A stretch of DNA of 63,114 bases, filler included, from Bigelowiella natans CCMP2755 (lineage: Eukaryota > Protista > Cercozoa): NCBI GenBank assembly GCA_000320545.1. It is 6 parts of 6 records of this genome, joined end to end, with 100 filler letters (N's around TTAATTAATTAA, not from the genome) between each part and the next. Parts side by side here need not be neighbours in the genome. Positions count along the whole stretch, not along the records: positions 31,067 to 35,914 come from ADNK01000662.1; 5 more parts are not named here. One strand, written 5' to 3'. Within the stretch, counting starts at the first letter, position 1. Every line of letters begins with the position of its first letter. Shown here one piece after another: positions 1 through 63,114 of the stretch. The notes below the pieces were generated by a model, which worked only from the letters and a program-made list of their open reading frames with translations, was not told the origin of the DNA and did not search any database. Both the position numbers and the translations under genes were made by a program.

Positions 1-1115
1 TCCCCGTCCTTGAAACCATTCCCAATCCGGAGGCAAGGACGTCGGGGGGGGGAGGGCTGGGTTCAGACGCCTTCTTCCCCTCTTCTCGATGAGCTCCTTC
101 ATGATGGAGGTTGCCATCATCATCATCGCCATCGCGGCTTCGTTTTCGATCATCATCTTGGGCATTTCTACCGACACACACACACACACACACACAAACA
201 CATACCACACAGCTATCAGTCTCTAGTATTCGCATTTGTAAGATGGGTTCGATAACATAATTCGCAAAGGAGCACACGCGCTACAACGACAGTGATGATG
301 CTCGCCACACTCCGTTATTCTCTCGTTAACCCCCCTCCTGCCTCCACCCCACCCTCCACCCTCTCTCTATCACTTCCAACAGCTCTCCCCCCCTGCCCCC
401 CTCCCGAATCATTGCCTATTGCTGCTGTCCACGGTGCTGTTTACGGGTGCTCCTGCAGCTATGAGCAGCTCGACGATTTCGGCATTTGGAGGTAGCCGTT
501 GCAATGGAAGCTCTTTTCTATCGCCGCCTTCGTCATCGACGGTGTCTCCATCTCCACTTCCAAGCTTCCCACTACAACCAGTGTTGCTCGTACCACCATT
601 CTCGTCATCATCATCATCATCATCATCATCATCGTCATCGTCATCGTCGTAATCATGATTCTGCAGGTTGAGCGGCGACATGGCAATCGCCTCTATGATC
701 ACTTTTGGATCACGCACAGCCGCATGAAGGGCCTGGGCAGATCTCTCGGGCAAACTGGACGCATTCTGAAGCAATACGCGGAGGCCGTTTGGCGCTCTGT
801 GCACAGATGCAGCAAAAGGGAGAGAAGAGAAGAAGGGGGGGAGGAGGGTCATGGAGATTCAAACAAAAGGCAGAATGTGCTGAATTTGCGTGTTTGTGGC
901 GAGCCTCCAACTCATTGCGTCTCAAGGCTTTGAATTCCCTTCAGACGAAACAACCATCATCATCACCAACGTCATCATACTCGTCCTCACCATCATCATC
1001 ATCAATCATCATCATCATCATCCTTGTCATCGTCATCGTCATCATCGTTATTATCATCATCATCATCATCATCATCCTCATCGTCATCAAGAACAAGAGC
1101 TATAACAACGCAACC

Positions 1116-1150
<35 letters not shown>

Positions 1151-2345
1151 TACCTATGGCGAATGGCAACCCGTATTGGTGACTCTGGGAGCGTCGCAAT
1201 AGAAGCTGCGAGATCCAGGCTACTACTACAACGACGACGACTGCTACTACTACTACTACTGCCACTAAAAAGCTGTTTCTCGAGCTTTTGCCCATCATTC
1301 ATTGCGACAGATCGCAGCAGCGGAGGGTATCGAGCGATGCGGAGGACGTTACGAATGTCCGACTAAATGGAAAAACGACAGCAGAGACGGAAAGGGGGAG
1401 GGGGTAGGAGGTGGAAGCGTTCAATAAATTAGGCCAGGAGCGCGAATGCTATGCCCGACAAGTCCTGATCGTTTTCGATTTTGCTGCAACGAAGCTGCCC
1501 GTGCTGCTTTTGTCGCAAAGCCTTGCATCATAGAAGTAACTACCCCGGAATAATAAATAATACTGGCTTTTCGGTCGCTGAGAACCCTCAGAAAATCAGC
1601 GAAAATCCGCAGTCTGAGAGCCAAAAATAAATGGCCGTTCTTCTTCGGTGGCACGATAGGCGCATCCATCGTGCAGAAGAAACACCCGTTTACTATGGCC
1701 TCAATTTCGAGTATGAATCTTTGATTTCTCTACTACTACTACTACTACTGCTGCTGCCGCTGCTGCTGCTACTGCTACAACCGATACCTTTCCTGAGACC
1801 AAAGCTCTCTCATATGGCGTCTGCTTGCACTGAGCACAATACGCAGTGATTAGGGGTAGGCCATCGCACGATCAAAGGAAATGCTTACTGAAAGGAAAGA
1901 ACATAGCATTAATGGAGGAAGGGGGGGGTTAACTCGCACTGCACAAGTTGTATCCAACCAACCGTGTGCGTCGATAATAATGCAAAGTAGAGATCAAAAG
2001 GACAAGGAGATAATACTGAATGCTGCCTCCAGTGACAATCAAACAACACCCCCCCCACCCCCGCCCCTCCCTCTAAACAAATTTCTCAATAGGAATGAGC
2101 GATGCTCACAATCCTCGCTGAAACGAGCACACTATACTACTACACCACACGTAGTTACCACCTTGGTATGTACAGCATCTGGGTCGCTCTTGGCTTGCAG
2201 CAGCAGTCGCACAATCTGTATACAGTAGTAGAGAACAGCACCCCACAGCATCAATGACGTAAGTTACCCAAACAAACGGCAGATGCGAAGGTCAAAAGGC
2301 GGAGACAGGTGGCGGAAGATTATTGAAGACACAAACACATATATG

Positions 2346-2386
<41 letters not shown>

Positions 2387-3822
2387 CATATGCAAAACAT
2401 ACATATACCCCAACCTCCCCCCCCCCCTCCACTCCCTGTCAAACTGATACGCATTCTGGTGGATGGACGTGACGGCCACGTGCAGCGCAGTCTCCCCGTT
2501 GTCGTTCACAATACGGGTCAAAACCCCCGCCGCTTTCGAGTCGCCGCCATTCTTCAACAGCAGCACCCTGGCCACTTCTACCTGGCCTGCTTTAGCTGCA
2601 AGATGTATTGCCGTGTTTCCGGAGGAGTCACGAGCTCTAGGGTCGGCTTTGAACGACAGGAGGGAGGAGCAGATCGCTGCAGCAGCCTCTCCCCTATTCA
2701 AATTCAATTATAGCATCACGCATTTCGTTCGGTTGCAGGGGGGGGGGGGGGGGGAGGGAGGGAGGGAGGGGGGGGGGAAGAGGAAAAGAAGAAGGAAAAT
2801 CAGATTTATTCTCTCTCTTCATGTGCTCGTTGTAATGCGATGCGCGGTGTCGTGGCTGCAAGTGTGAAAATCCTCTTTGGAGATACGAGAAAACGCCGTG
2901 TGGGTGCGAGCGTGGCCTTGCACGATAACGCACTTCATGACGATCTTCGAATCTATTTCCTCTATGCCTCCTCTCCACTCTCTCTTCGTCTTCTTTTACT
3001 ATACGAACGAGAACATATATTCAACCGAAACCGTGCGCACACGGCGCGAAAGGAATGCACATGTAGAGCTAGACGTGTGTGGTGGTGGTGGTGGTGGTGG
3101 TGGTGGAAGAGGACTTTTGGTCCGACAGCTCCGCCGTCCTGTGCAAGGCGGTTTTGCCGTGGTAGTCCTCGAGGTTGGGAGGGCATTTCATTCGCAGAAG
3201 GTACTCAACCAAGCGCCCATGAGAGCGAAACTGCGCGGCTAAGTGCAGCGGAGTCCTCCCCTCTCTATCCACCTGCTCACAGTTACAATGGGGCGCGAAA
3301 CCAAAGAACACACTGAAACAGAATACAGAGCCGACGTTGGCCTGGAACTACTAGACCACTACCACTCCGCGTCTATAAGGTGAAGAAGGAGCACATGATG
3401 GCAGTAGCAATATTTAAGCGCAGAGCAATCACACTACTATCTCCACTCTCACACTCGGAACGATTTCCTTGACAGACGCATAAACGCGTGCTCTAAATCA
3501 CACACTTCCAACACCTTCACTGCCCCCACAATGGCTACAATCGCCTCCATCATAATAGCATTCATTAACAAGCGCCCCCCCCCTCCCCCCTTCCTCGATC
3601 TACCTCCCAGTCTTTAGCAGTCGCTCGAAGAGGCTCGCGAGGAGGGTGAGGATACGATGACGACGATGAGGATGAGGATGAGGATGATGATGATGATGAT
3701 GAGGAGGAGCTGCTTTGATTGCCCTGCGCGCCCTTCTCAGTACTTTGGCGGCGTTGGAAGCAGCGGAGGCGAGGGTTGGAGAGTAGTCGAACGCAACTCT
3801 GCAGATATGTACATATGTGCAG

Positions 3823-3855
<33 letters not shown>

Positions 3856-3867
3856 TTATACATATAG

Positions 3868-3903
<36 letters not shown>

Positions 3904-4092
3904 TATAGATAATCATATTGACTCCGATCATCTTTATATGCTGCCCTGCTTATTGGGAGGCATGCTTGGCACTTGCTGACGCGGAACATGTGCGTGGGGG
4001 ATGTGAATGCGAGGGAGATCGTCTGCTGTCGCACCTCAAAAGAACCCTGCTGTGCTGCAAGATGCAGAGGCGACCTGCCTTTGCTGTCCTAT

Positions 4093-4133
<41 letters not shown>

Positions 4134-4159
4134 CACGAGTACATGTTATGAAAAATAAT

Positions 4160-4194
<35 letters not shown>

Positions 4195-4239
4195 ATGTTG
4201 TGTAAATGTGTTAAGTAATGTTTAGAATATTTATAAACA

Positions 4240-4285
<46 letters not shown>

Positions 4286-5793
4286 TATTACAGCAAACTG
4301 AAACATAGAGAATTAGTCCGTTCATCGCTTTGCTACCTTCGCCTTCACCGAAGCCTTGTGCTCTATCAGCAAATCCACCGCAGAGAATGTGTTCGAAAAC
4401 GCAGCACTGAACATCCCAACCACACAATATACGCAGCAATGAGCATTACAACGGCGACGTGGCCATTACCACGCATGTAACAGAAGAAACAGCGTCTACA
4501 TCGCCAGCAAGAATGCTTATTTTGCGGGGGAAAAAGCGCTGGAAGGATTTCCAATGCACTCTATCCCCGCCCCTGTGAATTCATTCCCCTATTCCGCAGC
4601 AGCTTGCTATTGTCGCGCATTACTAGTGCAGGGGGTTCCAGAATATCTTATCAGTGATTGAGGGATCGGCGTCCAACTAAACAAACAAGAAAATGGGGAA
4701 TGTTATTTGAGGGTTTTGGGGGGAGAAATGCAAATAGGAGAGACGTCACACGCACAGCGTCCCATGTGGTAGTATTGAAGCGCACGGGGCACGCATATGG
4801 ATGGGGTTATTCGGCGTTATTTGAAATGATAAGTCGTTCAAGACGTTCAATATGCTGATGTGTATAAGGCCTTTGGAATCTCGCTGACTGTCGTTATCCA
4901 TCTCTCATATACACTCACAGCACCTGCAGCAGCGTTTGTATGGAATCGTGGATTGCATCGTCCTCTCCCAGGTGCTATCAGTGTATATGGCATGATATGG
5001 GCATATTCACTCGATGGATGTGACTAATCTTCCTACCGCTTCTCCATCACAACTATTACGGATGCTTGTTTGCTGCTGCCCCTTGAAGCAAATGGCGGAT
5101 AAAGCAGTAATCCCTACATAACAGCGCGGAATATATATAAATACACAGAGAGAGAGATGAAAAAAAAAAATAATAAATAAATAAATATATATATATATAT
5201 ATATATATTGACATATTATCATATAATATAAAGACGATATTATAGTATTGTAATGGCAAGGCCATCTTGCAGTACGATTGGTATTCATGATTCGTTTCAG
5301 AGTGGTAATTGACTCCGGCAAGGGGGGGGGGGCAGAGAGCCGCGATCTCGCAGCTCAAAGCAAGATGCGACGTAAGTTTGATTACTTCGCACCGTGATTC
5401 GTATGTTCAAACGCACACCAAATCCATTCTAGAGGACTTTGGCGGCATTAAACAACAATGCATTGCCTCGCTGCCAGCAGTAACATCAAAAGCTTCTCAG
5501 CCTTTTGGTGATCGAGTGCGATTTTGACTATTTATCGTCATCATCACCACATTCGTCATCATTTCGTCTGTCCTCTATACTTGATTAACACCGCTCACAC
5601 CTTCCGTATCCTTGAGATTGACACTAACCCCAGCTTCGACGAGACGCTGTGTTAGCAAGAATCATACGTGGTTGACCAGAAAAACCAAACGCCACCGAAT
5701 TGGTAGAGCGCAGGGAGGCAGGGGCTCGCCATAAAGGAACAGCGGCACTTATCCGTCATGTTTACCAATCACAAGCCTCTCTTTACTCAAATA

Positions 5794-5832
<39 letters not shown>

Positions 5833-6194
5833 TATTATATTCCGTATTTTTGCATTGCTCCGTGGGATGTAGGAAGAAAGAGTTGAGTGCTGTGTCCATT
5901 CAAAACAAGCCTCCTCCGCCATTACCTTGATTGTCCCAGCAGTTGCCCCCTTCTTCGAGGCCAGATGCAGTACACTCCACCCTCTGGATGGTGAATAGCA
6001 TAACGCTTTAGTGTGGTGACCCCCCCTCCTCCCCAACCAACAGAGGCTTAGAAAGCGTTCATTCGCAAAGCTGCTACTACTAGTAGTGCTGCTGGTGCTG
6101 TTGGGATATACCATGCGAAGAAAGAGAGCGTATTGAAATCATTTTTGTCGTTATGCTGGTGCAGGCGGAAGATGTGCATAGCATGTTTATTATT

Positions 6195-6238
<44 letters not shown>

Positions 6239-6285
6239 TTTTATATATTATAACTGTTGCCGGAAGTACATAGCATATAAATAAA

Positions 6286-6331
<46 letters not shown>

Positions 6332-6367
6332 CCTTTGAATACACACACATATTTGTTTTTCAATATG

Positions 6368-6403
<36 letters not shown>

Positions 6404-7977
6404 GAAGGGAGAGGGAGAGAGAGAGAGCGCGAGTTTGTATGTGTTTGCTATGAATTACCGCGTCCTTGTTGTGGCGGTCACGTCTCCTTTCATGCTCACG
6501 AAGTACCCGATCATCCCCTTTGTTTATTTTCCAACAACAAGTGACAACACGCACTCGGACGCAGCATTTTCCTTGTTCATTTTTTTCTCTAATTCTGATA
6601 CTTGGCTAAATCAGTATTGTTGAAGAGAAAGTCTTGTTTACATGCAGTTTGGGTCTATTTGCCATTTGTAGCATCCCAGTCCAACCCTAATGATTGCGCG
6701 ACAACAATGAGCACACAAGCAATACATAATCACATCAAATCAGGAGGATAATCTATGCTCCTCCGCTTCGCTATCAGAGGAATATTTGTTGCTTTACGTC
6801 TTCTCTCTCTCTTTCTCTCCCTTTTGCTCGCGCTCCCCCCCCCCCCTGTCCCCCCCCTCTTCTCATTACACTTTGCCTCTTTGCGTACCCACCCCGTCAT
6901 CGCAAGCATTCAAGTCGGCGCTGCGGTCAACAAGCAGCTTTATAACCTATACGATGACAACAACAACAACAACAACGACAACAATAACAACAACAACAAT
7001 AACGACCACGATGATACGTCGATCTTCAAATCGTTTTTTTATTTGCGGGAGGGGAGGGGGGGGTTCAGCGCAAGATTTGTTCCTTGGAAGGTGCGCTTTG
7101 CAACCAACAAACTGCACAATAACGAGGACGAACACCACCTTGCTGAAGTCTTTTGAGATTGCGACGGAGAGAACACTGCGGCCTGTAGAGTCGCATTCGT
7201 TTGGGTCCGCATTCGCGTCCAAGGCGCGCTGGATATCCTAGAGTGTTTCCGTTTCAATAACACACACATGCATCGATAGTACGCGATACGTTCATATATA
7301 TATATATATATATATTATATTATGTAAACATGTATGTATTTATCACATATCAAAAATAATGTAAAAACTTTATTATAGTATGCCTACTAGCACTAATCTT
7401 ACCTCAGTTTCCCCCTTGCAGGCTTTGATGAGAAACCGAAGCTTGACTGCCTTCTTCTTCTTTTTCTTCACTTTCGCATCTCCTCCTCCCTTAACACCAG
7501 AAGTGGGTCAAAAATATTTCATAGACTGTTACACGTTAGGACGATGAACCTTTACAACGTCCTTCGTCCCTTTCACATCTGCTTTCTCCTTCACGACGAC
7601 TACTTCGCCGAACTGGACAACCTATTACGTCAACAACGTCGCCCATTTGTTAAGTTTTGACGATCCAATGCCCGCAGCCCCACCCCCAAAAAGCTTCTTT
7701 AGAGCATAGCAGAATGGAATTGTTCGAAGCAAAAAACGAATGGGAGTTCTGTTCGAAACTGCAGCGTGCTGGCATGACGTTCATATCAATAATTGCTCTG
7801 TACCTTCTTGTTTAAGGTTGGGCTCGGATACATTCCGGGCGAGAGGCGTAAAGCCCCCTTCGTCGGGGAAGGATGCCTTTTGGAACTTACTTCGATAGTA
7901 AGAGGGGTCTCTAGTTCCAGCCGTCTCCTTCCATTTGCGGGTTCAGCAGATACTTCGATGGCAGCCTCATCCTCCAT
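1..7977 (-). CDS. Multi-exon ankyrin-repeat protein; 3' end probably runs off the window start
   Basis: Minus-strand exons with ankyrin motifs: DANADPNECDSTGRSVLSVA (~7150-7237), GWSVLHLASKKG (~5925-5985), GRTPLHLAAQ...GKTALHRTAE (~3110-3275), GNTAIHLAAKAGQVEVARVLL...GETALHVAV (~2440-2695), EIVELLIAAGAPVN (~420-500). Putative ATG at 7977 (MEDEAAIEV...). Introns carry microsatellites. Confidence 0.85.
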
Positions 7978-8527
7978 ACTTCCCCTTATGTGTGCTGCTC
8001 CGAGATTGTTTTCGTGATTATTTTAAGAAAAGTATTTATCCGGAAAATATCTAAAATAAAGTTTTGAATTATTCCTTTCATAGGCTCAATTCTACAAAAG
8101 TCGGTCGTGCAAATGAAACTACTCATTACGATATTTCTTGCACAAATCTCGTTCATCGCGATGATGTACAGATTTCGAAGGCGGATGCATTCTTCCTGTG
8201 TGTGACAATGAGAATCCCAAGTCGCATTCGGGTTATTTGCATCGGATATTTTTAGTTGCGACAATCGAAATAGCTTCTATCCTGATGGAAATGTACTGCG
8301 TTTTAGTTTCGTTTACCAACAAGCGAAACGAAAGGGTTTCCCTCGGAAAGTTCTCCCCCCTGCCATTATTCCGCTGTAACCCTCGCCCACTATACAATGG
8401 AGAGAAGGGACATATCTGCCATAGTGGAGGAAGCCTCTAGGCTTGATCGTATGATTAAGAATAAGCAGACCATGACAGGTTTCCTGCACCTCTCTTATAA
8501 TAGCCATCCTTCCTTCCTTCCTTGAAA

Positions 8528-9655
8528 ATGAGTCTGATCTTCGCTGCCCCCACGACGCCGAAGTAATGTAGCTTGTTGTGATGCCAAAGGGATCAAAAGT
8601 GCTGTAGGATTAACTTCATCTGAAGAACGTGAGATGAAAAAAAGGTATCTCTCAGCAAAGTATGCACACTTTCCGGTTGCTTACGCATGCTGTCCTTGCT
8701 GTGTTTTGGCGGTCACCGTATCCACAGGTATCACAAGGCGATTCAGAAGCAAAGGTCCGCCATTCAAAGAAGTTAAAGTGACCATCGCATTTATGTTTAT
8801 TGACTTCAAACATAAATATTCTCGCTTCCCTTACTTCCCCCCCATCCCCTCCACCCGCGCGCGCGGGCACACACACACACACACACACACACCAACACAA
8901 AATCCATATAGCTTCGCTAAATCCGATTTAAAACACAATTACGCCCCTTCCTTCTACGTCAGATCACCCGTGGAATCTCGCAGCAACATCTACGACGAGG
9001 GTATGGAGGGGAGCAGCACATTTCCTCGTAAACACCCAAATCAAACCAGCTACATGAACCCTCTGTCCGGCGCTTTATCCAAGCTCTCTGTCAAAAAGAA
9101 CGACTACGGGCTCAAAGAGACGGAGGATCGATATTCGGTCAGCTCTGCCGCCCATCGTTCGGAACGAAAACCGGGACATTCGGTACTGTCTACCCACGAG
9201 CCTATTATGCCTGACGATATGCAAACTTTAAAGCTACTGCATTCAAAAATTAGCAAAAAACGCTAACCATTGATTTCGGAATCAGGTGGGGTACGCTGCT
9301 CCTAAGCAGAGAGCAACTGCCTGGGGAGAATCATCCGTAGTAAGGAACCCCCCTCCTCGCCGAGAGTACAGTGTGCCGGACCAGGATTACAGGGGAGGTG
9401 TCGCAAAAACAGGCTATGAGGGTAGAAGACAGAGCAGCTATAGAGACGATCTCCATGCAAACCGGTATGACTCGCAGCCGGACTACTCCTCAAGAAGAGA
9501 AGGGGCTGCTTCTTCTTCACGCTATGGCGGAGGGTTGGGTAATAGTAGGTTGAATGATGAGTACAGTCCAGCAAGTGGAGGGATCGGTGGCCGAGGGTCT
9601 CTGTATGGGAGAGGTATACCCGTATTTCCATTATTGATGTATATTCAGAGTGTGT

Positions 9656-9697
<42 letters not shown>

Positions 9698-10350
9698 TAG
9701 TGTGTTGTATACGCGTGATGAAATAGAACTGCATTGGGCGCAGCGCTAGAAAGAAAAAATGCTAGTTCAAAGCAATACCGTTCCTACCCCCTCATTATTT
9801 CCTTAACACTACTTCCTTCTCTGCAGACTACGAGGACAATTACCACGGCAGCGACAACACCTCGAACCCCTCCAGGTATGGGCAGGCGTGGAGAGCGAAG
9901 AGGGGTGGGGGCGGAGCTGACTATGATGCAGACAGCAGGGTGTCTACTTCTGCTGCGTCCTCCTCGTTTGCCCCGGTGCTTCCCTCATCACATCGATATG
10001 GCCAAGAGAGCGACCCTACTAACATGCGATTTGGTGATCCCGAGAACTCTCGTTTCAGTCAAATGCCAAAGGGGGGGGGAGAAAGCCGAGACGTCCGTCC
10101 GGCGGGGGCTAAAGTCACAAGGAGCGTTGGGGTCAGAATTCTCGAGATGTACAAGTTGTGCAATGGGGGGGGGGGGTAGGGGCAGCGAGTTGGAAAGTTA
10201 TCTCTGATGTCTATGAGAGACTGGCGACTTGTAGTTCTTTGCCGTCGTGATGTTATTATCCCCTGCCTCTCTATGCAGGTAGCATCGGTGCTAACGTGGA
10301 ATGATAATCCTCCTGCAGCGTCTAGGAGCAGTGGCAGGGTGATAAGAAGA

Positions 10351-10383
<33 letters not shown>

Positions 10384-10537
10384 GCATTCTACTGACAATG
10401 ATAATCATAACTCATATCACACGATCCCCTTTCCGGAAGGGGAAAAACGAACAACAACTCGCACAAGCGATTTATCATGCAGCCCTCCCCACCCCCGTAA
10501 GCACATGTGTAGATGATGACCTCGCGTGGATATGTTC

Positions 10538-10575
<38 letters not shown>

Positions 10576-11019
10576 GGAAGGAGTAGCCGCGGAATAGAAG
10601 ACGGCAAATGGGCGGATCGCTACCGAGCGAAGGTGCAACGAAACGATGATTCAATCAGCCATGGCTACGCAAACGGCCGATATGGCGGCAGCGGTAGCCT
10701 TGTACGCTCCTCCATCACTCTGAAGCCAACAGACTTGGCGCCTCCCTCCAAATACGCTGTCAATCAGCAAACTGCAGCAGGGAAACTGACGGCAAGGAAG
10801 GGTAAAAATACACGCCATTCCTTCCTTGAAATTAAACACCGAAGAACCAAAGCTAGGGAAGTGACCGGGGGAAAGGGGGAGGGGGGGAAAGGGGTGGGGA
10901 GGGGATCCTCGAGTGCACACCTTTCTGCCCCTGGGCCATCGGCTGCTGAGAGAAATAGGATATCAGAGAGAGAAGCAATCTTTCCAACAGGATTTGAGGG
11001 GACAACTCAATAGTAGCGT

Positions 11020-11060
<41 letters not shown>

Positions 11061-11277
11061 GTGTCTATGTTTGTTTTCATTGCAGGAGAATCGGTGCCGC
11101 ACTCTTCTCGAAAGCACTATAGCCGCGGGGACGGCAGGGGTGCGCCCTTCGGACGTGATGACAACGTCGATCCGTACAGTGGTACTTGTTTCTTTTGCGG
11201 GGTGAATAGAATCGATGCGGCGGGACTTTCCCCCCTCTTGCTCTCCCAATCTTCCTCTATTTAATCACGCGCGCGCG

Positions 11278-11316
<39 letters not shown>

Positions 11317-12969
11317 AAAGAAACCGTACGCCAAACACGACATAGAGGCTAGGAGGGAGCACCGCAGGCATTCCCCACTCCCCCTCCACACACACACACA
11401 CATTGGCTACGAGCACACGGGCACATAAACAAACCGCAGGCTTCGAATCGAGATCTGCCTTCTCCAAAAAGGCACACGAAAACAGCGGCGGAGGGCCTTC
11501 CTATTACAGCAGCCAACAGCCAGACCCATTCACCCGGAGCACCGTTATTCCAGGGGCGGCGAAGAAAGATGCCGCGTCCATCAGAGAGAAGCAGGTTGGC
11601 GGCCTAGTATTGCAGAGCAGAGCCGATTCATTACAGCAGTTGACGAAGCCACTAACGCGCTCTTGCACTTCTTGCCAAGGATAATCGCCTAACGTTTGCG
11701 TGTCCTCAGGAATACGCTGACACAAGCTCGCGACTTGGATTTGGCGATGGATCCCCTTGGACGGAGCAGCAAGCACGCCAGCCAAGAGGTAGCAGCCCAT
11801 TGTCACCGAACATGCCGAATCGCATTAGACGCGTCACACCCCTGTTTGCGCAACAAGGCAAACACGCTTGCACGCACACACCCACACAAACGGAAAAGTA
11901 TCCACCACATCGTGCCTAAAAACCATCTCGAAAACAACGAACAAAGGCGGCCGCCATTCCACGTCGTCGTCCTCTTCTCGCATGCTGCGCCAAGTGCGTG
12001 GAGAGCATGGAGAGGTGGTGGGAGAAGGGCATGGTTCTTCGCATCAAGATCCACCTCCTGCAACCGCTCTCTCCACAGGGCGCTATACCCACCGCGACAA
12101 GGACGATCGATACGCGCCTTATCAAAACCCCGCGCTCCCCGCTCCTGGCGCCGCAGGTAGTGAAAGCGAGAGGCTTCAAACCGCATATATCACACGCGAG
12201 AATGCTAGCGACAAGCAAAAAAACGAGTCGAGCAGAGAGCTGCTTTGCCTTTGGTTTGCGAGCGTATTGCGGGATAAGTAGATCTCGAGAATGCTTTACT
12301 GAAGTGGTGTGTTAATCAATTCCTTTGGCAAAGGCGCTGGCGGCGGAGGAGACGGGCCTTCCTCTTACTATCGTCCCTCGAAAGCGACGATGCAGCAGCC
12401 CGACAAACGGGGAGGCAGTTATTACGGCAGCAGCAGCAGCAGCAGCAGCAGAGCTACTGATTTGGGCATGTATGGAGACATGAATCCTGAAACAGGGATG
12501 GTCCAGGTTGTAGTAGTTCTACTACTACTACTACGCAGTAGTAGTAGTGGTAGTAGTAGTGGTAGTAGTAGTAGTAGACGGCAGTACTCTGTGAAAGAGA
12601 ATGATAGTATTTATGTACGTGCGTGTGTGTGTGTGTGTGTGTGTGTGTTATCATCGCCTCTCACCAACTTGGGGTCGCCCGCATAATTACCCCCCTCCCC
12701 CCCCCACTCCCTTAATACGATATTCGTTTCTGCTGCTACTACTTCTGCGTCCTTTTCGCCTTGGTCATATTTGCCGAATGAATGCCCTCCCCCCCTCCCC
12801 CCCCCCTTTCTTCTTCGCATGCTTGAACTTGCAGGTATATCCTGAGGTTGCTGCGGCTCTTTACGCGGCGATTGATGTGGATGAAGCAAAGAACCTTTCG
12901 GATTCAGGGCTGTTGGACTTTGACACCAAGGGAACTCTCTCTGTCGATCCCAGGGTCATCTTCGCAAAC

Positions 12970-13007
<38 letters not shown>

Positions 13008-13906
13008 TGTAGGCGACGTAATAGTAGTAGTAGTAGAAGCAGTGGTAGTTGTAGTAGCAGTTGTAGTAGTAGTAGTAGTTGTAGTATGTGTGAAAATGTG
13101 GTCAATAAGGCTCTCCCCTTGGTCCGCCGATTTGACATTGTAAATCAGTTTGAGCGCGATTTGGATGATAGCGAGGATCAATGCATACGCGTCCTTTAAT
13201 TGTTAAGAATTTGGGTCATAGTACTAAAACATATTTTCTCCTATCCTCCTCACCCCCTTCCCCACCCTCCTTTCGTTCTCCTTTCTGTCGGCCTCTCTCT
13301 TGCTTCTCCGTCTCGCCTTCTTCTTCTCCTCTTCCTTCTGCTTCATCGAATCGCTCTGTGCGCGCTGCCGTTGGTTCCCCGAGAGCAGGTTCTCCGCATT
13401 CTTGACGACGATTTCCTCGACTCACGACCTGCGGGGTTCCAAGGCGCCACAGCCGCCGGGAAGGACCTCGCGGAAGAGGGCAGAAACGAAGCCAGAGCTG
13501 CACCTCGGTTGTCAGGATTCGGGGGGGGGTACGGAGGTGCTCCCGCCAACCGCCGCTACGCTACCCAAACAGACCGCCCAAGCTTTCGATCGCAAAGCGC
13601 GCATGATCAGGGGGGGTCATCGTTGGCTGAAGGAAGGTAACTGAAAGAAAGTGCTGCGGAGCATTGTTTGTGCCCGAATTCACTATATATGCACGCGTGC
13701 AAAACCGCCAACTTACATCGTTTTTTGGAAATGCCTTTCCAGAGGCGACCCGCCTTCCATCCCTCGGCAAGCTTGGGGAGGGGACAGTAGCCTAGGGGGC
13801 GGAGGAGGAGGAGGAGGAGGAGAAGGAGGAGCACCGTCGCTCTACAGCAATCCGATTGGTCTATTTCATTGCTTCTTCAACCCATATCTGCTGTCCTGAT
13901 ATGCTG

Positions 13907-13950
<44 letters not shown>

Positions 13951-14561
13951 AATGTTTGGTCAATAGGAGTCATCGATACGGCCCTTGTGGGACGCTTGAG
14001 CCAGGCAGCCTACGCGCAAGGTTGTTGTTGCTGTTGTTGTTGTTATGGCTTTGAAATTGCTGTATCGGCGATATACGTATTTGTCGTGTTATGCTTGGCG
14101 AATTGGATCTCCTTTCATGCATTTTTATTCAATATCCACGACTCCAACGGCAGGAATGTCGCTGCTATCGGTATTCAGACGCCTCTCTTCACAAGGAAAG
14201 TATATCACGAAGGAAAGGTAAGCCACTCGTGTAATTGCAGAGATATTAAAACCCAAACACATTTTTACACCAAATGTCCATATGATGTCGATCAATATTG
14301 ACGCATGCTTCTTTTCAGTTTTGCAAGTCGATGCCGCACGATCGACGTAACAATCCCTCCGAGCCAAGTGGAGGCGATATACGCTAAATATGCAACGCAG
14401 GTAGCTTATGACCTCATATATAATCTATATTCATTGCTTTAGCCAAACACTATAAAAAAACACATCTCTTGGCAGTAAATCTAATTTCTTGCTACTTTTA
14501 TTTGTAGTCCGGGCTCGGATTCTCACAGTTTGTGAAATTGCTCGGGGAAGCTGAAAAATGA
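8528..14561 (+). CDS. Large multi-exon Gly/Ser/Arg/Tyr-rich low-complexity protein with C-terminal EF-hand-like pair
   Basis: Many GT-AG-bounded plus-strand exons. The last exons join as MSLLSVFRRLSSQGKYITKE/..FASRCRTIDVTIPPSQVEAIYAKYATQ/SGLGFSQFVKLLGEAEK-TGA (14559-14561), a calmodulin-like helix-loop-helix pattern. Start codon uncertain. Confidence 0.55.
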
Positions 14562-14580
14562 GTAAAATGTTATCAGTACC

Positions 14581-15045
14581 AGGCTAGCAAGCTAGCAAGG
14601 CTAGCTAGCTAGAAGGCCAAAAGTGGACTGTAGTCTAGAAGTGTAGTCTATAAAGTATAGTAGCACATCTAGATACAAAAGCATATAATTTGAATTGTAG
14701 ACAAGAAAATGCTTTTGTTCTGTGTTTCTCTAAGTTCAATTAAAGTTTTCCTTAAAAATTCGTTCGATTCTCAATTGCTTACCACTAGACTAGCAGCTAG
14801 CTAGATCTAGAGCTAGCACATCTAGACATCGCAGCAGTTGCTAGTTGGTACGCACGCTGAACTAGCTAGCTAGCTAGCTAGTGAAGTGAGTGGGACGTCT
14901 TATCATCTAAGACGTGTGCCTGCAGCATTCTAGCATTGCTTGCTAGCTAGCTTCTAGCTAGATTGCTAGATTGTGCATTCATTTTGGAGGTGGCTCGGGT
15001 GTTGTTACGACCTCTTAGACTTGAAATGTAGCGATCACTAGCGCA
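14581..15045. repeat. CTAG/AGCT-rich degenerate low-complexity tract in a convergent intergenic region
   Basis: About 27 CTAG tetramers in ~460 bp (manual count), including (CTAG)5 at 14862-14881. Confidence 0.85.
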
Positions 15046-15139
15046 TCTAATGCTATCATTGCTGTACATGGCTGGATGGCGGTTCGCTCTGATTTTGTTT
15101 CGCTACACGCATGTGCGCATAAAAGCTAATGCGTACTCG

Positions 15140-17915
15140 TTACACTCCAGCACTTCTCATAATGGAATTTAGATATGCATGCTGTGTCTGCCTATTATTT
15201 ATACTCTGAGCAAACATGCACAGGCTATGAAACCCTAGAACTTTGCTACGCAGGTCCCGGTGGCGGGTGCAATCCACCTTCGCCAAGCAGGTGGTATCAA
15301 GGCAATGGGCATTTTTATCGCGCATGCCCTAATGACACCATTTCATTATGAAGATTGTCTTTAGCTCCACGGTTGGCTCAAATGCAATATTTCCATTACC
15401 CAGTTGCACATAGCCAGGTGATATTGGTCCATCATCAAATATTTTGCTGAATAAAAAATGAAAATTTATATCATAAAGATTAAGGTCTCTCGAAGTTGGT
15501 GATTTAAATTGAAATGGAAAAACAGATACCCAACTGGCAAATACCTTGGTATGCCACCATGCTGGTTTGAAACTTTTAGTGCTTGGGGGTGATTCAGGTA
15601 GCTCATAGACAGGTCGATTACATGGATTTGGGTCCTTAGAAAAGTGATTGCAGGCGATGAAGGATATCAACAAAATATCCCGTTTCATGCGATACACTGA
15701 TTAGATATATATTTTTAATCACCGAGGTTGATTTGTTTATTACCAAGGTTCTCCCCCTATATGAAAATTTCTCCACTGGCGAGCTGCATCAAAACAATAT
15801 TAAGTACAACATCTTAAAGCTTCAGATTCCATTTACCCTGGATGATTTAAAGTTTCCACCTGACAAATGTCGAGAAACTAGTTAGCACAGATTACATCAA
15901 ATATTCATGCGACTCACCTGTGGAGCGCCTCCGGATTTCAAATGGCTTCCTTGATGCAGGTGCCTACGTGAGGAAGCCCGAGGCATTGCATCGCTTCTAA
16001 CTGGAGTAATCATCTTTTTGCTGAATCGTTCCTTTATCTCTTTTGATGGTTGATGTGGTGCAAAAACCTCCAAGATCATATGAATTATGAAGAATAAATT
16101 TAGGATTACTAGCTCGTTCTGTTCGATCATTACCTTACGACCTTGGATTTTATCAGTCCAAGAAGGAGCTTTTAAGATTTTTTTGGTGTACTTAATGCCT
16201 GTTTTAAAAAAAATGACTTACATAGTTCCAGGGAAAAGGGGAAACTACACATCGTTGTACTAATTTCTGGGCGATCCCAGGGTGCGGTCGCTTTTCCAAC
16301 TCTGTTTGTGTGGTAATTAGTACTCAAATATCATTTCAAAACTCTTGGTACCCGAATGCCATCTTCCCACGCATCGGTATTTCTTTTCTGCTACTTTTTT
16401 GCTGAGATAAGAACCAAATTAAATTGACTATTGATTTATGCTGTTTCATGCTACTTGTTTCACTTACCCCTATAACCTTTTTTCTATTTACTGATTCTTT
16501 GCGCATTGGTGCGGGAACTACTTTCCGTGACAGTTTTGTAACCCTTGTGTAATAATTCATCACAAACTTAGTCTGTCACGCAATCATTGTCAGTATGAGA
16601 AACCTCTCAGGTTTTTCCCATGGAGCGATCAAAACATGGCGCCCTGTAGTTTTTGATGGCCTTGCTGGTGTGTATGTTTTTGCAGAGTAGGTCTTAGCAG
16701 AGTAAGTCCTATTACGGGTTCCGGGTCCTTTGCGTCCAGAAGAACGAGATCTAGATTAATTATGAGCATTTAGAAACACGATTTTTTATTGAGATCGACG
16801 ACAATACTCGCTACTTGCTACCTTCTTACGGGTCTACGCACAGCTGAAAGTTTTTGCGATTGAGAGAGTCCTGTTCTTGCGCTTTTCGAACTTTTTATGC
16901 TTCTCTCATCACTTCTCTCATCACTTCGAATAGTTGTGGAAGGTGAAACATTCATATCCAATTTTTGTAGCAATGGCGTCAGACTTGTAGCAATGCTTTG
17001 CGGAATCTAATTAAATTATCATCACACTGGTACAAAACAAACCAAGTTGATATCACCCCTTGTTTTTTAAGATGTGAAGGGTTGATTGAGTCTATCCCTT
17101 TCCCGTCTATGTCAACCTGTGGGTGTGTAATTTGAGAAACATGGGGATAATTTCTTGAGAATAAACCTGTCCTAAGACGCTCAATATCTGTGTCTGGTAG
17201 CGCTTCACTGAATCCACGAGCTATCAGGATATTGTATAAGAATCAAAGGGTTTTTTTTTAATGGATGAACGACCTTTGGTCCTTGTTTTACTCCCAGAAG
17301 AAAATGCTGCTTGTCCTCCCCTTTCGCTCGACACTCCATACATTAATAATGTTATTTAGATTTACATAATCACAATCAATATTGATGAAAATACTTGTAA
17401 TTTCTTTAGCATTCCTCGTCGTTTTTTATGTCTTTCAAATCTAGCGTTTTGCTCAGCTAGTCTATGGATAAGCCAAATTTGGTCAACAAAATAGACTGTG
17501 ATGGAGCTCTAAATTACTTCTTTAGAATTTTGGTTTTCCTCTCCTCCTCCAGGCTATTACATGAATCTTGACGTTATCACTTTGAAAACTGAATGGCATC
17601 AAATCTAAATTACCGATTAGCTTTTCCCCTTTGGTTTCTATGTTTGTTTGCTTTTCCATTCTGACGAAAAATAACATCAGATTAACAGAAGAAATCTGGC
17701 AGTTTACTATTATGCATTGTTGATCCTCATCGCATAGATAGATTCTTAGACATGTCATTCATTACCTGTTTCGTGGATCTTTTTTTCACCTCAGAATTAT
17801 CCGGAAACTTACTCTTCATACTTGAAGTACTTTTTACAGAAGGCGGTCCATTTGGATTCTCTGTTGATGTAGGTTCAGAAGCATCAACCACAATGGCGAC
17901 CGGCGCGGCCATCAT
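15140..17915 (-). CDS. Hypothetical basic protein; AT-rich gene with many short introns
   Basis: ATG at 17915 (MMAAPVAIVVDASEPTSTENP...). Short coding blocks (e.g. KLSRKVVPAPMRKE, ILEVFAPHQPSKEIKERFSKK, ACNHFSKDPNPCNRPVYELPESPP) are separated by short AT-rich introns without microsatellites. No family recognised; 3' end approximate. Confidence 0.45.
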
Positions 17916-18010
17916 TGAAAACAGAGGAAAATTATTCTCTAGAAATCTTTAAGATTTAATAATTGTTCAAATAGAAATTTAATTTATACTTAAACGCACT
18001 GCACAAGCTA

Positions 18011-19140
18011 CACAGGTCGGATCATGGAGGCAAAGGGGTCCCATTTTGCGCACAAATGGTCTGCAAAGTCATTTTGTAAACATTGAATTCAAAGTTCAAC
18101 GGTCTGGAAAATGCTGCTTGGCAATGTTGAAGCTTTGTCGCACCATCAAAAGGATCGGCGTTCATTTTTAAAATTTGGCGCGAAACCGCAAACCAAGCGT
18201 TTGCCTGCGAAACACTTTGTCTTGGGATCGATTCATTCATGAGGCCACGGGGGGAATCAGCGTGACCTGCAATCCTTTCAACCGCTCCTGTGGAAATGCA
18301 CAATTCATTCATTTGTTCACCCATTTTGGCGCTTTGTTGGAATGTCGATGTGAACTCGAACAAATCAATCAACCAGCCAATCAACAATCCGTTCCAGCGT
18401 TGTTGGAACGTGAAATGAACGTGAATTGACAATCACACTCGATCAAATGATCTGCGAAAGTTGGAACGTCGAAGTTGACGTGATTCGACCTGGTGGTGAA
18501 TGCTTGAGAGGGTCCAGTGCCTGAGAAAGGGTCTAGAGCTTCCAAGCAGCACAAACCTGCACCCCGCTAGCCTGCTAGCCTTTTGGATTGCCAAAACGAA
18601 TGTGAACCAACAAATCAATCAATCAATCAACCCAACGATCCAACGATTCTCGCTTTTCAAATGCACCACTGGCGCAACTTCGTGCACTTGTGGTTTCACG
18701 CATGCGCACTCATTGAGCTCAAATCAGTAAAAGTCTGCAAAAGTCAGGAAGAAAGGTTTCGCAAGCGCTCGCAGTCATCTCCATTCCCCGCCTACGAGCT
18801 CTTCCACACATTAGGATTGAAAAACGTCCAGTGTCTCGAGGCACCAACACCACTGCATGTCTTCCCCTTCCCTCTTATTCCCACCCCCAATGCTGCAAAT
18901 GAAAGCTATTTGAGAGTTGGAGAGCACCAGAGCTAGCAGAGGACATGCTTCCGGAGGCGGCCAGCTAGCCAGATCTAGAGATCGCCAAACGTCAAAGACA
19001 CACTGCAAAAAGGAGACGTTGAGTGAAAGGGAAAATGACGAGAGAGTGGTTGCAAGCAAGCTAATTAGGCAGCAGCAGCATCGCTTGGCCAACTCTTCAC
19101 GATGGAATCACGCAACACGAGCTAGCGAGGCTTGGAAGGT
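18011..19140. other. TpA-depleted (hypermutated) island 2, probably a decayed repeat or foreign insert
   Basis: Only 16 TpA in ~1130 bp of moderately AT-rich DNA, none in 18171-18533; 7 of the 16 are CTAG. Flanks (e.g. 17941-18000) are TpA-rich. Confidence 0.7.
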
Positions 19141-19565
19141 TCTATAATTGTTCATAGATTTTCCGGGTTTAACTTGGTTAGGCACAGCTTCATCAAACAC
19201 TGCTAAAACACAAGAACAACATGTTGCAAATCGGATCAAACTCTCGGTCTGAATATTTATGAATTCAATGTTTTGCAACATTTTCCCAATTTGCAGTTAA
19301 CCGCGAGGTTCCGTCTCAATGATTGATGTTCATTGCTGCTGTTTGCGTATGGATCTGCGTTGCAATTCTATGCCATTGATTGCACATACATGTCGTAGAT
19401 TGTCCACTCCAGCCACAACGTACGTACACTGATGTGCAATGCTACATGGAAGCACATACATGCTTGTGTATATGTCCTTTGTGTAGATGATATACTAGCT
19501 ATCAGGCTATACTGATAAAATTACTAATGATAAATATGTCTACATGCAGAAGATGTGTCGTTAGG

Positions 19566-20350
19566 CTATGTTCCCCAACCCCCCTCCTGGCCATGTTCAG
19601 CAGCCCCAAAACTAAAGACTGCTGGAACTCGTCTCGATTTCCCCGTGCTTCTCCCCAAGCGCGAAATCCCACGCCCAGTATGGCCGTGAACATTGCCACA
19701 GTTGTTTCTATCTTGATTAATCGATGTGCCTTTCGAAGTTCTTTCTTCGGAAGATGTCATGGTGGTCCTTGCACTATCATCATCATCTAAATCCATCTCT
19801 GCATTTCCTTGGGCAATAGTAACAGAGACATTGTCGCCGGTATGCCTGTTTTCGTACCTCTTATCGTCCATTTCCTGTCCAAAATACGAAATCAATTTAA
19901 TGCAATCCATCGATGTTTCAATAACCTAAATATCATGACTAAAAAATCAAATCAAATCAAATTCTCGTCGTATGTATGTCGCGTTACTCGATGGCACTTT
20001 TCACCCAACTCACAGTCTCTATTCATAAATTTCAACAAGCAATTGACCCATTCACTTCTAATTGTGCTCGAGGACGCTATGAATCTCGTCCCTTCCAACG
20101 ACGGAGAAACGCATTTCTTCCGGAGACTATAATTACAGCAAAAGCGTGGGAAAGCCCGAATTCAGAATTCAAAATCAACATATCTTTCTGGATGCTTCTA
20201 ACCTTCTTGGTTCGTCATATCTATAACTCACAGGGAACTTGTGGTGATGCGAAAGATGCTGACGTCTATTTGGTCTGAGGGGAGTAATTTGCACAACTGT
20301 ATTAGCATCATTTCATTCTGCTTGAATCAATATATTTGGAATTTATATTA

Positions 20351-20389
<39 letters not shown>

Positions 20390-21786
20390 ACTAGATTACA
20401 TTTTTATTGCACTTTAAATGTGTAGGGGCTACTGCATGATAGAAGCGACCTGCAAGCGAATTTCTGCCCACATCCTTCGACAAGGCATTCGAACTAAAAA
20501 AGGGATCAGATTATTGATTCTACAGCCTCGTGGAGGGTTGATCAAGTTTGCAGCGCATTTATCTCGTTGGGTTATTAAAAAAATGGCAATATTTTGAAGA
20601 CACTATCCGTATAGCAATTATTTTAATGTTTATGTTTCCGAATTTAATTTACAGTGAGGAGTAAGAATTTCATTTGTATAATTATGTGCTGTCGCTTCCT
20701 TCTTTCGTGTACGCACCATTTTCCTCCCCATGTCCACTTGTGCAAGGAAGAAGGCATCGTGTCGCTCTGAACCAAAAGGGACAATAACATCATTATAGGT
20801 AGAAAATACGGAAAATTCTTGCGTCCTACAACTCCAAGAATGGAAAATTCTTGATCACCAGAGATGTGAAGGCTGAGATATCGAGCGTTCGGAAAAGCCA
20901 GACCGCAACGCTCACACTATTTACGTATATTTTTGGTGAATGGGGATCCATTGTTGTGAAAATATTCTATCGAATAATTACCCTATGGCGATGAACAATT
21001 TCGTAATGGTCTTCAAATGCACGAAGGTTGTAGCAGACATACTTGCAACCAGCCTCTCGGCAGCGAATGCACTTATCACTTAGAACCAGTTATCGGATGG
21101 GGGGAAGGGGGGGGGCGAGGGATATGAATAAGTATTACTAAGATGAATGAAACAGATTTCGGAGTTCGTGAGGAAGTATCTCTTTCAATTGTGTTCGAAT
21201 TACTGCCCACGTTTCTATCCTCGCATTCATCAATCGCATCAGTTTTGGCATCTAGTGTTACACGCGACCCTGTTAGCTCTCCAACCCCCACCATTGAAAT
21301 ATCATCATTGGGAGGCTCTAAAAGCCATTGTTTTCCCATCAGCGCTCGCTCTGTGTCTCCTAAGAGAAAGAAGTCGGATTCTGCTGCGTACAACCTGGAA
21401 ACAGCATTGAAGGAGTCGTATCGAAAACCGCGCCAAACAAATCTCACATCGTAAAAAATATGGTAAAACTTAATACCTTCGAACACCGCCACTTTCTGTG
21501 CGCCTCCAGTGAACGTACTCCGTCGAGAGTTTGGTTTCGCTCGAGCAAGCATCGGCTTCCATTCGCAGGAGGAAGCTGTCGCCTCCCGGTTTGTTTTATC
21601 CGTCGGGAAAACAGCAGAATTATTAGGATGTTCGCCATGTTTTGCAGCATTTATCATAGACCTTCCACTCGATTTACACTGTCGCTCGGCAGGAAAATTC
21701 GGAATGAGACACATGTAGACACATTGCATAGCGCTGGGAAGATTTTCGTCTTTCTGGCTACAACACATCCGCAACACGCAACACAT
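19566..21786 (-). CDS. Hypothetical multi-exon protein, probably membrane-associated
   Basis: 236-aa open first block (21076-21786), hydrophobic exons (TITKLFIAIG, VAVWLFRTLDISAFTSLVIKNFPF), and a terminal exon 19566-19910. No family recognised. Confidence 0.4.
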
Positions 21787-22008
21787 ATACTCGGTCGGTT
21801 AAAGCGTTTCTGAGAGTACAGTTTGGGATCCCTTTTCTAACGAAAATCAGGAAAATACGCTGTCGCATGTGAAAATTCAGTGCATTTTGAAATGCTGAAA
21901 TGCTAGGTTTTATATCTTCGATCTATCCACATCGATGCACGATGAACGGGGGCGGCCATCTAACAGGACCTCCCCGTGCATTCTCTAGCACATCATAAAT
22001 CTCTTTTC

Positions 22009-24591
22009 ATGGAAGACATTAGTTTGGGCTCGCCGATCAATTCTGGTGGGGAGAGACTTGGACTTAAAAGAGGCCTCGTGAGAGGTGTTAAATGTCCGAG
22101 GTGTGGACGGCGCTATGAAAGCACTTCTGTTATGCTAACCCATTTGAAGGAGTCCCATTTTATTTCGAAAAGAAATAGCAGACCTACAAAACAGGAAAAA
22201 CATAATTCTGCAAACAACAAAGAAGACAAAAAAATAATTAGTAAGAATGCCAAACAGACGCCATTGAGCACGCCGAAGCGTTGTCGTCTCGTGGTTGACT
22301 TTGATGCTCTCCTCTCCGATGAAGAGCAGGAATATATGCACGCGTGGAGGGCAGAATCAGCTCCCTCAACGCCAGGTTCGAAGTTCTCCGCACATACCGC
22401 CAACTCTAACGGGAAAAGAAAAATCGAGAGTCCCGTTGGTACTAGGAGGGGGGGCGATCCGAAATCCCCCAAGATTCCATATATCATCGACCTCGACGCC
22501 TTATTTGAAAATAATGGTGGGGGAGGCCAATCCACTGCCAGCGCAGTTGAAACCTTAATCAACCCAGCTTGCAATAGAGTCAACGATTGTGCTGCTACTA
22601 CTTCAAAGCAGGGGAATCATGTTGGTAAGGCACTTTCCTCCCAGACTGGTGATGCAGAACGCCAAAAGGTTACATCGGCAGCTCTTCGCGATAACGCGTC
22701 AATGTCTGCAGCGAGCATACGCGTATCTTCTAAGAACAAAGCTACAACATCTCTCGCAAAGGATAGTAAAGCGCAGCAAAAGGTACTGCGGTCTAAACTC
22801 AAAACGAGCAATAAAATGAAGGGGAAACCCTCCCCGTTCCCTGTGCGCAGCCCCGGGTTAAAGAGTAGGAACACGGGCAGCAGTTTGATGCCTCTACATG
22901 ATTCGATAGAAGACACCCTGAGCCGTAATGATCGAGGATGGAAGTTTTTCCCATGCTTAAGCCTCAGAACAACCTTTTTCGTCGCATCGATCTTGCTGCT
23001 ACTCTACGCGGGAACGAGCACATTGATCCTTGTCGTGACAATCGGGCAGCACCGCGCTCAAGTGGATGAAGGCTACGATTTCCAAATCCTGGTGTATTAC
23101 ACCTACCTCTTCGGGCAGGAGGCGTGCTTGTTCGTCCTCTACTTGCGCACCATTAAGCCTTCTTTGGTCCGCCGAGAAAACATACGCACGTGGGGCGGGA
23201 TCATCGCCACGATGTGTTTCCTCCGGGTCATGATTGAATGGCGGCTTGTTCGCGCTGGCAGCCCGTCGGCAGTTGTGGGGATTTTCGCAATTCTCTACGG
23301 CCTTGCCAATATGACGGCAATCCTGTTCTACCCCTTGCATCTACTGCTGAATGCGAACAGGCTGGGCGATGCGGGCGGGGGGGGGAGAGTAGCTCGGTGC
23401 TGGGAAGTCCTCAGTGTTACGAAGTACCCTGCGATGGTTCTCTTCTACTTGCCACTAATGGTGCTGACCTTTTGTCTCCCGTTAGCCTTCCCGTTTGACC
23501 AAGCAATCTTCACTCTGCTGCTGGCCGTTTGGTCAGTCTTTGGAGTTGTCGCGCTCATAGGCATGGTGGCGATGAAGGAATGTCTGCGACATGATCACAT
23601 AGGCTACGTGCTCTATTGCGCGTTAACATCGTATAGCCCGCGCGTGATTGGGAATGTGATATCAGCGCTGACGCGGCTGAACTTCGCCTATAAGGGCGTT
23701 ATGCTCGTCGTTGCGACGAAGGTATGAAAAGCACGGTTTTAGCCTTCCAGCAATGCGTTGTAGATGGTTGAATAGTCTTCTTCCATTTTATACATTCTCT
23801 TGTATGAAGCTTGAGTAGTCTTCTTCCATTTTATACATTCTCTTTTATGACGAGTTCTTCTAACGTTGGCCGGCATGTCTTACGTATGCGTGTTCCACTA
23901 TAGCATGCTGTGCTCACTGCCTCCTCCTTCTCCTTCTCCCCCTCATCCTCCTCCTCCTCATTCTCCTCCTCCTCATCCTCTTCCCCCGTGTCATTGTACG
24001 GCACCAACCAACATATTAGGTGATCTTCCAGGTGGGCATGTTCATGACGTCAGTACAGCTCAATGTCCTAATTACACACGGGGCGCGCCAAACGAACTCA
24101 CTGCTCTTCGCGTGGCAGTTTGGCCAGTACTTCATCGTCAACGCACTATTTCTGGACGGGGGGCTCGACGGGGAGTTTGTCGTGATGTTCATCGTCAATA
24201 TGGCCTCCTCAATCCTCAGAGACAGCGGTAAGCAGCACCGGTTATGTGCGGCAGTTTGTTATCCTCTCCAACTATACCTGTCTCCTCTTATCGCGACGAT
24301 TCTTCTCTCTCCCCCCCCCCCCCCTCCCACCAGGAATATTGCACGAATTCTTCTGCAAATACATAATGAAGATGACGGAGAGCACCGACATAGCGAATGA
24401 GATGCGGGAAATATATACCCTCACACAGCAGAACTCGCTCGCGGAGGTGCTATGCGCGCCGTTACTCCTCGTGATGGTGATGGTCGAGTACGCGGCGACC
24501 GGGGGAGAGACGCCATTAGGAATCCCAATCATCATGTCAAATGTGGACAGGTAGCCGCGAAAGTTTGGGATCTAGTGCGCGAATAGAATAT

Positions 24592-24643
<52 letters not shown>

Positions 24644-25877
24644 AAATCGCTAATCTCTCTACCGGTGTTTGTTTGTTTTGTAAACCAGAGCGAAGATAAC
24701 GGACGTGTTGCTGATTTTCGTGATCATGGTGTCTACGAACATCCTCATCGGCTGGACGGGGAACCATTTATTTACCAAGCGAATGTCCAGGTTCGTAAAG
24801 AGAAGGGAGAGATAGAGTATGGGAGAGGAGATGGTCACAGAGGCATATCAGAGGGGGGGGGGGGTTGAGTATAATACGGAGGAGGAGCGACAGGACAGCA
24901 TATGCATTCGCTGCATAACTTTCTCGCTTAGCATCTTGAAATTGCTCCCTTCATTCTATCCTCGTGGCAGGTTGGAAAAGAAGTCGATCGTGACTCGCCT
25001 GAGCTCCCCTCGGTTGTTAAAAAACTCATCACTCGCTTCGCTCCAAATCGACGACGTGCCAGAGCTAGACGAGGGGGGGGGGGCAGCTGCTGACGCTATC
25101 GGGGATACTCCCAAAAGCCACCCAGATGTGTCTGAACGTGCCACTTCCACCGTCGTATCAGGTCTTAGCATTGCGTAGACCTGCAGTTTGGGTTAATACC
25201 AGCCTCCCTTCAAATATGTGTAATAGCCATAGACACTTCTTACATGAGCGAGTGCTAGCGTGTGCGCCTAACAGCATCATAACCCTCCAGGCGGCGCTGC
25301 AGACGGCCGCTCAAGTCCACCCGACCTCGAAGAAAAGCGTTCGAGCTTTGCGCCGCAGGGCTTGGGAAGCTTAAAGGACGTGACGTTCGCGATGTACGAC
25401 AACACAGACGAGCGAGAACAGGACGGGAAGGAAACGGCAAAGGCCGGTGACGCTCGTCCTCGGCCCGAGCATAAACAGGGAGAGAGCATAGTCTCGCAAC
25501 CATCAGTGGGAGAACCATCAACGCCGGCCAGAGACGTTCGTTTTTCTCAAGAATCATCCTCTCGCCCCTCTACGAGTGACGCCAAACCCCGTCCTAGCGA
25601 TAGAAGCGACTCGACGAGCAGCTCTGCGGCCATGTCCCTCTCTCGAGTTTTAGGTGGAGGCGACGGCAGAACTCGATTGAGAGAAAGCAACAGTAGAAGT
25701 AGGTATATGAAAGGCAGGAAGATGACCCGCCACCGGCAGCATACGCGAATGTCCATCTTTGCCAAGAAAAGAGTGAAAGGTAAGATTTACGACTTGTGGC
25801 GGGACAACGGGCTGCTGTTTTTTATCGTTATGTGCGTCATAATCAACTCAACGCGACATTGGACGTTGATGGGTTAA
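22009..25877 (+). CDS. N-terminal C2H2 zinc finger, disordered linker and multi-pass transmembrane domain protein
   Basis: The ~1.7-kb first exon contains CPRCGRRYESTSVMLTHLKESH (C-x2-C-x12-H-x4-H) and several hydrophobic helices. Further TM exons lie at ~24020-24228, ~24333-24551 and ~24689-24790. The last exon ends ...LLFFIVMCVIINSTRHWTLMG-TAA at 25877. Confidence 0.7.
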
Positions 25878-26654
25878 ACATCCACGATCGGAAACTCGTG
25901 GGGGCAAGACGCTCGCCTCCTTCTGCGTGTGTACATAAAGTCTAGAAATAAAGTTGCGTTGGAGGGGTGGTAACACGGGACAATACTCACTGATATTCGG
26001 GCATGCTGTGTGCTAGTATGTGATAGCGACTTGAGCACATAAAACCAAAAGCAATCAGCGCGCAGGCTAGCAGGGCCGTTCTAGCGTTGTGCAATCTAGA
26101 AATGCTGCGTCGAGCCTGAAGCGCAAAAGCGACATAAGTTGTCACATTGGTGTCGCTGTGCATCTGTGCATGCGGTCGAAGCAAAGAAGCGGCCATCGCC
26201 TCACTAGCTCGCAATAGCATTTACGTTATTTAGGCTGAGATATACTAGTATAATGAACTGATAAGTGCTCGCAACATTTTAGCCTCTACTGCTCAGGAAC
26301 TTAATAATCTGACGCTGTGATTGCTGTTACATATGCGCTAGCATGCTTGTTCGAGCTAAATTATCTACTGACACCAAGAAGACTTTTTAGCGATGTCTTG
26401 ACCTTCAAAGCGCGAGATTCAGCACTTCTAGACTTCTAGACTTGGCACTTCGTGGCTGCTATACTGCAATAGTGCATGTTAATGTAGTGAATATGCGCTG
26501 TGACTTGCACATGCATGCACACAACTTTATTCAAGCACTATTTCCAACACGCCGCCATTGGACGTAATGAACTCGGTGAGGCATGATCTAATTCGAGAAA
26601 TTGAGCTCCAGATATCATGATGTCCTCCGACACAGCATCATCATCTATGCACGC

Positions 26655-27746
26655 TCACAAACCAAAACACATTTTACACCACCTTTTCCCTACACTACTC
26701 CAGCTTCTGTCGCCGCATCCAATCTTCTGATAACTAAGTAGAAACTCTTCTTGATTCTTGTTAAAGGATCCCTTTCGTATGCTTCGAATGGCAATTATTG
26801 CATCAACAGGGTCCATTCCAAGCTCAATCAGACCAATTGCAGTACAGACTGGAGCTCTAAAAAGTGAATTAGTGTAAGCGGGACATTTTTAGGGCAAAGA
26901 TATAACCATGATTTCTCCACTACAAGTAAGAATAGCTATGTGCTGTGCGAAATTATGGAAGCCAGCTCGCTGTGTGGAGTATGTGCAAAATCAGACATGC
27001 TAAATTTGGAACGATAAAATGATCGACTTCTAGTCCTTTGATTTATGGTATCAATGTCATCTTTGCCACCTTCCAAGTCCGGTGATACAATGTACGGCTA
27101 CCGTTGTCGTTGCGGGTTTGGTGCTGTTGCTGCCTTCTTTCTTTTGTTTGCCTTTCTCCTTACCGAACACATCGTCGATGATTTGAAGCCATTTATCCAC
27201 AATGCTTCTGGAGGGAGCACTGCCATCTTTAATGTAAAGATCCTAGGAAATTCAAAAGAAGTTGTCATGGAGTTTATCGGTTCTCGTTACCAATGCTGGC
27301 CTTGTATCGATTATAGAATTCACGATGTACTAACACCTAGGGCTATATAATTCTAAGATATAGGAAGCGATCGATTCTCAGAGGCTTGGTTTAAGAATAT
27401 GAGAGTATTCTGTTTTTATCATCAGTGGGATAATTTAGTTACATCTTCTCCACAGTCGGAAAAAATACTTCCATAAAATTACCTTAACCGCGATGCCTTT
27501 TGCCTTCAGCCTGTCAGCAGAGTAGGCTGGCTCGCATGTTCGCACGACGGTACTGACATTTTCGTTCTTTAGCACCTGCAGTTCAATATTGGTTACTTTA
27601 GCGACTTGGACCAAACTTGTACGATTCGACGAGAGATAAGTGACCTTGGCATACGCCTCGATGTTCCTCTCCGTAGGGGTCTCCATGATTAAGAAGCGAC
27701 GCTCTTTGTGAACGATCACTGCGGGGGCGGAGATTCCATAAGCCAT
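26655..27746 (-). CDS. PTP4A: PRL-type (PTP4A) prenylated protein tyrosine phosphatase
   Basis: Spliced translation: MAYGISAPAVIVHKERRFLIMETPT...VVRTCEPAY...DGSAP...VAVHCITGLGR/APVCTAIGLIELGMDPVDAI...RKGSFN..Q. It has a PRL-type P-loop (HCxxGLGRA) and a C-terminal CAAX box CFGL before TGA at 26655-26657. Confidence 0.9.
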
Positions 27747-28477
27747 ATTCTTCTTCTACAGCAAAACTTGAACTGTGCCTCGCTTTTTTGAAAAATTCCG
27801 TGTGTTCTCTTTCTTAAGAGCGGAATGGGAACGTTTTATCTAACCGCCCCTTATTCTGCAGATGTTCAGCAGCGACGAATGCGATGAGCTCGTCTATGCG
27901 GTAGTTGCTAAAGTTGTACGTTCTTCTGGGGATTCGTATATCGTAATCCTCCATACAATGTTGCAGTTTGAGTTGTGGGAGCCTGCCGCATGCGAGAATC
28001 CTCTCGCAAGCGTCGCTCGAAATGGGTAGCCGAAGTACACAGAAACGCATTTTATTTTCCGTCTACGACAACTCTATTATATTTGTCGCAGTATAATGTT
28101 TACCTATATTTCCATCGCATTTCGTCAATGTCCCTGCTTTCTCCCGGAAACTTCTGCGGCAACGTCCCTGAGAATTGGGACGCCTGCTCGAAAATAAGGC
28201 GATTTTCGCAAGATTGTCGCTGGAAACTCACAACTGAAATCTCTACGACCTGTCAACAATGGCCTAGAATTAGAGCCCTTTTGCAGGCTAATGCATCGAA
28301 AACAGTATGGCGCCAGCAGGAAATGGACTTCGTTTGGGCGTATTCCGGGCAATAATTGCGATCGGTAATAATTCGAATGGGAAAACGCCGAGGGAAAACT
28401 TTGAGAGCAGTAATCCATTTTTAGTCTGCGACATTAAACAAAATATTGTCGCGATATTTTATCAGATTCGTAGAAGA

Positions 28478-29214
28478 ATGGCGGTAAGTACGCCTCTATC
28501 TAGGGGCCGCACCACCCCCTCATCCTCGGTGCTATATGCGGTCTCTGTCCTCGTGGCTGGCCTATGTCTTACGCTCTCTACTCTAAGAAAAGATTCAGCT
28601 TCGCATCCACAGCAACTTTTATCCTATGCGCCGACAAGAACAGCTCGGAGCGAGACTCTTCGTCGCGCTACCCAAATTCCTTCTCGCTACCCGCACACAA
28701 GGAGCGGGCCATCTTTTTCGATGCAGAGGAAGAAGAGTTCCAAGCGTTGCACAACTGTTGGATCTGGAGCACAGAAGGCTGTGGAGGTGGCAAGTGGTGT
28801 TGCAGAGCAAGCCGTCCAAGCGACCCAGGTACCCCGAGTGAACAATGGTGATGAGTCATAATCGTGGTAATGTGCACTGTAATCAAGATTTCTACTCGTA
28901 TCGATGGTATTTGTATATATTGTGTAAATTAGCTGGCATGTGCAGAGCTATTGCTTAGACAGTTGAATATCCACATCACGCACACACACACACATACACA
29001 CACACACACGCTTATACTTACACTCGGTCCCCCCCCCCACACACGCGGCACAAACCGACAGCCCATCGCGGAAGGAGTCGCAGGAACGTTAGCTCAGGGT
29101 GAGTGGTGAAATTTTACACGTGCGTAGTTACCTGAGTAACCTAAAATGTTATATGCATATATACATGTTTACATATACATATACATATACATATACAAAT
29201 ATTTTTAATTCATT

Positions 29215-29262
<48 letters not shown>

Positions 29263-30478
29263 GATCTCACGTAAACCATACATTGTACATGTACCACACA
29301 AACCTGAAGGAGTCGCAGCGGATGCCGTTGGAACCGTGGCAGGTGATGCTGCGACGTCTGTCGCAGCGTCCGTCGCAGCTACTGGCGCAACCGAGGCAGC
29401 CAAAACGGGGCTTTGGACAACCGTCAAAGGAAAATGCGCTGCTTGTGCGGACAAAGTAGTCGAGGGGGTCAACCATATCCCCCTCATGCCAAAAGTTATC
29501 GCCTTCTTCGGATGGCTGAATGGGTGACTGCTCTCATCTGATTGCGCGGCGTAGAAGACATCGGCGTGCCTCTGTTGCGCTGCTGTGTGCTCTGCTCCTC
29601 TCCGCATCCCCTCCCCCCTCGCCTCCCAATCGAAGAAGTTGTGATAGATGCAAGAGGTCCTTTGTAGCAAAGGAGAAGACATTTCTAATACCTATTCCTC
29701 CTTCTCCTCCTCCTAATTCCCGTGGCGCAGATACGTCGGGTGGGGTACACCTTTCAGCTACATCGTGCTCGGCATCCTCGTGCATCGTGGGTATGCGAAT
29801 CTTAGGAAGTTCCTCACCGAGGGGGGGCTGCAAGAGGTTATGATGCGCTCAATGGTGCAAAAGATGTACAAAGGACAGATGTCCGAACCGCAGATGGAGG
29901 TCAGTTGCCCCCCCCCCCCCCCTCCCCCTCGTTCAAACCCCGTTTTCCACTAGTAACCGGTCAGTACGATTGGTTGATTAATTGGGCGATATTCTCTACT
30001 TTCGCGAAGGAAATGGTCCAGAGCATGAAAGCAATGAATGGCATGAACGGCATGATGGGGGGTGGTGGTAAGGCTCAGTCGCCCGAGGTCTTCCTTCAAA
30101 TACTAAAATGCAAAAATAACAAATAAAGCAGTAACAAGTGTCAGTTTTTAACTCAAAACTCGCATTAATCCCGTCGTACCGAATAGCCTACTACGGAGCT
30201 CTTTTTCTCTTAACAATAGAAAGAATCAATACAATTATTTTTCAAGAAAAAGAAGTGGCCATATTTACCCTCCTCTGTACCATCCTCTGCCTCTTTGTTT
30301 CCCAATCTTCTTCTTCTTCTTCTTCTTCTTTTTCTTCCTCCCCTTCCTCTTCTCAGGACCTCATGAAACAGATCCAGGATATGCAAAACATGATGGGGAG
30401 CGGGGGGATTCCGGGAATGCCGGGTATTCCAGGAATGCCGGGTGGTTTAGGCGCTCCGCAAGCCTCTGGATTTGGTGT
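28478..30478 (+). CDS. Tic40-like plastid inner-envelope co-chaperone with bipartite targeting leader; 3' part not seen before the assembly gap
   Basis: Leader with a hydrophobic signal (SVLYAVSVLVAGLCLTL) followed by a Ser/Arg-rich transit-like stretch. The TM segment plus Met/Gln-rich helix GTPFSYIVLGILVHRGYANLRKFLTEGGLQEVMMRSMVQKM resembles the Tic40 TM/post-TM region, and a GMPG-rich linker follows. STI1 domains are not seen before the gap at 30967. Confidence 0.6.
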
Positions 30479-30508
30479 GTTTTCTTGATATCAAACACAC
30501 AGACAAAC

Positions 30509-30549
<41 letters not shown>

Positions 30550-30588
30550 TACACACAGTATACTACATATATACATAATATATTTCTT

Positions 30589-30623
<35 letters not shown>

Positions 30624-30662
30624 CATAGAGAGATAGCGAGAGAGAGGGAAATATATATTATG

Positions 30663-30697
<35 letters not shown>

Positions 30698-30966
30698 TGT
30701 GTGTAACTCTAACCCCTACCCACAGTGCGACAGAGGGAGATCGATACCGAGGGTCCGTGATATGCTGGGAGATGATTTTCCGACAATCGCAACGGCTACC
30801 CCTCTTCCCGTGACACCCTGCTTAAGTGACACGGGCGAATATAGTCGCTCTTTCTGTTCGTTCTCCCCTCTGGATCCCATGGGCCCCGTTCTGTCCCCAA
30901 ACCCTGAACCCCTCAGATTCCTATATCACGGACACTGGCGAGTGTGTTTTGGTTACTGCTCTGACC

Positions 30967-31066
30967 NNNNNNNNNNNNNNNNNNNNNNNNNNNNNNNNNN
31001 NNNNNNNNNNTTAATTAATTAANNNNNNNNNNNNNNNNNNNNNNNNNNNNNNNNNNNNNNNNNNNN
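30967..31066. other. Assembly gap / artificial contig linker
   Basis: N44-TTAATTAATTAA-N44 (stop-codon linker). Confidence 0.97.
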
Positions 31067-31289
31067 CAAAAAAGAAACCCATCCCCATTTTTTTCTTTTA
31101 GCCCCCCCCCCCCCCCCCTTCCCCCCATTTTTTTTTCAAAGGTGAAAACGGGGGCCATGGGGGGGGTTCAGTGCAGGTCCGGGGCACCCCCCTTTTGACT
31201 TAATGTGTGCAGGCCCGGGTTGCGGGAGAGAAAACCTTTCTGTGGCATTTGTTCCCCCCCCCCCCCCTTTCCACCCCCCCCCCCGGCTT

Positions 31290-31700
31290 CTTCCTTTTCA
31301 ATGCGAAAGAAGCAGGTTTGCAAGAGTTTGAAGTGCACCACACGCAGCTGTTGGCTGACGTGACACAAGACACTCCGGGTCACGCACACAAGAAGAAGTG
31401 CTGCCCACGTGCCCACACTCCCATGCCAACCCCCCCCCACAACCACTTGCACCTCCCCTTCGGAGAGTCTCCTGTGTCCTGAAAGTGGATGAGAAAGTCA
31501 GGTCACATCGTCACGGAAGTGGTGGTGCAGGTGCAAACGAAAAAAACCACCTCACCTGCCAGGCTGGGGCAACCTTGACCAGCTCGGCTGTGGCCCCGCT
31601 GGGTTGCAAACCTGAACGACGTGACGATGTTGTCGGGCAAAAAGACGTCAATTGCAATGAAAACGATTGATGAAAACACCCACGTGGCGGAGGAGCTTCA
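31290..31700 (-). pseudogene. Remnant of a multi-pass membrane protein gene, Tyr/Leu codons eroded
   Basis: Reads SATWVFSSIVFIAIDVFLPDNIV...VVFFVCTCTTTSVTM*PDFLIHF...WHGSVGTWAALLLVCVTRSVLCHVSQQLRVVHFKLLQTCFF. It is hydrophobic, has no Tyr, and has one in-frame TGA. Confidence 0.4.
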
Positions 31701-32996
31701 GGAGGTTGACCACCTGCAGCTCCACGCACGTCGATGTGTGCACACGTGAGGCGGGGAAGGCCCACCCAGCGTTGCCTTTCCCACCCTCCACCACAGACAC
31801 TGCAAGTGACTTCCGTTGCCTGCAAAGTGAAACGTTCTTTCACTTCGGTCAACTCCAATTCCCTTCAGGTGGCACTCAGCAACATCGGTGGTCGCATTGC
31901 CACTTCCCTTTTCAAGTGCTTCCTTGCAAAGTTCAAGTGCCTTTTGCAGATTTCTTTCAACCCCACACCCGTCACAGCAGCAAATTGCTGAAGTGAGTGT
32001 TGCTTTTGAAAATCCCTCCTTGTGTGCCACTTTGCAGAGTTCAAATTCCTTTTCTTCACTTTTCTCAACGAAAGTTCCGCTGTGATGGCAATGACCAAGG
32101 TTGCAAGTCCCACAAGCACTTCCCATTTTGTGTGCTGGTTCGTGCAGTCGGAATGCCTTTTCCTCGTCTTTCGTGATTCCAATTCCTTCTTGGCAGCAAT
32201 GACCCAGGTTGTTGACAACACAAGCGTTTTCTCTTGTGATTCCTTTTTCAATTCCTCTTTTGAACGCTTCCTCGGATGCTTTGAATGCCTTTTGGAAGTT
32301 TTTTTTTGTCCCATGACCTTCCACATGGCAACAACCCAGAAGACTGGTTCCCACAGCATTGCCCACATCGTGTGCTTTTTTGGAGAACTCACGTGCCTTT
32401 TGCCCTTGTTCCGTGTCATTGCAACACACACACAATTCGCACATTCCCTCATCGTCCAAGTCACCCTTTGCGAACTTCTCCTCGCATTCCTTGGTCCCAA
32501 ACAAGAGAGTGCAAGCAAAAAAGGAACGACAACAGGCAAAGGCAACTTGCTCTGCCAGTTTTGCTTCCTTCTCCAATTTGATGTGTTGCTCAACCAATTC
32601 ACACGTTTCCTTCTCGCCCAAGTCATCGTTCTCAAACTTCTTCAAAAAGTCGTCACGATTGAACCTGAACACTTCGTTCCTTCTCACTGCTTCTTTTGCT
32701 TTCTCGCACATTGCACACGGAACATCCGCCTTCTTGTGGTTTCTTGCAACACCCCTTCCGTGTTCATGGCAATGAGCGAGGTTGTTGGTGGCAATTGGAT
32801 GTCCCTTCTCGTGTGCCACTTTGCAGAGTTCAAGTGCCTTTTGACAACCTTTTTTCACTCCTCTTCCATTGTCACAGCAAACACCCAACACGTCAGTCGC
32901 ACGAACACGTCTCTTCTTGTGTGCAGGTGGGCACTGCCCACATCGCAGATGCCGCCATTGGCGGTTGCAATGATCATCATTGTCATTGCTTGCACG
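31698..32996 (-). pseudogene. Sel1-like repeat (SLR/TPR) protein gene, intronless, all Tyr converted to Cys/His
   Basis: About 7 Sel1 repeats, e.g. LGVCCDNGRGVKKGCQKALELCKVAHEKG, NNLAHCHEHGRGV, NNLGHCCQEGIGITKDEEKAFRLHEPAHKMG, CNLGHCHHSG. No Tyr in the 397-aa ORF. The frame is open from 32996; the ORF track starts at GTG 32891. Confidence 0.88.
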
Positions 32997-33146
32997 TCAC
33001 ACACTTGGTGAAGGAAAAGAAGGACACGAACTCGTGTGGAGACTTTTGGTGAACGAAGGAACTTTCACGTCTTTGGGAAACAGCAAGTTGCGTCGTGCTC
33101 CAAAACCGTCACTTTTCGAAAAGACCTTCTCAGAACCACCTCACTT

Positions 33147-33533
33147 TCAACCTTTTCTCAGGACGACTGAAGTTGAAAACCGAAGTTGGGAAGACCAAAA
33201 GACGTTGTGAGAGACCACGACTCCAAAGGGACCTTTTTTCACCTTGACCCTCCTTGCCACGGTCAAAGTGCCCACGAAGAGAAGCAGCAGCAGGCAGAGG
33301 AAGAGCAACAGCAGCCCCGCAACCACGATTGGGCCACCCGTGATCGTCTGCGAGCACGCACTGCAAACCACAACACACGCCCAGGAGGAGCAAAAGGTCA
33401 AAGCGTGGACCTGGAAAGTGCGGAACCCGTGCACACCAATGACCAAGAACACGTGGGAAGTTCGCACGTCGTGGACGGCACGGTACGCACAGGGACACAA
33501 GTGTCCACGTGCCCTGACACACGTGGACCGCAC
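33147..33533 (-). pseudogene. Remnant of a membrane protein gene, TpA/ApT eroded
   Basis: VHDVRTSHVFLVIGVHGFRTFQVHALTFCSSWACVVVCSACSQTITGGPIVVAGLLLLFLCLLLLLFVGTLTVARRVKVKK. It becomes a normal 2-3 TM segment if H/C are read as Y and S/P as L. Confidence 0.4.
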
Positions 33534-34217
33534 TGGTCAAGTGAACTGCATGCCTTGGGTGCACTTTGGTGCACGTGTGGGCAGCAACACACGTCGTTGT
33601 GTCACGTGTGGCAGGAACACACGAACCGAGCTGCACGTGTGTTCCACGCGCGTGCACGCCCACAGCCCCGGCCAGCCGGGCCCACGGCTAGACGGGGGGG
33701 AGAGGCACCACGCAAAGTGATTGCAGCTCATCACCAGTGGACTACCAACTCTTGGACTTGTTTCAATTTTTGAAGTTCACAAGGGATTCGGCCCGAGCGA
33801 CAACGCTTCCCTGCAAAACAAGCCAGGTCGCCTTGGTTGGAATCGAAGCCAGAACTGCCAAAAAATCACACACTTTCAGCTTGCGACATGCCTCAGTCGA
33901 AGTCGCACACATGGTTGTTCCCTTCGTCTGGACTCGGAAAATTGCGGGAGATCATTGTGTTTGACTTGACGCTGATAGCTGGCCTCGAATGGGCCTTCTG
34001 CATCCGATCTGATCCTTTTCACCTTCTGGCTCAAGGAGAACAAAGCTACCGATTCCATCACAACCACCATCTTCAGTCGATTGACTCCAGCGATCTGCAA
34101 CCTAACAATTTGATGATTGATTTTTGGGTGGCGGGATTTTGACGCGTCATTTTAATTGTGCATCTTCGCCTCAGCACTCGCATTTCCCCCTCCCACCCCT
34201 TCCTCTCTTCCTCCATT

Positions 34218-34534
34218 TCACAGAAGTGCCCTCTGCATCTCATCCTCGATGGGATGTGCAAGGTGTTGAAAGCCGCGTGACATTTGAGAGCCTTTGCCCA
34301 AATTTGTCCATGCTGATCGTTTCGATTTATCACAAGGCATCAACGCTTCTACGCTGATAAACGAAGGAGTGAAACCTGGAATCAGTGCAAGCCGATGCGC
34401 TAATGAGGGATCCTCCATGTCTCCTAGCATATCCGAGTGCAGGAGCGAACAATACGACAGTGCGGGGGAGGTAGTCGTCGTGAGATTAAGGATCTCAGCA
34501 AACCACAATGTGCCTAAAGTCCACAAATATATGT

Positions 34535-34612
<78 letters not shown>

Positions 34613-34913
34613 TATATAAAGCGTGAGCGTCATTCATACGAATTGCTCAGATGATGTGCTGTGACGAGACCAACAACAGCAGCTACAGTAAGGACAGCGG
34701 TACTACAACTATGGAAATATATCACGGGTAGGAAATTACACATTCTGTAACTTCTGTGCTTTTTCCAGGCCTAAGCCAAGAAAAGGCGCATTTTGCAGGT
34801 AGCAGAGCTCTTATGCTATATTACTTGCCCACCAGATCTGAAATACTTGCCTTAACTTTGAGCTACCTCATGGACATAAGAGCGACGATGTAGCCCTAAA
34901 TGAAATGAATAAA

Positions 34914-34999
<86 letters not shown>

Positions 35000-35830
35000 T
35001 GTTCTTTGCGTTCCTACCTAGCAACGAATCGCCTTCGGAGGGTTGTCAGCGATGTGGCCCCGATCACTAAGGAGCCATTTCCCAAAAGCAGGTCGCGCAG
35101 CACTACTTGCGACACCCGTCGCACTCCTAGATCACTGAGTGATGGATCTCGGGGGAGCGATGTGAAAACTGGGCAGCCATTAATGCGTCGATGATGGAGT
35201 CGTGCTGCAGTCACCAGAAATGCTTGCATGTGCCTAATATGGTCATGCGTGTGTATTCATGGAGTATATCTGAGGGGGAGGGGGGGGTTGGCACACGTGC
35301 GTTGATCGTATTGCGTTTATTCTGTTACACCTCGTCAGATTTCGAGGAAAGACGCCCATCATTAGTTCCAGCTCCTCAATGAACGGAATCCGAGGGGGGG
35401 GAGAGATATGTACTATGCCACACACACAACACACACACACACACACACAGTCTTAAGTCACGACGAGAACTTAACCATGCATTCTTATTCTTCTTCTTCT
35501 TCTTCTTCTTCTTCTTCTTCTTCTTTTCTCAGTGACGCTGCGGGAGCCGGACACGAATACGTCCTTTCTCCTTCGGAGAGAAGACATCGATTTCCGATTC
35601 CAAACCACATGTGCGTGCGTGCGTGCGTGTTTGCTGCGTGCACGTTTGCTCATACAACATAATCGCACGATTTGTAGATGAGGACCGTATTTCTTGTTGG
35701 TGTATTCCTGAGTATTTGTGTGTGTGTGTGTTTGTGTGTGTGTGGTGATGTTGGTTCATCTTTTCTTCAGTGCGCGGCATTGGTCGCGTATTCCGACGCA
35801 TACAGCGCGTGCTTGATCAAGTGTGCGAAT
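34218..35830 (-). CDS. 3' exons of a host gene, possibly the continuation of the cNMP-binding-domain gene across the gap
   Basis: Minus-strand exon-like blocks between microsatellite introns (RINGCPVFTSLPRDPSLSDLGVRR..., NRKSMSSLRRRKDVFVSGSRS). Confidence 0.35.
34539..34610. repeat. Perfect (AT)n microsatellite, representative of the many (TA)n, (CA)n, (CT)n, (CAT)n, (CAG)n and (TAG)n tracts in introns
   Basis: Seen directly; similar tracts occur throughout 1-14000 and 34500-63100. Confidence 0.95.
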
Positions 35831-35914
35831 CAACACACACGCACACACACACACACGCACACACAAATAGACGCATTTAGTACGTATTTATAGAAACCAA
35901 TTATTTATTATTCA

Positions 35915-36013
35915 NNNNNNNNNNNNNNNNNNNNNNNNNNNNNNNNNNNNNNNNNNNNTTAATTAATTAANNNNNNNNNNNNNNNNNNNNNNNNNNNNNN
36001 NNNNNNNNNNNNN
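35915..36013. other. Assembly gap / artificial contig linker
   Basis: Ns flanking TTAATTAATTAA at 35959-35970. Confidence 0.97.
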
Positions 36014-36202
36014 NCCCCCCCCCCCCCCCCCCCCATCACCGTTAATTTCAAGCCTCTCGAGCATGTCGACGGGCAGAGCCCTTCGGTTGTACAATGCTGC
36101 AGAAGGCGCGTAGCGCTGAGATCGGAGCCGGCTGGTGCATAGAGGCGTATTTGTACGTGTACTTGTGTGTTTGTGTGAGTATGAGTGCGCGAGGGTATGC
36201 GT

Positions 36203-36240
<38 letters not shown>

Positions 36241-37036
36241 GCAAGGAAACAGTCAAAACATCTGGGAGGAAATGTCACTAAAGGTGGCATGGCGGATATC
36301 AAGTTTTTCAGCAGTTTTATGGAGCGAAAATTCCAAAGCAGCGCATGATGCACGCACGTAAGCTCAGGTACTAACAACAACATCAACGGATACCTTTTAC
36401 AATATTCCACTGAATGCAAAGAGCTCCGCCGTGAGAGGCTCTTCGACCGCATCTCTGAGCAAATATGTATATACTTATATATTTATATATGTTTATTGAT
36501 CTGTACATGTTATACATATATAAGATATTCTAATGGACAGGTAAACCATGATCCTCGCGACGGTCGCATACGACCCGATCAGGCGGAGAGAGAGAACACA
36601 CAGCAGATGCCATGGGAAGAGAGAGGCGTGCAGGCTGAGAGAGCTGCGCGCACGTGTAAATTCTGCAAAGTAGAGCGCGAGCCCCTTGCTATATATTCAC
36701 CTCTGGCACTTTCTGGTTGTAGCTTCTTCGTCGTGTGCCGCGTGTCGGCGAACCCCCGTGTGGAAATTCCCATCCTCAGCCTCGACTTCGCCTCCTCTTC
36801 TGACGGCGAAGCGGACGCCTGCTCAAAATAGCACGTTGGGCGCAAGGGATTGGGCCCCATCGATCAACTTTATACAAAGTACAACTGCTTTTTTCTATAT
36901 CTCGACGGTTTGTGTGTCTCTTCTTCGCCGAGGTGGTACCCAGGCACTTTGAGGCCGTTGCTCCTGCTGCCTCCTCGCCATCAGCGATGCCACCATGTCG
37001 GTTTTCCCGTCCATGATCCTCAGGATCTCCTATACA

Positions 37037-37076
<40 letters not shown>

Positions 37077-37232
37077 CTTATATATATAACGGGGAGACGG
37101 TCAACTTGGCTTCTCGTAAAGAAGAGTGTCTGGACGTTGTATTGCATTTGTGCATGGCGTTTCTCTTCTCTCACCCCTTGTCCCTTCGATTCTAGGATGG
37201 AGCTGAAATCTGAACGCCTAAGAATCGACACA

Positions 37233-37273
<41 letters not shown>

Positions 37274-37305
37274 ACATTATGTAAATCATATTGATATACG
37301 TGTGT

Positions 37306-37354
<49 letters not shown>

Positions 37355-37368
37355 CTCTCTCTCTGTCT

Positions 37369-37424
<56 letters not shown>

Positions 37425-37617
37425 TGCCTTTCAACATGATTCGTGCGCTCTTACCTGTACGCTGGCCGCGCCGACTTCTGGGCTCTTTTGAGAAGGAAAG
37501 GGAAAAGGATAGAGAAAGGAGAAATTAAGAAATTCAAGGGAGATGTTGTTTATTAAAGTTGCAGGATATCTTGTCATTGATGATACTGCAGATGCAAACA
37601 GTTTCTATTTCTTCTCC

Positions 37618-37650
<33 letters not shown>

Positions 37651-38987
37651 CCTCTCTGTCTCTCTCCCAATACCAGCATAGCCATTCTTATCAGGAATAG
37701 ACAATATCTACCTAAACCATGTGTTTGCGTGTGTGTGTATGCGCGCACGCGCCTTTTTACTACCGCATGGAAGCGTGAGGGCACGATAAGGAGGTGAAGT
37801 TATATCGCTCAAGATCTGAGAAACGGAAGGGGGGGGACGGGGAGGAGAGAGCGGGTTTGCACCAGTGGTGGCAAAGGTCAGATGATGAAAAGACCTACAT
37901 TCTGAAAGCACGCTCTGTACACGTACTCAAATCCTCTCAACCCACAGTGATGAAACCATGCGCGCGCGCGTGTGTGCATGTGCTTAGTATCGTTTGTAGT
38001 AGTCATTGCATTTCTCCCGTATTTTCTCTTTTCTAGTTCTTCTATTGATCTTCCTTTCCCCCCCCCCTCCTCTCTCCCCTTTTCTTCATTTAATCGGCGG
38101 ACCCGCAGCCTCCTCATAATGCTTGTGCTCGTGACTGATGTGCTCTTTGCGCTCGCGATTCTGAATCATCGACAAGCCGTCTCCGCTATCATCAATTTGA
38201 ACCAGTCTGCGAGGAGAAGGAACTCAGTGAAAACATGGCCAGAGAAAAGAATTTCATAGGGGCCAGACGAAGAAGAAAAGGAGGAGGAGGAGGAGGAGGG
38301 ACAAGAAAACAAAACATGCCGATTAATGCTCTCACTCCTCCTCTCTCTCTCTCTTTTTCTCTCTCTCTCATACCTATCAACGCCACTGCCCCTTGGCGTC
38401 TGAACATCCTCATGGTGATGCTTGGTTCTGGAGAGAGGAGAAGGCCAGTAATTTAAAGTGAAAAGAGGGCAGAAGAACTACAAGAAAAACAGACAGCTTA
38501 TCATCATCATCATCATCATCATCATATCATTGGCAGCAGCGGCAGCCGAGTGGCAGTAACACCAGTGTCATATTTCAAAGAATTCACTCACTTGGTAGCG
38601 TGATGGAAGAACTGCCTTCCTTTCTGTTTGATGTGATGATACGCACACACGCGCGCGCACAAGTAAGTACAACGCTCAAATTCGCTGTGAAGGAAGAAAT
38701 CTTGTGGATCTTCTATTCTAGCACTCACACTTTCAATGTCTTCCCTTTTTCTATTTCTTTGTTTTCATATTTTAAATGAATATATATATATATATATATA
38801 ATTACTTTTAGAGTTGTGCTTGTGTGTGTGTGTGTGTGTGTATGTGTGCGAGTACAACATAGCGCCCTTACTCCTTTCTTCTCCTCTCATACCCCCCCCC
38901 CCCTTACCAAAATATTCTCCTGCACTTGCAGCTTGGCCTCCAGAAACTTTTGCACTATCGTGAAAATAAAGTGTTTCACGAACGAGC

Positions 38988-39021
<34 letters not shown>

Positions 39022-39443
39022 CTCACATACACAGATAGAGAGAGGGGGGAAGGGGAGGGGAGGGGGGGGGGGTGGCACACGCATCCACCTTTTGTGTTGC
39101 ACTTCCCCTGAAAGTACCGCTTGAAGTGATACCTCGTAACCTGGCAAACGCGGCATAACAAAACGGCAAAATTACAAGGATTTTCCACCACCGATTCTAG
39201 CAAAGGGGGGAGGGAGGGGGGGGGGGGGGGGAGGAAGAGGGGCGCTCACCATGAAGAAGTTGCAATCTGTTTCGCACCAGACCTGTTCGTGAGTGCGCGC
39301 AAACCAACCGTCGCGTCAATTCGAGTGGTTGGTGTATATGTATTCATCATGGATACTACTTACTTACTTACTTACCGCCAATCGTCGGGTCGCCCTCGCA
39401 TGGACCACCTGTACGGTACGGGATGTTATACATGTGTACATGT

Positions 39444-39480
<37 letters not shown>

Positions 39481-39513
39481 ATACACACATGCAAACACAT
39501 AGAATGTGCGTTT

Positions 39514-39558
<45 letters not shown>

Positions 39559-40689
39559 CGCAATACCTCTTCTTCCCCAATAAGACTGCCCTCACCGAGC
39601 GCCATGATGCGGACAAACCTTCGGAACAGCAGCAGGAGAGCTAGATGAAGATACGCAGGCACAACGAAGAACCGAGGGAAATAATCGCTGAAGTAAGTAC
39701 CCGATATTGTGGACTTTGTGGCCTGCTAGCCTCATCCTCTGCCCCGCAAGATGCTGATTAATGATGATGATGATTGATGGCGGCATTAGTTTGGCTGGTT
39801 GGGTGCGCGTAGCTGTGCGCACGTGCATGTGCCTGTTATGTTCTGTTGCGCAATCACGCAGTCTCCATCTTAGGGCAGGTGCGATTCGGTCATCATCAAT
39901 GTCACCTTCTTCGCCTTTTTCAACGCTAACGGGTCCTTCTCCGGCGCCATCAGCTGCATGCATACGGGTATGGCGAAGCTCAGCAACTTCATATTTCGGA
40001 ATTTCTCTCTCCTCACTGTGCATGTGTGTATGTGTGCGTGTGTGTGTGTGTGTGTGTGTGCGTGTGTGTGTGTGTGCGCGCGTGTGCGTGTACGTGTGCG
40101 TGTGTGCAAGTGCGAGAGAATGGATAAGAGGAGGGAGGAATCAATCTAGGAGAGAAATCTCAAATTCGTTCTCAACGTACAATGCATCGGCCTTCCAGTA
40201 GAAAGTACACCATGGTCGCGCTGCTGTCTGAAATTAAGGCAGGTGGCTCTTTCAAATGGATCACGCAGAAGGAGAAGGAAGGGGGAGCAGCAGGTGGTGC
40301 CTGTGACCTTTCTCATACAGCCAAGCTCCCCCCTCTTGCTTGTGTGCTTGCATGCAGTAGGCGAAGGACGATAAACGACTGCACGAGAGACAAATACATT
40401 CCGTTAAGTGAAGAAACGATATTCCAATGTCACTCGAGGGAGGTTTCATCACAACGGGAGGGTGGCAGAGAGGGGGAGGGAGGGGAAGATGAAGATTTCT
40501 GCACATGCATGATGCTGCCGCGCCCGATTTCGTGCAAAACGGTACATCGCCGAGTAAGGATTACCCCAGGCCCCAGTCTTTAAACAAGTAGTGGCCTTCT
40601 AGGAATTTCATCTTTTGATTCCGGCTATAGTACAACAATATCAACAGCATTATTGTTAATTTGGTAAAAAAATACACACTCACTCACTC

Positions 40690-40750
<61 letters not shown>

Positions 40751-40935
40751 CCTTGAGAATGTTTCTTTCCCATTCAATAATGCAAGGGCATAATCGCATG
40801 CACGTAACGACGCTTTCAATTACCGATTTACGATTTCATGAGCTTTTTGGCCCATATTCTCCAGCGCCTGCAAGAATTGAACGTGGCGTTTGTTTTTGAG
40901 ATACATGACCATTTAACAGAGGGTAATGAGGGGGG

Positions 40936-40977
<42 letters not shown>

Positions 40978-41528
40978 ACGAAGGGCAGGGAAAGAGAGGG
41001 TAGAAAGAGAGGAGGAAGAGGAGGAGGAGAAGCAAGGGACGGCAGAGAACCAATATTGACTCCAAGCTACTGATGACGATAACGCCACAACCGGAGGTAG
41101 TAGCAATAACGGTCGCGGATCTCTTCCACTGATTATAAGATAATGATAACTACTCAGGATGCTTTACCCTCTTTCTCTCGCTCTCCTCTTCCTCTTCCTC
41201 TTCCTCTCTCTCTCTCTCCCTATCTCTCTCTCTCTCTCTGTGTGTGTGTGTATATGCGTGTTCCCGTTCATATTCCTTCATATGTGCAGTCTGTAAGCAT
41301 TTAACGTGTGCACACTTTTTTTTTTAAAATAGAGAATCGTATGTATGTGAGAGAAGCATGCCTTTTCCTTTCTAAACAGAGTCTCGTCCCCGAGCGACCT
41401 GGTTCGTAGCCACAAAGAGAAAATAGCGGAAGGTGAAGGACAAAATCCCACGCACACCACGACATCCACGCACAAAAGCATCTCCTGTTACCCACTAAGC
41501 ATGGAGATGTGGTTATTTAATATATATA

Positions 41529-41621
<93 letters not shown>

Positions 41622-43292
41622 CACGTGTGTGTGTGCACGCGCTTTTGTATCATAGCAGATTTACGGAAACAGCAACCAAAAAGTGAAAGAGCCGCAAGAA
41701 GCCCTTTTTTCACACATATCTTGTGCTCACTACAGACTTTGTCGCCTTGATGATAGCCACCCCATGTCCGTATCCTTGCTCCCCCGGCTTCGCGACGTGC
41801 ACAGACGCCTCTCCAGAGAAGAGAATGAAGAATTCGCTGCCGAAATCTCCTTGTCGTATTACTGGTGAGTAGTACATTATATTGATTTGCTGCTGTGGTG
41901 TGGGTCTCTTTTTGTGGGTGGGTTGTTGTTTTTGCGATGGGAGCCGCGTTCCCTTCCTCTTCTCCCTCCCTCATCCCTGCCCGCGCACACTGTTCTCAGA
42001 CACATTTGCGATATATTCATCCTCTGATTCGGCGAAAAGCATTTACTTTTTACAGCTGCTGTGCGAATAAATGCTTTTATCATGTTGTCGAGATTGCACT
42101 TACCTATCTCTCGCGCTCCGAATTCTCTAAGCCTGAAATACTTTGAAAACTGATAAAGAGCGTCTTCACTGGGGGGGGGGGGGAGGCGAGGATGGGAGAA
42201 AATAAGAATAGGCCAACCAGCAGTAAAACAGAGAACGAATGACAATAGCCATGTGCATCTATGCGTCCCCATTCCCGCTTTGCACCCCCTTTTTCGACCG
42301 TCCTTAGGAGGCATTCATACTACCTAAGATCTGCCAGCACAGGGAGCTCCATCGATTTCAACCAGTCGGTTAAGGTCTCCAGATCGTGGTCGGTGCGAAT
42401 CTTGGGGCTGCATGCAGGCCGATGTGACAGATATATGAGTTTTCGAGTTCAATCATATCTTCACGCTACATTTCTACCCCCCCCCCCCCCCGCGCCCATG
42501 CCCCTCCCTCAATCTGCACGCACTCCTTTCTTGCGACAGCCTGAGCGCGCTTAGCAAGGGTGGCAAGGTCCTTCCGTTGGAGACTCTGTTGGGAGGGTGG
42601 AACGCATTCAAATTCGCAGGAAAGATCATCGCTCCATGAGGCTGATGCAATAGTCAAAATCGCAGCCAAGAACGAGGGGCGCAAAAATGATTTTCCCACA
42701 GAACGAAAATCATTGGTCAAATTCCGCCCACACTGAAGGCACGCACAGGCAATATACAAACCCTAGGTTCTCACGCCTATTTGATCTTTAATTTTGATGC
42801 GCACAAACCCTCTTGATGTCACCATGCCAGTTGAGCAGGAGGTTCGCCATCCAGCTACTCTTCCTGCGTAAAGCGTAACAATGCGTATCATGCCACGCTG
42901 GTTCTGTGGGTTGACTAGCAGGCCAACAGCAGCACAACGGACCGAAGTACGTCAACAAGTGAACCCTAGGTTGAACCTTATCTGGCTTACTTGATGGTAT
43001 TGCTGACGGTGTCGATCTGCACATGCTGGACTTTCTTATTGCGCTTCTGAGCCCGTCTCACCTGAGGAGCAGATGGATTCAGCACGTAAGAGCATTCGCA
43101 GGCACAACAAAGCGAATATCGAAGTAAAGTTAGACATTGGCAGCTAGGGGGGTGGCCTCACAAAGAAGTTCCAAGTGAAAATATTATTCCGAAAAGTACA
43201 CGATGAACAGTCACCTTGTTGACCCCTCGTATGAATCGTCTGAGAGCCTTTGATTTCTTCTTCGGCTTTGCGGCATCGTCATCCTCACCCAT
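36014..43292 (-). CDS. Multi-exon cyclic-nucleotide-binding-domain (cNMP) protein
   Basis: Exons RTDHDLETLTDWLKSMELPVLADL / EDALYQFSKYFRLREFGAREI (CNBD N-helix and first strand), VLHEIGRGSI / GVLSTGRPMHCTLRT, YRTGGPCEG and FVRIMALGEGSLIGEEE (degenerate phosphate-binding cassettes). Tentative ATG at 43292 (MGEDDDAAKPKKK). Confidence 0.55.
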
Positions 43293-44142
43293 TTTCGAGC
43301 GCGATTCGAATCAGTTCGTCCACGGATGCAATAACTCGGGGCCTGCAAGATGATGATGATGGCGAATCGTTTCGTCATTCCAAAAACCCTTCCACCACGT
43401 GCGAGGAAACAAAAATACGAAGATTTGCCCTATAGCTTGGTCGCATGGTAGGGGGCAGAATGCCATCGGCAGCATGCAAGCATGCAAGATACATGTAAAG
43501 GGGGAACAGTACGGACAATGTTTTTCAGGGGGGGGGGAAGTTGACCACAACGGCTTCAATTATCCGGGCCAAAAATTTAGGATGTTTTATGGATGAAAGC
43601 TGCACTCATGACCGACCTTGTTCCGGCGATGTCGCACGTCGGAAACACGTTCGTAACGGACTAGATACTAGGATGCAACTGGGGCGACAAGGAAATAGGA
43701 AAAATGCCTAAGGATTCATGATCGCGACAAGAAAAATCGGCAAGAGAAATTGGCTCTCCCGACTTCAATTCCAGTTGGAAAACGGCAACGGAAACGGCCG
43801 GGAAACTCGAAAAAGTTGAACAGCAGAGACGCGAAGCTCACCCGCTCTCCTGGATAGAAGAAACTCGAACGAGGGGCTCACGTCGCTGGCAGGAGGAAGG
43901 TTGGTCAACGGGAAGAATGCCTCGCCCCCTTCCACCAGAATTCTGCCATGTATTTAATGATTATGAAGTTGCATTTGTCTAGCGTGCGAGCCCCGTGTTA
44001 CGTTACACATGATTTGATGGAACATTTTTGTTTTACAAATAAAATACATCCTCGCTTGGAATCGCCCCTTTCAAGTACGTTATACGTGTGAGACAAAAAG
44101 GACCTAGCTTTCCAAACCCCGGAAAGTCTCTATCAGACTGGG

Positions 44143-44880
44143 ATGGCCAAACTGCCGGAAAGCATGCGCGCGATTTCTTCTGGCCCTGACTTAAGCTACT
44201 GCGGTTTCCCAATAGAACCAGCCTCCCGTCGCACATACGAGAGTAAAGCCTCGACGCATTATGAGGGGGAAGCAAGTGTGCGAGGAACCCAAACCAAGTG
44301 CAAAGACACGCCATTAGATGTGGACAGGCAAAGGATAGAATTCGAATCAGCCGAAATACATGCATCGGTGCACTGGATTGAGTACCATGACGAAGATTCC
44401 GGCGCAGCGTATTACGTTGACACAAACACTGGTGATTCCACGTGGGAGCGTCCAAAGTCGCCAATATTTGTAGGCCCTGAAGAGAGCCGACTGAATCCAA
44501 GCATGGGCCTGAGAGGTCACGATTCCTTTGGCACAGCAGCTCCTCTGCAGGAGATGAACTGGGTGTCTTCCTACAGTGATCAGGCCCCGTCAAATCAGGA
44601 AGTGCAGGCCGCAAAGATGACAACGGATGAATCTGAGGAACATGCAACACCAGAACCTACTACTATGGACACTGTTCTTTCCATGGGGTCGTTGCTATCA
44701 TCCTTGCCTTCCATCCCCGAAGAGTCAAAAATAGGGGGATCCGACGAAGAAAATACTCAGAGTAGTCAACGAAGCTCCGCTGGTTCCACCGTGGAAACCA
44801 CTCGCGATGGTACTACCAGAGCGACGATGGAAGAACAACGCAGCAGGGTAATAGTTCAAGAGGAAGCTAGAAGGCCATAA
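44143..44880 (+). CDS. WW-domain protein; 5' end possibly further upstream
   Basis: HWIEYHDEDSGAAYYVDTNTGDSTWERP matches the WW consensus; the rest is acidic and disordered. Confidence 0.8.
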   Translation: MAKLPESMRAISSGPDLSYCGFPIEPASRRTYESKASTHYEGEASVRGTQTKCKDTPLDVDRQRIEFESAEIHASVHWIEYHDEDSGAAYYVDTNTGDSTWERPKSPIFVGPEESRLNPSMGLRGHDSFGTAAPLQEMNWVSSYSDQAPSNQEVQAAKMTTDESEEHATPEPTTMDTVLSMGSLLSSLPSIPEESKIGGSDEENTQSSQRSSAGSTVETTRDGTTRATMEEQRSRVIVQEEARRP

Positions 44881-45148
44881 CGACCAGAATGTGACGAGAA
44901 TGTGTGTACATAGTACTTGAACGCTACATCATGTAAAGAATTTTAAATTGTGGAGCAGAAACAATGACAAGCAGCTATGGCTCTAATGAATGCATGCGTT
45001 GCCCAGCTTGTCAGCTAATAAGTATGAACAGTTGACGAATCTAGCAATGTATGCTCGGCCTGGCGCTCTCGTGCAATGACACTCCCAGAGCAACACACGC
45101 GCGCTCTACTAACAGACTAAACAACTACATGATTAAGAAATCCGCACA

Positions 45149-45199
<51 letters not shown>

Positions 45200-45444
45200 A
45201 AAACATCGCAAGCTAGCAAGTGCAATGTGCCATGCTGCCGCTCGCAGTGCCAGCGCAGCTTTGAGCAGAGGCTGGTCGTCATTGCATGCTGTAGCAATGA
45301 GCGTTCCCGGTTGGGTTTGTGTCCCTTAACCAGTAGCATTAAGAACTCCTTCAGCAAAGTCATGCACGCATGTATCAGCAATTCTCGCTCCTCACATCGA
45401 GATAGTATTCCGTCGATCTGATCATCAGTCATTGCCGCGAATCG

Positions 45445-47752
45445 TCACTCCAGGTTCTCGAGCCACGCTTGGTCGTCCATGTTGTACCGCTTCCGAACGC
45501 GCGTCCGGCGAGTGCCTTCCTCTATGATGTTGTTAAGCTCTAGGCCTGCGAGGAGGGAAAGGGGATTGGCGGGGAGGGTAGCCGAGGCAGGTGGCGAGGG
45601 TTGGGGGGGGGAGGGGTACAGGTGAGCTACGTCAGTATCTTGCAGAAATGTGGAAGAATGCTTTTGCAAGATGAGATTTGTTTAACAGGCAACAGTCCCT
45701 CCCCTCCCACCCTCATTGCGTGTAGTCGAGAGAATCACCTGAGGCTCGAGTGCGCTTCTCGATCATGTCCTTCTGCTTTTTCTTCTGTCGGAGGTCCTCG
45801 GCGATGCTCTCGAAGACCTGCCGCATGTAGTTGATGGTGGCGCGGGCCGTCTTTGTCTTCGGCCGCTTCTCGCGAAACTCCGCGGCCAAGCTCTCCACCC
45901 CCTCAAGATCTGTTGATTTTGCGCTTGGTTTAGATTGGTGTGCATGTGTGTGTTTTGTGCGCGCGTGCGTCGTCGCTGAGTGTGGAATCGCATCGAAATG
46001 GAAATGGCTTTTCACGCTTCATGCCGTTGTGCACAAAATCAAGTGAAACAGAACGAGAAGACGCCCTTCTCTGCTATTCCTCACTCATCGTTTCACCACT
46101 CTCCTTTTCTTTCTCTTCTTCTCGATCCCCCCCCCCCCCCTTGACTTCCCTAATATTGCTTTCACGAGCGAGTCGCTACCACACACAAAAAATCGCCACA
46201 TCTTTCTAGCATGTTGTCCCCCTCCCCCCCCCTCCCCCTTGCCTCGCTGGTGCCCACCACTCCAGCAGTCACGTACCAGTAGCAACGAGCTCCCAAGTAT
46301 GCTCCTCTTCCGCCTCCTTCTCTTCGTCCTCCTCTTCGTCGGCTGCTCCTTCTCCCTCCTCCCCCTCCTGTTGCGCCTTCCTCCTCTTCCCTCTGGCCTG
46401 CTGCTGCTGCTGCTTCTTCTTCCGCTTCTTCAGGTGCGGCGCGGGGGGGAGGCTTTCCCGGTACACATGCGCCTCGGGCCGCCTGTCGTCGAAGGAAAAG
46501 CTCCAGTAGCGATGCCGCTGGTCGGAGGCGAGCGGCTCGCTCGCGAACGGCCGCTCACGCTCGTCGTAGACCACGAGCTCCCTGACGAGCTCGTTTTCGG
46601 CCAAGTTCCACTCGCACAGCCAGGAGAGCACGCGCACCTTCTCCGGCGCCGAGAGTTCGGAGAAGGCCCGCGCCGCGAGGGGGTTGTCGAGCTCGGACTC
46701 GAGCCCGCATTGCGCCAGGTGACCGGTGATCTGCGTCGCGAGCTCCCGTTCCCACGAGAACTCGTCGATGCGGTCCTGCTTGGCCGGGAGGTAGAGCTGC
46801 AGCAGTGTGCGCGCGAGGTTGGCGGCGAAGTCGGGCGGCCTCGCCCCCGTGAGGGAGTCCTGCAGCAGCCGCGGCGCGAACGTCTTGAGCAGCTCCCACT
46901 CGTGCATGAACTTGCCGAACGTCTCGCACCACATCAGCACGAAGCCCCACTTCCAACTCGACTCGAGGGATTGCAGCGCACTTCCGTCCTCTTCCTCCTT
47001 CTTCTTCTTCTCCTTCTCCTCCTCCTCCTCCTGCTGCTCAACCCGCCCCTCCAGATCTGCGGGCGAGAGGACCTGCTCAGGGAAGGCGGCGCGAGCGACT
47101 TCCATGAAGCGCCGCCAGGTCGAAAAGGCCAGGACGCTAAGCTCGCTCTCCCGCCCGTGGTAGCGCACGCAGTTGTCGCGAATCAGTCGGAAATCCCTCG
47201 CGAACTCGGTGACGGTGGGGTACCTGCCCTTCTCATCAACCCCGTGCTCTATGGTGGAGATGTCCATCGGCCTCTTGATGATCTCGGCGTAGTTGGGGGG
47301 GGCGGCCTCCCCGTCGCCGAGCACCGGGCGGCGGAACGGCCAGGAGTCTGGATGGCGCCTCACGCTCCTCGCCACTTGCAGGAGCGCGTCGCGGAACACG
47401 TCCGCCTTGGCGCGCTTCCTCGACAGGCTCCTGAGCTTCATCATGAAGGCCTTCTGCAGCTCCTTGGCCAGGTCGCACAGCTTGCCGGGGCCGTTGTAGG
47501 ACACGCAGTTCGTGACGATGAGCTGCAGGAACTTGAAGAGGTGTCCGATGGTCGTGCACACGCCCTCCTCCGCCACCTTCTGCAGGGTGTCGAAGTCCAT
47601 CGGGTGCTTGATGGTTTTACTGTAGCTGTGAACAACAACAACAACAACAACAATAACAATAAGAACAACAACAACAAAAATGAAGCACTCGTTTCAGAAG
47701 GGGGGATACAGGGGAGGAGGGGGGAGGGGTAATCAAAGCTACGATGCGAGCT

Positions 47753-47795
<43 letters not shown>

Positions 47796-49304
47796 TCATG
47801 TATACATATTCTTTCCTTCCTTCCGAGAAAGTCTACTCCCTCCCCTCTCCCCTCTCCCCTCTCCCTCCTGTCCCCCCCTTCCTCTTCTTCTCCTTCTTTT
47901 CCTTCTTAATATTATTATTATTATCATTATTATCATTATTCGCGCAGCAGTCGTCGTGTCCCTACTCCGGCGCGATGTCGTCGGTCACGGGGTAGAGGAA
48001 GTCCTGGAACCGCGGCTGCTCCCCGAGGCTCCGCACGAACTCGATCACCTCCTCCGGGCGCAGTTTCCGCTTCATGTCGATCCCGCTGGTGTTGGGGGGC
48101 TTCAAAGCTGCACTCGCGCGCAGCGCGTAGGAAGAGGAGGTGGAGGAGGAGGAGGAGGAAGCTAGGCCACCAGTTGCGGCCTTGCGCTCGGGCCGTGTCC
48201 TCTGCTGTCGTTTCGATGTGGGAGCTGCTGCTGCTCTCTGCGCCCGGCGCCTGGTTGAAGAGTGGCGGTCGTCGTTATAGAAGTGATCATCCGGCTGCTG
48301 CCCCCGGGTGTCATCATCCTTGCTGCTATCCTCCGCACGCCCAGCAGCGGTTTGGAGGGGGTAGGCATTTCTCCCAACGGGCTGCTGCTGCTGCGGTATC
48401 ATAGAGGCAACTTCACCCTTACTACCCCCACCGCCCGCCGCATGCTGTGGATGGAGCACGAATTTCATTCTAGGGTTGAGGGTTTCCCCTGTTAGCATCA
48501 TCCTTCCCCCCCCCCCCCCCCCTGCTTTTCCTGCTGCCGCAGCCACCTGTGCGAGGAGCTGCGCTCTGTGCTGTTGCTGCTGCTGCAGCTGCCGGCGGTA
48601 CGAATCCAAAACAGCTGCGAACTGCGGCTGGCCGCTGTTCTGGCCCTGATACATCGTGGTCGACGAGGAGGGGTTCCACGCTTTTAGAGTGGAGGTATTC
48701 ATGGTTGCGCCAGTTGTAACCTGCGGAAAGAAATTCAGCCGTTCGTTGTTGGCCCGCGGGCGGGTCAAGCACGCCGCTTCCAGCGCGCGTGTCGAGAGCA
48801 ACACTATCACGCCACGCTAGTCGGTTTCCAGCACGCCACGCTGCGCACCGCTCAGACGTATTACTTTCTGAGCGGTGCGAGCTTTGGTGGCGGCAAGACG
48901 AAAACATTCTAAGAAGATTTGAAAGAAATTCAAAGCGAAGGTGATCAGTGACAATGGCGAAGGCGATTCGGTTGCCCGTCTCCCTGTTTTATGATTCCCC
49001 CGCGGAGTCACAGGATTCTACATGTTTGGTGGGCGATGCCTCGCCTTTGTGAAATACTTCTGGAGACTACTTAGTCGGGCACTATCTCTCCCGCAGCATC
49101 ATCCTCTCAAATGCGTACCGCTCTTTGTGCTCCGTGGGCGATGCCGGCATCTGTGTATGTTTTCGTTTCAGCGTTCCACCGCGTCAGCTTTCCAGTAGGA
49201 GTATGGCACATCAACTTCGTGCGCGGATCGTAAACGTAGCCATTCTGATAGTATATCTTCCCGTCCCGTTGGATGTACGAGGACGCTGGCTGCTGTGCCG
49301 CCAT
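45445..49304 (-). CDS. Chromatin protein: OCRE-like N-terminus, two bromodomains, DDT/WHIM1/WSD-like region (ISWI-partner type)
   Basis: Exon 1 (ATG 49304) MAAQQ...YYQNGYVYDPRTKL... splices in phase 0 to VTTGATMNTS at 48720. Bromo 1: FLYPVTDDIAPD/YSKTIKHPMDF...NCVSYNG. Bromo 2: SWPFRRPV...PNYAEIIKRPMDISTI...NCVRYHG. DDT-like LESSWKWGFVLMWCETF, WHIM1 FSELSAPEKVRVLSWLCE, and WSD-like EPLASDQRHRYWSF...WELVAT. Confidence 0.85.
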
Positions 49305-49441
49305 TTTCACACAGGTTGTTGTTAGTGTTGTTTTCAGAAATACATATATATTGGGATGTATTCGGGTAATATTTTTATCTAGTATCAGAACTAAACCTTC
49401 AGATGCGCAGAACACATACAACACCCATCGTAATAATCGCA

Positions 49442-50305
49442 ATGGTGGAGCCACCGGGCTCGATGAAGTCTATGCTGCGTCTCCTTCTGCTCCTGCCGGT
49501 AACGGTATCCCTCTTGAAAATTGGGAACGTGGGGGGAATCTAAAAGAGACGTGGAGGAAAATTTTGAGCCATCCAACCCCCAGCCATAGTTTCTCCCTCG
49601 CCATCTTCCAACCCCTGTTTTCTGAACATCCAGGTAATGGTGGGGAGGGCGCACACTGTGGACCCGAAAGTCGCGAGCTTTCTGATAACTGGAGAATCGA
49701 GGGTCAGTAACCCAGCCTTGATGCTGCTTCCACCTTCCCTCCTCTTTCCCTCCCGCTTTGAAAGATGATGATCTGATGCGAAAATCGTCTTTTAACGCAG
49801 GATACCATCTCCGTTTCTCTTCCCAAGAGGCGCGCCAAGTGCACGTTCGATTATGTGGTGAGCTCTTCTGCGTCGTACATTGTGCAAATGACTCCCCGCG
49901 TAACGACAAATCAGCTCCGCCCACCCCTACATTTGATTCCGAGAGGAGGTCTCATTATTGTTCCACGCGCAGGCCGGACAGCCCGTTCACGAGAAGAAGC
50001 AAGTGAAAGAAGGTGCTGAATGGTGACGAAAGAGCGAGAAATAGGAAGCTGTGCATCAGCGATGGCGATTGTTATCGCGTATTGTTCATGACCCCCCCCC
50101 CCCCACTCCTCCTCCTCCAACTCCGTAGGCTCACAGATAAAAGTTGAAGACGTCGTGCATAGNNNNNNNNNNNNNNNNNNNNNNNNNNNNNNNNNNNNNN
50201 NNNNNNTTAATTAATTAANNNNNNNNNNNNNNNNNNNNNNNNNNNNNNNNNNNNNNNNNNNNAGGAGGAGGAGTACGTGGTAAGTTAGGTAGTAATGGAT
50301 TAGTT

Positions 50306-50357
<52 letters not shown>

Positions 50358-51101
50358 TGTGTGTGTTCGAATATATTCATGTATCTATTGTATATGGGTG
50401 TATTTATCAATGAAATTCATTCGTCGTTGCTGTCGTCGTTTACGATCCCCTCCCCCCTCCCCCCTCCCCCCTCCCCCCTCCCCCCTCTCTCCTCCTCCTC
50501 CTCATCGTCCGTTTGCTTTCCACTCCTCAAGTCCCCGGACTGCTAGAAGCTGTAGAGGAGGACGGCGAAGATGACAACGACGATGATGCCAAAGGCAATA
50601 GCAGCAGCAGCAGCAAAAGTAAGGAGATCGTGGAGGCACTTCTTTGTCACGAGGGAATATCGAGATTCCTAGCTCTGATTGTCTCCGTTATGGTGCCTCC
50701 TCCGTCCTCCCCCACCACCGGTACTACTACTCGCGAACGGTGCAAGAAGAAGAAGGAGGATGGCGAGGGAGGATGAGAGAATAAAGATGATAACAATGAT
50801 GATGATGATGACGATGGTGATGATTTCATGATTTTGATGAACACTTCTCCATCAGCGAGCGAGTACCTAGAGATATATATATTTACAATTCGGTAGTGAT
50901 ATTATCATCATCCAAGTAAATAATTGAACAATCACCAACAATGCTACGGATACATGCAGGATCACACGTGAATATGGTGGAGGTCTGCCTCTCAGGCTTG
51001 CTTGTTAGGCAGCTGTTAGAGAAGGTACCAACGACGACGACGACGATGATGATGATGATGATGCTTCTCTCCGCTTATGCTCGTGAGTGTGTATTTGTGT
51101 A

Positions 51102-51134
<33 letters not shown>

Positions 51135-51209
51135 CGAAGGTATAATTAATCACCACAAATGCGATGAGAACATGCATATTGAATATCATTGTCGTCTGTC
51201 ATTAACCGT

Positions 51210-51244
<35 letters not shown>

Positions 51245-51540
51245 TATCACTAATCACCATCATCATCACCACCACCAGGCCGGTCCTCAAGCTTCCGCAT
51301 ACGCGATCGATGAGATCGCACCTCATCTGCCCGCCCTCCTCGCCGGGCTACAACGCCACTTTCTCCGCCCCTCCCCCCTCCCCCACATCCAAACTCCTCA
51401 TGAAGACAAAGAGACGTTCATAAACGAAGCTCGCACGCATCTATGCATCCTCTTCGTACGCGCCTCCCAGTTGATGGGCCCTCAAAGCCTGCAACAAGCG
51501 CTGAAGAAGCATGCCAGTACTAAGTCGATATCATCGCCCA
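49442..51540 (+). CDS. Hypothetical alpha-helical protein, fragmentary and spanning a gap
   Basis: Exon-like blocks EIVEALLCHEGISRFLALIVSV and YAIDEIAPHLPALLAGLQRHF...EARTHLCILFVRASQL. Start tentative. Confidence 0.35.
50163..50262. other. Assembly gap / artificial contig linker
   Basis: Ns flanking TTAATTAATTAA. Confidence 0.97.
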
Positions 51541-51640
51541 NNNNNNNNNNNNNNNNNNNNNNNNNNNNNNNNNNNNNNNNNNNNTTAATTAATTAANNNN
51601 NNNNNNNNNNNNNNNNNNNNNNNNNNNNNNNNNNNNNNNN
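51541..51640. other. Assembly gap / artificial contig linker
   Basis: Ns flanking TTAATTAATTAA. Confidence 0.97.
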
Positions 51641-51807
51641 TCGGGTACTTCTGTGGGGTTGTGGGGAAATTGACACGACCAGTTTGCCAACACGCTCACT
51701 CCGAAAGGATGCACGTGTACATGCACCTCGTTATTATTTATTGGTCGCGCCCCATTCGATGCTGGCGCAAAAATCCGTCTCTTGAGACAGCGTATTCCGT
51801 TTGCATT

Positions 51808-51843
<36 letters not shown>

Positions 51844-51848
51844 CAGTC

Positions 51849-51891
<43 letters not shown>

Positions 51892-51922
51892 ATACATATA
51901 CATTTGCAAACCACACGCACAG

Positions 51923-53101
51923 GGCCGTTGGTCAGCATCTTGCTGTTTGCGGTGTATGGGAACGAATGGACGCTGCAGCGGCTGCGAACGGTAGTTATCC
52001 CATGATCATACTCAAAAACGATTCTTGCGACGATAATACTCTTAAAAGCCATGCTTAAGCGAGAAGAGTAGCGTGGAAAAACGACCCCCCCCCCCCCCCC
52101 CCCCCCCCGCCCCCCGCTCTCTGAGCGTGAGCTGAAACCCTGAGCTATCTGCGCCTACGTCCAGGTCATCTTAGCAGGAATGGCCGGCGAGCTCATAACT
52201 GGCGTGATGATGTTCTTCTTCCGTGATGACGCAGCTCTTGATGAGAACGACGATGATGAGGAGGAGGAGGAGGAGGGGGAGGGGGAGGAGCAAGACAGCA
52301 AAGTAGAGAAGGCTGGGGGTGTGCTCGACGATGGTGGCAGTCACAACACGGCAGCTTCATCTTTGAGGAATGGCGAAGGAAAAGCGGCGGAGCAGCAACA
52401 ACAGAAGCTACAGGATGGGGGGGACAAAGACGGCGATGAACAGGTTGTATCGCTTTCACTTATAAATCCAAATTGATATAGTGACCATGTGTACAATACA
52501 TAGTATATATATATTTATAGTATATACCTTGTAGCAAAGTGACACCGCACGATGAGAAGACCCACAAAACAGCAAAGAGATCATCTATACGACCTGCCGA
52601 ATAGGAACTGGGAGGCCACGCCTCCCCCCACCCTGGCGGCCGCAGTAGCAGACGCGGCAAAAGCAAGCGGCGGGGGCGGGGCGAGAAGCAGACAGTCACG
52701 GAGCGGTTCTTAAATGAGGTGAGGAGTGATTTGTAGGATGATGGAGAAACCAGAACGATAAATAATACCGCTGAGGGCGCGTACGAGAGTGTAGATATAG
52801 CAATGATGCTTACGATCGAAGTCCGGCTTACCCCCCCCGCCCTGCTTTCGCACTCACCCCTTCCCCCCCCCCTCGGTCTATCGCGAAGCACAAGCGATTT
52901 TTAATGTTACACGCATGATCACTATCCTTCGAACCCCCCCCCCCCTTCTTCTGGCCTCTGCTATTTCTATTTCTCTCTCAGGGCTCTTACTGCGGGGGGC
53001 GCTGGACAAGACACCACGTGCCTTACGTGCTGTTTGCGAGTGACTTAGTATCTGCTTTGGGGTCTGGAATGACCGTCAAGTACTTTCCCCTCTTCTTTAA
53101 G
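51923..53101 (+). CDS. Major facilitator superfamily transporter, internal fragment
   Basis: Exons GPLVSILLFAVYGNEWTLQRLRT / VILAGMAGELITGVMMFFFRDD (acidic central loop follows) / GSYCGGRWTRHHVPYVLFASDLVSALGSGMTVKYFPLFFK, an MFS TM5-TM7-like pattern with GT-AG boundaries. Confidence 0.7.
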
Positions 53102-53206
53102 GTGTAGTGGTTGAAGTAGGAGGTAGAGGAGGGGGACACGCAACGTTTGATAGGGAGAAAGAGCTTCTAATATCCGTGCAGGAAACACACACACACACAC
53201 ACACAT

Positions 53207-53258
<52 letters not shown>

Positions 53259-53279
53259 CGTACGTGTGTGTGTGTGTGC

Positions 53280-53379
53280 NNNNNNNNNNNNNNNNNNNNN
53301 NNNNNNNNNNNNNNNNNNNNNNNTTAATTAATTAANNNNNNNNNNNNNNNNNNNNNNNNNNNNNNNNNNNNNNNNNNNN
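53280..53379. other. Assembly gap / artificial contig linker
   Basis: Ns flanking TTAATTAATTAA. Confidence 0.97.
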
Positions 53380-53564
53380 GTAGTATTTGTTTTAGTAGTT
53401 TCACCTTCATAGAGCTGCACAATGTGCTTCCATTGCCCGACATTCTCAACGATTTGGATGTAAAGAGATATCGTCCATGAATTCTAAGATGGTGTGTTTC
53501 CCATACGAGAGGTTTGCGTGTGTGTGTGTGAATGTGTGTGAGTGTGAGTGTGAGTGTGTATGTG

Positions 53565-53597
<33 letters not shown>

Positions 53598-54333
53598 TCT
53601 GAGCTCATTATACCCCGACGATGCCGACTGATATAAGCTTCTTCATCACATTCCACATCTCACCTGAAAGAGAAAGTTACAATGCCTACTACGATAGGTA
53701 GGTGGACTGCATATATGAATATAATCAAACGACAGAAGAAAAGAAGAAGAAGAAGAAATAGAAGTAGAAGAGGAAGTGCCAAAGGGGAAGCAGCAAAGCA
53801 CCAGCAGCTGCTCATCATCATTAGCAGCCGTAGTAGCACTAAATCCATTCGAGGATTCACCGTCAGCATCATCATCATCATCATCATCAAGATATTATAA
53901 CCATTGCTTATTACCCCATTGTTGTTTCCTCGCACATGCCTCTAACATCGTATTAAAGGCAAACGTGTGCGTTTCGTTGTCGTCTTTGATTGACGAATGC
54001 GCTGAAGTCTCCAGGCTGCTGCTTTGGTCCTCCTTGCCCCCCCCCCGTATACCATCATTCTTGTTTCCTGCTTCCATATGCGCTAGCATGGAATCGACTC
54101 GTGTTTTGTTATCTCTGACAGCCTGATAGGCGAGGAGAAGAGGACATTCCTAAGCTCTAGTCTTACGGTAGTAAAGAGAGGCGAGAGGGGGGGGGGGTGC
54201 ATGCGATTTTCAGGTAAAATGCTTGCAGGTAGCAGCATACCCTGTGCAGAAGCTGTGAGTAGAGAGATATGAAATTTGGGAGCTCATCCTGCATAGATTG
54301 TGAGAGTTCTCATGAATGTGTATGAATCCATAT

Positions 54334-54373
<40 letters not shown>

Positions 54374-54778
54374 GTAAACGTGTATATGTAAATAGTTGCA
54401 TATAGGTGTGCCTTCATGTCGTTTATGATAATATGTAGATCTCTCCTTTGCTTACTACATAGCGCCTATTAATGACAAACGTGCACAAAGATGCTAGAAT
54501 GGAGATGGGGAAAGATGGAAAGACGTAAGAGAGGTTGGTGTTTCATGATAAATGCTGAAAGAACATCATTATTATTGGGATAGCACATCCGCGCGCGCGC
54601 TTGTGTGTGTTCGTGTGTGCGGGAATGTATGTGAAAATAAATAGCATAGTAACAATTTGCCGATAGAAAGACATCTAAATACCTGAATCGATGATTGATC
54701 GACGCTCGCTGCATAGCCACTATAACATGTTTGTTTGTGATAAGAAGAAAAGTGAGGGTCAGCATATGGGCATATATA

Positions 54779-54816
<38 letters not shown>

Positions 54817-55308
54817 TGTGCGTGTACAATTGTGTGCGGATACAAAGGGCAATCGTGCTCAGAATAAACGAATAAGAAGATATATCGTACGTGAATCGAT
54901 GGTAGGTAGGTGCCTCGTAGCTTGGCTCTCCAGCTATCCCCCCCCCCTGTGAGCTTCGAAGACTCCATTCTCGAAGCCGCAGAGAGGTGTCGATCTTTTC
55001 TTTCAACTCCTCGGATGGCTTCAGACCACTTAGCCTTGCAATGAGAATAAAAATCAGCAGAATTTAGTGAAACATGCATGTATTTGTTCATTAGTTATTC
55101 TCCTTCGTCCTTCCCCCAATCTCTCTGCCTATCCTCCTCACTTTCTCGGCATTCGAAGGGAGGGTTCACGCGATCGACGGTTCTCAGTAACAAGCCGTAG
55201 AGATGTGAAAGCGAGGAGAAGGAAGAGCAGTGTCGCTCTAAGTTTCCACAGACGTCTTCGAATGGGAAAGATAACATCTCTAGTCCTCGCCCTCTCCTCC
55301 CACTGCAT
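53380..55308 (-). CDS. 5' part of a hypothetical protein with an N-terminal hydrophobic leader; possibly PPR-like helical repeats
   Basis: ATG 55308 MQWEER...LRATLLFLLLAFTSLRLV. Later exons TFAFNTMLEACA and ENVGQWKHIVQLYE resemble PPR helices, but weakly. Confidence 0.3.
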
Positions 55309-57507
55309 CCGATGCTCGACTTTAAAGAACGCAGGAGGCCTTAGAGAGCCATCTTAGGTAGGAGAGCTATCTTACGTAAAGTGGATGTGGGGGGGGCTGG
55401 GAGAGCGAGAGGCGTTGGTGTTCCCGACAGAAATACGCTGGGTCTTATGGTCTGTGCTTTGGGGGGCGGCAAACTTCGTAAAAATATTTTCTAAAAATAA
55501 AACAAGATACGTTTAGCCAAATAAATAGGAGAACTGGTTGAAGTCGCTCGGGTAAATTCCTGATCGATGGAGGTACACTACAGAATGACGCCTTTTCTTA
55601 TTGTCGTTTTCCTGTTTTGTAGGCGTTTTTCTGGCATGAACTGGAAAGCGGGACATTTTCGCGTCGGGCATATTCTTACGACAATGTTCTGTCATTGTCG
55701 GTGTGGCAATATATCAGTCTTTTAGTAAAAATCTTGCCGGGCCTTTTTGCGAGTTTTCCCGAGTTTGAGTGGAGATTGGAGTTTGCTGGTAGCTTGTTTT
55801 TTCGAAATTTCCTATTGGGAATGTGCACAACGACATGGCTCAGAGGTAACCGAATATGAAAATCCTGTTAATCTCTACGGCCGGGGCTTTTCAGTGTAAA
55901 TGGCAATTTTCCTATCATGGATCTTTTCGGCTTAAAGTAAATATTATTTAATTATCACCTGAGACAACATCGGTGTCCAGTCTTCTGTTTAAAACTGGAC
56001 TTTCCTCTCCCGACAAGCTCCCAACGGAACCCTTTACCTGCATTCCCACCGAAATTACCGTAAGGAGTGGCATTCGTGCCTACCGACAACTTATCCCACT
56101 CTGCTTCAGCAAATAATGATCACCATTCTTAGCTTGCCATCATTGAAGATGGCTCTGGGAATGAAAAGCTGCAAAGCATTTGGCAGAGAGTCAAATAGAT
56201 AATGTTTTACCCATCTGATATTGGTAATATTTTGACCTAATGTAGATATTCGTCTTACACTTTTTGATTAGAACTTTTTCAATCAGGAATCGGATCTTTT
56301 ATTATTTATCGGATATATATCGTATAAAATATGTCCAATTTCACTAAAAACGACGTTGCTGGCCAATTTTGAGATGAAAATCGTGTATAGCTTTCATCAG
56401 AATTAATGGTGCTTTTAATAGACGACAGCAATATTTATTTTCTTATTGAGCTAATGTCCTTTATTTTGAAGTTTTCACGTTATCTTCGCGGATTGGCAAA
56501 TACGTCGATAGAAACAGGTTTCAGAGTCACAAATCGATGCTGGCGATTCATAGTGTCGGTACTGAATGATAAAAGACATGACATCTGATACATTTCAACA
56601 TAAAAAAATAAGTAATTTATACACTTTTTTAGATTTCTTTTCCTTTTTATTGTATCTTAAAAAGAGTCGTAACAAGAGAACTGGCCCAAAATACGAAAAC
56701 ACCCCTTTCTGCCCTCCATCACCAGAGGAGAGAAAAAGCGAGGGAACGGCCCTGAGAGAGTGAAAGAGTGAATAAACAAGAACTCTTAGGTTCATCAGAA
56801 GCCACTAGGGTGGGAGAAGACTTTAGTGGAAAAAAGAAGACAACCTGACAGAAAAGGCCTCCAACTGATACAAAAGCCACGTCGTCGTCGAGAAAAGGAA
56901 GACCAAGAATTATGATCTCTGCGATTCTCTTTACCGTCCTGGCGTTTACTTCGTCATGTGAGGCAGCCTTAACTCGCCCATCTGCAGCTGCGAGACCCAT
57001 TCCTGCATCACCATCCGCCTCGATTAAGGTTCTGAAGTGGAGACCTAACATTTCACATTGATGATATACATATTTTTTCTATTTCTATCTGTTTATATTT
57101 ATTTGTTTATTGTATCTATCTAATCCTTATACGATTCATTAGATGTTACGTCGAAGCAAACCGTCCCTCCGCCACCTGCTGTCTCCACGCGTTAAGTCAG
57201 AGACGTTCGATGAACGATCTGCTCCTCTAGCTTTCAAGCGAAACTTCTTCTCTAATAAATCATCTGATGAAATGGGTATTTCGAGGAAGTAGCTGATAGA
57301 GCACCATATCTTCTAGTTTTATTTTAAAAGCTGCAAATATTAGCAGTACGAAGAAGACAAGCATGATTTTTGATTCATAAGTCCGGAGCTCGCAAACATT
57401 TTAGTTTTCCATATTATTGTGAAGGGTGTCAGAGGGGAAAATATATTGGTTGATGGTTGGCCTCTAGTTACACACATACATAATGTTACTCGCTTTGGAA
57501 TTTACGT

Positions 57508-57792
57508 ATGATAGCTGCTGCCACCGCCTCGTTGGATGCTGTTATGGACGATATCAAAGACATGTCTTCTGATATGGTAAGAAAAACGATATGAAACGTG
57601 CATGTAGCATGTTGCGGATGCTTCGGTCGTTTCCTCTGAGTCCTTATTATCATTCGTCCTCAGGGTGCGAGTAAAAAGAAAGGCCCATCGATCTCCTCCA
57701 TCTTTGCAACGGGTAGTAGTAATAGTAGTAGCAGCACAATAGTTTTGCTACGGACTTGCGTTTGTTATTCACATGGTAATGAATCATATAGC

Positions 57793-57837
<45 letters not shown>

Positions 57838-57861
57838 AATGTTTAGTAATGTTTGGGATAC

Positions 57862-57899
<38 letters not shown>

Positions 57900-58214
57900 T
57901 TCATATGTATTAATTCCTTATCAGTGACGGGCGCTCTGAGTACCAGCATTCTTGCGCCATGGGTTAGGATATTCCTCCTGGATAGTTTACGTTGTTGTGC
58001 ATCAAATTGCATACATTGATTACTCACACATGCGAATAATAACAACAACAAAATACTAAAGCTCGACGGCGCAGAGTGTATACAGAGACACTCTAATGGA
58101 TGTCGTACTTGTGCATTTGATATGATGGCCAGGTTTTACCTCACGCGATTGCAGAGATTTGTGTTACGGGATCTGCTGTTACTATATTCACGGCATCATC
58201 AGCCGCCGAATTCA

Positions 58215-58248
<34 letters not shown>

Positions 58249-58384
58249 TGGTGGTGGTGGTATTGTTATAGGAATAGCCATGCCTCGTATTAATCACGCA
58301 CGTAAGAGATACACTTAAATTTGCACTGTGCGCAATGGTGGATATAATTACAAAAAAATGTTTGAGTTTGTATTTAGATATGTT

Positions 58385-58424
<40 letters not shown>

Positions 58425-59281
58425 GCACAGGGTAAAGAGGCGACAGCCGAGGCCAAAGAGGTAGCAATTCACAGATAACCTGATTGGACAACTACGCCTG
58501 CTCTTGCTATCCCCACCTCCCCTTCCTCATGAGCAAAAGGAAATTTTGGCAATGCATTTGATGGAAGCCATTGCGGTGTTCTTCGTCTACGCAACAACTA
58601 GTATAACTCTGAGTGCCCTCAGTGGAAAACGTAGTAGCATCATCAGTGTGATTTCAGTGAGAGCGGCCTCGTTATTAGTGCCGCTGCAGCAACAACAACA
58701 ACAAGTATCTACTACTACTATTACTACTGGCGATGTCCCTTATTCTTCGTCTTCCTCTTCCTCCTCTCCTCAGATCGCTTGTGTAGCACTTGCCAAGGCA
58801 GCGCGAGCGGAGATCCTTCTATCCCGAGCCGAGAAGTAAGATAGCACTGTTGTTGTAAGCGGTTCGTGCGACTGCTGTTGGTTTGTTTGGGGCTGCTCTA
58901 CACAGATGCTCAATACGTCATTCATTGCTTTCACCGTCTCTGAAAGCGTCTCTAAAATCACATTCATTACAACATAGGGCAAGATCAGTTATTCCCTTGA
59001 TGGTTGGGATCTCGGCATCTGCGGCAACCTTCTGCCTTATTTTCCCTCAACTCATACACAACGGGGTGGGTGGGGATATGAGGACCGATGATGATGATGA
59101 TGATGACGAAAACAACAATGATGATGATGATGGTGGTGGTGGTGACAAAATGATCCAAAAAGAAGAAGAATGAGACTAGACGATACCATAATGAAACATT
59201 CGCGTACACTTCCTACTCCTCTCGACTTGAGAGTCATGATTTCCACAGCTTGACTACTCACGATGAGCGTGTTATTTTATT

Positions 59282-59319
<38 letters not shown>

Positions 59320-59600
59320 AATCACTTATCTCCACCTCCCAATTCACACGTACTTCTGCTAACTAACGACACTGTCAAGACCCAAGATATATCGTGATGG
59401 GATTATTCGAGACGTTGTTGTTGTTGTTCTTGTTCTTGTTCTTCCTCCTTCTTCTTCATCTTCGTTCTTATTCTGCTACGATCGATACGATATATGCAGG
59501 TTGATGTCAACCCCTTGTTTATCTCTGCCTGTCCTATCATTGCTACTGCCGCGGCTGCCCTTGGTAAGTGACGATGACGGTCATTGATGGTGGGATATCG

Positions 59601-59636
<36 letters not shown>

Positions 59637-60648
59637 GAAGGAGTACAGGGGGGGGGGGAGACGAATAGTAGAGAGAAAAAGGAAATACTGAATGATGCGC
59701 CGTTACATTGTAAGTGATCTGTTGTTGTTCTAATATTATTATTACTAATAATAATAATAATAATAATAATACCGTTTTTCAACCATCAAACCACAACCCA
59801 TTGCAGGGGCTGCTGCCAGCGTAGAGACGCTTGCACAAGGTATTAAGGAGCATGGAATAAATGAACATATAATAAAAATGTGAAGAAAATATTTATATAT
59901 TTGTGTGTGTGTGTGTGTGTTTATTTATATATGTAAGAAAACTTGTTTGATATTGACGGGTTGTTTATACCTCAATGCCGTCGTTCATACTTAAAAAGGT
60001 CTCCTTGGTCTTGGAGAAAGAGGGCCTGATAGAATACTTTCCGTGCGAGAGGGCCACGAATCAACAGCTACGCCGAGAGGTGAGAGGAGGCGGTGGAGGA
60101 AGAAAGAGAACAAGAGAAACAAGATGGACAAGAGAGAAGAACAGAGTGGACGTTTGTTCACTTCTCCACCTTGTGAGCGTACACTTATGATAGTGCTTTT
60201 CTTTCGTGGGTGGAAGTAAAATATGTGCAGTGACTGCCTGTCGATTATATTAAATATTGCCCGTCTTTCCTTGATTTAGAATCCCTTCTTATTCTTTTCC
60301 TTCTTCCTCCTCCTCTTCCTCCTCCTCCTCCTCGTCTTTGCCGCAATAATCCCCACAACACTTTGTTGTTGTCGTTTGTAGGTGGCCATGCAGCGCATCG
60401 TGCCTATCAGTAAATCGGTGCTACCAGCAATCATTGCAGGGTGTGTATTATGTGTGGTAGTAGGTAGGTAGGTAGAATGAGGGGGTGGAGAGAGAGATGT
60501 ACTATTTCAAAAGTAATGATTAGAGCTATCATCATTATTGTTGTTTTTATCATTGATGTTGTTGTTGTTATTAATATTGTGATTTCCCTGCTCTCAGGTT
60601 GCTCCTCCCGTCCGCCTTCGTGAACAAATGTACGTGCGTGCAGTTGTG

Positions 60649-60688
<40 letters not shown>

Positions 60689-61208
60689 GCTATAAATTGG
60701 AGGGGTTTCTGCCCATGCGAGTGCATGTTTGTTGGTTACTACTAGATCATATGAACGAACGAATATACGACGATATAGGATTTGACACTCAAAACCTTTG
60801 TTAGAATTTGTAGTTGTAGTTGGTCATGTTCGGTATGATCATCATCCTCATCACCATCGTCGTCGTCGGCATCTAGGCATCATATCGTCTGCAATCTCTG
60901 CGGTTGCTGCAGCTTACAGCTTTGCTGAGGCAGAAGCAGTAAGGAGAGGACATTCGTCCACCAATCATATAAAGCACACACAAAAATACAATACACCACA
61001 AAACAAATGTGTATATACAAGGTGTATGTATTGAATATACGACACATCTATTTCTCATCGGTTTGTTTGCACGCAGGTGTGTGGAGAGTGCCTTGTCAAG
61101 TAGCAAACATTGCCAAGGCCTCTGCTAAGGTGGGGAGGGGCATCGTGACCATCAGTGCTCATCAAATGAAGAATCAACCAACCATTTTCATCTTAGTGAA
61201 TTTCGGAG

Positions 61209-61252
<44 letters not shown>

Positions 61253-62027
61253 TGAGCGCGCGCGAGCTCAATGATGATATGATAAATGATATTCTTCCAT
61301 GTTTTTGCCTTCTTGCTTACCCCCCCCCCCTCTCAGGGGGAGGTCCTTGCAAATGATGCCAAGTCTCAATCCGCTGTTCTTCCTTTCACATCCGCTGTCG
61401 CCGGTAAGAATGCCTAACGATGAACAAAATCCAAACGACGAGTTAGTACCAACGATGCACACTTCTCCACGTGCTTCGAGTAAAGCAGCTGCAGCAGCTG
61501 ATGATGATGAGTATTGACAACATATCAGGCCTTGCTCTTGCGGGCTCAGCCATCGTTTGCGAGTTTAATATGGCAGTAGCAGGATGGATTCCTTTGGTGG
61601 GTATTTAGAGTAGTAGTGGTAGCAGAAGGAGGACAACGACAACAGCAACAACAACAACAACAACAACATAGAAGATAGTCGTAGTAGCACGACTTGCCCG
61701 ATGTGAGAATCTTGTCATAAGTTGTTGGTTCTTATCTGCGACGGTGTGATTTCTATACCATCGTTTGCCTGGTGGTGTATCCTTGCGTAGGTCGGTGCTA
61801 TTGCTGCAGGTCTCTCCAATCAGGCCGCTGCTAAGTCAAGACAGGTACTTTTTACCCGTCATTCCGCCTCTCTCTCTCTCCCCCCCCCCCTTGTACCACT
61901 ACGTGGTGGGTGTTTGCCGATTTCGAGTTGAACTTACATCCACACCCAAGGTGGTAGCATATCCGTCTTCTTGGAGATGCAATATGCACTACTGATATAT
62001 GCAATAGCAATAAGAACTACAACAACG

Positions 62028-62069
<42 letters not shown>

Positions 62070-62400
62070 GATGCTGCTGATGCACGGCTAGCGTTCCTAG
62101 ATGAAAAATTGAAGAAAATGGCAAAGACTGATGAGGTTCGCCTCGATTCACTCGCAGATATCACTCTCACATCACACACGCAGCATGCAAAGTGGTCTCA
62201 TGATGGCTGAGCCTGCATTGGTTGCTGGGAGCTTGCTAATGATGATGATGACAATGATGATGACGATGATGATGATGATGATAACGGTGCAGATTCCTGA
62301 TCTTGCACTCAAAGTCATGCCTCCCCTACTGGTGAATATGGGTGTTGCTGGAGGAAGGATTCTTCGTAATACACCACACACAAACACGCACACGCACACA

Positions 62401-62449
<49 letters not shown>

Positions 62450-63114
62450 ATGATAATGATGATGATGACGACGAGGAGGATAATGATCATGATATGCGTA
62501 TACGAAGACACTAAATAACACACTGTATATCGATTTTGCGTCTTTGCTGTTGATGCTGCGTAGTGAATTCGATCCAGGACGGATTAGACCCGGAGAAGAA
62601 AGACAGGAGAACGGTCGGGAAAACATTGCCGATGAGATGACTATTTCTACAAAAATATGCACCAATTATAACAATACTCGCTGCACACACACACACACAC
62701 CGCATCTTTTTCCATATAAAAATATACAACGACAATACCAACGTGATAGGCTCTTCCGGCAACCGCTACCGGAGGAGCTTCTACCAGCACACAAAGCAGC
62801 TACACAGCAGGTATGCGACTTCATCGTCGTACAGTAAATAGGGGCAGTAGTAGTAGTAGTAGTAGTAGTAGTAGCAGTACACAATGCATTTCTCAACTTG
62901 AGCTTTAGTGAGCATCCATCGCCATCACCATTCTCTCTCATGACCCCATTCGTCTTCTTCAAGGCTCGAGCCAGCCTGCAACCTTGAAGCAGTGAGCATC
63001 AACGTCGAGGCCGAGTCTACGGATATGGAAGAGAGTGCTACCGCAGTTCCCCCACGCAAATCAAAGGTCTGTCAAAGGCGTACGCTATGGCATATGCGCA
63101 GTGTGAGCTTTGTG
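57508..63114 (+). CDS. Ala-rich multi-pass membrane protein of unknown function, many small exons
   Basis: Exons GKEATAEAKE / IACVALAKAARAEILLSRAE / RARSVIPLMVGISASAATFCLIFPQLI, LFISACPIIATAAAAL, GIISSAISAVAAAYSFAEAE and VGAIAAGLSNQAAAKS. Both ends uncertain. Confidence 0.5.

What the first reader, a model, noticed from the sequence alone, without database searches (positions are those of the whole stretch)
31203..33483. 2.28 kb with zero TpA dinucleotides: candidate adenine-directed, RIP-like genome-defence hypermutation
Seen: a manual scan, including block junctions, finds no TA between 31203 and 33483. Roughly 1 in 16 positions (~140) would be TA at balanced composition, and host introns about 1 kb away keep long (TA)n tracts. 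TG and CA are abundant, and long ORFs appear in many frames because TAA/TAG cannot occur. Known: fungal RIP runs the opposite way (CpA>TpA); 5mC decay gives CpG>TpG; DGR mutagenesis is single-strand A>N; ADAR acts on dsRNA. Inference: TpA was converted to saturation into TpG or CpA, i.e. A>G on either strand of the palindromic TA. This is what DNA adenine deamination (A>inosine) by a TadA/ADAT-like enzyme targeted to foreign or repeated DNA would produce. I know of no described eukaryotic system that does this.
Basis: partly seen in the sequence, partly recalled or inferred. Interest (0 to 1): 0.95.

Follow-up and report, generated by a model that had tools for sequence, protein, structure and literature searches.

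The report
Gene stripped of every TA step
In this algal-type genome a 2.3-kb stretch, including a likely dead Sel1-repeat gene, has lost every T-A step to T-G or C-A and likely about half of its A-T steps too, the end state of a recently reported DNA-rewriting defence that is likely driven by an enzyme not yet identified.

Summary
In detail: 0 TpA in 31203-33483 against 107-134 expected, and contigs of six DNA runs carry the same letters. It is mutation, not native composition. The tract holds a Sel1-repeat frame with no tyrosine; the column that is Tyr in 294 of 365 homologous repeats reads Cys or His in 7 of 7. Related copies differ by TG/CA swaps, and one still has TA where this copy has TG.

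The process is not undescribed. A 2026 preprint (10.64898/2026.01.13.699255) measured TpA>TpG/CpA hypermutation in Bigelowiella natans, the likely host here (inferred, not shown), and proposed the same deaminase idea.

This locus adds four things absent from that main text: complete saturation; a second, weaker loss of ApT (rho 0.46, below all 62 simulated controls, four copy-to-copy sites) with ApA spared; a target that looks like partly duplicated host-type DNA, not a virus; and TpA loss running about 0.85 kb on into the start of a spliced neighbouring gene. Adenine deamination is the most likely chemistry but is untested; thymine-centred damage or a mutagenic polymerase would look the same. 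New variant of a known kind; interest 0.5.

The parts
31203..33483 (.). TpA-free tract (saturated zone); TG and CA enriched, ApT halved
   Evidence: same letters in contigs of six DNA-type runs
31698..32996 (-). Open frame of 432 codons with seven Sel1-like repeats, 0 Tyr, 8.6% Cys, 5.8% His; likely a dead gene
   Evidence: Pfam PF08238, E 1.4e-26; repeat columns; 212 homologues all hold at least 2.7% Tyr
32923..33005 (.). About 70-80 nt shared with many other contigs of the same runs; copies differ at TA-derived sites and some keep TA
   Evidence: summed depth 373-2,885 against 12-96 beside it; variant table and loose ends
33283..33408 (.). Segment with a second, about 90% alike copy (paralogue inferred; an allele is not excluded)
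   Evidence: 94-nt contig with 8 transitions in X10, X13, X16, exact in X1, X9, X7; loose end behind 33376
32986..33327 (.). 342 nt with neither TA nor AT although 50% A+T (about 20 AT expected): strongest ApT loss
   Evidence: longest AT gap of the window
33484..34327 (.). Taper: 7 TA of 46 expected; ApT back to normal from about 33900; TA normal from about 34350
34222..35409 (+). Neighbouring spliced gene (five GT..AG joints in one contig of a run guessed to be RNA); its first listed exon and intron lie in the taper
   Evidence: tables 5 and 8
31714..31819 (-). Intron-like piece GCAACG...CTGCAG with mixed CA/TG/CG alternation; donor would be a converted GTA (inferred by eye, untested)
   Evidence: read; run list
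31479..31555 (-). Intron-like piece GTGAG...TTTCAG (inferred by eye, untested)
   Evidence: read
30967..31066 (.). Assembly gap with linker; the left end of the edited zone is hidden behind it

Best explanation
This stretch has had every TpA rewritten to TpG or CpA, likely by a host enzyme that deaminates adenine in chromosomal DNA of a likely silenced, partly duplicated region, the same process reported for Bigelowiella natans. Steps: (1) the region is marked, probably through chromatin or small RNA, because the loss fades over about 0.85 kb rather than stopping at an element end (fade shown, marking inferred). (2) An A behind a T becomes inosine on one strand and is fixed as G at replication (inferred). 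TA is its own reverse complement, so a site ends as TG or CA about equally and is then no longer a target (outcome shown). (3) Repeated over many generations, at least about 5e5 at the preprint's average rate, this removes all of roughly 100-140 sites (estimate). (4) With such long exposure a much slower second context shows: ApT goes to GpT or ApC, about 60% overall, while ApA is spared (depletion shown, cause inferred). (5) A>G and T>C never make a stop from a sense codon, so the gene dies by missense (all Tyr to Cys/His) and by loss of TA-bearing splice, stop and promoter signals, and the frames look open. Odds: real targeted A:T>G:C mutation of DNA 0.93; adenine deamination as the chemistry about 0.6; host is B. 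natans about 0.85.
For: Tyr column 9 (294 of 365 homologous repeats Tyr, 22 Cys/His): 7 of 7 TGY or CAY, 3 Cys and 4 His, P 8e-9. Column 26: Cys/His in 4 of the 4 repeats in register there, P 9e-7. Over 211 best alignments homologue Tyr meets Cys 26% and His 23%. Between the seven repeats TG/CA double swaps outnumber single transitions 90:32, against 0.08-0.30 for five other classes and 1.04 for GT/AC. All 12 listed differences to related contigs are transitions; 8 of them form TG/CA/TA alternatives. One related copy keeps TA at 3 sites within 30 nt where the window has TG (loose end at 32967, aligned by eye). 20 prokaryotic control frames from Sel1 loci have TpA ratios 0.55-1.07. ApT: ratio 0.46 against 0.72-1.25 in 42 host segments after simulated TA-only conversion, matched by adding about 60% ApT conversion; 0.56 in the Sel1 frame against 0.84-1.27 in 20 controls; Asp/Asn column 18 reads GGT, AGT, AGT in 3 of 7 against 16 of 404 Ser/Gly (P 0.003); four copy-to-copy AT/AC or AT/GT sites. 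The preprint saw 230 of 231 mutations in two regions as TpA>TpG/CpA arising in living lines.
Against: No enzyme, inosine or intermediate is shown here or in the preprint's main text. The one characterised DNA-acting ADAT2 prefers GAA and also deaminates C (PMC10354150 passages), whereas GAA is not depleted here (121/198 against 0.56 in host DNA). A 5'-T preference does not by itself predict ApT as second context. The preprint's lines showed no ApT change in 230 events. The codon-level ApT test is not unique: one of 20 controls reaches 5.8 against 6.7. 4 further copy-to-copy transitions lie in neither context (and the loose end at 33376). The second TA-poor patch at 18020-18800 shows no ApT loss. 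The host species is inferred.
Confidence: 0.6

Rival explanations
1. Same regional DNA hypermutation, but the chemistry is on thymine or in synthesis: a modified T (for example an oxidised thymine) that pairs with G, or an error-prone polymerase or repair step that puts G opposite T at TpA and, less often, ApT.
For: A>G and T>C cannot be told apart in fixed sequence. The two lost steps, TpA and ApT, are the two A/T-only palindromes while AA/TT is spared, which fits a two-strand or T-centred geometry. Dinoflagellates carry hydroxymethyluracil (PMC11071213, search listing only).
Against: Polymerase-eta-type errors are recalled (no call) to hit both TA and AA, and AA contexts are not depleted (AAA 130/191, AAG 129/208). 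One search listed no paper with modified thymine in Bigelowiella. TpA matches the recalled 5'-U/T preference of ADAR- and TadA-type enzymes.
Confidence: 0.28
2. The sequence was hyper-edited as double-stranded RNA by an ADAR-like enzyme, then reverse-transcribed and inserted.
For: ADAR favours U before the edited A (stated in the preprint).
Against: Both strands are converted about equally (175 TG, 228 CA in 31290-33483; 3 Cys: 4 His). The loss runs on into DNA contiguous with a spliced gene. No reverse transcriptase or integrase match in the frames scanned. The preprint saw the changes arise in resident DNA.
Confidence: 0.05
3. The DNA came from a source that natively lacks TpA, or selection removed TpA while the Cys/His-rich protein stays functional.
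For: No close relative was found (best identities 41% or less), so the source is unseen. GC-rich host coding DNA falls to a TpA ratio of 0.35.
Against: 0 of 212 homologues are below 2.7% Tyr; control frames are at 0.55 or above; the conserved Tyr is split between Cys and His across repeats; related copies keep TA or took the opposite outcome.
Confidence: 0.03
4. Sequencing or assembly artefact next to a gap.
For: The tract begins about 140 nt from an assembly gap, in homopolymer-rich sequence.
Against: Contigs of six runs repeat the letters; four of them are not flagged as possible sources of the window; single contigs run from the TA-free zone into TA-normal DNA.
Confidence: 0.01

Closest known systems
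TpA-specific hypermutation of integrated viral DNA in Bigelowiella natans (Mettrop et al., bioRxiv 10.64898/2026.01.13.699255)
   Same: TpA>TpG and TpA>CpA on both strands of nuclear DNA, regional, leaving TpA loss with TG/CA gain; that paper also reports 124 TpA-poor clusters and 324 low-TpA coding sequences, many with host-type domains.
   Different: Here the loss is complete (their giant-virus region is at 0.45), ApT is also lost (their text says only TpA; 'ApT', 'Sel1', 'intron', 'saturat' have 0 hits), the target shows no viral mark, and the loss fades into a spliced neighbour. Whether this locus is in their supplementary tables could not be seen.
Repeat-induced point mutation (RIP) of ascomycete fungi
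   Same: Dinucleotide-specific transitions on both strands that ruin repeated DNA; recalled to spread into flanking unique DNA.
   Different: RIP is C>T (recalled: mostly CpA>TpA), raises A+T and makes stop codons; this process lowers A+T, removes TA and cannot make stops. Dependence on homology or a sexual cycle is untested here.
ADAT2/3 of amphioxus acting on DNA (PMC10354150)
   Same: A natural eukaryotic enzyme that turns A to inosine in DNA.
   Different: It prefers GAA and hairpin loops and also deaminates C at TCG; GAA is not depleted here.
ADAR hyper-editing and APOBEC3 editing of viruses and retroelements
   Same: Context-biased deamination used as defence; ADAR favours U before A.
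   Different: ADAR acts on RNA; APOBEC acts on C, recalled as mostly one strand. Here the change is fixed in DNA on both strands.

Membership tests
B. natans TpA hypermutation | TpA depleted with TpG and CpA gained | tested here: met
   TpA 0.00, TG 1.46, CA 1.46
B. natans TpA hypermutation | Changes are A>G after T and T>C before A, on both strands | tested here: met
   Tyr to Cys/His 7 of 7; TG/CA swaps between repeats and copies; a copy retaining TA
B. natans TpA hypermutation | Confined to TpA | tested here: not met
   ApT also lost; may be a slow second context unseen in 230 new mutations
B. natans TpA hypermutation | Host is B. natans or a chlorarachniophyte | tested here: inconclusive
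   GT..AG introns, 47% GC, a window protein in a eukaryote protein set, run contig totals of 100-282 million letters, leader-like N-terminus at 28480-28860 (likeness recalled). No named match
B. natans TpA hypermutation | Target of viral or other foreign origin | tested here: inconclusive
   No relative in viral contigs; only generic Sel1 hits from bacteria, fungi and unnamed sources; intron-like pieces and back-calculated GC near the host's
B. natans TpA hypermutation | Still active in cell lineages | tested here: inconclusive
   No difference at the residual TAs of the taper in contigs of six runs; few sites, and contigs drop rare variants
B. natans TpA hypermutation | Meets the paper's cluster rule (3 windows of 1 kb, TpA at most 0.43 and CpA+TpG at least 1.52) | tested here: inconclusive
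   TpA rule met in 3 windows; my pooled CpA+TpG ratio is 1.37-1.60 and misses 1.52 in some windows; their exact formula was an image
Fungal RIP | C>T transitions that create TpA | tested here: not met
   Direction is opposite
Fungal RIP | Triggered by duplication | tested here: inconclusive
   Related copies exist for 32923-33005, 33283-33408 and 31714-31748; none at 80% or more is listed for the Sel1 body
Adenine-deaminase DNA editing | Enzyme and inosine intermediate | not testable with these tools
   No genome held; needs biochemistry or genetics
Sel1-like repeat proteins | Tandem 36-residue repeats matching PF08238 | tested here: met
   92.4 bits against a cut-off of 30.7; 108-nt periodicity

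The most novel reading that the evidence does not exclude
This alga has a mirror-image RIP: a heritable editor that is aimed at duplicated or silenced host-type DNA as well as viruses, reads A/T palindromes in two tiers (TpA first, ApT far slower, ApA never), and spills over into the start of an active neighbouring gene, so it both kills repeats and mutates bystander genes.
Probability: 0.35. Interest if true: 0.8.

Novelty: new variant of a known kind. Interest (0 to 1): 0.5.

Why it matters
The process was reported only in 2026 and its enzyme and trigger are unknown. A saturated locus gives a fingerprint that short experiments cannot: the rank of contexts (TpA, then ApT, with ApA and GAA spared) is a direct test for any candidate enzyme and argues against a plain copy of the amphioxus ADAT2 preference. 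A host-like, partly duplicated target with a fading edge bears on whether the trigger is foreignness, repetition or chromatin state. A natural editor of adenine in chromosomal DNA would also interest base-editing work. For annotation, such tracts give false long open frames.

Tried and rejected
No whole genome was held, so no genome-wide scan, deaminase search or full copy alignment. Searches for the source gene found only generic Sel1 proteins: 49 hits of 4,411 candidates, best 150 of 34,320 at 27-40% identity, 3 phage records under 30%, none in viral contigs. A degenerate motif scan of metagenome contigs gave six loci with no blastn match to the region. Frames in and around the tract other than Sel1 gave no Pfam match above cut-off; Rfam gave 0 in 17000-35000. 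Naming the host failed; a recalled likeness of the 28480-30480 gene to Tic40 found no support. Expression: no RNA holder listed; the raw RNA run had next to no reads anywhere on the stretch and the RNA-guess run has no Sel1 contig; neither is evidence. The hairpin at 32951-32965 does not fold better than shuffles (z -1.5). 6mA at ApT as cause of the ApT loss was considered; passages of PMC12695648 report no link between 6mA and ApT depletion and do not mention Rhizaria. The 25-nt leader on the neighbouring transcript was not found in the window. The last notebook entry says the second read-laying run did not complete; one search did answer it.

Full report
Observation. The claim holds. There is no TA between 31203 and 33483; the flanking TAs start at 31201 and 33484. 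Base composition predicts 134, the window's own ratio 107, and the poorest host coding ratio 47. No other dinucleotide has a gap above 384 nt in the window. TG and CA both stand at 1.46. Of 24 runs listed, 16 hold half or more of the sampled words. I laid 8 of the 24. Contigs of the six DNA-type runs repeat the tract from 31254-31347 onward with 0 or 1 other letters, and single contigs run from 33347 into TA-normal DNA. Four of the six are not flagged as possible sources of the window. An artefact is excluded except for 31203-31253.

What the tract holds. The minus strand has a 432-codon frame (31698-32996) with Sel1 repeats (PF08238, E 1.4e-26; 108-nt period). It has 0 Tyr, 8.6% Cys and 5.8% His, against 5.9, 1.9 and 1.6% in 49 homologues; none of 212 homologues is below 2.7% Tyr. 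The repeat column that is Tyr in 294 of 365 homologous repeats reads TGT, CAT, CAT, TGC, CAT, TGC, CAC (7 of 7; P 8e-9). The second Tyr column reads Cys or His in the four repeats in register there (r1, r4, r5, r6); r2, r3 and r7 were left out of that count because they leave the repeat pattern, and read Cys, Ser and Gly. Between repeats, TG/CA double swaps exceed single transitions 90 to 32, against ratios of 0.08-0.30 for five other classes. This is what independent conversion of one TA to either TG or CA gives.

Copies. About 70-80 nt at 32923-33005 are shared with many contigs of the same runs, and 33283-33408 has a second copy. All 12 listed differences are transitions. At 32966-32969 the window's TGCA alternates with C, A, T and G at the four places, the outcomes of TATA. 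By eye, the loose end at 32967 in X13 keeps TA at three sites where the window has TG, has two TG/CA swaps, one AT where the window has GT, two transversions and a gap. The loose end at 32965 in X10 has three TG/CA swaps. Of the 8 differences in 33283-33376, four make two TG/CA swaps, two are AT/AC, and two lie in neither context. I read these as paralogues because the rest of the stretch shows no variants; alleles are not excluded. No copy at 80% or more is listed for the Sel1 body.

A second signature. ApT is at 0.46 in the tract, and 342 nt at 32986-33327 have neither TA nor AT, with about 20 AT expected. CAT, AAT and GAT are all depleted (P 2e-8, 7e-5, 1e-10), while AA contexts and GAA are not. 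TA-only conversion simulated on 42 host segments leaves ApT at 0.72-1.25; adding about 60% ApT conversion reproduces the observed AT, TG and CA and comes close on GT and AC. Twenty prokaryotic control frames, taken as the longest frame in Sel1 loci (L014 dropped as too short), stay at 0.84-1.27 against 0.56 for this frame. The Asp/Asn column reads GGT, AGT, AGT in 3 of 7 (P 0.003), 22 of 28 AC/GT swaps between repeats are independent of TG/CA swaps, and four copy-to-copy sites are AT against AC or GT. Against: the codon odds ratio (6.7) is approached by one control (5.8), the source gene is unknown, and the patch at 18020-18800 loses TA (7 of 55 expected) but not AT. I put real ApT conversion at about 0.8.

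Edges and target. On the right the loss fades: 7 TA of 46 expected in 33484-34327, normal from about 34350. That zone takes in the first listed exon and intron of a gene with five GT..AG joints in a run guessed to be RNA. The left edge is hidden by a gap. Reverting 100-140 TG/CA sites in counts restores ordinary ratios and gives 45-47% GC, close to the window's 47%. Two intron-like pieces and CACGTG-rich alternating runs (10 in 31290-33720, 4.1 per kb, against 0.24 in host DNA) suggest host-type DNA with former (TA)n; this is read by eye and untested. No viral relative was found and all protein hits are at 41% or less, so horizontal origin is neither shown nor excluded.

Mechanism. Shown: saturating, two-strand TA>TG/CA change fixed in genomic DNA, with a graded edge. 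Inferred: a regionally targeted enzyme, most likely an adenine deaminase whose inosine is copied as G. From the preprint's numbers (210 changes, 6,169 TpA, 3,132 generations) the rate is about 1.1e-5 per site per generation, so clearing about 120 sites needs roughly 5e5 generations or more (rough, since callable sites differ). A context some hundred times slower would then be visible here and invisible in 230 new mutations. Thymine chemistry or a mutagenic polymerase gives the same fixed pattern (0.28). The known DNA-acting ADAT2 prefers GAA, which is spared here.

What is known. bioRxiv 10.64898/2026.01.13.699255 describes TpA>TpG/CpA hypermutation at about 6e-7 per site in two viral inserts of Bigelowiella natans, TpA-poor clusters genome-wide and an ADAT2 candidate. 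Three searches for this process listed no other paper describing it; one search found none joining B. natans and Sel1; ApT has 0 hits in the preprint's main text. Other papers were seen as passages only (PMC10354150, PMC12695648, PMC7779022, 10.1101/2025.11.19.688996) or as a listing (PMC11071213). RIP, polymerase-eta and TadA preferences are recalled. The host is probably B. natans (spliced introns with microsatellites, 47% GC, contig totals near a 95-Mb genome, the signature itself), but no call named it, and two unchecked notes of this scan report the signature in diatom-like genomes, so the signature alone does not fix the species.

Verdict. Real, striking and correctly read as TA>TG/CA hypermutation, but the kind is already in a preprint. 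The additions are saturation, a likely second ApT tier, a host-like partly duplicated target and spill into a neighbouring gene. New variant of a known kind, interest 0.5.

Noticed in passing
window 18020-18800: Second TA-poor patch: 7 TA of 55 expected, TG+CA 137 against 97, ApT normal; no Pfam or Rfam match. Likely a less advanced case of the same process.
   Followed up: partly
window 34222 (contig of run X17): The spliced contig begins with 25 letters not found in the window; an upstream exon elsewhere, a strain difference or a spliced leader.
   Followed up: partly
window 28480-30480 (+): Multi-exon gene with a hydrophobic leader, a membrane segment and Met/Gly/Pro-rich tail; may be plastid-targeted. 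No database match.
   Followed up: partly
window 31714-31748: 35-nt segment shared with another contig whose loose ends are also free of TA, so more edited loci exist in the genome.
   Followed up: no
window 33240-33330 (-): A hydrophobic, membrane-anchor-like frame upstream of the Sel1 repeats, inside the duplicated segment; may be the gene's first exon.
   Followed up: no
window 46269-47693 (-), 44092-44880 (+), 49107-49469 (-): Ordinary host frames: two bromodomains, a WW domain and a weak OCRE match.
   Followed up: no
window 30967, 35915, 50163, 51541, 53280: Five 100-nt gaps each carry the linker TTAATTAATTAA, whose TAs are not genomic.
   Followed up: yes

Follow-up and report, generated by a model that had tools for sequence, protein, structure and literature searches.

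How does a gene assembled from Sel1 repeats, in which a core tyrosine is otherwise conserved, come to encode no tyrosine at all? The locus lies in a stretch of Bigelowiella natans CCMP2755 DNA of 63,114 nucleotides, filler included (the whole of which we analysed and refer to as the window), for which a sequence-only reading had reported a Sel1-repeat gene with 0 Tyr in 397 amino acids. The frame at 31698–32996 on the minus strand is indeed open and Tyr-free; it counts 432 codons from stop to stop and 397 from the first GTG, with no clear start codon, and its ends are probably decayed or read through. The Sel1 identity was confirmed by running Pfam Sel1 on the native sequence (92.4 bits against a cut-off of 30.7, E=1.4e-26), and the frame holds about seven scoring tandem repeats of 36 amino acids plus two partial ones. 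Residues 36–398 contain no TAY, TTA, CTA, ATA or GTA codon, T|A codon junctions are likewise absent (0 versus 24.8 expected), and Cys and His account for 8.5% and 5.5% of the residues, compared to 1.4% and 2.2% in host exons. The gene and its surroundings comprise the following features.

30967–31066, no strand: gap spacer (N44-linker-N44), adjoining the left contig end of the island.
31067–33700, no strand: segment poor in TpA and ApT, with 4 TpA left and 67 ApT versus 147 expected.
31203–33483, no strand: TpA-free core tract, with rho TpA of 0.00, CpA/TpG of 1.45 and GC of 52%.
31698–32996, minus strand: the intronless Sel1-repeat ORF.
32403–32726, minus strand: non-repeat middle part of the ORF (approximately residues 91–198), with no sequence homologue.
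33701–34330, no strand: fringe, with 6 TpA versus 40 expected and 41 ApT versus 40 expected.

The core tract, bounded by the nearest TpAs at positions 31202 and 33484, has 0 TpA in 2,281 bp where base composition predicts ∼134, and no TpA-free run exceeded 255 bp when the window was simulated 100 times with a Markov model. In the remainder of the window rho TpA is 0.77; TpA is normal again by 34331, and beyond this point TpA and ApT are both normal. The island occupies the left end of its contig (4.8 kb), and its left edge falls beyond the contig end. On this contig, the segment from 31067 to 33700 likely represents the extent of the targeted insert, with the insert ending near 33700, and the fringe likely reflects mutation that spread into flanking DNA, ∼0.6 kb past the ApT-poor segment. 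Within the window we found no terminal inverted repeat, long terminal repeat or second copy of the island, nor any Rfam match, and the island ORFs carry no reverse transcriptase or transposon domain in Pfam or PHROGs. The right part of the island, 33000–33700, has 4 ApT versus 31 expected and several long frames on both strands without a family match, as expected because TAA and TAG are gone. With 17 sites in 2.3 kb, ACGT is approximately three-fold enriched over the island, and within 33000–33700 many of these sites read CACGTG.

As reference for the Tyr positions we used 1,642 repeats from 149 of the best 150 homologues of a profile search (1.84 billion proteins), aligned by anchoring on non-aromatic columns only. 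Column 11, which holds the core Tyr, is Tyr in 87% of these repeats, His in 3.4%, Cys in 1.5% and Arg in 0.1%; in the ORF it reads C, H, H, C, H, C, H, that is Cys or His in 7/7 repeats and precisely the series that had been reported. The triplets in which this series was first read (VCC, HCH, CCH, HCC, HCH, ICC, ECH) are all present with the Tyr column as their third letter, but their middle Cys is native, since column 10 is Cys in 67% of the homologues and TGC in 7/7 ORF repeats. Similarly, the claim that every Tyr site had become Cys or His holds for column 11 and for five of the seven repeats at column 28, the second aromatic position (Tyr 61%, Phe 26% in homologues), but not for the remaining two, which read Ser (TCC) and misfit because a Tyr codon with a TpA transition cannot yield TCC. 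The highest Cys/His share at these two columns in any of the 149 homologues was 4/22, and the Tyr count was never below 7 in the 131 homologues having a comparable 363-aa repeat window. Summed over the seven scored columns, there are 11 TGY and 11 CAY codons; both strands were therefore hit, in agreement with the near-even split of TAY>TGY and TAY>CAY proposed earlier. Column 32 reads His in five repeats and Leu in one, and because all five His codons are CAC and none is TGC this His is probably native, as judged from codon usage, so that the back-mutation to Tyr suggested earlier over-corrects it. As to the proposed change of Leu to Ser or Pro, the TCA of TSAICC does fall in a column that is 94% Leu, whereas the column of the Pro (CCA) of LHEPAH is only 8% Leu and offers weak evidence. 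Cys and His at the core column also occur in other Sel1 genes: one from Dialister (3001–4197 of its record) reads H, H, C, C in 4/4 scored repeats and has a low rho TpA of 0.38, yet Tyr is kept elsewhere and TpA is present, and one from Psychrobacter has 2 His in 7 at this column with Tyr and TpA kept. Among the internal repeats themselves, TG/CA swaps were merely 1.4-fold above chance and not decisive. Along 41 bp, the repeats at 32013–32053 and 32802–32842 are 90% identical, suggesting recent duplication or conversion within the gene. A skew in NAT:NAC codons (19:33 versus 58:34, p=0.003) was dropped as evidence, an intact Psychrobacter gene being equally skewed.

To read the direction of change, every possible single-base reversion was scored against the profile over 249 aligned residues. 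Reversions gaining more than 1 bit in the ORF numbered 39/88 to TpA, 18/37 to ApT and 14/62 to other A/T contexts, compared to 21/79 to CpG and 9/150 to other G/C contexts (TpA versus non-CpG G/C, p=2e-12). In three intact plasmid Sel1 genes, the corresponding counts were 19/122 (TpA), 6/58 (ApT), 16/294 (other A/T), 24/201 (CpG) and 25/456 (other G/C). Gains of more than 3 bits in the ORF were 20/88 for TpA versus 3/79 for CpG. The reversion scores indicate that change ran from A/T to G/C, mostly from TpA, the direction being that implied by the homologue profile. No unmutated copy or close homologue was present in the databases searched, and the change from ancestor to descendant was not directly seen. 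The earlier view that mutagenesis, and not codon or dinucleotide selection, shaped the gene is borne out by these two-stranded, non-synonymous TpA>TpG/CpA transitions.

A process of this kind has been described in the same organism by Mettrop et al. (bioRxiv 10.64898/2026.01.13.699255), who reported TpA>TpG/CpA hypermutation of integrated viral DNA in B. natans, with 230 of 231 de novo mutations in viral regions being A>G or T>C and each of these lying at a TpA, as well as 324 near-TpA-free coding sequences and 124 clusters; ADAT2 is proposed there as a candidate enzyme. Our literature search retrieved no other report of the phenomenon. Akin to the hypermutated viral DNA, the island shows TpA>TpG/CpA change on both strands in a local TpA-poor and CpA/TpG-rich setting. 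The target here, by contrast, is a Sel1 gene without viral match, and the direction was read from conserved residues. When the cut-offs of the preprint, which are 5% tails of another assembly, were applied here to three fixed 1-kb windows, TpA was 0.10, 0.00 and 0.08, all within the cut-off, and CpA+TpG was 1.37, 1.60 and 1.40, one of the three reaching the cut-off of 1.52. The ORF is a further instance of the described B. natans-type process, for which erased genes are already known. Two features, the ApT depletion and the two Ser sites, are not predicted by the TpA-only spectrum of that process. We further see survivors rich in YTAR and a 0.6-kb fringe, and the ApT context, a flank rule for survivors and the fringe may be additions to it. 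The main text of the preprint mentions neither Sel1, tyrosine and cysteine nor ApT, context, spread and flank, and its supplements may list Sel1 genes.

In light of these results, we consider it highly probable that the TpA-free tract with its Sel1 gene was produced by TpA>TpG/CpA mutation on both strands, by a host process acting on inserted, likely foreign DNA, the agent probably being a DNA adenosine deaminase. The most likely candidate would be an ADAT-like DNA adenosine deaminase. In such a scheme, the inserted segment would be marked as foreign or repeated, and an ADAT/TadA-type enzyme would deaminate the A of TpA to inosine on either strand; inosine would be read as G, and replication would fix TG or CA. 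Each hit would remove its own target, turning Tyr into Cys or His and Leu (TTA) into Ser while the frame stays open, and the insert would likely be inactivated through missense load and not through stop codons. The mark or the enzyme would also spread ∼0.6 kb into the flank, and prolonged exposure would erode the weaker context ApT as well. TadA-type deaminases prefer a 5′ pyrimidine (YA; bioRxiv 10.1101/2024.11.19.623682). The proposed activity would resemble ADAT2/3, TadA and TadA-derived base editors in its A>I chemistry with a 5′ pyrimidine, and would differ from the YA-preferring TadA enzymes in that CpA is here a product, not a substrate. As in fungal repeat-induced point mutation (RIP), local dinucleotide-directed transitions destroy invading DNA. 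RIP creates TpA. Its direction is the opposite of that seen here, RIP being C>T (bioRxiv 10.64898/2026.01.13.699255).

Simulated TpA erasure of intact Sel1 genes left 0 Tyr, 3–6% Cys and 6–7% His and lowered their profile score by 22–27%, with 0 in-frame stops in 60 runs. The sequence-only reading had taken the open frame as proof that hypermutation was fast relative to ordinary decay. This argument fails: TA-free DNA holds no TAA or TAG, TpA transitions cannot create stops, and the open frame is therefore no clock for point decay, so that only the missing frameshifts carry timing information. Among 1,000 random TA-free tracts, 12 had a frame of at least 432 codons and 80 a frame of 333 codons. 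At B. natans rates, which are borrowed throughout these estimates, erasing the tract would take ∼2.7e5 generations, over which 0.02 indels are expected in the gene. Were a second context mutated at 1% of the rate for TpA, ApT would be halved in ∼4e6 generations with 0.3 indels expected, and such a context would be invisible in the published B. natans experiment; background mutation alone would need 3e9 generations to halve ApT, with ∼230 indels. That no TpA has been regained suggests, as a rough estimate on the same borrowed rates, that the mutator was active within ∼2e7 generations.

Could the A-to-G change have occurred on RNA instead? A transcript or retroelement might have undergone A-to-I hyper-editing before being reverse-transcribed and inserted, a route that would agree with the intronless state of the gene and with the preference of ADAR for U 5′ of the edited A (bioRxiv 10.64898/2026.01.13.699255). 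Editing of a single RNA strand, however, yields TA>TG only, at odds with a TGY:CAY ratio of 11:11, and the erasure spans non-coding DNA and fades into the flank. With island ORFs devoid of reverse transcriptase or transposon domains, and with a B. natans process reported to act on single-copy chromosomal DNA, we regard this route as improbable, although it survives better than the others.

Slightly less probable still is that the donor avoided TpA (and ApT) by codon or dinucleotide selection and that the gene arrived in its present state. Intact Sel1 genes do vary in this respect (rho TpA 0.38–0.93, ApT 0.62–1.11), and the ApT deficit may be explained in part or entirely in this way, but none of the six control genes approached zero TpA. 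Moreover, synonymous selection cannot strip a protein of all Tyr (0/131 homologues fell below 7 in a like window), and it does not account for a second, unrelated TpA-poor island at 18010–18790.

Decay of methylated CpG (CG>TG/CA) as the source of the TG/CA excess is a yet more remote prospect. The CpG rho is 0.67 in the tract versus 0.95 elsewhere, as such decay would predict, but erasure of TpA alone lowers the CpG rho (erased host 1-kb windows had a median of 0.75 and a 10th percentile of 0.61). The core column is merely 0.1% Arg in homologues, the strong reversion gains favour a TpA ancestor (20/88 versus 3/79), and removal of TpA is impossible by that route.

Least probable of all is that the ORF belongs to a natural, functional Cys-rich Sel1 family comparable to Hcp of Helicobacter, or that Tyr is still made from it through recoding or editing. 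The frame is open and there is a weak match to PDB 1ouv (H. pylori HcpC; E=4e-9), but Sel1 proteins of Helicobacter carry Cys at column 32 with Tyr kept at column 11 (12/12 repeats), while in the ORF column 32 is His or Leu and it is the Tyr columns that hold Cys; codon reassignment fails because TGC also encodes the conserved column-10 Cys, and TpA is missing outside the ORF too. Helicobacter Hcp proteins have paired Cys at repeat junctions in a C-x7-C spacing. In the ORF, unlike in Hcp, column 4 is Thr or Val and column 32 His or Leu, and none of the three C-x7-C spacings, which start from residues 259, 295 and 419, begins at column 32. Restoring Tyr by transcript editing would require two distinct editing chemistries.

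Deamination of DNA at TpA, our preferred reading, leaves the loss of ApT to be considered. Over 31067–33700 this deficit has P=1e-13, and as simulated TpA erasure left the ApT rho unchanged in 8/8 test sequences, it is a separate matter, which may reflect a second, weaker target or the composition of the donor. Reversions to ApT gained more than 1 bit more often than those to other A/T contexts (18/37 versus 14/62, p=0.007; p=0.057 without column 4). The weakening of this excess once column 4 is removed counts against a second target, as do three further observations: an intact Psychrobacter Sel1 gene has an ApT rho of 0.62, ApT goes down to 0.36 in one 500-bp window of the GC-rich exon of a host bromodomain gene, and ApT is normal in the second island. 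Decay of 6mA was rejected as an unlikely cause of the ApT loss, passages of PMC12695648 giving no link between 6mA and ApT depletion. Of 18 TpAs surviving in or beside both islands, 9 are YTAR and 1 is RTAY, compared to 18% and 31% of background TpAs (p=0.002 and p=0.013, on small numbers). A broader proposal, that a graded DNA adenosine deaminase (TAY > TAR >> ApT) acts also on horizontally acquired genes of non-viral origin, reaches ∼0.6 kb into the adjoining host DNA and represents a widespread A-to-G genome defence mirroring RIP, is speculative and in our judgement rather unlikely. The ApT deficit, YTAR survivors and fringe nevertheless provide testable predictions on the sequence preference and spread of the enzyme. 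The locus presents in clean form the end state of a genome-defence process that was not described until 2026, and its conserved repeat lets direction and strand balance be read without the ancestor, and Tyr-free, Cys/His-rich domains offer a simple screen for targets in other genomes.

Where did the inserted DNA come from? Like other Sel1-like repeats (PF08238), the ORF has 36-residue units with LG..C...G.GV and conserved Ala positions; unlike PF08238 proteins, its Tyr is wholly replaced, and the best 150 homologues are all at or below 40% identity. A word-indexed protein search with the ORF gave 4 matches at 25–29% identity, and none of 102 candidates for the middle domain. In the profile search of 1.84 billion representatives the best 150 matches had 27–40% identity, and none of these covered the middle domain. 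The top-scoring named homologues were fungal kinase-Sel1 proteins and bacterial proteins; among ten matches looked up, the closest repeats were those of kinase-Sel1 proteins from Rhizophagus, Diversispora and JGI records, along with those of a Bacteroidaceae protein. Plasmid searches matched 152 records, all below 60%, prokaryote genomes gave 2 generic Sel1 loci only, and the Atlas gave generic Sel1 proteins only, with weak leads (0.85) from the middle part to TPR/Sel1 proteins of Bacillota and Fusobacteriota. In PHROGs, the ORF matched a single Sel1-like family and the 9 neighbouring frames had no match. The phage DNA search gave no match to the ORF, and metagenome contigs held no close relative of it.

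A giant-virus donor, as had been suggested, thus finds no backing: exact-peptide scans of viral contigs, which are insensitive to mutated or diverged DNA, revealed no donor, and neither hallmark genes of Nucleocytoviricota nor best matches to them were seen in the 2.6 kb of the island, which is cut by the contig end. Passages of a paper on chlorarachniophyte giant viruses (PMC13196603) name neither a Sel1 nor a tetratricopeptide gene. The inserted DNA is nonetheless likely foreign, a judgement with two bases in its sequence, the absence of introns and an A-ending codon use unlike that of host exons. The description of the gene as Lys-rich and ancestrally AT-rich is correct in its first half (Lys 10.7% versus 5.5% in host exons) and too strong in its second, as TpA loss by itself yields an estimate of 39–42% for the ancestral GC (now 47%), which is only mildly AT-rich.

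Elsewhere in the window, the second TpA-poor island (18010–18790) has 6 TpA versus 55 expected, a CpA/TpG of 1.43 and normal ApT; it contains short CAAT/CAAC-rich runs, its left edge adjoins AT-rich DNA at ∼17990, and its one long frame had no Pfam or PHROG match. A 203-bp TpA-free stretch at 775–978, between CAT microsatellites (500-bp window with rho TpA of 0.23 and CpA of 1.67), might be another small target, the third, or have arisen by chance. The contigs are joined by identical 100-base gap spacers (30967–31066, 35915–36014, 50163–50262, 51541–51640 and 53280–53379), each made of 44 N, a 12-base all-frame stop linker and 44 N, whose TA steps are artificial and across which contig order is not assured.

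The bromodomain gene mentioned above (45725–48702, minus strand) belongs to the host; its product has two bromodomains as well as a WHIM1-like part and is collinear with a protein of Amorphochlora. Over its tblastn span (45725–48129) it matches a JGI protein at 40% identity and 90% cover and Amorphochlora amoebiformis at 31% identity and 94% cover (E=6e-75); the other three of five matches are fungal with less than 40% cover (8,000 candidates of 756–2,155 aa scored), and metagenome contigs held no close relative. Its GC-rich exon has TpA of 0.35 and ApT of 0.60 without a gain in CpA/TpG. Further host exons lie at 44092–44880 (plus strand), with a WW domain (Pfam E=4e-10), and at 21964–23727 (plus strand), a long exon containing a C2H2-like motif as well as several hydrophobic segments. 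The window as a whole has a GC content of 47%, 45 AC-repeat loci and 5.6% TpA, compared to a reported GC of 45% for B. natans and 27% for A. amoebiformis (PMC12730881) and a reported TpA of 6.0% for B. natans (bioRxiv 10.64898/2026.01.13.699255), in which AC repeats are described as common (PMC13746701).
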